This document shows, piece by piece, positions 1 through 32,000 of a stretch of 32,000 nucleotides of DNA. The notes below the pieces were generated by a model. It searched no databases. It saw only the letters and a program-made list of their open reading frames with translations, and was not told the DNA's origin. Positions within the stretch are counted from its first letter, which is position 1. Each line of letters opens with the position of its first letter. Origin of the DNA: Alphaproteobacteria bacterium (lineage in GTDB: Bacteria > Pseudomonadota > Alphaproteobacteria > Rs-D84); assembly GCA_017475605.1 (NCBI GenBank), contig JAFVFD010000002.1:30001-62000 (forward strand), written 5' to 3'. Position numbers and translations under genes: made by a program.

Positions 1-157
1 CGCGGAAAAGATTTGGCAACTTAAACGCAGCCAAGAAAATGTCGGACAGCCGACCCGCACCCAATACGCGCGCAATCAACATATCGCGCACAAAGCCGAA
101 AATGCGGCTAATGCCAGTCATGGCACCAACCCCGAAAATATGTTTGCCTAGTTTCAT
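1..157 (-). CDS. murJ: Lipid II flippase MurJ/MviN, N-terminal fragment (gene runs off the window start)
   Basis: My own reverse-strand translation from the ATG at complement 155-157 gives MKLGKHIFGVGAMTGISRIFGFVRDMLIARVLGAGRLSDIFLAAFKLPNLFR, the conserved MurJ N-terminus. It is absent from the ORF track because it is truncated. Confidence 0.8.
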   Translation of the reverse strand, partial: MKLGKHIFGVGAMTGISRIFGFVRDMLIARVLGAGRLSDIFLAAFKLPNLFR

Positions 158-211
158 AAGTTTTATTATACTAACCTTCGAGACATAAAATCAAGACAGG
201 AATAAAACGAA

Positions 212-934
212 ATGAAAAGATTAATTTTTATGGTTTGTGCGCTGGGGATTCTGGCTGGATGTAATGGTTCATCGGTCAAGATTACGCCGGAACAACCATT
301 AAACGACATTTATGACGAAGCCTATGCCCAGTTTAATAAAAAGCATTATGATACCGCTGCGGAAAAGTTTTTGTTGGTGGAAACCCAATACCCGACCAGT
401 CCGTACGCGGCGGATGCGTTGATTATGGCGGCATATTCACACTATATGGACGATGATTTTGCCGGTGCGTTGTTGGTTGCCGATCGCTTTATGCGTTTTC
501 ACCCCGGGCATTCGGATGTACCATATATGTTATACCTGCGCGGAATGTGCTATTATCGCCAGGTAAGCGATGTGCGTCGTGAACCGGGCATGTCCGTTTA
601 CGCATTACAGCAATTTCAGCAATTGGTTGAACGTTTCCCAAACACCGAATATGCCAAGAATGCGAAAAATAAAATTACAATCTTGAAAAACTATATTGCG
701 GGCAAAATAATGTATGCCGCGCGCAACGATATGGCGGCGCAAAATTGGCCGTCCGCAATTACGCGTTTTCAATCGGTTGTGTCCGATGCCCAGGAAACCG
801 TCATGACGGCCGAGGCTTTATACAGATTGACCGAATGTTATACCGCGATTGGTTTGCCGGAACAGGCCGCTGGATATGCGGAAATGTTGCGTAAAAACTT
901 TCCAGATAACGAATGGACAAAAAAATTGAAATAA
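212..934 (+). CDS. bamD: Outer membrane protein assembly factor BamD (YfiO), lipoprotein
   Basis: 240-aa ORF. Lipoprotein signal with lipobox (GILAGC). TPR-like BamD pattern (YPTSPYAADAL, RFPNTEYAKNAKNKI). Confidence 0.85.
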   Translation: MKRLIFMVCALGILAGCNGSSVKITPEQPLNDIYDEAYAQFNKKHYDTAAEKFLLVETQYPTSPYAADALIMAAYSHYMDDDFAGALLVADRFMRFHPGHSDVPYMLYLRGMCYYRQVSDVRREPGMSVYALQQFQQLVERFPNTEYAKNAKNKITILKNYIAGKIMYAARNDMAAQNWPSAITRFQSVVSDAQETVMTAEALYRLTECYTAIGLPEQAAGYAEMLRKNFPDNEWTKKLK

Positions 935-935
935 A

Positions 936-966
936 AAATCGCCCAAATGGGCGGTTTTATTTTTGC
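936..966. terminator. Bidirectional rho-independent terminator between convergent bamD and comEB
   Basis: Hairpin CGCCC-AAAT-GGGCG at 940-953, flanked by an A-run upstream and a T-run downstream (ttttatttttg). Confidence 0.7.
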
Positions 967-1484
967 TTTTCCATTAACGGTTTGAACTTTGCCACGATAT
1001 TTGTGTTAACAAGTTCGCGTTTTAATTCGGCTGTTTTTACACCGGCTTCGCGGAACATTTCAAACGAATTAACGACTGTATCGCGCCAATTTGCCGTTTG
1101 TGGTTTGGCGGCATCTATTTCAGGGGTCAAGAAATAAACCTGTTTTATCCCCGATTGAATAATTGCGCGTGCGCAATCGGCGCATGGTGGCATTGTTACA
1201 TATAATGTGCACCCACGCAGCGATGCCCCGAACGAGCATGCGTTGTAAATAGCGTTGCGTTCGGCATGTTCATAGAACGCGTATTTTGTTGGGCGCAATT
1301 GGCGATATTCCACATCGTCATTTACACCACGCGGAAAACCATTGTATCCCTGGGAACGAATTTCTTTGTCTGGACCAACGACGATACAGCCCACCTTGGT
1401 GCTGGGGTCTTTGGACCACGTGGAAATGTGAAGTGCCAATTCCATAAAACGATAGTTCCATTTTTCCGAAAAGTTTTCAGTCAT
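957..1484 (-). CDS. comEB: dCMP (deoxycytidylate) deaminase, ComEB family
   Basis: 175 aa with the cytidine/dCMP deaminase zinc signature HAERNAI ... PCADCA. Confidence 0.85.
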   Translation of the reverse strand: MTENFSEKWNYRFMELALHISTWSKDPSTKVGCIVVGPDKEIRSQGYNGFPRGVNDDVEYRQLRPTKYAFYEHAERNAIYNACSFGASLRGCTLYVTMPPCADCARAIIQSGIKQVYFLTPEIDAAKPQTANWRDTVVNSFEMFREAGVKTAELKRELVNTNIVAKFKPLMEKQK

Positions 1485-1506
1485 ACTGGTACCTTTTGTC
1501 TGTATT

Positions 1507-1537
1507 TATTTGTACAGAATATTATATTTGTACAAAT
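1507..1537. promoter_or_regulatory. Paired TGTACA palindromes (possible operator) in the divergent comEB/era promoter region
   Basis: tatttgtaca occurs at 1507-1516 and 1525-1534. atttgtaca (1508-1516) and tgtacaaat (1529-1537) form a perfect 9-bp inverted repeat with a 12-nt spacer. Confidence 0.3.
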
Positions 1538-1587
1538 TTTCAAGGTTTTTTGTTGCCTTTCCCAAATGGTGTGCTAACCTTTTTGGT

Positions 1588-2478
1588 ATGAACAAGACAT
1601 ATTCGGGTTTTATTGCGATAATTGGGCCGACAAATGCCGGCAAAAGTACTTTGCTTAACCAAATTATGGGGCGCAAAGTATCTATTGTTTCGCACAAGGT
1701 TCAAACAACGCGTACGCGCCTGCGGGCCGTTAAAATGGTGGGCGACAAACAATTGATATTTGTTGATACCCCCGGTGTTTTCAAGCCAAAACGCAGACTT
1801 GATCGGGCCATGGTCGGCGCGGCGATGGATGCGATATCTGATGCCGATGCGGTGTTGTTGGTTGTTGATGCAACGCATGGAATAACGGATACAATTCGCG
1901 ATTTGGTTTCGCGTGTGCGCGAACACAAAAACCTTTTTGTCGCATTGAACAAGGTTGATGCGATTGCAAAACTGGACCTTTTGCCGATTGTTGATGAATT
2001 ATCAAAAATGGCTGATTTTCGGGAAATCTTTATGATTTCGGCATTGAAGAACGATGGTGTTAATCAGATGTTGTCTGCGTTGGCATCTGTTATGCCGGAA
2101 TCGCCATATTTGTTTGATGCGCATGACGCAACCGATGTGCCAGATTTGCTGTATTTATCGGAATTGACCCGCGAAAAGATTTATAAATATGTACATGCCG
2201 AATTGCCGTACCATATCAATGTGGTAACAGAACGGGTTGAAACGGCGGACGATGGTGTCTTGGAAATATATCAAAAGATTGCCGTTCAAAACGAGGCACA
2301 TAAAAAGATTGTTATTGGTCGGGGTGGGGCGCAATTAAAACAAATTGGTACCGCCGCGCGACATGATATCCAGGACCAATGGGGTGTTAATGCGCGCCTG
2401 CATTTATTTGTGCGCGTGGAACCAAATTGGGAAGAAACCGCCGAAAACTACGCGGACCAGGGATTAGAGTTTAAATAA
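1588..2478 (+). CDS. era: GTPase Era
   Basis: P-loop GPTNAGKST, DTPG, NKVD, and a C-terminal KH domain (VIGRGGAQLKQIG). I moved the start from 1510 to the ATG at 1588 (MNKTYSGFIAIIG) because the upstream 26 codons look like AT-rich promoter sequence. Confidence 0.85.
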   Translation: MNKTYSGFIAIIGPTNAGKSTLLNQIMGRKVSIVSHKVQTTRTRLRAVKMVGDKQLIFVDTPGVFKPKRRLDRAMVGAAMDAISDADAVLLVVDATHGITDTIRDLVSRVREHKNLFVALNKVDAIAKLDLLPIVDELSKMADFREIFMISALKNDGVNQMLSALASVMPESPYLFDAHDATDVPDLLYLSELTREKIYKYVHAELPYHINVVTERVETADDGVLEIYQKIAVQNEAHKKIVIGRGGAQLKQIGTAARHDIQDQWGVNARLHLFVRVEPNWEETAENYADQGLEFK

Positions 2479-2489
2479 GCAGGATTAAA

Positions 2490-2885
2490 ATGAAAACGGA
2501 AACATTGACTAAATTGGCAATTGCATCGGTGCTTTGTGCGCCATCATGTGCGACCGAACGCGGTGTCGTTATTGACCGCCAAGATTTGCCTGACGAACGG
2601 GCTTTATATGTAAATCTTATACGAAAAAACAAAGCAAAACAAAAACCGCTTGCTGTACAACCGGATGGTATGTATGAAGCGGACCGCAAATTATTCTTTA
2701 TGGATTCTACATATCAGGAACCGTTTTTGTATGTGTTACCGGGCGATACCGTATATATAAATAACCCATTGAAAAAAACATATTTGGAAATGGGACGCGG
2801 TAAAAAACACATTATTCGTATCAACGGTGTACGTGAAAAACAAATCGTAAAAACGGTTCGTTTGTGGAAAGATAAGCAAAAATAA
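2490..2885 (+). CDS. Hypothetical exported protein (N-terminal signal-like hydrophobic segment)
   Basis: 131-aa ORF. N-terminus is MKTETLTKLAIASVLCAPSCA. Its stop overlaps the queA ATG by 1 nt, suggesting an era-x-queA-tgt co-transcript. I recognise no family. Confidence 0.55.
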   Translation: MKTETLTKLAIASVLCAPSCATERGVVIDRQDLPDERALYVNLIRKNKAKQKPLAVQPDGMYEADRKLFFMDSTYQEPFLYVLPGDTVYINNPLKKTYLEMGRGKKHIIRINGVREKQIVKTVRLWKDKQK

Positions 2886-3934
2886 TGTTACACACATCTG
2901 ATTTCGATTTTGATTTACCGGCCGAACTTATTGCGTCGCACCCATTGGCACAACGCGATGCGTCGCGTATGTTGGTTGTTAATGGCAATAATGTCGCCGA
3001 TAAACACATTCGTGATTTCCTGGACTTTTTACAGCCCGGCGATGTTGTCGTTTTTAATAATTCGCGGGTTATTCCGGCGCGATTTGATGCGGTTGACAAA
3101 GATGGTAATTCACACGAAATCACATTACACACCGCAACAGATGATTCAAAAACATGGTGGGGGTTGTGTAAGAAATTCAATAAAATTGCAATTGGCGAAC
3201 GATTGACTATTGTGGACGGTACGGAAATAGAAATCGTTGCCCATGATGACGAAAGTGGACTTAAAATAAGATTCCATTGTGATAATGTTTTTGATGTGTT
3301 AAATGCGGTTGGTAAAATGCCGTTGCCACCATATATGAAACGCGAAGAAGAAGAAGCGGACCGCGAACGGTACCAAACTGTCTATGCCGACCCAATTGGG
3401 TCAATGGCGGCACCAACGGCGGGACTGCATTTCACAGATGAATTGATGCGCGAAATTGAAACGCGTGGTGCGACAATTGTGAAGGTAACATTACATGTTG
3501 GTGCGGGAACGTGGATGCCGGTAAAAACCGAAAATATTTCAGAACACAAAATGCATTCTGAATGGTGCCAAATTACCCCCGAACAAGCCGACATAATCAA
3601 CAACGCAAAACGCGTTATTGCGGTTGGTACAACATCAATGCGCACATTGGAAAGTGCGGCAATTGATAACCGTAAATTGCCGGCGGACAAGCAGAATAAA
3701 AGAATTGTACCAATTTGTCGTGCGACGGATATTTTTATTACACCGGGTTATCGTTTTGGGGCGGTTGATGTGTTGCTTACCAACTTTCATTTGCCGAAAA
3801 GCACACTGTTTATGTTGGTATCTGCGTTTGCTGGGTTGGACGAAATGAAGGCGGCATATGCCCACGCGGTTGCCGAAAAATATCGTTTCTTTTCATATGG
3901 CGATTGCTGTTTGTTGTTCAAAAAGGAATCATAA
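2885..3934 (+). CDS. queA: S-adenosylmethionine:tRNA ribosyltransferase-isomerase QueA
   Basis: 349 aa. Motifs FDFDLPAELIASHP, GLHFT, TNFHLPKSTL and FFSYGD are typical of QueA. Confidence 0.9.
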   Translation: MLHTSDFDFDLPAELIASHPLAQRDASRMLVVNGNNVADKHIRDFLDFLQPGDVVVFNNSRVIPARFDAVDKDGNSHEITLHTATDDSKTWWGLCKKFNKIAIGERLTIVDGTEIEIVAHDDESGLKIRFHCDNVFDVLNAVGKMPLPPYMKREEEEADRERYQTVYADPIGSMAAPTAGLHFTDELMREIETRGATIVKVTLHVGAGTWMPVKTENISEHKMHSEWCQITPEQADIINNAKRVIAVGTTSMRTLESAAIDNRKLPADKQNKRIVPICRATDIFITPGYRFGAVDVLLTNFHLPKSTLFMLVSAFAGLDEMKAAYAHAVAEKYRFFSYGDCCLLFKKES

Positions 3935-5047
<1,113 letters not shown>

Positions 5048-5048
5048 T

Positions 5049-5405
5049 ATGCCCGATAAAAAACCAGAAAACATTGATATGAATAAAATGCCCGCGTTGA
5101 CAATGAATATAAATGATAAACTGTTTTTCGCATTGGCGCGTCGTGATACCGACACTTTGTCGTATGTATATTCACTGGTAATAAATCGAGAACAAGGCAG
5201 TTATCCCGCCGAAATGAAAACAGAAATATCCGCGTTCAAGGATACAGCCAGCGCAAATTTATATTATGAAACCGCAACACTTGTTATGGAACAGCAACAA
5301 AGCGGTATATTAAATAAAATACATGAATTATTCCGCGGAATGTTTGAATCACAAATAACTGCATTTAACAAAAGTGCGTCAGGTTTTAAAACACGCACAA
5401 AGTAA
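5049..5405 (+). CDS. Hypothetical protein (orphan, AT-rich patch)
   Basis: 118-aa ORF that starts 1 nt after the tgt stop. No recognisable motif and no TM segment. The coding call rests only on ORF length and position. Confidence 0.45.
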   Translation: MPDKKPENIDMNKMPALTMNINDKLFFALARRDTDTLSYVYSLVINREQGSYPAEMKTEISAFKDTASANLYYETATLVMEQQQSGILNKIHELFRGMFESQITAFNKSASGFKTRTK

Positions 5406-5450
5406 TTATAAAAAACACATCATAAGAATTAAACATAAAAGAGAAGCAAA

Positions 5451-5804
5451 ATGACACAATATAAACAAGTAACCAAATACGTAATTGATCGTAAAATAAA
5501 TATCAATATAGACCCCAAATGGAAAGAAATATATCTTGGGGTTGCGGAACCGATACGGTATAAACAAGAATATCGTGTTTTGACATATTATATTCCGGTA
5601 ACGGATAAATCTGACGACTCGTTCTTTTATATCCCCAAGGTTTCTGGTGCCAGATTTTCAACCAAAAATGCTGCGATGAAATACTATAACGAAAAACAGT
5701 CATTAAAGGCAATGCAGTGGAAAATCAACACTGACGAGAAAAACAACACACCGTTTGATTTTATGGACAAACAAATAGCAAATTTTTATTCCTTTGCGCG
5801 GTGA
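5451..5804 (+). CDS. Hypothetical protein (orphan, AT-rich patch)
   Basis: 117-aa ORF preceded by aaagagaagcaaa (weak RBS). No recognisable motif. Confidence 0.45.
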   Translation: MTQYKQVTKYVIDRKININIDPKWKEIYLGVAEPIRYKQEYRVLTYYIPVTDKSDDSFFYIPKVSGARFSTKNAAMKYYNEKQSLKAMQWKINTDEKNNTPFDFMDKQIANFYSFAR

Positions 5805-5872
5805 TATGAATTATCGCTTGCATGAAAGCAATAAAATAATTATCTTTCATAAATATAAACAAGGGGGACCAG

Positions 5873-6847
5873 ATGGCCAAAAAGAAAGAAGTTGAAGTAA
5901 TTGATATGGGTGGCGCAAAAACCGTTGCTAAAAAGAAATCTTTTATTACACGTGTAAATGTTATATTTGCGATTTTTTCGGTCGTATGGTTGGCATTTGT
6001 TGTGTGGTATCCATTACACATTCGCGATAAATACGCATCTTCAATAAAGCAATCGACAGTAGTTGCGATTTTCTATGATTTACAACGTAATATTGCGGAT
6101 CAATATGAAAAAATGTTGTTGGGAATTAAAAAGTCTATCAATCTGGAAAAGCCAATAGCACAGGTTATAGACAAGGTTAAAATGGCCGAAGGTGCGATTA
6201 ACAAAGTAACCGATACAACTGCGCGCGCGACCGAGGCAACCAATAAAGCCAAGGACACAACGTCCGGGGTTCGTGCTTTAAGTGGTATCGCGGGCAAATT
6301 TGGTGTCAACACATCTGGGGTTGATAAAGCAGTTGGCAAGGTTGATAACACAATTAACAAGGCGGACAAGGCAATAGCAAAGGTTGACGATACCGCCGCA
6401 TTGGTAAACCAGAAATTAACAAGTGTTGAAAATGAATTGACCAAGGTTGCAAAAACCGAAGTGGACAAGGTTATTGATGATGCAATCAAAAATAACATAG
6501 ATCCTGCGGCTGCAATGTTATTAACACAATACGATATCAAACATGTATATCCATGGGACCCATCGTCGTGGCCGACCGCACGCAAGATTTATGCGGAATT
6601 GGTAAAATCTGACCTGGGGTTTGTACAAACTATTATCAAAACAGTGAACAAGTATTTCGGATATGTAATGTGGGGTTATTTGATTTTGATGTGGGGTGTT
6701 GGCCTTTATATCTGGTTGACCGTCCGCAAGTATGTCAAGGGATTGACCGCGCCATTCTTGGTCTGTCCACGATGCGGACACACATATGCCGACAAGCGTA
6801 CAGCGGTAAGTTTGCTGAAAGTTGTACAACCATGGAAATGGTTTTAA
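5873..6847 (+). CDS. Hypothetical bitopic membrane protein with a K/D/T-rich helical repeat domain and a C-terminal CPRCGH motif
   Basis: 324 aa with RBS aagggggac. TM1 is FAIFSVVWLAFVVWYPL and TM2 is YVMWGYLILMWGVGLYIWLTV. The central region has reiterated KV(D/T)xT.NKA(K/D)xxx units (VDKAVGKVDNTINKADKAIAKVDDTAALVNQKL). Confidence 0.6.
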   Translation: MAKKKEVEVIDMGGAKTVAKKKSFITRVNVIFAIFSVVWLAFVVWYPLHIRDKYASSIKQSTVVAIFYDLQRNIADQYEKMLLGIKKSINLEKPIAQVIDKVKMAEGAINKVTDTTARATEATNKAKDTTSGVRALSGIAGKFGVNTSGVDKAVGKVDNTINKADKAIAKVDDTAALVNQKLTSVENELTKVAKTEVDKVIDDAIKNNIDPAAAMLLTQYDIKHVYPWDPSSWPTARKIYAELVKSDLGFVQTIIKTVNKYFGYVMWGYLILMWGVGLYIWLTVRKYVKGLTAPFLVCPRCGHTYADKRTAVSLLKVVQPWKWF

Positions 6848-6858
6848 CGATAAACAAG

Positions 6859-6886
6859 AACCGCCATTGTGGCGGCTCTTTCTTTG
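6859..6886 (+). terminator. Rho-independent terminator after 5873-6847
   Basis: Hairpin CCGCC-ATTGT-GGCGG at 6861-6875, followed by a T-rich stretch (ctctttctttg). Confidence 0.5.
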
Positions 6887-6896
6887 AAAAAACAGG

Positions 6897-6948
6897 AATC
6901 AAAAAACCACCTAAACAGGTGGTTTTTAAAATTTTGGTGCGAGCAAAG
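6897..6948. repeat. Displaced copy of the tRNA-Gly 3' end (last 11 nt plus CCA) with its terminator hairpin
   Basis: 52 nt (aatcaaaaaaccacctaaacaggtggtttttaaaattttggtgcgagcaaag) match 7000-7051 with one mismatch (6912 t versus 7015 c). The offset is 103 nt. Confidence 0.85.
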
Positions 6949-6999
6949 TACTTCGGCAATTTCATTGCCTTGCCTCGCAACTCGCCCCTTTGCCGACAA

Positions 7000-7051
7000 A
7001 ATCAAAAAACCACCCAAACAGGTGGTTTTTAAAATTTTGGTGCGAGCAAAG
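7000..7051. repeat. Master copy of the repeat: tRNA-Gly terminator hairpin (7004-7030) plus the tRNA 3' end
   Basis: See 6897-6948. The hairpin is ccacc-caaaca-ggtgg flanked by A and T runs. It overlaps the 3' 14 nt of the tRNA gene. Confidence 0.85.
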
Positions 7052-7114
7052 GGGCTCGAACCCTCGACCTCAACCTTGGCAAGGTTGCGCTCTAGCCAAC
7101 TGAGCTACGCTCGC
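7038..7114 (-). tRNA. tRNA-Gly (anticodon GCC), CCA encoded
   Basis: Folded by hand from the reverse complement: GCGAGCG-TA-GCTC-AGTTGGCTA-GAGC-G-CAACC-TTGCCAA-GGTTG-AGGTC-GAGGG-TTCGAGC-CCCTT-TGCTCGC-A-CCA. Length is 77 nt. Confidence 0.9.
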
Positions 7115-7152
7115 ACTGCGTGGGGTATTCTGACATAACTTTTTTATGATTG

Positions 7153-7189
7153 CAAGTATTTTTTATGCGATATACGTAAAAAATACTTG
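7153..7189. promoter_or_regulatory. Perfect 13-bp inverted repeat in the tRNA-Gly / secreted-protein intergenic region
   Basis: caagtatttttta (7153-7165) and taaaaaatacttg (7177-7189) are exact reverse complements, separated by an 11-nt spacer (tgcgatatacg). Confidence 0.5.
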
Positions 7190-7254
7190 ATAGAGATTGT
7201 AATTTTTTTGTACGATTTTGTTGAAGTATTTATGGAAAGGGGGATAATCTGGTC

Positions 7255-10113
7255 TTGAAACGCATGGTTTTAGGGCTTTTTGCGTGTTTGTTTGGTGTGT
7301 TCGTCGTGAACGTGGCGATGGCTGCGTGTACAGAAAATGAAATTGATGTAACCGGTACCGGCAGTCAATGTGAAACAGTAAAATTTACCCTGACAACAAC
7401 GGAATTGGCGGCAAACGGATCATTAAATATATGGATGTCTGCCAAGGGAACATTCTATATTGATTGTGGGAAAAATGGTACGTTGTCTGGTGCCGGAACA
7501 TCTGGTAAAACGCTTACAAAAACAACCAATTTGGTTTCAGAAGTGCAATGTAAATGGTCGTCCGCCGGTGTACACACGATTCGATTTGGTGGAACCGCGA
7601 CGGAATATGCCAGTGTTGGTCTTGATGCATCTTCAACCAATGCGGCGATACAATTTGGTACCAGCACAAATCAGTCAAAAATAGCATCTGTGTCAGGTTC
7701 GTTGGGCGCAATGTTCCCGCAATTGGGATCGGCATCGAACCAAGTTCCAAGTTTTGCATCATTATTTGATGGGGCCAGCAATTTAACATCTATACCATCG
7801 ACATTGTTCAGTGGTTTAACCGGCAGTGCCAACGCAAGGTATATGTTTCATGAAACTTTTTCTGGTTGTACCAGTTTAACATCAATACCGGCGGGATTGT
7901 TTGCGGATATTACCACACCTGCCGAGCATATGTTTAATAAAACGTTTAATGGGGATACTAATTTATCTGGCTTTATACCATGGACTACATTTTCTGGATT
8001 GGTTGCAAATAACAGTCCAACCGTTTCAAATATGTGGGTTAATACATTCCAGGGCACCAATTTGGCTACGGCTTGTCCAACGGGGTCAACCCAATATACA
8101 ACCCAATACGAATCCAGTTGGAACAGCAAAATTTCATGTATTTGTGCCGGCGCATACTTTTTTGATGATGCGCTGAACACATGCACCCCATGTCCAAATG
8201 GCTATGATTATGATACAACCAACGGCAAAACGGATGTAAGCCAGTGCCAAATACAGTGCGCAGCAGGAACATATGTCGAAACCCCTGGTGTATATGGTTT
8301 TACAGTTCTGGAATATTTGGAAAGCCCCGGTGATGCGTACATTGATACGGGGTTCGTGCACAATTCAGACAATATTCGGGGCGAAATTCGTGTTGGGGTA
8401 TCTGAAAATATCGCGTCAAGCAAGAATTTTAATATAATTGGAAACCAAACAGCCAATGAGGGATATTCTGTGGGGTGGGCAGACAATCAGTTTAAAGTAT
8501 GGGTTGTTACCACAGGTCAACGCTTAAGAGGTCCCGATCATCCATTGGTGGCAAATGGCGTGTATGATATTGCGTATGAATTTAAAAATGGTCGGCAATA
8601 CCTGACAGATGGCAGTGATACAAGAGACATGGCACACGATGGTGGAATTGTGACAGACAAGCCTATACACTTGTTCGATAACGGTGTCCAAGAAATGTCT
8701 TATAATTTCAAGGGGCGTGTGTATTGGATACGGTTATATGAAAACAATGTGTTGGTGCATAATTTCCTGCCGGTGCGTCAAGATGGTACAGATCTGATAG
8801 GTATATTTGATACAGTAACAGGAAGCTTCTTTACCAACAGTAATGCCAATAGTCAAAGTGGATTTACATATGGTGGCGATTTAAGCAACACATGTGTTGA
8901 TTCTGGGCGTGGGTATTATGTTGGGCAATCTATAACCAATTTTGGTGATGTCGGCGAACGGATCCCGTGTCCGATTGGTAAGTATTCCAATAGTCTGCGA
9001 GGCACCAGTATCGCATCGTGCCAGAACTGTCAGGGCGCAACATACAACGATGTTACGGGTGCCGCCGAATGTGCCGCATGTCCGGCCGGATATACCGATA
9101 ATATAGACCCAGGTAAAATATCAAAAACACAATGCGAAACCACATGTCCAGGCGGAACGTATATGAGGTCTGATATGATTAATGGACATACAAAGTTAGA
9201 ATATATTGTAGCGGAAGGCAAACAATGGATAAATACTAATATTAATGCATCATCATTGGTAAATCCAATTATGAAATTGACAACGCAATATACCGCTGTT
9301 GAAAAAGGAAAACAAACCGGTGCGAAGAAAAACAATCTTGATTTCAAGGTGGGTATTTCTAATGGCAATGTGTTCTTGTGCCAGGCCGGTGGGGCAAATA
9401 CAGAAACAAAATTTGGTGCCGCTGACACCGCAAAACATACGTTTATATTGGATGCGGGTGCGGGAAAATGTTCCCTGGACGACGAAATCAAAGACTTGGC
9501 TGTTGGCAATTTAACCGATGGACCCATTTCTATCGGGACGGTGAATAATCAATCTGGCAATGCTGGAAAACAAAAAATCTTTGCTTTTACTTTGATAAGC
9601 AACGGCGTAAAGTTACTGGACTTGATTCCAGTGCTTGATGCAAATGGCGTTGCAGGAATGTATGATGAGGCCCACGATCGATTTTACGCCAGTGCCGGAT
9701 CCCAGCCGTTTGTTCAAGGGCCGCGATCAAATTCTAGTGGTTGTATTGATGTTGAACCGGGATATTGGGCGCCAGAAACTGTGTTAGGATATGGGGAAAC
9801 AAGCGATCGTAATGAATGTCCGCTGGGAACAACAACGGTTGGATATGGCCATGGCGCAGACGAGGCATCTGACTGTGGGCGTGTGTTATATATTGCCAAT
9901 GGAAAGTTTTATGCGAAAACAATAAAGCCAACAACACCGGCACTAAACCTTATGACCAATGGGGGCGGTATATTTTACATCTGGGCCAGCCCAACAGACC
10001 ATACATTATCCAACTTGCACCTGGGATCAATGGAAAATCAATATACGGTATATGATGACAGTTTGTTCTATGGTGAACGCGATTTTACGACGGACAATCG
10101 TATAAACAATTAA
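7255..10113 (+). CDS. Large secreted or surface mosaic protein: signal peptide, DUF285-like ~26-residue repeats, ephrin-receptor-like Cys-rich modules, and two copies of a ~180-190-aa LEY...IPV module
   Basis: 952-aa ORF with a TTG start at 7255, about 11 nt after the RBS aaaggggg. Signal peptide is MKRMVLGLFACLFGVFVVNVAMA/AC. Other motifs include YMFHETFSGCTSLTSIPAGLF, HMFNKTFNGDTNL, CTPCPNGYDY, CQNCQGATYNDVTGAAECAACPAGYT and CETTCPGGTY. Confidence 0.8.
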   Translation: MKRMVLGLFACLFGVFVVNVAMAACTENEIDVTGTGSQCETVKFTLTTTELAANGSLNIWMSAKGTFYIDCGKNGTLSGAGTSGKTLTKTTNLVSEVQCKWSSAGVHTIRFGGTATEYASVGLDASSTNAAIQFGTSTNQSKIASVSGSLGAMFPQLGSASNQVPSFASLFDGASNLTSIPSTLFSGLTGSANARYMFHETFSGCTSLTSIPAGLFADITTPAEHMFNKTFNGDTNLSGFIPWTTFSGLVANNSPTVSNMWVNTFQGTNLATACPTGSTQYTTQYESSWNSKISCICAGAYFFDDALNTCTPCPNGYDYDTTNGKTDVSQCQIQCAAGTYVETPGVYGFTVLEYLESPGDAYIDTGFVHNSDNIRGEIRVGVSENIASSKNFNIIGNQTANEGYSVGWADNQFKVWVVTTGQRLRGPDHPLVANGVYDIAYEFKNGRQYLTDGSDTRDMAHDGGIVTDKPIHLFDNGVQEMSYNFKGRVYWIRLYENNVLVHNFLPVRQDGTDLIGIFDTVTGSFFTNSNANSQSGFTYGGDLSNTCVDSGRGYYVGQSITNFGDVGERIPCPIGKYSNSLRGTSIASCQNCQGATYNDVTGAAECAACPAGYTDNIDPGKISKTQCETTCPGGTYMRSDMINGHTKLEYIVAEGKQWINTNINASSLVNPIMKLTTQYTAVEKGKQTGAKKNNLDFKVGISNGNVFLCQAGGANTETKFGAADTAKHTFILDAGAGKCSLDDEIKDLAVGNLTDGPISIGTVNNQSGNAGKQKIFAFTLISNGVKLLDLIPVLDANGVAGMYDEAHDRFYASAGSQPFVQGPRSNSSGCIDVEPGYWAPETVLGYGETSDRNECPLGTTTVGYGHGADEASDCGRVLYIANGKFYAKTIKPTTPALNLMTNGGGIFYIWASPTDHTLSNLHLGSMENQYTVYDDSLFYGERDFTTDNRINN

Positions 10114-10137
10114 ATGATGGCACCTGTCAATTATTTC

Positions 10138-10166
10138 TTTACATTCCGATAATTTTCGTTAATAAT
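10138..10166 (+). promoter_or_regulatory. Candidate sigma70 promoter for the lysS leader
   Basis: TTTACA (10138-10143), then a 17-nt spacer, then AATAAT (10161-10166). I see no comparable promoter in the 29 nt between the downstream terminator and the lysS RBS. Confidence 0.3.
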
Positions 10167-10201
10167 CGGGACTGTGAAACACCAAAAGGCGATAAATAAT
10201 T

Positions 10202-10231
10202 ATGAAATTAAACATAAAAAAATCTTTGTAA
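10202..10231 (+). CDS. Candidate 9-codon leader peptide MKLNIKKSL (3 AAA Lys codons) upstream of lysS
   Basis: atg aaa tta aac ata aaa aaa tct ttg taa. A weak RBS (aaagg) lies 12 nt upstream. It sits 7 nt before a putative antiterminator arm. Speculative. Confidence 0.2.
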   Translation: MKLNIKKSL

Positions 10232-10254
10232 TTGATGGTGCGACCAGAATAATG

Positions 10255-10286
10255 ACGGACGCACCGCTTTGTGCGTCCGTTTTTTA
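10255..10286 (+). terminator. Strong rho-independent terminator or attenuator between the 952-aa gene and lysS
   Basis: Perfect 10-bp stem acggacgcac (10255-10264) / gtgcgtccgt (10271-10280) with loop cgcttt, followed by tttttaat. Confidence 0.8.
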
Positions 10287-10315
10287 ATAACTAATCACAA
10301 CCAGAAGGAACAACG

Positions 10316-11782
10316 ATGTCAGAAAACGCAACAATATCGACGAATGAATTACAGGCCCGTTTACAAAAGGCTGAAAATATCCGCGCGCGTGATGGTGTTG
10401 TATGGAAAGATACATTTGATCGTTCACATACAATTGCGGACGCGCGTAATTTGCCGGATGGAACCGCCGTTAAATTATGTGGACGTGTTACTGCGTTGCG
10501 TTGGTTGGGCAAATTGATGTTTGGCCGTATTTACGATATAAATGGCGAAATTCAGTTTTCTATGTCGCGTGAAGAAATTGGCGAAGAAGATTACAAGTTT
10601 ATGAAGGCCAATGTTGATATGGGCGATTTTATTGGTGTTACCGGTGAATTATACCACACAACTGCGGGCGAATTGACTGTCAAGGTTTCGCACTATGATA
10701 TTCTGTCCAAGGCATTGCGTCCGTTGCCGGAAAAGTTCCATGGCCTTACCGATACCGAGGCACGCTATCGTCAACGTTATTTGGACGTAATTTCGAATCC
10801 TGAATCCCGTAACGCGTTGTTGGGCCGTTTCAAAATGACACAAAACTGGCGGCAATTTATGATTGATAACGGCTTTTTGGAAATTGAAACACCAATTTTA
10901 CAAAATGTTGCGTCTGGGGCGGCGGCAAAGCCTTTTACCACACACCATAACGCGTTGGACGCAGATTTTCAGTTGCGTATTTCGCCGGAATTGTTCTTGA
11001 AAATGGCAATTGGCGCGGGTTTTGACCGCGTGTTCGAAGTTGCAAAAGATTTCCGCAACGAAGGTATGGATGCGATGCACCTGCAAGAATTCACAATGGT
11101 TGAATGGTATGCGGCATATTGGGATTACAAGAAGAATATTGATTTTACATGGCGATTGATTCAACACCTGATTAAATCTGCACGTGGTACATTACAGATT
11201 TCATACCAGGGAACAGAATTAGATTTTTCAAAGTATGAAATGATGGATTACACCGCGAAAATGAATGAATTGTTCGGATGTAATATTTTGGACTTTGATG
11301 ATTTAGATGCGTTAAAGAAGCAACTGGTTGATTCCGGTATGTTCCCGGCCGAAGATTTGGAAAATCTTAATTCTATACCTGTATTGGTGGACTGGGTTTA
11401 CAAACGCAAAATCCGCGACAGTATTGTTAAGCCAACATTCCTGTATAACTATCCAACATATATGGTACCATTGGCGCGACACAGTGATGCCGATGACAGA
11501 TGCCTTGATATGTTCCAATTGTTGGTATGCGGTGCCGAATTGTGCAAGGGGTATTCAGAATTGGTTAACCCAATTCAGCAATTGGCGGCATTTGAACAAC
11601 AGGCCAAAAACATTGCCAACGGCGATGAAGAAGCATTTAACCCAGATAACGACTTTGTGCGCGCGATGGAACATGGTTTCCCACCGATTTCCGGGGTTGG
11701 CCTTGGGGTTGACAGATTGGCCAGCATTATATTTGACCAGCCGACATTACGTGATGTCATATTGTTCCCAATGATGAAATAG
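10316..11782 (+). CDS. lysS: Lysine--tRNA ligase, class II
   Basis: 488 aa with RBS gaagga. It has an OB-fold N-domain and class II motifs (FRNEG, GVGLGVDRL). Confidence 0.9.
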   Translation: MSENATISTNELQARLQKAENIRARDGVVWKDTFDRSHTIADARNLPDGTAVKLCGRVTALRWLGKLMFGRIYDINGEIQFSMSREEIGEEDYKFMKANVDMGDFIGVTGELYHTTAGELTVKVSHYDILSKALRPLPEKFHGLTDTEARYRQRYLDVISNPESRNALLGRFKMTQNWRQFMIDNGFLEIETPILQNVASGAAAKPFTTHHNALDADFQLRISPELFLKMAIGAGFDRVFEVAKDFRNEGMDAMHLQEFTMVEWYAAYWDYKKNIDFTWRLIQHLIKSARGTLQISYQGTELDFSKYEMMDYTAKMNELFGCNILDFDDLDALKKQLVDSGMFPAEDLENLNSIPVLVDWVYKRKIRDSIVKPTFLYNYPTYMVPLARHSDADDRCLDMFQLLVCGAELCKGYSELVNPIQQLAAFEQQAKNIANGDEEAFNPDNDFVRAMEHGFPPISGVGLGVDRLASIIFDQPTLRDVILFPMMK

Positions 11783-11792
11783 GGCAATCAAG

Positions 11793-13190
11793 ATGATTTC
11801 TAAATCTGATACTTTTGCGGTTGATTTAACCGCAGATCACGACAGGAAAAACCTGGCCGATATTGAACACGCACTGGCCGAACACCGTATTAACGAAGAA
11901 GCGGCCGAATACCTGCGGTCCCTGTATTCCGACGGGATGGATTGGTTCCGTGAAGTGTTTCATGTCCTGGGTAAATGCCTTGGCGCGCCCAAGGCACCCG
12001 TTGTGCGTTATGATTATGAAAACGATTGTGGTGTTGATGAACAGATTAAAATATCTGATATTAACCCATTGTCGCCATATCTTGTCCAGCATCGTTTGGA
12101 CATGGACCCAATGCGTAATCAGTTCTTTACGGTTACCGCCGGACACCAGGTTGATTTGTCGGTGTCGTCTATTGTTACGGTTATTGTTGCTGCACAAAAA
12201 CGCACAGAACGCGCACTGGAAAAAATTACGGGAAAATATTATCGGGACTATGTTAACGATGTTGCAACAACCGCTGAACGCGTTATAACTGCGCACGAAC
12301 GCGCGGCATCTGGGCGCGCAATCGCCGAAAAAATACGTGAAGAGTTTTCTGATAAGTTTATAACATCTGCACCAGAAACTGTATTAAAGATTATCGGTCG
12401 CGGCCACGAACAAATTGCCGTAGATTTAGTGCGCGAATTGGATAAAATTGAAAAGCCGCATTTAAGATTGCAAGATGTTTGGCGCGTGAAGTGTTTGTTT
12501 GATTTGGTGCCCCAGGCGCGTACATTCATAGAACGCATCCGCGAAGCGATGCCGGAACGCATTATTTCCATGCGGGACAAGTTTTATGATATGGACAACC
12601 CACGTAATTATCGTGATGCCAAAATTATTTTGAATATTGGGCATGACGGCGGGCCGGTTATACCAATGGAAATTATATGCCAGGTGCGTACGTTCTTTGA
12701 ATTTGAACGCATGACGCACATTCAATATGAACGCGCGCGCAAACGCAAAAACGCGGCCAGTGATAACATAGAACGCAAATTGGCAGATTATATGGAAGAT
12801 GGCATCAAAGAATACAACCTTATGATTTGTCGCTGTGTCGAGGCTTTGTTTGACCGCGTTGGGTGGAATATTTTGTATGAACGCGGAATCGGCATGTCGC
12901 TTTTCGAAGGGTTCCCAAAGAATTGCACCTTGTATTATCCGCAAAAGATGTTGGATATCATTACCGATAAATTGGATAACGCGATTGAAAACGAAGTGTT
13001 TCGCCTTACCACTTCGCCCGCGAAATTAACCCAGGCCCAAACAAGCGAAATCTTTCACTTTATGGCGCGGTTTATTTTGGTTGCGGCGATGCCATATCGT
13101 AAATCGGCATGGTCTGCGCCGACGAATACACCGGCGGGCAAATTATTTAATTTCGTTATGAAGGAAGTTCAACGTTATTACAAACAATAA
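11793..13190 (+). CDS. Hypothetical protein with a possible divergent RelA/SpoT-like (RSH) nucleotidyltransferase core
   Basis: 465-aa ORF. Residues 228-318 (nt 12474-12746) read DVWRVKCLFDLV ... NPRNYRDAKIILNI ... PMEIICQVRTFFEFERMTHIQYE. This parallels the RSH synthetase motifs DxxGxR(I/V), GYRSxH and EIQIRT...H..YK. The match was made by eye only. Confidence 0.35.
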   Translation: MISKSDTFAVDLTADHDRKNLADIEHALAEHRINEEAAEYLRSLYSDGMDWFREVFHVLGKCLGAPKAPVVRYDYENDCGVDEQIKISDINPLSPYLVQHRLDMDPMRNQFFTVTAGHQVDLSVSSIVTVIVAAQKRTERALEKITGKYYRDYVNDVATTAERVITAHERAASGRAIAEKIREEFSDKFITSAPETVLKIIGRGHEQIAVDLVRELDKIEKPHLRLQDVWRVKCLFDLVPQARTFIERIREAMPERIISMRDKFYDMDNPRNYRDAKIILNIGHDGGPVIPMEIICQVRTFFEFERMTHIQYERARKRKNAASDNIERKLADYMEDGIKEYNLMICRCVEALFDRVGWNILYERGIGMSLFEGFPKNCTLYYPQKMLDIITDKLDNAIENEVFRLTTSPAKLTQAQTSEIFHFMARFILVAAMPYRKSAWSAPTNTPAGKLFNFVMKEVQRYYKQ

Positions 13191-13214
13191 TGTGTTGAAA
13201 ATACTTAAAATATA

Positions 13215-13260
13215 CAATCGCCCCATGGGAAATAAATCGTACAGGGGCGATTGTTTTTTT
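13215..13260 (+). terminator. Rho-independent terminator after 11793-13190
   Basis: Perfect 10-bp stem caatcgcccc (13215-13224) / ggggcgattg (13244-13253) with a 19-nt loop, followed by 7 T. Confidence 0.6.
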
Positions 13261-13349
13261 CTTGTGTTAGTTTTAATATTGCGCAACAATGAAATCAGGT
13301 TCATGGACAGTTACCCAGAACCATAACAAGCATAAGAAAGGAAACGATT

Positions 13350-13691
13350 ATGCGTCAAGGGAAAGTAAAATGGTATAATGGCAAAAAATGTTTCGGCTTT
13401 ATTACGCCGGACGCGCCAAATGAAAACGGAAACACAGATGATGTATTTGTTCATTCCAGTGCATTAAAAGCAGCGGGTATCAGATTCTTGAATGAAAACG
13501 ATATCGTTGAATTCGAAGAAGAAGTCCGTAATGACAAATTGTCGGTAACAACATTGAAATTGATTCAGCGTGACGAAGAATCGGCACGTCTGTTCCACGA
13601 ACGTCGCGCGGAACGTCGCCGCGCCGCCGAAGACCGAAAACAGCGCGAAGAAAAATCAACGCGCCATGGATTCGCGTTCTGGAAAAAATAA
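13350..13691 (+). CDS. Cold-shock domain protein with an Arg/Glu-rich C-terminal tail
   Basis: 113 aa. CSD motifs are GKVKWYNGKKCFGFI (RNP1-like) and VFVHSS (RNP2-like). The ~40-aa tail is ERRAERRRAAEDRKQREEK. Confidence 0.85.
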   Translation: MRQGKVKWYNGKKCFGFITPDAPNENGNTDDVFVHSSALKAAGIRFLNENDIVEFEEEVRNDKLSVTTLKLIQRDEESARLFHERRAERRRAAEDRKQREEKSTRHGFAFWKK

Positions 13692-13693
13692 TC

Positions 13694-13718
13694 AAAAACG
13701 CCCGGTTGGGCGTTTTTA
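13694..13718 (+). terminator. Rho-independent terminator after the csp gene
   Basis: Hairpin acgccc-ggtt-gggcgt at 13698-13713, followed by ttttt. Confidence 0.75.
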
Positions 13719-13819
13719 ATTGAAAAAATTACGCTGTTGAATTATAATAAAAACAGGCAAAGGATAAATAAATGATTATGAAAGAAGTTGATGAATAATT
13801 TTTAACAAAAGGATTTATT

Positions 13820-14362
13820 ATGTGGACAGCAATTGCGATTGTTGCAGTGATTTTGTTGTATTTTGTTGGTGTTTATAATGGTCTGATTTCTCGTCGAAAC
13901 CAGGTACGTGAAGCGTGGGCGACAATTGATACCCAATTAAAACGTCGTTATGATTTGATACCTAATTTAATGGAAACAGTGTCGGGTGCGGCAAAACACG
14001 AAAAAGAAACATTGAATGCGGTAATTTCTGCGCGTAATGTGGCGATGAAGGCAACGGATGCCGGTGCGCGCGGTATGGCGGAAAATGCGCTTTCTGGGGC
14101 ATTAAAGAATATTTTTGCGTTGGCGGAAAATTACCCTGATTTAAAGGCAAATGAGAACTTTTTGGAATTACAACGCGAATTGGCGGATACAGAAACCAAG
14201 ATTCAGGCGGCGCGCCAGTTTTATAATACCGTTGTAATGGGGCTTAATAACGCGGTTGAACAATTCCCATCGAACATTATTGCGCGTATGTTTGGAATCG
14301 GAACCGAAAAGTTATTTGAAGCGGATGCATCCGAACGCGTTGCCCCGCGGGTAAAGTTTTAA
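13820..14362 (+). CDS. lemA: LemA family membrane protein
   Basis: 180 aa with an N-terminal TM segment. The LemA pattern NGLISRRNQVREAWATIDTQLKRRYDLIPNL is present. Confidence 0.85.
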   Translation: MWTAIAIVAVILLYFVGVYNGLISRRNQVREAWATIDTQLKRRYDLIPNLMETVSGAAKHEKETLNAVISARNVAMKATDAGARGMAENALSGALKNIFALAENYPDLKANENFLELQRELADTETKIQAARQFYNTVVMGLNNAVEQFPSNIIARMFGIGTEKLFEADASERVAPRVKF

Positions 14363-14524
14363 TAGAAAATACGCAGATTTTCCTTGATTTTACATAAAAA
14401 ACAGTATAAACTGCGTTCCGCTGAGTAATCAGAACTGATTAAGTCATGGTGTCTTTTGGTCCCATGTATGATAAGGATTCTGTTAAAATATTCGGCACCG
14501 AAAAACCAAAAAAAAGGATAAATT

Positions 14525-15157
14525 ATGGCAAGAATGGGCGCAAAACGTAATACGCGCAAATTGAAAATCGGACGTTCGCTGGGTGTCAATCTGTGGGGCC
14601 AGGCGAAATCTCCATTTAACAAACGTAAATATAAACCGGGCCAGCATGGTCCAACATCCCGCGGTGGTAATTCGTCTGATTACGCAAAGCAGATGCGCGC
14701 GAAACAGACATTAAAGGGTTACTATGGCAACATCGGTGAAAAGAAGTTCCACGCATACTATGCCGAAGCGGACAATATGCGCGGCGACACACCGGATAAT
14801 TTGATTGGCTTGCTGGAACGCCGTTTGGACGCAGTTGTATATCGTGCGAAATTGGCACCAACTGTTTTCTCGGCACGTCAATTGGTCAGCCATGGTCATA
14901 TTTATGTCAATGGCAAACGCGTTAAAATCGCTTCATATCAGGTAAAACCAGGCGATGTTATCACAGTAAGTGAAAAAGCAAAACAGATGCCGTTGGTCGT
15001 TTTGGCATTGGAAGCAGGGGATCGCGAATTCCCAGAATACATCAATGTTGACAGTGCGAATTTCACTGCGACATACGTTCGTGTTCCGGCATTTGCAGAT
15101 GTTCCATATCCTGTACAAATGTTTCCAGAACTGGTCGTCGAATTCTATTCTCGTTAA
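14525..15157 (+). CDS. rpsD: 30S ribosomal protein S4
   Basis: 210 aa. Motifs [20 protein letters not shown], and an S4 RNA-binding domain ([33 protein letters not shown]). Confidence 0.9.
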
Positions 15158-15176
15158 TAGAACGGGAGAAGAACAG

Positions 15177-15208
15177 AAAAATCACCGCATTTGCGGTGAT
15201 TTTTTGTT
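15177..15208. terminator. Bidirectional terminator between rpsD (+) and smpB (-)
   Basis: Perfect 8-bp stem atcaccgc / gcggtgat (15181-15200) with loop attt. An A-run precedes it and a T-run follows. Confidence 0.75.
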
Positions 15209-15223
15209 TACAATGGAAAATAT

Positions 15224-15694
15224 TTATTTTCCCTTTAATATGCGTGATTTATTGCGTTCCCATTCGCGCTGTTTAATTGTTTCGCGTTTGTCGGCGCGTT
15301 GCTTACCATGACCGATACCCAGCAAAACCTTTAATTTTCCGCGATTATTAAAGTATAACTTTAACGGAACAATTGTCGCGCCTTTTTCCTGTAATTGCCC
15401 AATCATGCGGTTTATTTGACTGCGGTGTAATAATAACTGGCGCGGGCGACGTTCATCAAAGTTCACAATACGTGCGGCGGTTGGTAATTTCTGGATTTCA
15501 ACACCCGCCATAAAAAGATTATCGCCACGACGTTGAACAAAACCATCAACAATCGTTACCAGCCCATAACGCACAGATTTGATTTCCGCCCCGGTCATGG
15601 CAAGGCCAGCCTCTATCGTGTCTTCAATAGAGTAATTAAACCGCGCCTTGCGGTTTTCGGAAACTTGGCCAAACTTTATCAAACTGCGTGTCAT
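15224..15694 (-). CDS. smpB: SsrA-binding protein SmpB
   Basis: 156 aa. Motifs NRKARFNY, GTEIKS-like (GAEIKSVR), LLLHRSQI and KLKVLLGIGHGK. Confidence 0.9.
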   Translation of the reverse strand: MTRSLIKFGQVSENRKARFNYSIEDTIEAGLAMTGAEIKSVRYGLVTIVDGFVQRRGDNLFMAGVEIQKLPTAARIVNFDERRPRQLLLHRSQINRMIGQLQEKGATIVPLKLYFNNRGKLKVLLGIGHGKQRADKRETIKQREWERNKSRILKGK

Positions 15695-15695
15695 T

Positions 15696-16451
15696 TTATT
15701 GCCGTATTTTTTGATACAGGTTCAATGTATTTTGTTCCAGTATAGATTCCAATTCATCCATTTGCAAATGTTTAATTTCCGCCAAAACTTTTGCCGTTTC
15801 ACGCACCATGAATGGTTCACATGTTTTTCCACGATATGGCACCGGTGCACAATAGGGGGAATCTGTTTCAATAACAATGTGGTCAATTGGTATTTTTTCA
15901 AATGTTTCACGAATATCAGCCGCGTTCTTAAATGTCAAAATGCCCGATGCGGAAAAGTAAAAACCCCGATCCAGCATCACATGTGCCAATTCCCAACCGG
16001 ACGTAAAACAATGCATAACACCGCGTATGTTTTTCAATATGTCCGCCGTATCAGATACGGCATCACGTGTATGTATTGCCACAGGTAAATCGGCGTTGCG
16101 CGCAATTTCCAACTGTTCTTCAAACAGTTTTATTTGCGCTTTTCGGTCGTTGTCGCCCCCATGATAGTCCAAACCAATTTCGCCAATTCCGATAACGCAT
16201 GGGTGCGACAAAACATCTGGTGTTAAAAAATTATGTGGGTCTGTTCCGGCGTATTCAGGGTGTATGCCCGTTGTTACAAAAATATTGTCATGGGTTTCTG
16301 CGATTTTTATTGCGGGCAAAATATCATGCGGTTCGGCGGTTGCGCATATCAATCGGCCAACACCAGCCGCCGCCGCACGCGTGATAACATCATCCAGGTT
16401 TTCACCCGCACAATAATCGTCTGTTAAATGGCAGTGTGTGTCTGTAAGCAT
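15696..16451 (-). CDS. tatD: TatD family metal-dependent hydrolase/DNase
   Basis: 251 aa. N-terminal DTHCHL, IGEIGLDY and ETDSPY motifs. The start overlaps the holB 3' end by 28 nt. Confidence 0.85.
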   Translation of the reverse strand: MLTDTHCHLTDDYCAGENLDDVITRAAAAGVGRLICATAEPHDILPAIKIAETHDNIFVTTGIHPEYAGTDPHNFLTPDVLSHPCVIGIGEIGLDYHGGDNDRKAQIKLFEEQLEIARNADLPVAIHTRDAVSDTADILKNIRGVMHCFTSGWELAHVMLDRGFYFSASGILTFKNAADIRETFEKIPIDHIVIETDSPYCAPVPYRGKTCEPFMVRETAKVLAEIKHLQMDELESILEQNTLNLYQKIRQ

Positions 16452-17347
16452 TTTTTTATATCACTTATAATAGAAAATATGGCGGTTTCAGGTTCCAAAT
16501 TGATGCGGGTAATGTTCGCAATTTGTTGTGTTGCCGTTGGGTACAGTTCCGCCAACCCATACCGCGCAATCACATCCAATAAAATACCATAAAGGGCATT
16601 GTCCGGCGCAATCTTGCGTGCGATTGCCAACAGGTCAGACGCACTTGCGTTCGGATTTTCAAGTGTCGCAATCAGTTCTTCATATATTTCATCGCCACCC
16701 AGGCTTTTCAGGTTCGCAACGCGACCAAAACTGCCGTTTGCCAGTTTTAGTGTCTCGTTACTTATTTCTGCATCGCCCATAAATCGTGCGCACAATTCAC
16801 GCAATTCGGAAATGGTCAGTGGGCGCATCTTTTCCACGCGGGCGCGCGAACGTACGGTGGGTAAAACATTGGCCAACTGGTGTACAATCAATAAAAACAG
16901 TGTTTGCGCCGGTGGTTCTTCCAACAATTTAAGCAGGGCATTTGATGCCGCGGTTGATAATTCGTCCACAGAATCAATCACAATCACGCGCCACCGCCCC
17001 GACATAGACGATAACTGCATTCGTTCAATAACACCACGCACCGTATGTACCGAAATAAGTTTGGCATCGGTTTTTGGTTTGCCTTTGTCGTCAATATTGT
17101 GTGCCATGTCAATTATGAAAAAGTCGCCAACATTACCATAAACAGTTTTTGCTATTTTATATGCCAGTGTTGCTTTGCCGATGCCCCGCGGCCCGGTTAA
17201 CATCCATACCGGGTGAATCGGGTGAACATCGCGCGCATTCCACGCATCCATAAACGCGCGCCAAACATCGCCATGCCCGACCAGTTCATCGTTGTCAATC
17301 GGGTTCGGAAAAGAATAGGGCGATTTTGCCGATTTTCGTGGTGCCAT
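16424..17347 (-). CDS. holB: DNA polymerase III subunit delta prime
   Basis: 307 aa. AAA+ clamp-loader pattern: LTGPRGIGKATLA, VIVIDSVDELSTAASNALLKLLEEPP, TVRSRA. Confidence 0.8.
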   Translation of the reverse strand: MAPRKSAKSPYSFPNPIDNDELVGHGDVWRAFMDAWNARDVHPIHPVWMLTGPRGIGKATLAYKIAKTVYGNVGDFFIIDMAHNIDDKGKPKTDAKLISVHTVRGVIERMQLSSMSGRWRVIVIDSVDELSTAASNALLKLLEEPPAQTLFLLIVHQLANVLPTVRSRARVEKMRPLTISELRELCARFMGDAEISNETLKLANGSFGRVANLKSLGGDEIYEELIATLENPNASASDLLAIARKIAPDNALYGILLDVIARYGLAELYPTATQQIANITRINLEPETAIFSIISDIKKCLQTHTAI

Positions 17348-17348
17348 G

Positions 17349-17930
17349 TTATTTCTCGTATTCTGATTTTAATTTTGACCAACCCATATTGTTCGCATAT
17401 CTGCCATCGGAAAATTTATATGCGCATCTGGATATTCCATCCAAAAAGAACCCCGCCTTGCGTATAGATTTTTCAGAACGCGTGTTTTCTGTTGCGCACT
17501 GAACTGTTATTCGGTTTGCGTGTAATATATCAAATGCTATTTGATCGTATTTACGGTATATTTCGCGGGCAAAACCGTTGCCCCATGCCGAACGCACAAA
17601 CCACATTTCGCCGATTTGTAATGTTTCGTTATCGGGGTGATAATATGCGCGTGTAAAGCCAATAATTTGATTATTATGGAATATATAATATGTTACACCG
17701 ATATTCGCGGTCCATTTTTCGCTACGGCGCATTATCTGTAAAACTTCGTCTGCGTTTGCGGGTAGTATGTCTTTCTCGTCCATGGCAATGGGCGTATATG
17801 GGAAATCGGATTTTTGTTCATTTTTTATCGCATCAAAAAACAGTTTAGCATTAGGTTCCGTTGCGTCCATTTGGCGCAATACCAGACGTTCTGTTTTTAT
17901 TTCGCGGGCAAGATTTTTAATCGGATTCAT
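17349..17930 (-). CDS. GNAT family N-acetyltransferase (RimJ/RimL-like)
   Basis: 193 aa. Pattern ERLVLRQM ... WGNGFAREI ... ATENTRSEKSIRKAGF. It is packed tightly between the dac and holB genes. Confidence 0.7.
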   Translation of the reverse strand: MNPIKNLAREIKTERLVLRQMDATEPNAKLFFDAIKNEQKSDFPYTPIAMDEKDILPANADEVLQIMRRSEKWTANIGVTYYIFHNNQIIGFTRAYYHPDNETLQIGEMWFVRSAWGNGFAREIYRKYDQIAFDILHANRITVQCATENTRSEKSIRKAGFFLDGISRCAYKFSDGRYANNMGWSKLKSEYEK

Positions 17931-19127
17931 TTATTTGCCCTTTATCATTACGGAAATATTGCGCATTATGCGGCCCAGGAAGCGCACCTTTTTAACATTG
18001 TCGGCGGCAACCAGTGGTGCACGCGCAATTATACGACCGTCCAATTCCGCAATAATTTCGCCCAGTGTGTCGCCCGCCGCAATTGGTGCCGGCGCGGGAT
18101 CATTAAATCGTGCCAACACGCGCACAGAAGATACGGGTGTCGGTTTTGTCAACGTGATTGCGAACGGTTGCGCGACCGTTGCGTTGACCTTATCGGCGCG
18201 ACCGTACCATACCGGTATTTCAACGACTGTATCACCAGGCTGATAATAAACCTTGTGTGTGGTGGTGGTAAAACCATAGTTTAATAATTTCTTCATTTCC
18301 GCCGCCAACGCATCGTGTCCACGACCGTTGAATCCGTTTATAATGCCAATTAAACGACGGCCCCCCACGCGCGCAGATGCGACCATTCCATAACCACCGC
18401 TGTCGGTGTGGCCGGTTTTAAGACCATCCGCCCCCGGCATAGTGAACAATAATTTGTTGTAATTTACGGTATGTGTACGCCCCCAGTCGCGACACCAATC
18501 TGACTTATAATCATTAAATTCAAAACGTTTTGTCGCGAACAACGGGTAAATATCCGGATAATCACGAATAATGTGTGTCGCCAATATTGCTAATTCGCGA
18601 CTTGTCATCAAATTATTCGGATCCGGCAGGCCACTTGCGTTGCCAAACGTTGATTGTTCCATGCCGATTGCACGCGCCTTGGCGGTCATTTGTGCGGTAA
18701 ATGCGTTTTCAGACCCAGCCAGTTTTTCCGCCACAACAACCGATGCATCACCGCCCGACAGGACAATAAGTCCCAAAATCGCATCACGAACGGTTATTTC
18801 CTGGCCGGAAACAAGGCAAATCTTACTTGCCGGGTACCACAGTGGGTTTTTGTAATCTGCGTTGTCTGATACGGGCAGTTTGCTGTCCATGTTAAGACGG
18901 CCGGCCTTGATTTCATCAAAAAGTACCGCCAGGGTCATCAATTTAATCATTGATGATGGCGGCATTAAAACATCCGCGTTTTTGGCATATATTTCAGTAC
19001 CTGAATCGTAGTCTAATAAAAATGCGGAACGTGCCTTGGTCGTAAAATCTGTTTCCGCCTGTTTTGCGGCATTTGCGGTTACGGAAATCAATAACAATAA
19101 AGTGGTAATAAATATCTTTGTCTTCAT
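17931..19127 (-). CDS. dacC: Serine-type D-alanyl-D-alanine carboxypeptidase (PBP5/6 class)
   Basis: Signal peptide MKTKIFITTLLLLISVTANA. Motifs SxxK (SMIK), SGGD and KTG (LKTGHT). I moved the start from 19163 to the ATG at 19127. Confidence 0.85.
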   Translation of the reverse strand: MKTKIFITTLLLLISVTANAAKQAETDFTTKARSAFLLDYDSGTEIYAKNADVLMPPSSMIKLMTLAVLFDEIKAGRLNMDSKLPVSDNADYKNPLWYPASKICLVSGQEITVRDAILGLIVLSGGDASVVVAEKLAGSENAFTAQMTAKARAIGMEQSTFGNASGLPDPNNLMTSRELAILATHIIRDYPDIYPLFATKRFEFNDYKSDWCRDWGRTHTVNYNKLLFTMPGADGLKTGHTDSGGYGMVASARVGGRRLIGIINGFNGRGHDALAAEMKKLLNYGFTTTTHKVYYQPGDTVVEIPVWYGRADKVNATVAQPFAITLTKPTPVSSVRVLARFNDPAPAPIAAGDTLGEIIAELDGRIIARAPLVAADNVKKVRFLGRIMRNISVMIKGK

Positions 19128-19180
19128 GCCCAAATCATAGCAATATTGATGGCAAAATGGCAACGATTTTTTACAATTTT

Positions 19181-20422
19181 TTATTTCATTGTAACAACGA
19201 AATTTTCCCCATCTATACCAATAATTTTACAATCACAAATCGTGCGATTTGGTATCGATTCCCCCATAATTCGAACGGAAATATCGTGCGCAGTGCGCCC
19301 AAGGTTGTCATTTTCGACCAAAACAGTTACAAATTGTCCCAAATGTGCGTTCATAAAGTCTTTACGATTACAGGTTGCCGCGTTTGTAATGGCTTTTACA
19401 CGTTGTTTTGATGTGTTTTTAGGCACCTGGTTCGGCATGGTGGCGGCCGGTGTCCCCGGACGTGGCGAATATGGAAATGCGTGAATCTTAATTGGTTTTG
19501 TATCGGCGACCAGATTAAGTGTTTCGGCGAATAATTCGTCTGTTTCACCGGGAAAGCCACAAATAATATCCCAACTGAATGTGATGCCATCGGCATATGC
19601 CACAATGTCGCGCACCATTTGCGCTGTGTGCCGACGACGCATTGTGCGCAATATTTCGTCCGACCCTGACTGCATAGAAAGGTGCATGTGTGGCATCATG
19701 CGTTCGTTTTCGTGTATAAGGTCTATTATTTTATAAATTTCGGGCGATGCCGGGTCCGTTGATGAAAGGCGCAGTCGCCGTATTTCCGGGACATCAGCCA
19801 ACAATTTACGGCACAAGTCGGATATAAGGAACGGCTTGCCATCGTAAATTCGGTGATAAGATGCGCTGTCCACTCCGGTAAGGACGATTTCCGCATATCC
19901 GTTTTGAACGGCAAGGCGAACATCTGCCAGAATATCGGCGTATTCCAGTGATATTGACGGCCCACGCAAAAGGCGCGTTATACAATACGTGCATTCGTGA
20001 TTACAGCCGTTTTGAATCTGGATAAACTGCTTGGACATTGGTGTGTCGGGGTTTGAAACATGTATTTCGTCCGGCTGGGTGGCAAAATCAAAGTCCGCCG
20101 CCGCGCGCACATAGGCATCTTGATTTAATTTTTCAGAATTATGAACAACGCGGGCATTTGGTATTTTGTCATAGGCGCGTGTGTCATGTGTGGCGGCACA
20201 ACCAGTTATGAAAATAGGGGTTGTGGGGTTTTCGCGTGCGACGCGTCGTACATATTGCGCAGATTGACGTTCGGCTTCGCCGGTTACCGCACAGGTGTTA
20301 ACGACAATCGCCCGCGGCAGTGCCCCACGCAGCATTTCCGCAATCTTTTCAGATTCCACCGCATTAAGCCGGCAACCGAAAGTAACTGTCCTTATATAAT
20401 TTTTATTATTTTCTGCTTGCAT
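19181..20422 (-). CDS. mtaB: MiaB-like radical-SAM tRNA methylthiotransferase (MtaB-type)
   Basis: 413 aa. N-terminal UPF0004 cysteines (TFGCRLN, NTCAVT, GCAA) and the radical-SAM motif CNHECTYC. The C-terminus is TRAM-like. Confidence 0.8.
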   Translation of the reverse strand: MQAENNKNYIRTVTFGCRLNAVESEKIAEMLRGALPRAIVVNTCAVTGEAERQSAQYVRRVARENPTTPIFITGCAATHDTRAYDKIPNARVVHNSEKLNQDAYVRAAADFDFATQPDEIHVSNPDTPMSKQFIQIQNGCNHECTYCITRLLRGPSISLEYADILADVRLAVQNGYAEIVLTGVDSASYHRIYDGKPFLISDLCRKLLADVPEIRRLRLSSTDPASPEIYKIIDLIHENERMMPHMHLSMQSGSDEILRTMRRRHTAQMVRDIVAYADGITFSWDIICGFPGETDELFAETLNLVADTKPIKIHAFPYSPRPGTPAATMPNQVPKNTSKQRVKAITNAATCNRKDFMNAHLGQFVTVLVENDNLGRTAHDISVRIMGESIPNRTICDCKIIGIDGENFVVTMK

Positions 20423-20481
20423 TTTTACTGTCCTTGGGGCATTATAACCTGACTTAAAATGATTTCAACAAAGGATTTAAA

Positions 20482-20865
20482 ATGGCCCGTACAACAAATT
20501 CAGATACTTTGCCATATGTAGAAAGCCGCTATGAACTGGGAATGCTGGCATCTCAACGTGTTCGCGACCTTAACGGTGGGGCAGAGGCGGTTGTTGATAA
20601 AAACGATGATAAATTGACGGTTGTTGCGTTGCGCGAAATCGCCAGTGGTAAATTAGACGTTCAAAATGTTCGCCATGAATTTATCCAGTCTTACAAGGAA
20701 GCACCGATTTCCGAAACAGCCGAAGAAACCCTGGAAGTTGGCAGTGAAGATCCAATGTTGCGTGAAATTGATGCGGAATTGGAAAACACATTGGTTGATA
20801 CGACCACGGATGCCGGCGAAGATGTTGCCGACGATGTCGCGGTTGATTCACCAGATGCCGAATAA
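20482..20865 (+). CDS. rpoZ: DNA-directed RNA polymerase subunit omega with an acidic C-terminal tail
   Basis: 127 aa with RBS aaagga. Core is SRYELGMLASQRVRDL ... LTVVALREIASGKL. Confidence 0.85.
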   Translation: MARTTNSDTLPYVESRYELGMLASQRVRDLNGGAEAVVDKNDDKLTVVALREIASGKLDVQNVRHEFIQSYKEAPISETAEETLEVGSEDPMLREIDAELENTLVDTTTDAGEDVADDVAVDSPDAE

Positions 20866-20883
20866 TTCAGCATATTGATATCC

Positions 20884-20974
20884 GGAGACGTCGCATAGTT
20901 GGTCTAGTGCGCCACATTGGAAATGTGGTATACTCGCAAGGGTATCAAGGGTTCGAATCCCTTCGTCTCCGCCA
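20884..20974 (+). tRNA. tRNA-Ser (anticodon GGA), long variable arm, CCA encoded
   Basis: Folded by hand: GGAGACG-TC-GCAT-AGTTGGTCTA-GTGC-G-CCACA-TTGGAAA-TGTGG-TATACTCGCAAGGGTATC-AAGGG-TTCGAAT-CCCTT-CGTCTCC-G-CCA. Length is 91 nt. Confidence 0.9.
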
Positions 20975-20982
20975 GAAAATTA

Positions 20983-21007
20983 CCCCGCATTTGCGGGGTT
21001 AATTTTT
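20983..21007 (+). terminator. Terminator immediately after tRNA-Ser
   Basis: Hairpin ccccgc-attt-gcgggg at 20983-20998, followed by ttaattttt. Confidence 0.7.
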
Positions 21008-21132
21008 GGCGGATATGTGAGGCAGATTTGAACCATTAGCAACGAATGTTGCTGGGTTCGAAAACAAGTAGATTTTGCAAGCGCAGCGTGGCGAAATCGT
21101 TACGGTTTGCCCGCAGGCACATTGTGCCGAGG

Positions 21133-21192
21133 GAATCCCTTCGTCTCCGCCAGAAAATTAAAATCTTAAAACGCCCCGTTCGGGGTGTTTTT
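21133..21192 (+). repeat. tRNA-Ser 3'-end fragment copy 2 plus its own terminator
   Basis: gaatcccttcgtctccgccagaaaatta (21133-21160) is identical to 20955-20982. It is followed by aaatcttaaaacgccccgttcggggtgttttt (hairpin plus T-run). Confidence 0.85.
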
Positions 21193-21321
21193 GATTTTAA
21201 CTGGCGTGGACGAAGGGATGGGTCAGAGCGAAGCGCATGACCAATACGCAGATGAACAATTACAAAACCTGCAAAAACGGATATTTTTAATAGAGTTTTT
21301 GCGTTTAGGTTTTGTTTTTGT

Positions 21322-21390
21322 TTATCAAGGGGGGGGTATCGTCTCCGCCAGAAAATTAAAATCTTAAAACACCCGTTCGGGGTGTTTTTT
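21322..21390 (+). repeat. tRNA-Ser 3'-end fragment copy 3 (degenerate T-arm replaced by a G8 run) plus terminator
   Basis: ttatcaagg-gggggg-tatcgtctccgccagaaaattaaaatcttaaaacacccgttcggggtgtttttt. Positions 21339-21370 are identical to 21141-21172. The G8 tract is at 21329-21336. Confidence 0.8.
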
Positions 21391-21412
21391 ATTTAGGAGG
21401 GGGAGGAATTGA

Positions 21413-21441
21413 TTGATTTTTTTATGGTTTTGTGATATAAT
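21413..21441 (+). promoter_or_regulatory. Near-consensus sigma70 promoter with extended -10, upstream of the toxin gene
   Basis: TTGATT (21413-21418), a 17-nt spacer, TG at 21433-21434, and TATAAT (21436-21441). Confidence 0.5.
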
Positions 21442-21456
21442 ATGTGCAACTAAACG

Positions 21457-21479
21457 GACGGCATTTGCCGTCTTTTTTT
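21457..21479 (+). terminator. Terminator-like hairpin inside the toxin-gene leader
   Basis: gacggc-attt-gccgtc (21457-21472) followed by 7 T. A second, weaker hairpin ccgc-tacgt-gcgg (21487-21499) is followed by 6 T. Confidence 0.5.
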
Positions 21480-21526
21480 ATTTCCACCGCTACGTGCGGG
21501 TTTTTTATTTAACAAAAGGAGTTATA

Positions 21527-22678
21527 ATGCAAACACCAAAATTTTTACGCAATTTATTACAATCTAATAACTATTGGAATAAAAATAGTACTGAATTCGC
21601 AAAAGCAAATGAATATCTGGAAAAGTTATATCCAGTGCAACTGTCCGCTGATTTATCAGGAAGATTTGTTGAACCGCCATACGATATGACCCTGGAACAA
21701 TTTGAAAGCGCACAACGGCAATTCGACAAAGATTTGGAAGATGCGATTCATGAAGCAGAAGATTCAGTAGATGATGCAAATGGAACAGCAGAGCCAATTG
21801 ACTATGACCAATATGTAGATATTGAAGAAACGATAGATGTTCGTGTTTTGATGCCAGGTGGAAATATAGAATATATGCAACTTGTCGTATATATGTTGAA
21901 TTTGCCTGATGATGACACTGATGTGGAACTGGAACCAGATAAAACACAAAGGATTTGGATATGGCACAGCGAAGAAGACGAAAATGTTTGCGATGATTGT
22001 GTATCACACGATGACGAAGTATTCGAAGACAAAGACGATATTCCAGAAATTCCCGTGCATCCTAACTGTCGTTGTTGGGTTGAAGAAGTAAAGTTAGATG
22101 ACAACGGTAAACCTATTTCAAGTAAAGCATACAAAGGGCAAAAGCCAGAAATACCGAAAAATGACAAAGAACCTCAGTCAGAAAAAACGCCAACTTTTGA
22201 TAAACCTGTTGATATAAAAGAAGGTCAATATGCCACATTTGACGGGAAAAATCTGACTATATTTCAAGACGGCAAAGTTGTTGCTTCGTGGAATGCGGTA
22301 TCAGGTCGTCCAGAGTATCAAAGTCCAGAATATCAAAATCTAAAATCCACAGGTCCAATTCCAGAAGGTGCATATGTAGCAAGACAAGAAAAATTACAAC
22401 ATATGTCACCAGCAGATTGGGCAATTGGATGGTCCAGAGTTCTGGGAAATAAATTTGGTGGGAAATGGCCGGGTTCATCTGTTTCTTGGGGAAATTCTCG
22501 CGTATGGCTGGAACCTTCAAAAGAAACAAACACTTTTGGACGTGACAAATTCAGTATTCACGGAGGCTTGTTTCCTGGTTCTGCAGGTTGTATAGATTTG
22601 ACGGACCAAATAAACTCTTTTACATCTTGGTTGGAAAGTACTGGAAAAGATTTACTGATATATGTAAAATATAAATAA
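21527..22678 (+). CDS. Polymorphic-toxin-like protein: MuF/SPP1-gp7 C-terminal signature fused to a Tlde1/DUF2778-like L,D-transpeptidase-fold peptidoglycan toxin domain
   Basis: Start set at ATG 21527 (RBS aaaggag), not 21413. The MuF motif is IWIWHSEEDENVCDDCVSHDDEVF...PVHPNCRCW (nt 21953-22078). The C-terminal domain (nt 22223-22675) reads WNAVSGRPEYQSPEYQNLKSTGPIPEGAY ... LEPSKETNTFGRDKFSIHGGLFPGSAGCIDL. Confidence 0.7.
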   Translation: MQTPKFLRNLLQSNNYWNKNSTEFAKANEYLEKLYPVQLSADLSGRFVEPPYDMTLEQFESAQRQFDKDLEDAIHEAEDSVDDANGTAEPIDYDQYVDIEETIDVRVLMPGGNIEYMQLVVYMLNLPDDDTDVELEPDKTQRIWIWHSEEDENVCDDCVSHDDEVFEDKDDIPEIPVHPNCRCWVEEVKLDDNGKPISSKAYKGQKPEIPKNDKEPQSEKTPTFDKPVDIKEGQYATFDGKNLTIFQDGKVVASWNAVSGRPEYQSPEYQNLKSTGPIPEGAYVARQEKLQHMSPADWAIGWSRVLGNKFGGKWPGSSVSWGNSRVWLEPSKETNTFGRDKFSIHGGLFPGSAGCIDLTDQINSFTSWLESTGKDLLIYVKYK

Positions 22679-22693
22679 GTCAAAGGACATTTT

Positions 22694-23041
22694 ATGAAAT
22701 ATTGGAAACGCGCAGCAATAATTTTTGTTGGAATTGATTTTTTTCTACTTTTTGCGTTGATTGATGAATATTATGAATTTTTTATCAAGGATTGTCGTGA
22801 TGCGTTTCCATTCCATTATTGTCCATGGGGTGGCGAAAGTATGGGTTGGGGATGGAGAAATGCCGATGTATATTTGAATGGCATAGCATCATCTGGTGCT
22901 GTTTTATTATTGTTTATTCCATTGGCAATATATCATTTGTACAATCAAAATTATAAATATGCATTTTGGACTGCTTTAGCCCCAATCATAATATCTTGGA
23001 GTAGTGAATTTTTAGAACGTATTTTATATTATTGTGCTTAA
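22694..23041 (+). CDS. Small 3-TM membrane protein, candidate cognate immunity protein
   Basis: 115 aa. Starts 15 nt after the toxin stop, with RBS aaagga. TM segments are AAIIFVGIDFFLLFALI, SGAVLLLFIPLAIYHL and FWTALAPIIISW. Confidence 0.6.
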   Translation: MKYWKRAAIIFVGIDFFLLFALIDEYYEFFIKDCRDAFPFHYCPWGGESMGWGWRNADVYLNGIASSGAVLLLFIPLAIYHLYNQNYKYAFWTALAPIIISWSSEFLERILYYCA

Positions 23042-23050
23042 CTTGTTGAC

Positions 23051-23093
23051 ATTTGAAAATAATGGACATGATTTAATTGTTAATGTAAAATAC
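23051..23093 (+). repeat. Cassette-flanking repeat, copy A
   Basis: atttgaaaataatggacatgatttaattgttaatgtaaa matches 23398-23436 at 33 of 39 positions. All 6 differences are transitions. Confidence 0.75.
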
Positions 23094-23095
23094 AA

Positions 23096-23398
23096 ATGAT
23101 GAGTTTTATAGGCAGTTTTTTATCTATGACCCTTGCATTATTCTTTCTGAATGATTTGTCGGGGCTTTTAAGTAACGGTAAATGGGACGGCTTACTGCAT
23201 TTTATATGCGAACATGATTGCCTTATGCTTGTTGATAAAATAGCCCTAGTATTATTTAGTACGATGTTTGTATTTTTTTCTATACAGGCAATAAAACTAT
23301 ACAAATGGAAATTTTTATTTGTCCCTTTATTATCTTGCCTTGCATGGTTATTGTTGATGATGTTACATTTATTGACAGTATATTTGTTTTTTGTATGA
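23096..23398 (+). CDS. Small multi-TM membrane protein (holin-like or orphan immunity candidate)
   Basis: 100 aa and very hydrophobic (FIGSFLSMTLALFFL, IALVLFSTMFVFFSI, FLFVPLLSCLAWLLLMMLHLLTVYLFFV). There is no clear RBS. Confidence 0.45.
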   Translation: MMSFIGSFLSMTLALFFLNDLSGLLSNGKWDGLLHFICEHDCLMLVDKIALVLFSTMFVFFSIQAIKLYKWKFLFVPLLSCLAWLLLMMLHLLTVYLFFV

Positions 23399-23443
23399 TT
23401 TGAAAACAATGAACATGATCTAATTATCAATATAAAGAAATAC
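23398..23443 (+). repeat. Cassette-flanking repeat, copy B
   Basis: atttgaaaacaatgaacatgatctaattatcaatataaagaaatac. See copy A. Confidence 0.75.
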
Positions 23444-23448
23444 TTTGT

Positions 23449-23475
23449 CCTGCATCATTTGGTGCAGGTTTTTTT
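23449..23475 (+). terminator. Rho-independent terminator between the membrane-protein cassettes and the lysozyme gene
   Basis: cctgca-tcatttgg-tgcagg (23449-23468) followed by 7 T (23469-23475). Confidence 0.7.
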
Positions 23476-23487
23476 ATAAAAAAAGAG

Positions 23488-24006
23488 ATGAAAGATATGA
23501 AAATGAGTGACAATGGCATAAATATGTTAAAAAAATTTGAAGGTTCTGTAACAAAAGGCGATAAACACATTATATATGATGATAAAACCGGGAAACCCGT
23601 GGATGTGAACAAACCTTTACCAAGTGGTGCAACTATCGGTTATGGTCATTTAATCAAACCGAACGAAGATTTTAGAAACGGAATTTCAGAATCTAAAGCC
23701 ACCGAATTATTACGCGCCGACATTGCAACTGCAGAACGTGCCGTACGAGATAACATAACTGTACCATTATCACAGAATCAATTTGATGCTCTGACTTCTT
23801 TGGCTTATAATATCGGCTCAAAAAATTTCGCAAATTCAACCGTTGTTAAATATGTAAACAATCCGAATTTTCATAGTTCTGTGTATCCAAATCTGGAATC
23901 TGCATGGAAGACATGGAATCGTTCCCAGGGCAACGTATTAAAGGGTCTTGTAAACCGCAGACAAAACGAATGGGTTATGTATAATCGTGGTATATATTTA
24001 ATTTAG
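23488..24006 (+). CDS. GH24 (phage T4/lambda-type) lysozyme/muramidase, no signal peptide
   Basis: 172 aa. Motifs LKKFEG ... YDD ... TIGYGHLI ... LSQNQFDALTSLAYNIG. Alternative ATG starts exist at 23497 and 23503. Confidence 0.85.
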   Translation: MKDMKMSDNGINMLKKFEGSVTKGDKHIIYDDKTGKPVDVNKPLPSGATIGYGHLIKPNEDFRNGISESKATELLRADIATAERAVRDNITVPLSQNQFDALTSLAYNIGSKNFANSTVVKYVNNPNFHSSVYPNLESAWKTWNRSQGNVLKGLVNRRQNEWVMYNRGIYLI

Positions 24007-24081
24007 ATAATAACAGTAAGGTTCTGCTGTTTTTTAGCGTTTTTAATTGGCAATATTGGGGTAATATGACATAATTTGCCC

Positions 24082-25296
24082 ATGGGTCAAATAATAATAC
24101 ATGTTGATATGGATGCCTTTTATGCCGCGGTTGAAATGCGCGACAATCCGTCGTTGCGTGGGAAACCCCTGATAATAGGTTCTTTGCCACACGAACGCGG
24201 GGTTGTGTCAACCTGTAACTATGCCGCACGCAAATATGGTGTGCATTCTGGTATGAATATCAAGGATGCGTACAGACTGTGCCCAAATGGGGTATATATG
24301 CACCCAAATTTTGATAAATATAAATCTGTGTCGCACCAGTTACATGAAATATGGGATGGGTATGCAACGGCATCAGAATCGGTTGCCTTTGACGAGGCTT
24401 ATTTAGACGTAACAAAACAGGCCGGCGATTTTGCCGGTGCGCGTAAAATCGCACATGAAATCAAGCAGCGTGTCCGCGATGAATTGCAATTAAGTTGCTC
24501 GGTTGGTGTTGCGTATTCTAAAACCGCGGCGAAAATCGCCAGCGAAGAGAAAAAACCAGATGGCTATTTTGAAATAGAAACCCCCGACGATTTTGTAAAC
24601 CTTATAATAGATCGTGATGTCGGGGTGCTTTATACTGTTGGTGCGCGAACCGCACAAAAATTGTCGTCTGTCGGTATAAAAACGGTGCGTGATATACGCG
24701 ATAACAGCGCGCGCGTAATTGAATTGTTGGGCAAACATGGTCGCTGGTTAACAAATATTGCGTTTGGGGTGGATAATCGGAGTGTAACACCATATGACCC
24801 GCATAATGCGAAAACAATCGGACGCGAAATTACATTTCAACAAGATGTAAATAACACTGATTTATTGCGTGATATCCTGTTGTTGTTGTCGCTTTGTGTG
24901 GAACATCGGGTGAATCGTGTTGGATTGGTGGGCGGTGGGGTTACTTTAAAAATTACATATTCCAATATGCGCAAAATCACGCGCAGCGAGTTGTGTTCAT
25001 GTGCCAATGCCGTTGATATATATAATACAACGGTGCGTTTGCTGGGGAATATTGAACGGCGGCCTGTGCGATTGATTGGTGTTGGGGTATATAACTTGAC
25101 GCATACCGGTGTTGCGCAATTGTCATTAGGTGAAATGTTAAAACCAAACGCTTCTGAAACTGAATTGCACGATTTGTTAACTATGCTGGGGAATAAATAT
25201 AATTTGGACTTTGCTGGTAATTTGAATAAACTTTTTGAAATGGAAACACTTTACAAAACAATTGAATATATGCGAAAGCATGCAGTGCATGTTTAA
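24082..25296 (+). CDS. dinB: DNA polymerase IV (Y-family)
   Basis: Motifs IIHVDMDAFYAAVE, FDEAYLDVT and SVGVAYSKTAAKIAS. I prefer the ATG at 24082 over the TTG at 24076. Confidence 0.9.
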   Translation: MGQIIIHVDMDAFYAAVEMRDNPSLRGKPLIIGSLPHERGVVSTCNYAARKYGVHSGMNIKDAYRLCPNGVYMHPNFDKYKSVSHQLHEIWDGYATASESVAFDEAYLDVTKQAGDFAGARKIAHEIKQRVRDELQLSCSVGVAYSKTAAKIASEEKKPDGYFEIETPDDFVNLIIDRDVGVLYTVGARTAQKLSSVGIKTVRDIRDNSARVIELLGKHGRWLTNIAFGVDNRSVTPYDPHNAKTIGREITFQQDVNNTDLLRDILLLLSLCVEHRVNRVGLVGGGVTLKITYSNMRKITRSELCSCANAVDIYNTTVRLLGNIERRPVRLIGVGVYNLTHTGVAQLSLGEMLKPNASETELHDLLTMLGNKYNLDFAGNLNKLFEMETLYKTIEYMRKHAVHV

Positions 25297-25307
25297 TCAA
25301 AAATGAT

Positions 25308-25335
25308 TTGTTTATAGTGTTTTTTATGGTATAAT
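25308..25335 (+). promoter_or_regulatory. Candidate promoter with extended -10 (TGgTATAAT) abutting the lipoprotein start
   Basis: TG at 25327-25328 and TATAAT at 25330-25335. A weak -35 (TTGTTT) is at 25308-25313. The predicted TSS falls at or next to the ATG at 25343. Confidence 0.35.
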
Positions 25336-25342
25336 GTACACT

Positions 25343-25648
25343 ATGAAAAAGAATATTTTATTTTTATTAATTGCGGCGGTCGCTTTCGCGGGCTGTCGTT
25401 CAGATGATGCGCCGGTTGACAATGGCGATTATGTTGATTGTATTGACTGTGGAACGGTGAATATGGTTGAATATTCGATGCCACATGGCAATGATTTAAA
25501 ACTGGAAACCGCGCACCATGTGATTCAGATTGATGCCGTACCTGGCAAAACATACGATTATTATGTTTGGACCGGTAACAAAGATTATGCGGACGATCCT
25601 GATATCATTGTGAACGAAGGGACGGCTGCGGTTCTGGTGTCTGAATAA
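25343..25648 (+). CDS. Hypothetical lipoprotein
   Basis: MKKNILFLLIAAVAFAGC (lipobox FAGC). I moved the start from 25334 because the -10 hexamer covers that ATG. Confidence 0.6.
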   Translation: MKKNILFLLIAAVAFAGCRSDDAPVDNGDYVDCIDCGTVNMVEYSMPHGNDLKLETAHHVIQIDAVPGKTYDYYVWTGNKDYADDPDIIVNEGTAAVLVSE

Positions 25649-26118
25649 TGGAATATAAAACAAATGTTATGCGCGTTTTGGACGCGCATAAAATATTTTA
25701 TCAACATTTTGAATATGTTGTTAACCCCACAATGAATGGGGTTGATATTGCGCACGCGCAAAATCAAAATCCAGATATGGTATTCAAAACATTGTTAACA
25801 ATGGCACGTCCGGGGCGTTATTATGTGTTTTTGGTTCCTGTGGCGCATGAATTGGACCTTAAACGTGCAGCGGTTGCCGTAAATGAAAAGTCCTTGAATA
25901 TGGTTCATCAGCGCGATTTGTTGGGTATATGTGGCTATGTTCATGGTGGATGCAGTCCGATTGGTATGAAAAAACAATTCCCAACGGTTATTGATGCGTG
26001 TGCTAAACGGTTATCTGAAATAATAGTAAGTGCCGGTCGCCCCGGTCATCAAATACAAATCGCATTGTCGGATATTCAGAAAATCATACCGTTGTCATTT
26101 GCGGAAATATTGGAATGA
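25648..26118 (+). CDS. ybaK: YbaK/EbsC-type Cys-tRNA(Pro) deacylase
   Basis: 156 aa with a YbaK-family pattern (TNVMRVLD, KTLL, GYVHGGCSPIG, ID). Confidence 0.75.
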   Translation: MEYKTNVMRVLDAHKIFYQHFEYVVNPTMNGVDIAHAQNQNPDMVFKTLLTMARPGRYYVFLVPVAHELDLKRAAVAVNEKSLNMVHQRDLLGICGYVHGGCSPIGMKKQFPTVIDACAKRLSEIIVSAGRPGHQIQIALSDIQKIIPLSFAEILE

Positions 26119-26915
26119 TACATTGTATTTGTATCGTTAAAGAAAGATAAAATATCATCGCCAATCGCCCCGCAATTTATTTCCATAAGCATTCTGTCCC
26201 GGACATCAGGATACATAAGTAACATTGTGTGTGTTAAATCGTTGTTGGCATAAGAATTATACAATGCGCGACTTAAACGCACACTGGGGGTGCCATAATC
26301 GTTCGGACCGCATATAATTAAAATAGGGTTTTCATAGTTACTTTTTTTATCTAATTTTATTAGTCCGTCCAACAAAGAAGCATAAAAACCATAGGTTCCG
26401 ATGGGGGCCTTTTGGGTGTGTCCACAATGGCGGCGGGTAAAAAAGTTTACTATTCGTGCCGTTGCATCGGCCCCATAAATACGCATACCAATATGCGCGA
26501 TTAATTGGGCCATTTTTAGTTTCCACCGCGCATGCCGTCCTGATTTTATAAGGCATACACCCGCAGATTCTGTATCAATATTTTGTAACATAGACTGAAC
26601 AATAAAACCACCATACCCGTATCCAATTAAAAACAATGGTAAATCGTATTTGATATTAAGGTGGCGCATAATGTCAATCTCTTGATTAACTGCGGATTCA
26701 AATGTGCGTGGCTTTTTTGACAACGATATATCTGTGCTGAAAACGATATAACCATTTTGATTCAAAAAGTGCGCAAATTTATCATATGTCGCGGCGCAAT
26801 CAAAGACACCATGAACAATTTGAATAACACCAATCGGATTTGAAACATTATCCCAGGTCGCACACATAAGGCGTGCATTATCAGATGTTGTAAAAATTTT
26901 ATTTTTCATATACAC
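26076..26915 (-). CDS. Alpha/beta-hydrolase-fold protein (lysophospholipase-like) lacking the nucleophile serine
   Basis: 279 aa. It reads IQIVHGVFDCAATYDKFAHFLNQNGYIVFSTD and has the elbow LFLIGYGYGGFIV where GHSMGG is expected. It overlaps the ybaK 3' end by 43 nt. Confidence 0.6.
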   Translation of the reverse strand: MYMKNKIFTTSDNARLMCATWDNVSNPIGVIQIVHGVFDCAATYDKFAHFLNQNGYIVFSTDISLSKKPRTFESAVNQEIDIMRHLNIKYDLPLFLIGYGYGGFIVQSMLQNIDTESAGVCLIKSGRHARWKLKMAQLIAHIGMRIYGADATARIVNFFTRRHCGHTQKAPIGTYGFYASLLDGLIKLDKKSNYENPILIICGPNDYGTPSVRLSRALYNSYANNDLTHTMLLMYPDVRDRMLMEINCGAIGDDILSFFNDTNTMYHSNISANDNGMIF

Positions 26916-26967
26916 ATGGACAATGATATATGTATATCAAATCTTATGCGATAGGTTCATTTTCCGA

Positions 26968-28125
26968 TTATATCGCGTTTCCGGCAACAAAACCGCTGGA
27001 CCATGCCCATTGTAAATTAAAACCGCCCAAATCGCCCGCTATGTCCAATACTTCGCCAATGAAATACAGGCCCGAACATAATTTTGATTCCATTGTTTTT
27101 GATGAAACATCCGCGGTATCAACGCCACCACGAACAACCTCGGCAGACGAAAGCGAATGATATTTAATATCGGTGGCTGGTATTTCTGTGTGTGATATAG
27201 ATTTTGCGATGTTTTTTAGGTCTGTGTCGCGTAAATCGGCAATTCTGGTGTCAATGCCGCCACAAAACCATTTAGCAACGCGTGTGGGCAATTTTTGCGC
27301 CAATACGGACGAAAGAGTTTTTTTCCCATCATTATGTTTTGCCATGCGTAAATATTCGTAAATATCAATACCCGGGCACAGGTTTATTATTATGTTATCT
27401 TCTATATCACGAACAGATGCGCGATATGCCGCCGGCCCTCCAATTCCAAAATGCGTGAACAGCATATCGTCATAAATGGTTTGCCGTCCGATAGTTATTG
27501 ATACGGGTAATGATATCCCCATAAAATCTGATGGGAAAACCTTTGTCGCAATTGCACACAGGGCGGGGCGTATTGGTACGATTTTATGCCCAAAACTTTT
27601 TGCGATTTTGTGCCCTATATCCGATACCCCCATCGAATCAAATGATGTGCCGCCGGTTGCAACAATAAGATTGTGTGCGGTAAAATTGCCGTTCGTTGTT
27701 TGTATGTTGAAAATATTATTCTGTTTTGTTGCACCAATAACCGCGGTGTCATAAAAAATATCGGCATCATGTGCATCGGAAACCAATGCCATAACGACTG
27801 CTTTTGCGCCGTCCGCACAGAAGTATTGTCCAGCCGCTTTTTCTGTTATCTTTATTTTGTGGTCTTTTGCCCAGGTCAACATATCGGTTGGGGAAAATCG
27901 TGCCAGTGCTCCACGAATGAAGTTGGGATTTTTACCAAAGTAATGTGTTGCATCGGCGGACAGGTTTGTGAAATTACAACGTCCACCGCCAGATACGGCG
28001 ACCTTGCGTGCCGGGGCATTCCCCATGTCAATAATGGCGACAGACCGATTGTTTTTCAGCGCATTTGCCGCCGCAAACAATCCAGACGCACCACAGCCTA
28101 ATATAATCACATCATAAGTTTTCAT
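26968..28125 (-). CDS. HI0933/BaiN-like FAD-dependent oxidoreductase
   Basis: 385 aa. Rossmann motif YDVIILGCGASGLFAA. The family-typical C-terminus is GGVDT ... LYFIGEVLDIAGDLGGFNLQWAWSSG. Confidence 0.8.
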   Translation of the reverse strand: MKTYDVIILGCGASGLFAAANALKNNRSVAIIDMGNAPARKVAVSGGGRCNFTNLSADATHYFGKNPNFIRGALARFSPTDMLTWAKDHKIKITEKAAGQYFCADGAKAVVMALVSDAHDADIFYDTAVIGATKQNNIFNIQTTNGNFTAHNLIVATGGTSFDSMGVSDIGHKIAKSFGHKIVPIRPALCAIATKVFPSDFMGISLPVSITIGRQTIYDDMLFTHFGIGGPAAYRASVRDIEDNIIINLCPGIDIYEYLRMAKHNDGKKTLSSVLAQKLPTRVAKWFCGGIDTRIADLRDTDLKNIAKSISHTEIPATDIKYHSLSSAEVVRGGVDTADVSSKTMESKLCSGLYFIGEVLDIAGDLGGFNLQWAWSSGFVAGNAI

Positions 28126-28160
28126 GGTTATATTTATAATACAACGATTTGTTTATTTCA

Positions 28161-28187
28161 ATAAAAAGCCCCATCTTGCGATGGGGC
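28161..28187 (-). terminator. Rho-independent terminator of the giant Cys-rich gene
   Basis: Perfect 8-bp stem gccccatc / gatggggc (28168-28187) with loop ttgc. The T-run on the minus strand corresponds to the A-run at 28163-28167. Confidence 0.75.
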
Positions 28188-28199
28188 AGGCGGTTAGTG

Positions 28200-31100
28200 C
28201 TACCACGATATATATCCTGGATTACACGTCCGTTCGCACTTTTTGGTGGCATTGTTCCACCGCAGCGAACCTGTTTCGTCTGAATATGGGCGATCACAAA
28301 TTGGGACACATTCGTTGTTGTCCAAATTGTACTTTTCGCCTTGATACAGACATGATGCTATTTCGCAACCGGTGCTGTAACTGGCCGCGGCAACTTCGCC
28401 CAGAACACTGAACTTGTTGCGACATGCGCTGCACTGTTCGGATGCGTTATTCTTTTCGTATGGGTCGTTCGTATAGCCCGGTACGCACGATGTCGCAATA
28501 CATTCGTTCCATGAACCCGTTGCGGTGTTCCATGTCTTTGTACCAACACCGTTCGGGACGTTACACACCTGTTCATTTTCAACACACGCGTTTGATGCCA
28601 GGTGGAACCCATCTTCACACGATTTTATCGTACAGATGCCGAATGCGCCATGTGCTGCATCCCACTTCTGTGTGGCAACTGTTGCGTTTGGTGCCACGTC
28701 TGTACAATCTTTGACATCTTCCTCACAAACACTGTTGTATGGATGGTAACCAATCACGCAGCTTTCAATTATACAGTTTCCATCAGGTTTATAGGACAAT
28801 GCGTTTTCACGATTGCATGGCTTACATGACCCATTGACCATTTCGTAGTTACTGATACACGCTGTTTCTATACAATGCCCGTCAACAACTTCTGCCGGGT
28901 TACCAGTCGCAGATGTACCAGTGTACTGACAATTGTTTGGCCAATAGGCGGTGGTTTCAACTGGGCTAAGGGTACAATTATCCTCAACATATCCAGTACA
29001 CTTGCGGTAACAATCGCTTGCCTTGGTGGCCCCAGGGGCTGAATACATCCAACTGCCATCACCCAGGTCCGCGCAAGATTTCGCGCCGTTGCCACCTTCG
29101 CCGCCCGGTGTTCCATCACAGAAACTGCCCGCTGGACAAGTTACACATTGGCCATTGGACAGTGTATAACCTGATGCACAAGATGTAATCGCACATGTGT
29201 CTGTGGCAGTATAATAATCATGGCCCGACATCGCATTTGCGTTTTCGCCCATTGTACAGTCGCGATAGCAATATGCCTTATCTATTGTTCCTGCTTCTGA
29301 CTTTGGATACAACCCACCAGTCAGATATTCGCAGGTTTCTACTTCCTGTCCAGGTTCACATACACTGTTTTCTGGACATACGAAGCAGGCACGTTCGCTT
29401 TCGCTGGTTGCTGTACGTGTTGTTGTCCCCGCCGGACACGCATACCGCGCCAAATCGCGATCTGGGCTGTAATACGCATAGTCCGCCACAGAACATTCTA
29501 TATCGGTCGCATTTGCCAACCAATAACCCGCATCGCAGTACAGCATAGTTGGGGTTCCGCAACCGGCCAGGTACGCATCATCCGCAACACTCCATTTACA
29601 TGTGCGTTCGCCACCACCATGTTCCGCAACATACGGTTGTCCATTCTTCCAGCATTCAGATATCGTACTGGTGTTGTTGTATGATGTCTTACCTTCGTTC
29701 GGACACGCATGACGTTCCAGTTCGTCTTCAATGCTGTAATAGTTGAAGTCTACGACAGTACATGCGATATCTGTTTGTGCCGCCAAATAATACCCACCAC
29801 GACACTTTGTAATAACCTTGTCAAAGCAATCGCGTCCATAAACCGCACTATTTCCTGTGCCATTTGAATACCAGCAACTTTGTGTCCCAGTACCCGACCC
29901 ATCGGTCGCCGCATAGGCCAAATTCGCCTTGAAGCATTCCTGGACCGTTTCCGCGGTTGTGTTATCAGACTTCGTTGTACCGCCATTCGGGCACGCATCA
30001 CGTGTTAATATATTGTTCGCACTGTAATACCCGACACCGGCCGCTGAACAATCGGTGCCTGTTGTGGTTGCCAACCAATGACCCGCATCACAGGATGTTA
30101 TTACAAAGTCTTTACATCTGTCGGAATAGGCCAGGGCTGTTTCGTTGTAATAACATGTTTGTGTACCGCGTCCATGTGTTGCAACATATGTTGGCAACAA
30201 TTCTTTATAACATGCCGCACTGCTTTCCGAATTGGCAGGCGATTTACCATCGTCCGGACAGGGTTCAATACCTGCCTGGCCAGAATTTGTAACGACGGTT
30301 ACACCAGGGCAATAGTTGTTTGCCGTACATGGTAAACAGTCTGTTGTCGGATTTTCGCCGGCACCGCGATAATATTTACCCACTGGACATGTAATAGGTG
30401 CATCGGTCCATTGTGCAGAAACCGTAGCATTGGATGTTGTAAATGTCAGTGCGGCCGTTGTTGTTACAAATTTGCCGTCCGCATCAACAACAGATACATT
30501 ATTCCCTGTGTATCCAGCGAATGTCAACACACCCTTGACCGGTTTTGTGGTCAGTGTGGTAATTGCCGTTGTGGCGGCTGCATTTGAATACCAGCCGGTC
30601 GCATACTTCAAATACACCTTGGCCGGTGAACCAGCGGTTGTCGCACCATTGTGATTCAATGTGATTTCATACACATTCGGTGTCCACTGGGCAAACAATT
30701 CAATATCAGATGCATCAGACGATATATTTGTCGTAACCGTAGTACCCGCGTTATAGCATGTGCCACCACCATTCGCCGCGGTGCACCATTTGTTCGCGGT
30801 GCTGTACCCGGTGCGTGTATCCACAATCGCCGGTAATGCGCATGCGCCACTGTCGAATGTGCACTTTACACTTGGTGCGGTTGAACCCGTACCACCATTT
30901 TTGTTAAGGGTAATGGTGTATTCGTGTGCATCGCATGTTGGTGCGGCGGTGTTGTTGTTTTTGACATCATAACCGGTCTTGCACACTACATTGTATGAAC
31001 AAGCATTATATGTTGTCGCGCTGTTACCATACACGATATTTTCCGCGGCGGATACAGTCTTGGAATTTGCGAAATCCGCAGGTGTTTTATCGCATTCGGT

Positions 31101-32000
31101 ATAGCATGCGGTGTAACTTGCCGCGAATTCTGTTGAACCCGCCCAGCCCGCCGGACATTCCGTTTGGGTTGTTGCACCATCACCACTGTAATAACCGCTT
31201 GTTGTGCCGGAACACGCGAACGAACCGGCGACCCTGTAAAAGTATCCCGCGTTACAGGTCAAAGCATCGGCATCCATACAGTTATTATAATCACCACTAA
31301 CTTCTGTGCCGTTGTAATAGCATGTGGCGAAACCTGTACCATTTGCCCAATTGTGATTTGGATAGCCGGTTGTTGCGGTATATGGATTATATGTTACATA
31401 ACAAGTCTCAATACCACGATATTTTTGACCTTCAACCAGGGCGGCCTTGCCCGGGGTGCCATCTTTGTCGGTCGGACAGTCGTGGAATCCATCTGTATCG
31501 CACCACATATCTTCTGGGCAAACATTGGAACTATAGATACATTTGTTATAAGCATTTGTCGTTGTGTTATAGGAAACATGTTGGCTTACCACATTAACGG
31601 TAGTTCCGTTCAGATTCTTGGTTGCTTTACATGTCAAATAACAATCTGTAATCGCTTTACCATTTGTCGCACTGCCAGTATTTGGTGTGTTGCTGACCAC
31701 ATCGCCAGATGTATCTGTACCCGCGGGGCACACATTTAATTTAGTAGATGTGGTATCTGTTATATTTGTTTCGTTCCAATTAGTCGGGGCAGGACTCCAA
31801 TTGCCATCGCCAACCGCAACACAGTCCAGATTTTCATTTGTACTTGTTGCGCCGTCTAATTCATCATAGTATCCAGCATCACACTTGCGCATTGTATAAC
31901 TGTTGCCGCAATTGATTGAATAGGTGTTGTTAACAGTGCTCCAATGGCAACGTTTTGTGCGACCACCATGAGTTGTCTTTTCCCAAATGCCTTCGCGGAC
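28200..32000 (-). CDS. Giant cysteine-rich repeat protein, 5'-truncated by the window edge; contains Listeria-Bacteroides (Flg_new-like) repeats and tandem six-Cys units
   Basis: I checked codon by codon that the frame stays open from 31892 to 32000 (...VREGIWEKTTHGGRTKRCHWSTVNNTYSINCGNSYT-MRKC...), so the ATG at 31892 is probably internal. By hand count there are about 85 Cys in the 1230 aa listed. Confidence 0.8.
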   Translation of the reverse strand, partial: VREGIWEKTTHGGRTKRCHWSTVNNTYSINCGNSYTMRKCDAGYYDELDGATSTNENLDCVAVGDGNWSPAPTNWNETNITDTTSTKLNVCPAGTDTSGDVVSNTPNTGSATNGKAITDCYLTCKATKNLNGTTVNVVSQHVSYNTTTNAYNKCIYSSNVCPEDMWCDTDGFHDCPTDKDGTPGKAALVEGQKYRGIETCYVTYNPYTATTGYPNHNWANGTGFATCYYNGTEVSGDYNNCMDADALTCNAGYFYRVAGSFACSGTTSGYYSGDGATTQTECPAGWAGSTEFAASYTACYTECDKTPADFANSKTVSAAENIVYGNSATTYNACSYNVVCKTGYDVKNNNTAAPTCDAHEYTITLNKNGGTGSTAPSVKCTFDSGACALPAIVDTRTGYSTANKWCTAANGGGTCYNAGTTVTTNISSDASDIELFAQWTPNVYEITLNHNGATTAGSPAKVYLKYATGWYSNAAATTAITTLTTKPVKGVLTFAGYTGNNVSVVDADGKFVTTTAALTFTTSNATVSAQWTDAPITCPVGKYYRGAGENPTTDCLPCTANNYCPGVTVVTNSGQAGIEPCPDDGKSPANSESSAACYKELLPTYVATHGRGTQTCYYNETALAYSDRCKDFVITSCDAGHWLATTTGTDCSAAGVGYYSANNILTRDACPNGGTTKSDNTTAETVQECFKANLAYAATDGSGTGTQSCWYSNGTGNSAVYGRDCFDKVITKCRGGYYLAAQTDIACTVVDFNYYSIEDELERHACPNEGKTSYNNTSTISECWKNGQPYVAEHGGGERTCKWSVADDAYLAGCGTPTMLYCDAGYWLANATDIECSVADYAYYSPDRDLARYACPAGTTTRTATSESERACFVCPENSVCEPGQEVETCEYLTGGLYPKSEAGTIDKAYCYRDCTMGENANAMSGHDYYTATDTCAITSCASGYTLSNGQCVTCPAGSFCDGTPGGEGGNGAKSCADLGDGSWMYSAPGATKASDCYRKCTGYVEDNCTLSPVETTAYWPNNCQYTGTSATGNPAEVVDGHCIETACISNYEMVNGSCKPCNRENALSYKPDGNCIIESCVIGYHPYNSVCEEDVKDCTDVAPNATVATQKWDAAHGAFGICTIKSCEDGFHLASNACVENEQVCNVPNGVGTKTWNTATGSWNECIATSCVPGYTNDPYEKNNASEQCSACRNKFSVLGEVAAASYSTGCEIASCLYQGEKYNLDNNECVPICDRPYSDETGSLRWNNATKKCERTCNPGYISW
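29373..30209 (-). repeat. Three tandem ~92-aa six-cysteine repeat units within the giant protein (aa 562-840 of the listed ORF)
   Basis: The units begin TYVATHGRGTQTCYYNE, AYAATDGSGTGTQSCWYSN and PYVAEHGGGERTCKWSV. Each continues C..(7-8)..C.AG(H/Y)W/Y ... C ... YYS ... ACP.G ... EC(F/W)K. A fourth, separated unit is at aa 184-267. Confidence 0.75.
30405..30920 (-). other. Two Listeria-Bacteroides repeat (InlB B-repeat / Flg_new-like) domains, Cys-free core
   Basis: YTITLNKNGGTGS ... TGYSTANKW ... DIELFAQWT and YEITLNHNGATTAG ... LTFAGYTG ... ATVSAQWT fit the pattern Y.v.f..nGG ... GY.F.GW ... l.A.W. Confidence 0.6.

Follow-up and report, generated by a model that had tools for sequence, protein, structure and literature searches.

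An open reading frame (ORF) at 21527-22678 of the window (the whole stretch of DNA analysed here, 32,000 nucleotides) encodes a protein that joins a MuF-type zinc motif to a Tlde1-type L,D-transpeptidase-fold domain. The host is a gut alphaproteobacterium of the Candidatus Enterousia / Rs-D84 type with a reduced genome, and we consider it probable that the ORF belongs to a chromosomal polymorphic effector-immunity locus that is kin to the MuF-type polymorphic toxins. The four ORFs given in a preliminary description of the locus were all recovered by ORF calling in the window, and the AT-rich patch noted there is real, with a G+C content of 0.31-0.39 over 21000-24000 vs 0.43-0.49 in the flanks. 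The start of the locus had been placed at 21413, but this is only the upstream TTG of the longest ORF, and a promoter has its -35 box there; the ATG at 21527 does hold. Read from this ATG, the translation contains a MuF-motif part and a Tlde1-type part with a Lys/Pro/Glu-rich linker between them, as had been described.

21527..22141, plus strand: N-module of the effector (aa 1-205), kept in the family whatever the warhead
21941-22096, plus strand: MuF-type Zn motif (aa 139-190), inside the N-module
22136..22222, plus strand: Lys/Pro/Glu-rich linker (aa 204-232), KGQKPEIPKNDKEPQSEKTPTFDKP, disordered
22223..22678, plus strand: Tlde1-type L,D-transpeptidase-fold warhead (aa 233-383), from Pfam, PDB profile search and Foldseek

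For the warhead, the DUF2778/Tlde1 L,D-transpeptidase fold proposed earlier is borne out by Pfam, by a profile search of the PDB and by fold comparison, all of which agree best with Tlde1a. The Pfam family Tlde1_dom (PF10908) covers aa 257-366 with 31.6 bits (cut-off 30.1), and YkuD stays below its cut-off (21.8 vs 23.4 bits); a family profile run against 177,635 PDB sequences has Tlde1a as its sole match (E = 4e-5), with the H...GC motif aligned. The C-terminal domain of the AF2 model has a pLDDT of 85-95, and its top three Foldseek matches are the Tlde1a structures 7UO8, 7UMA and 7UO3 (E 3e-7 to 6e-7, TM 0.56-0.62 on the target), followed by YkuD/Ldt enzymes including LdtMt. Both TGPIPEGAY and FGRDKFSIHGGLFPGSAGCIDL are read in the translation of the warhead. 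His345 (cac, 22559-22561) and Cys355 of S-A-G-C-I (tgt at 22589-22591, where the catalytic Cys codon had been predicted) are invariant in 115 homologs; the published catalytic motif of Tlde1a is H...(S/T)xGC (PMC9638812), and it is shared here. Between HGG and SAGC there are four residues, one fewer than first given.

The N-terminal part does carry the C-terminal MuF signature that had been read in it, with a Pfam score below the cut-off. The motifs WHSEEDENVCDDC...PVHPNCRCW are both present in the translation, and in the Zn motif W146, C155, C158, C181 and C183 are invariant, with H178 nearly so. Phage_Mu_F (PF04233) scores 24.1 bits against a cut-off of 29.6 and aligns aa 139-185 with profile positions 61-111 of 112 only; some relatives lie just above the cut-off (P0121 with 30.6 and P0125 with 30.1). 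PHROG "minor head protein" families match aa 142-197 only, fold matches of the N-module to phage head-morphogenesis proteins span only 50-63 residues, and fold comparison found no viral counterpart for residues 1-140. With the MuF likeness limited to a core of ~50 aa, the N-module may be unrelated to capsids. The linker is modelled with a pLDDT below 50, and comparison with P0110 and other fusions places the junction for warhead exchange in it. No signal peptide was found in the effector.

The locus had been taken for an orphan, yet it belongs to a conserved family that numbers 437 homologs and 72 loci among species-representative genomes. Full-length homologs run into the hundreds; they come from Alphaproteobacteria of the gut and rumen, Candidatus Enterousia and its relatives, with genomes <1 Mb, and the carrier organisms are uncultured. 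The N-module is joined to a Tlde1 domain in about 23 loci, to GH24 in about 17, to GH108 in about 15 and to a divergent or pesticin-like lysozyme in about 8, and M23 is also seen; all identifiable warheads are peptidoglycan-attacking. The family combines a conserved N-terminus with variable C-terminal domains and, judged from the genomic arrangement, an immunity gene downstream. Traces of displacement are found: behind GH108 or GH24 fusions there are 3' pieces of Tlde1 together with immunity genes (L062, L076, L054), and stand-alone glycosidases have N-module or linker relics upstream (L018, L089-L091). The preliminary description knew of no account of a fusion of Tlde1 with the MuF motif, and none was found here: among about 8 million papers there is no paper in which "Tlde1" and "MuF" occur together, and the family seems to be undescribed.

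Downstream of the effector gene lies an array of small membrane-protein genes and toxin-tail relics, followed by the lysozyme.

22694..23041, plus strand: imm1, a 115-aa membrane protein with a Cys-pair loop, cognate immunity candidate
23052..23099, plus strand: relic 2, the last 15 codons and the stop of an apparently displaced toxin allele, FENNGHDLIVNVKYK and stop
23096..23398, plus strand: imm2, 100 aa with about 3 TM segments, putative orphan immunity gene
23399..23444, plus strand: relic 3, a degenerate toxin tail, FENNEHDLIINIKKY
23449..23476, plus strand: intrinsic terminator (8-bp stem and T7), end of the toxin/immunity array
23488..24006, plus strand: stand-alone GH24 lysozyme, 172 aa, no signal peptide, from Pfam and PHROG

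Within the Tlde1 toxins, the tail allele predicts the immunity family. The gene imm1 is found at +1 after every toxin with the LESTGKDLL tail (4/4), which supports ORF 22694 as the candidate cognate immunity gene, the role first suggested for it. Its product has 89% identity in L005/L025 and a dN/dS of 0.13-0.15, without a match in Pfam, PHROG or PADLOC; the imm1 family is restricted to this lineage, as is expected for conflict among kin. More generally, the +1 gene tracks the warhead, with small multi-TM proteins after Tlde1 and lipoproteins or signal-peptide proteins after GH24 and GH108; a divergent lysozyme is followed by a lipoprotein of ~330 aa in 8/8 loci.

The last 46 nt of the toxin gene (22631-22676), its tail, recur downstream as relics. 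Relic 2, whose stop overlaps the ATG of imm2 (ATGA), is identical in 15/15 aa to the tails of the full-length toxins P0012, P0015 and P0019, and imm2 (dN/dS 0.12-0.21) has 78% and 87% identity to the ORFs right after P0015/P0019-type toxins in L019 and L022. By these matches imm2 is the probable cognate of the P0015/P0019-type allele, orphaned here. ORF 23096 had been described as holin-sized; that it is a holin is not supported, given the relic in front of it, its match to the partner of another allele, and the lack of a holin match. Relic 3 is colinear with a relic and a 113-aa gene behind the imm2 homologs of L022, and it would be what is left of a third cassette after the loss of its immunity gene. 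The array ends with the terminator that had been noted before the lysozyme gene, its call spanning 23449-23468.

Upstream, the locus directly adjoins the 3' end of a tRNA gene.

20884..20974, plus strand: tRNA-Ser(GGA), from ARAGORN and Rfam
20955-20982, 21133-21160 and 21331-21358, plus strand: three direct copies of the tRNA-Ser 3' end, core TCGTCTCCGCCAGAAAATTA exact in 3/3
21201-21219: one inverted copy of the tRNA-Ser 3' end, within the repeat region 20955..21358
20982-20999, 21168-21191 and 21366-21388: hairpin terminators, one after each direct copy
21413..21441, plus strand: promoter TTGATT-17 nt-TATAAT with a TG extension, 10/12 consensus matches
21456..21506, plus strand: leader with two tandem terminator-like hairpins, a T-run after each, between promoter and ribosome-binding site

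About 80% of the homologous loci adjoin a same-strand tRNA, and the modules are found next to at least 7 different tRNA genes. The copies of the tRNA-Ser 3' end, which gave 0 matches in 100 shuffles and have stacked counterparts in at least 10 other loci, are att-type scars. The promoter is kept across the family in an alignment over tRNA classes. Leader hairpin 1 (21456-21473) is present in 36/38 loci and shows compensatory changes (AU:25/GC:8 and AU:22/GC:9); hairpin 2 lies at about 21487-21499, and the ribosome-binding site of the effector ORF at about 21516-21521.

Of the known systems, the MuF polymorphic toxins of temperate phages (Zhang et al. 2012, PMC3482391; Jamet et al. 2017, PMC5576092; Bxa and Apk2, PMC11699363) are similar in their conserved N-terminal MuF-motif part with an exchangeable C-terminal toxin domain, in having one or more small immunity genes directly downstream, with extra ones possible, and in the minority of loci near TerL/TerS, as in the published "MuF + TerL + TerS" class. 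They are mostly found in Firmicutes and carry nucleases, ADP-ribosyltransferases, (p)ppApp synthetases, deaminases and peptidases, with no peptidoglycan domains listed in the survey supplements, whereas here the host is an alphaproteobacterium, the warheads are solely peptidoglycan enzymes that would act outside the cytoplasm, only the Zn core is shared, and the genes are chromosomal, by tRNA genes in genomes <1 Mb and not in a prophage. Tlde1/Tldi1 of Salmonella is a T6SS effector-immunity pair, with Tlde1a known from the structures 7UMA, 7UO3 and 7UO8 (PMC9638812). As for Tlde1, our warhead is expected to act on peptidoglycan stems as an L,D-carboxypeptidase and by D-amino-acid exchange; unlike Tlde1, it shares only 22-24% identity with that protein, is fused to a 230-aa N-terminal extension and has no T6SS genes nearby, and while Tldi1 is soluble and periplasmic, the candidate partners here fall into at least 5 unrelated families of small polytopic membrane proteins.

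The order of the array resembles the orphan modules of CDI (cdiA-CT/cdiI), Rhs and T6SS loci, in which the arrival of a new C-terminal domain with its immunity gene shifts the previous pair downstream, orphan immunity genes stand behind truncated 3' remnants of toxin genes, and the orphans match cognate pairs in other strains. The differences are that at 46 nt our relics are very short, that the delivery module is MuF-like, and that displaced GH24/GH108 warheads have their own start codon and are under purifying selection. Pesticin and colicin M also combine an N-terminal delivery part with a lysozyme-like or cell-wall-active C-terminal domain, lack a signal peptide, and are countered by an immunity protein that is periplasmic or sits in the inner membrane; they are plasmid-borne, unlike the chromosomal, tRNA-linked genes here, whose N-module has a phage-type Zn motif and no recognisable TonB box or receptor-binding domain.

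No portal, capsid, terminase or T6SS family was found in sizeable ORFs of the 32 kb (Pfam, PHROGs), as the preliminary description had stated for portal, capsid and T6SS genes, and no T6SS family is present among recurrent neighbours of the homologous loci. Secretion or particle genes are absent from the 32 kb and from ±10 kb of the 72 homologous loci. The full N-module has 0 matches in IMG/VR, 50,697 phage genomes and 72,556 plasmids.

A prophage in ordinary decay, of which deletion has left only a MuF toxin without current function beside the tRNA where it had integrated, would explain the tRNA adjacency with att-type repeats, the AT-rich composition, and the terminase-only element near about 10% of loci. 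We regard it as hardly probable at all: all four genes of the window are under purifying selection (ω 0.10-0.22), synteny is kept between species in which the effector is only 61% identical, and the terminase element of L103 seems to have entered this hotspot afterwards. The family is also retained, often in two copies, in genomes <1 Mb from which most of the non-essential DNA is shed. Homologs are not inside complete prophages, and neither portal, terminase nor capsid genes recur in the 72 loci. "Domesticated prophage remnant", the phrase used at first, is only loosely right for a small unit without remaining phage genes that sits beside many tRNA genes. Highly improbable, too, is the proposal of a holin/muramidase-dependent (type-10-like) or lysis-mediated release, with the membrane proteins as holins and GH24 opening the wall. 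The lysozyme (Pfam Phage_lysozyme, E = 1e-31; phrog_7 endolysin, E = 3e-36; catalytic Glu in KKFEG by eye) is indeed signal-less as described, resembles phage endolysins and is under purifying selection (dN/dS 0.10-0.22), and about half of the Tlde1 loci retain a stand-alone GH24 or GH108 in its downstream position. However, only about half have one, GH24 being missing from L019/L020, L022-24 and many others, and a terminator insulates it from the array. At the syntenic rpoZ/tRNA-Ser to ybaK site, a related genome encodes P0110, in which a GH24 domain is joined to the N-module, and the lysozyme matches that domain from residue 2 onwards with 78% identity. The membrane proteins vary together with the toxin allele, GH24/GH108-fusion loci lack them, one of them follows a toxin-tail relic, and neither ORF 22694 nor ORF 23096 has a holin or other Pfam or PHROG match or a charged C-terminus. 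The best reading of the GH24 is that of an alternative warhead belonging to this polymorphic family, in preference to a type-10-like release enzyme; since the gene is under purifying selection, it may also have an auxiliary role.

A soluble bacteriocin in the style of colicin M or pesticin, with the N-module as receptor-binding/translocation domain that brings the warhead through the outer membrane of the target, and with release by leakage or lysis that would require no dedicated secretion apparatus, is unlikely. It would account for the order of N-terminal part, linker, peptidoglycan-active domain and downstream immunity without signal peptide or secretion genes, for membrane-bound or periplasmic immunity proteins, and for the match of some family warheads to the Pesticin Pfam family; against it, inspection of the conserved N-terminus gave no recognisable TonB or Tol box, no lysis gene is present, and the invariant Zn motif ties the module to phage head proteins and not to bacteriocin translocation domains. 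It is distinctly unlikely that the protein is a wall-breaching accessory of a phage-derived particle encoded elsewhere (a virion or gene-transfer-agent-like), and not an antagonistic toxin, the MuF core anchoring the enzyme in the head and ejection opening the recipient peptidoglycan for DNA entry. Lysozyme domains are familiar parts of virions (PMC5512222), phages carry stand-alone Tlde1-domain proteins, the leader with promoter and terminators is like phage late-operon control, and the warheads are all peptidoglycan enzymes, where known MuF toxins have a repertoire of nuclease, ADP-ribosyltransferase and RelA domains. Penetration enzymes, however, would need no allele-specific immunity genes, orphan arrays or rapid warhead turnover, and neither particle genes near the 72 loci nor family members in the phage collections were found. 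The effector-immunity explanation is itself weakened by the missing signal peptide and the absence of secretion or particle genes from the stretches searched, export being an essential step, by a MuF likeness confined to the short core below the Pfam cut-off, by a GH24 that is under purifying selection and positionally kept, which fits an active partner as well as a reserve warhead, and by immunity candidates unlike the known periplasmic Tldi1.

Under the effector-immunity explanation, the protein would have three parts: an N-module of ~205 aa with the MuF zinc motif, probably serving as a delivery or adaptor part, a flexible linker, and a swappable warhead. We infer that the effector is toxic, that it acts in the periplasm, and that the immunity proteins protect against their toxins. 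Our guess for export, held with low confidence, is that it may be loaded into a phage-type particle whose genes lie elsewhere, or which an infecting phage provides. The Tlde1-like L,D-carboxypeptidase/transpeptidase would damage the periplasmic peptidoglycan of the target cell, and imm1, as a small inner-membrane protein, would have its Cys loop facing the periplasm. An older toxin allele would have been lost to recombination, leaving behind its 46-nt tail and its immunity gene, with a further tail relic downstream of ORF 23096, and the GH24 gene would be another warhead of the family, kept unfused, whereas relatives have it in frame with the N-module. The orphan encoded by ORF 23096 would guard the cell against the displaced allele when neighbours make that toxin.

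The four open reading frames of the locus are present as in the preliminary description, and the linker and motifs it quoted are found in the 383-aa translation of ORF 21527-22678, here called the effector. The position 21413, at which the locus had been made to start, is merely an upstream TTG that coincides with the -35 box of the promoter. The elements are:

20955-21388: upstream repeats of the tRNA-Ser 3' end, in three direct copies with a terminator hairpin after each, and in one inverted copy (21201-21219)
21413-21526: conserved leader (at about 9850-10000 in the homologous loci L015-L094)
21527-22678: effector gene, with N-terminal module (aa 1-205, including the MuF zinc motif), linker (aa 204-232) and Tlde1 warhead, the exchangeable C-terminal domain (aa 233-383)
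22694-23041: imm1, membrane-protein gene
23052-23099: relic 2, a toxin tail before imm2
23096-23398: imm2, membrane-protein gene
23399-23444: relic 3, a degenerate toxin tail
23488-24006: stand-alone GH24 lysozyme gene (E = 1e-31)

The patch is AT-rich as reported (G+C 0.31-0.39 vs 0.43-0.49 in the flanks), while the remainder of the window holds housekeeping genes: bamD, era, queA, tgt, lysS, rpsD, smpB, tatD, holB, dacA, miaB-like, rpoZ, dinB and ybaK. The reported lack of phage structural and T6SS genes also stands, none being found in the 32-kb window by Pfam or PHROGs.

The C-terminal domain of the effector is matched by the Pfam profile Tlde1_dom over aa 257-366 (31.6 bits, cut-off 30.1) and, below its cut-off of 23.4, by YkuD over aa 242-370 (21.8 bits). 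A profile built from 115 full-length homologs matches, among 177,635 PDB sequences, Salmonella Tlde1a only (7UMA, 7UO3 and 7UO8; E = 4e-5), with the H...GC motif of the family aligned to that of Tlde1a. Tlde1a also supplies the top three structural matches to the AlphaFold model (pLDDT 75.7 on average, 85-95 in the C-terminal domain) among 350,542 chains (E ~3e-7; TM 0.56-0.62, target-normalised), followed by YkuD and mycobacterial L,D-transpeptidases. H345, G346, G347, G354, C355, I356 and D357 are invariant in 115/115 homologs; the catalytic codons are cac at 22559-22561 for His and tgt at 22589-22591 for the putative Cys, and both residues agree with the motif defined for Tlde1a (PMC9638812). 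The L,D-transpeptidase/Tlde1-like fold and the conserved His/Cys pair, on which the preliminary description had staked its assignment, are therefore both borne out. The dacA gene (PBP5-type D,D-carboxypeptidase; 17931-19163, minus strand) lies 2.4 kb upstream of the locus and is syntenic with it in several species; its products are tetrapeptide stems, the would-be substrate of a Tlde1-type enzyme, and the proximity is probably a coincidence.

The N-terminal module is a lineage-specific module built round a MuF core. The module does resemble phage head-morphogenesis and minor-capsid proteins, but over some 50 residues only. Phage_Mu_F matches aa 139-185 below the Pfam cut-off (24.1 bits, cut-off 29.6), the match taking in just positions 61-111 of the 112 in the profile; matches to PHROG head families span aa 142-197 and score 23-32 bits; Foldseek aligns 50-63 residues to viral models (probability 0.97-0.99, E ≥ 0.05), whether it is given the full effector model or one made from aa 1-215 by itself. 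In the search of the module against viral models, residues 1-140 had no counterpart. W146, C155, C158, C181 and C183 are invariant within the module, and H178 nearly so. The reverse layout occurs in a 201-aa protein present in five loci (9161-9766 in L036), where an N-terminal 'RNNNPGN' region precedes a C-terminal MuF core that scores 36 bits, above the Pfam cut-off.

The locus had been described as an orphan, which is contradicted by 437 homologs of the effector (of the best 120, almost every one is full-length) and by 72 loci in a scan of one genome per species, some genomes having two; this is a sizeable family. The exact effector protein is itself present in NCBI as a "DUF2778 domain-containing protein" of an alphaproteobacterial MAG. 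All 72 loci come from Alphaproteobacteria MAGs of gut or rumen, many of which bear the name Candidatus Enterousia; the order Rs-D84 has genomes below ~1 Mb and a predicted dependence on other cells (PMC12306168). The fusion of MuF core and Tlde1 domain is real and apparently undescribed; we found no publication naming both 'Tlde1' and 'MuF', and the peptidoglycan warhead domains of the family are absent from the supplements to the MuF survey. Residence of the family in phages or plasmids was rejected: a search of IMG/VR (2.9 million contigs), 50,697 phage genomes and 72,556 plasmids found no full-module member, and what matched in the phages and plasmids was just the Tlde1 domain.

Tlde1 is again paired with membrane proteins on a faecal contig labelled 'Bacteriophage sp.' (unverified; MT836786.1, locus L106), in which a 244-aa Tlde1 protein (domain 40% identical) is followed by two multi-TM ORFs; the contig bears housekeeping-type genes and is probably bacterial. 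Another Tlde1 protein of ~330 aa, with PG_binding_1 and Tlde1 domains and an unrelated N-terminus, occurs in L033 (15794-16792, minus strand) and L076 (8716-9705, minus strand), followed by an imm1-like 111-aa gene; here the same type of warhead and immunity is found on a different delivery module.

An exhaustive search with aa 1-210, with Pfam run on the matches and a census of the 72 loci, gave the following warheads.

Warheads carried by the N-terminal module
Tlde1: ~23 loci
GH24: ~17 loci
GH108 (+PG_binding_3): ~15 loci
Divergent or pesticin-like lysozyme: ~8 loci
Peptidase M23: observed among cluster representatives

Peptidoglycan is the predicted target of every identifiable warhead on this module, whereas the warheads of published MuF toxins are nucleases, ADP-ribosyltransferases, alarmone synthetases, deaminases and peptidases. 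In the homologous effector P0110 the module (identical runs over aa 1-210) is joined in frame to a GH24 domain with 78% identity to the stand-alone GH24 of the window, from the second residue of the latter on; P0110 occupies the syntenic rpoZ/tRNA-Ser to ybaK interval of a related genome, without the Tlde1 domain and without membrane-protein genes. Stand-alone glycosidases of other loci keep traces of the fused state on their upstream side: in L089 and L090 the zinc motif and linker continue in frame into the glycosidase, in L018 a relic of the module end forms the start of a GH108 ORF, and the glycosidases of L015, L018 and L034 have a degenerate 3' piece of Tlde1 ahead of them. In the fusions (P0110, P0124, P0125, P0127, L053, L063 and L066) a Met directly after the linker opens every warhead (..KNMKMSD.., ..SDMKFEQAY.., ..SDMKNILT..); this junction suggests that warheads may arise as stand-alone genes or be separately translatable from an internal start.

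The gene directly after the effector (+1 gene) tracks warhead type across the census. After Tlde1 it encodes a same-strand multi-TM protein of 99-128 aa belonging to one of five families, after GH24 or GH108 a small lipoprotein or signal-peptide protein, and after the divergent lysozyme a ~330-aa lipoprotein (8/8 loci). The tail allele of the Tlde1 toxin in turn predicts the immunity family, LESTGKDLL going with the imm1 type (4/4 loci) and FENNGHDLI(I/V)N(V/I)KY(K/Q) with the imm2 type (L029, L032, L019 and L022). The immunity position proposed for ORF 22694-23041 agrees with both warhead and tail allele.

Both imm1 and imm2 are followed by a repeat of the 46 nt that end the toxin gene. Relic 2 encodes FENNGHDLIVNVKYK, then a stop that overlaps the next ATG, and a search of all toxin tails found that the homologous effectors P0012, P0015 and P0019 end in exactly this peptide. 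The +1 genes of toxins of this type are 78% and 87% identical to imm2 and have the start/stop overlap too; their loci continue with a tail relic and then a second, different membrane-protein gene, one of which is 49% identical to imm1. This match to the +1 gene of a known tail allele marks ORF 23096-23398, formerly read as a 'holin', as a spare immunity gene instead. Neither imm1 nor imm2 matches a holin or other family in Pfam, PHROGs or PADLOC, and both are under purifying selection; the two membrane proteins are predicted to be immunity genes. The imm1 family has very few members, all in the host lineage, and a search for its spread to other taxa found none. A match of imm2 to the +1 gene of P0088/P0107 (L015_117), predicted from relic/tail likeness, was ruled out, the two being unrelated.

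The tail relics and the pairing of allele with immunity family therefore resolve the window into a toxin, its cognate imm1, a relic with an orphan imm2, the relic of a lost third cassette, a terminator and a spare GH24, a pattern of displacement familiar from CDI and Rhs loci. At 23372-23399, within the 3'-terminal part of imm2, is the highest-scoring promoter match of the region (TTGACA-16 nt-TATGAT, 11/12), which is directed into relic 3 and the terminator.

The order smpB-tatD-holB-dacA-miaB-rpoZ-tRNA-Ser is kept with the locus in species whose effector is only 61% identical, and 17 other loci come after frr-uppS-cdsA-rseP-bamA. In ~43/54 loci examined the effector gene starts 115-600 nt past a tRNA gene, always on the same strand, with at least seven different tRNAs used (Ser-GGA, Ser-TGA, Ser-CGA, His, Glu, Lys and Pro); there is no integrase inside the modules. 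Stacked tRNA 3'-end copies lie upstream in many loci, and the window interval 20955-21388 looks like a stack of integration scars. No right-hand att copy was found downstream of the window locus, even at the 11-nt core with one mismatch; in L082 and L038 a further tRNA-end copy closes the module downstream. Common to all tRNA classes is a leader in which a promoter close to consensus is followed by a tandem pair of terminator-like hairpins, each with its T-run, and then by an RBS; hairpin 1 has compensatory changes across 38 loci. By analogy, this leader resembles phage late-operon control, where a promoter would be read through only with an antiterminator.

A second AT-rich patch (5049-6847; G+C 0.34) adjoins tRNA-Gly (7038-7114, minus strand) and may be another tRNA-linked islet. 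Its three ORFs (118, 117 and 324 aa) have no Pfam or PHROG match; the longest, of 324 aa, carries a CPRCGH motif, a middle that looks like coiled coil and TM segments at its C-terminal end. Large ORFs without a Pfam match lie at 7255-10113 (952 aa), 11793-13190 (465 aa) and 28200-31892 (1230 aa), the first two without a PHROG match as well; the gene over 28200-31892 has, in the source contig, a called product of 2851 aa, a giant protein of surface type bearing a Flg_new repeat.

In about 10% of loci, a trio of ParB-methyltransferase, TerS-like and TerL genes is found nearby, an arrangement with the effector that recalls the published 'MuF + TerL + TerS' class (PMC3482391). The trio is part of a compact element without portal or capsid, on near-complete small genomes (L103 5921-12862, L105 5271-12926 and L022 6038-9105), comprising a large serine recombinase, DUF2924, ParB-methyltransferase, DUF5681 (TerS-like), TerL plus three small genes; the whole may be a satellite-like element for packaging. 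In L103 the element and a Hachiman defence system have the tRNA on one side and, on the other, a degenerate att relic that immediately precedes the effector leader; this suggests a later insertion at the same hotspot. Given this order and the missing portal and capsid, we rejected the terminase as a functional partner of the effector and regard the association as positional. The phage links of the locus are weak, and we found no literature linking MuF with gene transfer agents.

The locus belongs to a family of polymorphic, peptidoglycan-directed effectors in which partner genes are allele-specific, some partners are orphans and warheads turn over. The Tlde1 domain would trim or exchange peptidoglycan stem peptides in the target periplasm, where the membrane proteins would neutralise it. 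For delivery, our leading, tentative candidate is a phage-type particle, encoded elsewhere or by an infecting phage, ahead of pesticin-like uptake of the released protein and, last, an unidentified exporter. Release of the toxin by a holin and muramidase might be read from the multi-TM ORF and lysozyme that follow it; the comparative data fit this model worst. The lysozyme, proposed earlier as the release partner, has its 78% identical counterpart fused to the module in P0110, and only about half of the Tlde1 loci have a stand-alone GH24 or GH108 downstream, which points to a spare warhead instead. In the window a terminator splits it from the toxin/immunity array. It is a maintained gene, under purifying selection (ω 0.10-0.22, including stand-alone copy pairs at dS ~0.43), and an independent role for it is possible.

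An anti-phage defence system was rejected, with no PADLOC match, and we keep the idea only within a more speculative version of particle delivery, to which we give little credence. Here an integrase-less module at tRNA genes would be a capsid-hitchhiking weapon: two terminators would block a strong promoter until a phage-type antiterminator appears, and the MuF core would load the warheads into a foreign head in the late phase of a phage or particle encoded elsewhere. If true, a symbiont of <1 Mb without its own delivery machine would attack its neighbours via the virions of others, while the membrane immunity proteins would shield its kin.

We classify the window locus as a MuF-type polymorphic toxin system with novel traits, being phage-less and having only cell-wall warheads. 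All MuF-type toxins described to our knowledge lie inside a prophage and have a warhead acting in the cytoplasm, and we know of no account to date of how they get to their targets. The interest of the locus lies in its phage-less context, its all-cell-wall warhead set, the tiny host genome and the question of delivery. The family retains the MuF core without a phage, with warheads wholly switched to the cell wall that must act outside the cytoplasm; this lets delivery be studied apart from a prophage setting, with specific predictions: loading into particles, uptake in the manner of bacteriocins, or an unknown exporter. It adds at least five new candidate families of membrane-embedded immunity proteins against Tlde1-type enzymes, as well as candidate inhibitors of GH24 and GH108 lysozymes, and is a clear example of warhead and immunity turnover. 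The family persists, often as two copies, in some of the smallest free-standing gut bacterial genomes, a hint that bacteria predicted to depend on partners invest in peptidoglycan-targeting weapons.

Follow-up and report, generated by a model that had tools for sequence, protein, structure and literature searches.

A giant modular cysteine-rich protein of a gut alphaproteobacterium, a candidate disulfide-stabilised fibrillar surface adhesin or coat

The window (the whole 32,000-nucleotide stretch analysed here) ends within the gene for a giant protein of 2851 residues, of which it codes for the C-terminal 44%. Small all-beta modules that fold independently are strung together in this protein, some of them of types to which Pfam, NCBIfam and PDB gave no match. 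We consider it probable (roughly 0.6) that the protein acts as a fibrillar adhesin or coat on the cell surface, stabilised by disulfides and ending in a conserved C-terminal domain of a new kind. The source organism is a Candidatus Enterousia species (order Rs-D84, Alphaproteobacteria), which lives in animal guts and has a genome of ca. 0.9 Mb. The genomes of Enterousia are below 1 Mb and lack biosynthetic pathways, and a partner-dependent lifestyle has been proposed for them (PMC12306168). The window also contains a gene for BamD, along with others for envelope and housekeeping functions, which points to a cell with two membranes.

The gene, its family and its locus

The features identified in the window are the following:

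7255-10113, plus strand: 952-aa protein with a signal peptide, a mosaic relative that begins with LRR-like repeats, carries a few CxxCPxG modules and has CTD-B as its C-terminal domain
28168-28187, minus strand: intrinsic terminator-like hairpin, GCCCCATCGCAAGATGGGGC then TTTTTATT, 12 nt past the stop codon of the giant gene
28200-32000, minus strand: window part of the giant gene (ORF list and translation), its 3' 3801 nt, i.e., 1266 codons plus the stop
28203-29078, minus strand: conserved C-terminal domain CTD-A, 292 aa with 27 Cys (alignment, AlphaFold2 (AF2) and module map)
28422-28596, minus strand: variable patch 2, accounting for 29 of the 36 nucleotides at which the L001 strain differs from the window strain
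29079-29414, minus strand: Cys-rich linker of CxxCPxxxxC modules (CFVCPENSVCEPG, CVTCPAGSFCDG) and one CYxxC...CxxxSCxxGY module (translation)
29415-30260, minus strand: three tandem six-Cys units of ~95 aa each (BLASTP and HMM, CP-to-CP register)
30261-30398, minus strand: CPxGxYY...CxxC...YCPG module of ephrin-receptor-like type, linking the Flg_new pair to the unit array (translation and module map)
30399-30674, minus strand: divergent, Cys-free domain of the Flg_new type (Listeria-Bacteroides or InlB B-repeat; hhalign and internal BLASTP)
30675-30920, minus strand: Flg_new (Listeria-Bacteroides repeat) domain with 4 Cys (Pfam PF09479, 28.1 bits alone)
30822-30924, minus strand: variable patch 1, with 7 differences between the window strain and L001
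30921-31145, minus strand: Cys-rich module CYxxC ... CxYxxxCxxGY preceding the Flg_new pair (translation)
31146-31415, minus strand: fourth, separate six-Cys unit (HMM match at residues 1781-1870 of the full protein, E 1.2e-9)
31791-32000, minus strand: C-terminal two thirds of a further (fifth) six-Cys unit, cut by the window edge (HMM match at residues 1574-1655, E 7e-11)

The frame is open from the window edge down to the stop codon at 28200-28202, and this part encodes the full protein (P0001) from residue 1586 to its end at 2851. As anticipated in the original prediction, the protein is longer than the 1230 aa listed there: the whole gene was recovered from two other assemblies, L001 and L002 (at 1371-9926), the latter differing from the window by 1 nt across 15 kb, with an unbroken frame of 2851 aa. 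The complete N-terminus carries a classical Sec signal peptide (MGRKRCFLGFFVGLFLFAFSANSFA ahead of EGY), indicating that the protein is exported. A paralog gene of 4430 aa adjoins it in tandem, and both genes together take up 21.8 kb, ca. 2–3% of a genome of this size. They are the only class-A paralogs seen at this locus. The 952-aa protein had been taken for another paralog, an assignment that does not hold in the strict meaning of the word: it has only short CxxCPxG stretches in common with the giant protein (E 7e-7 over 79 aa), its Cys content is just 2.7% and it ends in the other conserved domain of the family, CTD-B (...GYGHGADEASDCGR...YTVYDDS...).

The giant protein is a member of a large family of modular Cys-rich proteins with Flg_new domains, in line with the surface protein family that had been predicted. 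NCBI names its homologues “InlB B-repeat-containing protein” (e.g., MDW2995647.1). All 80 genome loci examined, like all the named homologues, come from bacterial gut MAGs, and in 45 of these loci an HI0933-like gene is kept as downstream neighbour, which indicates that the synteny of the locus is of long standing and that the gene was not imported recently.

Modules of the giant protein

The full protein comprises six Flg_new domains and at least seven six-Cys units, together with numerous hairpin modules of the CxxCPxG(Y/F) type and the 292-aa C-terminal domain, and nearly all the cysteines are positionally invariant over hundreds of repeat copies. The hand count of about 85 cysteines (~7%) was accurate (85 in the 1230-aa ORF, 6.9%); there are 87 in the 1266 window codons, and the value for the full protein is 6.7%. 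The three tandem six-Cys units and the separate fourth one are real, although the register originally given to the former (29373-30209) differs from ours. Pairwise BLASTP among the tandem units gave E values of 1e-17 to 2e-20; with an HMM made from all three, each of them scores at E 1e-43 to 1e-51. Their consensus is CPxxGxT-x9-CYK-x4-Y-x5-GxGTQxCxY-x6-Y-x3-C-x6-CxxGYY-x9-DCxxVGxGYYS-x8-(CP), and the AF2 model of the first (pLDDT 95.3) consists of a three-stranded sheet plus hairpins. Searches of Pfam, NCBIfam and PDB matched the unit to no described family, bacterial or other, and Foldseek against PDB returned nothing at E <= 0.001, the best hits being weak partial matches to OX40/TNFR, CaSR, Elapor1, EphA4 and Mst1 (best E 0.24). 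The tandem units are 60–75% identical to their positional orthologs in other species versus 37–43% to the neighbouring units, i.e., they are orthologous by position, indicating that the architecture is old within the lineage.

Two Listeria-Bacteroides domains, both described as Cys-free, had been predicted. Both are present, but only the divergent one is devoid of cysteines. The canonical domain, taken on its own, was detected by Pfam (the cut-off for PF09479 is 27 bits), and the full protein scored 67.4 bits over four stretches. No Flg_new was detected by a Pfam search of the divergent domain alone; its homology to the canonical neighbour was found by hhalign (probability 99.5%, E 5e-23) and to another internal copy by BLASTP (E 1.6e-8). 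The Cys-rich pattern that precedes this pair also precedes other Flg_new domains of the full protein, and the junction behind it resembles others within the protein (residues 720-795 vs. 2108-2184). The two predicted CxxCPxGxFC modules could be found in the translation, where they lie in the linker, and the linker gave only sub-threshold Pfam matches (DUF7631, 20.2 bits; TNFR_ELAPOR1_6th, 11.2 bits).

The most conserved part of the family is CTD-A, whose series of Cys modules was correctly predicted to end in CNPGYISW. It is formed by six consecutive 4-Cys modules (C-x12-23-C-x3-4-C-x10-17-C), the last of them truncated at ...CERTCNPGYISW-COOH and lacking the fourth Cys. Across 52 proteins its identity was 42–87%, with 26 invariant Cys and an invariant terminal W. 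It was matched by 474 protein clusters (50% identity clustering), and the match reached the last residue in about nine-tenths of the 150 clusters listed out of these 474. The AF2 model shows all-beta hairpin modules (pLDDT 91.5), and its pTM of 0.57 fits an elongated chain of modules. Pfam, NCBIfam, PDB-sequence and Foldseek searches of CTD-A gave no match beyond a weak Foldseek resemblance to Pfs25 and the Entamoeba lectin.

Proposed function and strain variation

In a fibrillar adhesin or coat, the cysteines would pair into intramodule disulfides once the protein is exported, giving a long, stiff, protease-resistant rod. DsbB normally requires a respiratory chain. It counts against such disulfides that the Enterousia lineage lacks respiratory chains (PMC12306168). 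The rod may be displayed on the cell surface, contacting a partner or host surface, with the variable middle of the protein providing reach and binding specificity, while the conserved C-terminal domain, whose terminal Trp is invariant and whose last module is unfinished, might serve in anchoring, export or assembly. Since neither an adhesive (ligand-binding) domain nor a cell-surface anchor nor an outer-membrane translocation route was identified in the giant protein, its surface display is something that we infer. Flg_new has been treated as a stalk domain in fibrillar adhesins, which are reported to be Thr-rich and Leu-poor (bioRxiv 10.1101/2021.12.07.471604), a bias with which the composition of the giant protein (T 14.6%, L 2.9%) agrees. 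In addition, its weak structural likeness is only to extracellular disulfide-rich modules (TNFR, Elapor1, EphA4, Mst1, Pfs25).

All the 36–37 differences between strains fall within the two patches of the giant gene, the sequences being otherwise identical across 15–21 kb. In both patches the L001 version matches the adjacent 4430-aa paralog with 100% identity, and a third sample (L004) has the L001 allele in patch 2. This identity suggests gene conversion, by which the tandem paralog would donate sequence and diversify the exposed protein among strains. In principle, errors of metagenome assembly at paralogous repeats could account for the patches, but two assemblies have the same allele, though both are from one study. 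Such mosaic patches, the sole strain differences found, also agree with a variable protease-resistant coat like the variant surface proteins of Giardia or the surface antigens of ciliates, in which tandem paralogs swap segments and protection and immune or phage evasion matter more than adhesion. The ca. 7% of Cys at invariant positions, the gut habitat and the weak fold matches to extracellular Cys-rich coat or receptor modules of protists and animals (Pfs25, Entamoeba lectin, TNFR) point the same way. However, there are just two class-A paralogs at the locus versus the ~200-gene Giardia repertoire, Pfam VSP is not matched, a C-terminal transmembrane anchor is absent, and the positional conservation of the three tandem units across species counters rapid diversification there. 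We find a coat of this type rather unlikely as the primary role; it is compatible with adhesion and the two are not exclusive.

The unfinished last module of CTD-A could also mean that the protein polymerises head to tail into a bacterial “mastigoneme-like” filament with an intermolecular disulfide, where C-x3-C-x2-GY-x2-W-COOH is completed by the conserved N-terminus that the following subunit has after maturation, (A/E)GYxC-x6-C-x2-GYY. When joined, ...CERTCNPGYISW and EGYSCEKTYISC... reproduce the spacing C-x3-4-C-x2-GY-x6-7-C-x6-C of the internal modules, the family is most conserved at its two termini and the Cys number of CTD-A is odd (27); the Cys totals of mature class-A proteins are even in 25 of 35, and those of class-B proteins with the matching N-terminus are odd in all six, although parity counts on samples this small are numerology. 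The two termini are moreover uncoupled, with other N-termini in 17 of the 52 class-A proteins and the GYxC N-terminus in 6 of the 13 class-B ones, and we regard such a polymer as very improbable.

The original prediction had proposed a VSP-, EGF- or ephrin-like architecture that mimics eukaryotes, with a eukaryotic origin raised as a possibility. The resemblance to ephrin-receptor and TNFR-type modules does exist, but it is weak: Ephrin_rec_like gave 17.8 bits on the Cys-rich modules, the single match in the PDB sequence search was an Ephrin_rec_like protein, the Chlamydomonas mastigoneme protein Mst1 (E 0.04), and Foldseek aligned ca. 50 residues to Elapor1 repeats with a probability of ~0.9. 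Modules acquired from a eukaryote would here imitate host receptors of the ephrin receptor, TNFR or EGF type and might be N-glycosylated. However, all these matches are under the family thresholds (23.1 bits for Ephrin_rec_like; Foldseek E >= 0.24), no eukaryotic homologue appeared among the 295 and 474 matches, of which every named one is a bacterial MAG, and both the synteny of the locus and the old architecture argue against it. As to glycosylation, the predicted 22 N-x-S/T sequons of the 1230-aa ORF are there (x not P), but they are not enriched since 2000 composition-preserving shuffles gave 18.6 ± 3.7 (z = 0.9); the full protein has 58 against 46 ± 5.9 expected (z = 2.0). A eukaryotic derivation or mimicry thus seems to us hardly credible. 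Finally, a pseudogene (disruption of the ORF upstream had been envisaged) or an assembly artefact, which the ease of misassembling giant repetitive genes and the end of contig L004 inside this one might suggest, is effectively refuted by the intact 2851-codon frame, of equal length in two assemblies from different projects, by hundreds of full-length homologues with conserved start and end, and by the ribosome-binding site upstream and the terminator downstream.

Comparison with known systems

One of the closest known parallels is with fibrillar adhesins that have Flg_new (PF09479) stalks. Like them, the giant protein is very long, exported and Thr-rich, has many small beta domains, six of them of the Flg_new type, belongs to a gut-associated organism and has homologues under the same NCBI name. 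However, most of its mass is in disulfide-rich modules and not in Flg_new, whereas the paper describing these adhesins makes no mention of cysteine (bioRxiv 10.1101/2021.12.07.471604). It also differs in lacking a known adhesive tip or anchor (LPXTG, T5SS barrel, RTX/T1SS) and in its undescribed C-terminal domain.

With the Ephrin_rec_like/TNFR repeats (PF07699, formerly GCC2_GCC3; Elapor1, EphA4, Mst1; PDB 8tx1, 8wa2) the CxxCPxG(Y/F)...C modules align and superpose over ~50 residues, as does the six-Cys unit in its C-terminal half. Mst1 is likewise giant, Cys-rich, rod-forming and extracellular. On the other hand, scores are below the family thresholds, no counterpart exists for the six-Cys unit in its three-stranded N-terminal half or for the 4-Cys modules of CTD-A, and the giant protein represents a lineage-specific bacterial family without evidence of shared descent.

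The VSPs of Giardia, a gut dweller, are extracellular proteins with dense CxxC-type modules, and end in a transmembrane helix and a CRGKA tail. Similarities to these and to other protist antigens (Pfs25, the heavy chain of the Entamoeba Gal/GalNAc lectin) include the gut organism, the dense modules, the presumably extracellular location, the signs of strain variation through exchange with a paralog and, in Foldseek, a weak resemblance to Pfs25 and that lectin. The giant protein differs from VSPs in its end at GYISW with no hydrophobic stretch, in the lack of a Pfam VSP match, in being ten times larger and in having two tandem class-A paralogs at its locus.

The giant surface proteins of genome-reduced episymbionts and predators (CPR/Patescibacteria, Omnitrophota) differ in domain content; the domain search detected no cell-wall-degrading or other enzymatic domain in our protein. 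A preprint on giant genes reports Listeria-Bacteroides repeats in giant proteins of gut Clostridia and suggests that these bind surface glycoproteins of host or prey; it deals with dockerin repeats and filaments of beta-helices, and cysteine is not mentioned in it (bioRxiv 10.1101/2023.11.21.568195). What our protein shares with those of episymbionts and predators are the huge genes, the outsized share of a small genome and a presumed life off other cells (PMC12306168).

The full gene and its genomic setting

The ORF lies on the minus strand, has its stop codon at 28200-28202 and is open up to the window edge at 32000. Using the exact protein identity of the neighboring HI0933-like gene, the full gene was recovered on contigs of two different ENA assemblies, L001 (217-kb contig) and L002 (696-kb contig, with one nucleotide difference from the window across 15 kb). 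In both it runs uninterrupted for 2851 codons, with residues 1586-2851 inside the window. The N-terminus of this protein (P0001) reads MGRKRCFLGFFVGLFLFAFSANSFA, followed after the cleavage site by EGYSC; the basic n-region, the 14-residue hydrophobic core and the S-F-A cleavage motif were recognized by eye, and as far as the sequence can tell this is a classical Sec signal peptide. A GAGAGGA ribosome-binding site is found 5 nt upstream of the ATG, and a strong hairpin followed by a T-run (28187-28168) begins 12 nt past the stop. The objection that the ORF might be a pseudogene is refuted, since the intact gene was recovered from L001 and L002 with its signal peptide, ribosome-binding site and terminator-like hairpin. 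The original prediction had counted correctly (85 Cys, i.e., 6.9%, and 22 N-x-S/T sequons in a 1230-aa ORF), and the motifs CVTCPAGSFCDG and CFVCPENSVCEPG, as well as the terminal CNPGYISW, are all present in the translation, in which T, A, G, N, S, C and Y predominate. The gene is genuine, complete and well conserved, and it encodes a giant modular protein of Candidatus Enterousia that is predicted to be exported and rich in disulfides.

Immediately upstream, on the same strand, is a paralog of 4430 aa (P0002). The genes flanking this tandem pair in this strain are housekeeping genes or have no Pfam annotation, and a dedicated secretion partner was discarded. The downstream neighbors (an HI0933-like flavoprotein, a hydrolase and YbaK) are kept at many related loci. 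When the C-terminal domain of the protein (CTD-A, the last 292 aa) was searched in one genome per GTDB species we obtained 147 loci, of which the best 80, from 72 assemblies, were examined. An HI0933-like gene was located just downstream in 45 of these 80, indicating that the locus is old and syntenic. The titles of the MAGs carrying the best 80 of the 147 loci were Candidatus Enterousia, Alphaproteobacteria or “Rickettsiales”, and four oddly labeled bins among them are probably mis-binned. Where a host or sample was named for these 80 it pointed to gut material (yak rumen; sheep, goat, roe deer and water buffalo gut; Hadza samples; and chicken, the latter read from the species name intestinigallinarum).

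Enterousia is placed in the GTDB order Rs-D84. For that order a 2025 paper reports genomes of 0.75-1.0 Mb that lack a respiratory chain and pathways to make amino acids, nucleotides or lipids, and an obligate symbiont or parasite lifestyle has been proposed (PMC12306168). The terms “surface protein”, “cysteine”, “giant” and “adhes” are all absent from the published genome analyses of Enterousia/Rs-D84 that were consulted, including that one, and no account of these proteins was found in the literature searched on Enterousia/Rs-D84, Ephrin_rec_like and Flg_new.

The remaining window genes are ordinary housekeeping and envelope genes (BamD, Era, QueA, Tgt, LysS, RpoZ, S4, SmpB, PBP5, DinB), those of a two-membrane bacterium. 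Sitting gene-like among them are four ORFs of 118, 117, 324 and 465 aa, at 5049-6847 (+) and 11793-13190 (+), with no Pfam match at E ≤ 0.001. The stretch 21413-24006 (+) encodes a 421-aa protein with Tlde1/YkuD (L,D-transpeptidase effector-like) and Mu-F-like matches, then a 115-aa ORF without matches and a phage-type lysozyme. GC falls there to 0.35 (22001-24000), and the gene calls differ, with 421 aa in L001 versus 383 aa plus an extra 100-aa ORF in L002. This stretch may be a toxin/immunity island or a prophage remnant.

Cysteine-rich units, Flg_new domains and the C-terminal domain

The internal repeats of the protein are solid (BLASTP E down to 2e-20). A HMM built from the three tandem copies detected seven six-Cys units in the full protein, five of them within the window, where the fifth is cut by the edge.

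Features located in the window
29415-30260, minus strand: three tandem six-Cys units (HMM)
31146-31415, minus strand: a fourth, separate six-Cys unit (HMM)
7255-10113, plus strand: a signal-peptide protein of 952 aa that combines N-terminal repeats of LRR/PARCEL-like type, a few CxxCPxG modules and CTD-B, the alternative C-terminal domain of the family

From 70 family proteins we collected 158 full-length six-Cys units, with little or no variation at all six Cys, at one Gly and at several Tyr; the Cys positions do not vary over 47 aligned units and 27 C-terminal domains. The AlphaFold2 model from the 47-unit alignment (pLDDT 95.3) is predicted as an antiparallel sheet of three strands with short hairpins after it. 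Foldseek found nothing in the PDB at E ≤ 0.001 for this model. The weak matches were all to extracellular, Cys-rich modules from eukaryotes (TNFRs including OX40, the Cys-rich domain of CaSR, Elapor1, EphA4 and Mst1) and covered just the C-terminal ~50 residues of the unit, while the only match of its profile to PDB sequences was a marginal one (E 0.04) to Mst1, an Ephrin_rec_like protein. Each tandem unit has 60-75% identity to its positional ortholog in other species versus 37-43% to its neighbors, and no tandem repeat was found in the array at the DNA level. Concerted evolution was therefore rejected, and the array is ancient and not undergoing homogenization.

The six-Cys units and the Flg_new domains are connected by CxxCPxG(Y/F) and “CYxxC” modules. 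Flg_new (PF09479) is treated as a stalk domain of fibrillar adhesins (bioRxiv 10.1101/2021.12.07.471604). The full protein scored 67.4 bits over four stretches, above the gathering threshold of 27 bits, and contains six domains of this type. The first of those in the window scored 28.1 bits alone (the whole window fragment just 20.7 bits in Pfam), and the second is divergent but homologous to it (hhalign probability 99.5%). Both had been described as free of Cys, which fails for the first, where four are present. Beyond Flg_new, searches of the fragment, the full protein and single pieces against Pfam and NCBIfam gave only sub-threshold Cys-rich matches.

CTD-A contains 27 Cys in six 4-Cys modules, the last of which ends in GYISW-COOH without its fourth Cys. 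It is the best-conserved part of the family; in 52 proteins the identity is 42-87%, and 26 Cys as well as the final Trp do not vary. HMMER over 1.84 billion representative proteins retrieved 474 clusters (204 at E ≤ 1e-30), and among the 150 of these that were listed the match reached the last residue of the protein in about nine of ten. The AF2 model (pLDDT 91.5) is a chain of beta-hairpin modules, and its pTM of 0.57 would fit an elongated shape. There was no match in Pfam, NCBIfam or PDB sequences (profile search), and none at E ≤ 0.001 with Foldseek (PDB and viral structures); the best Foldseek match was Pfs25, with four EGF domains (E 0.03, TM-score 0.13), and viral fiber proteins appeared at similarly non-significant levels. 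In two other proteins, P0145 (1452 aa) and P0195 (2013 aa), the CTD-A query matched 11 and 18 separate internal stretches, indicating that the 4-Cys module can itself be amplified as a repeat. Both the six-Cys unit and CTD-A are modeled with confidence, and each of them could be established as a new family.

A speculative explanation for the unfinished last module of CTD-A is that the conserved N-terminus of another subunit completes it. The Cys spacing fits such a completion. The parity of the Cys counts fits it loosely: CTD-A has an odd number (27), the totals of mature class-A proteins, i.e., those ending in CTD-A, are even in 25 of 35, and those of class-B proteins (ending in CTD-B) with the GYxC N-terminus are odd in six of six. 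In this small sample, parity may point to a single Cys at each end that is unpaired or bonded to another molecule. What weakens the idea is that, within the family, there is no coupling between N- and C-terminal types.

Relatives and variation between strains

The homology search with the full protein gave 295 matches, nearly all of 1600-4900 aa; where names were attached they were just “InlB B-repeat-containing protein” or “hypothetical protein”, from Alphaproteobacteria MAGs. Family members have the signal peptide in common, along with a mature N-terminus (A/E)GYxC-x5-6-C-x2-GYY, followed at the other end by either the Cys-rich CTD-A or the Cys-poor CTD-B, which ends in ...TTYSVxDDSM. In the 952-aa protein of the window CTD-B is a Cys-poor stretch of ~110 aa (...GYGHGADEASDCGR...YTVYDDS), found as the alternative C-terminus of many giant members, for which neither Pfam nor NCBIfam gave a match; its LRR-like N-terminal region is also common to other members. 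This protein had been called paralog-like, but it shares just short CxxCPxG stretches with the giant protein and is a mosaic relative rather than an ordinary paralog. A CysRRep preprint (10.64898/2026.06.07.730663) deals with another motif (Cx6-9Cx5-7Cx8-11Cx7-8CC) and is not relevant here.

A protein of 3792 aa, P0074 (L086:8001-19379), has seven six-Cys-type units, Flg_new and weak Ephrin_rec_like/NCD3G/TNFR_ELAPOR1 matches. Its N-terminus is type IV pilin-like (…GFTLIEIIGVIIIIGIIA) and its neighbors look Gram positive (RNase J, LytR-CpsA-Psr with PASTA, a dockerin), indicating that this set of Cys-rich modules is not confined to Enterousia.

The comparison between strains revealed a very localized variation. 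The window and L002 were identical to L001 over 15-21 kb save for 36-37 substitutions, all inside the giant gene and confined to two patches at 30822-30924 and 28422-28596 (L001:7202-7304 and 9530-9704), with none in the remaining ~18.6 kb. The L001 versions of both patches are 100% identical to the 4430-aa paralog, versus 96 and 87% for the window versions, and the L001 allele is also carried by L004, a related contig from a third sample. An artefact of the assembler at paralogous repeats is the less likely explanation, and the patches, by their sequence, look like gene conversion from the tandem paralog. Such patchwise copying from an adjacent paralog would provide a clean small case of variation resembling gene conversion that can be seen in metagenomes directly. 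In P0002 (L085:10001-23293) the 180-nt segment matching the first patch occurs twice (gene positions 8232-8411 and 10536-10715), indicating a recent internal duplication of ~2.3 kb in the paralog.

Proposed role and comparison with known systems

As the original prediction had stated, the protein does have an architecture that is unusual for bacteria, and a family exists. Nothing points to the suggested eukaryotic origin: the named homologs all come from bacteria, synteny is kept at the locus and the repeats have orthologs in other species. Every likeness to eukaryotic modules falls below family thresholds. Ephrin_rec_like/GCC2_GCC3 (PF07699, threshold 23.1 bits) had no match in the window fragment and reached 17.8 bits in a part of the full protein that lies outside the window; precomputed PF07699 matches are present in some homologs, and the similarity of the structures to the six-Cys unit is partial and weak. 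No Pfam match to Giardia VSP (PF03302) or EGF-type domains appeared at E ≤ 1. Giardia VSPs end in CRGKA after a C-terminal transmembrane helix, whereas our protein ends in ...CNPGYISW without a hydrophobic stretch.

The two bacterial secretion types compared do not match either. Giant adhesins of the RTX/type I kind have no Sec signal peptide, C-terminal RTX nonapeptide repeats and a T1SS signal, while here the signal peptide is of Sec type and the C-terminus had no Pfam match, RTX or other. Autotransporters and type V secretion are recognized by an outer-membrane beta-barrel translocator domain at the C-terminus (or N-terminus), and for this too the protein had no Pfam match; the last 292 aa are modeled by AF2 as short disulfide-type hairpin modules and not as a barrel, and the terminal aromatic residue is the only feature reminiscent of a barrel protein. 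Bacterial N-linked glycoproteins (PglB/HMW1C-type) are marked by sequon enrichment or extended D/E-x-N-x-S/T sequons together with an oligosaccharyltransferase gene. The apparent abundance of sequons is close to what composition predicts in the 1230-aa ORF (22 versus 18.6 ± 3.7); in the full protein there are 58 versus 46 ± 5.9 expected (z = 2.0).

In size (2851 aa) and in having a repeated stalk (six domains of Flg_new type plus seven or more six-Cys units) the protein agrees with the fibrillar adhesins of Monzon and Bateman. The protein is Thr-rich and Leu-poor, matching the bias reported for fibrillar adhesins (bioRxiv 10.1101/2021.12.07.471604). No adhesive domain or cell-surface anchor was detected by Pfam and NCBIfam; CTD-A could be one or the other. 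Listeria-Bacteroides repeats have also been described in giant proteins of gut Clostridia, with binding to surface glycoproteins of host or prey as the suggested role (bioRxiv 10.1101/2023.11.21.568195).

We consider it somewhat probable (about 0.6) that the protein is a disulfide-stabilized fibrillar adhesin or coat on the cell surface, for contact with a partner or host. After Sec export the invariant cysteines would pair as intramodule disulfides, and the chain of small beta modules would become a long, rigid rod on the cell surface that resists proteases. Through this rod, acting as adhesin or coat, a metabolically dependent bacterium would contact the surface of its partner or host. The variable middle would provide length and specificity, CTD-A would serve in anchoring, export or assembly, and the tandem paralog would act as donor of sequence for variation. 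Among bacterial adhesins a disulfide-dense stalk is out of the ordinary, more so in an anaerobe without respiratory chains, and raises the testable question of how such a cell oxidizes thiols. DsbB normally uses the respiratory chain, which this lineage lacks, and an approximate E. coli DsbA query found no DsbA among the ORFs of the 80 loci (~1 Mb of flanking sequence).

Enterousia is widespread in the guts of humans, livestock, birds and insects, and in its sub-megabase genomes the two giant genes take up 2-3% at a conserved locus. Their products are the most obvious candidates for how these bacteria contact what they live on. A bolder proposal, which we regard as rather unlikely, is that the giant proteins make up the apparatus by which Enterousia attaches to partner or host cells, with CTD-A as a new anchoring, export or assembly signal of two-membrane bacteria, with another subunit or a partner in the outer membrane perhaps completing its last module in trans, and the tandem paralogs as a surface-variation system based on gene conversion. 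By its kind the protein would belong with the known fibrillar adhesins and surface coats, and what is new are the six-Cys unit and CTD-A (474 clusters), without counterpart in Pfam, NCBIfam or PDB. If the bolder proposal were true, we would be looking at a bacterial counterpart of the Cys-rich variant surface coats of protists.
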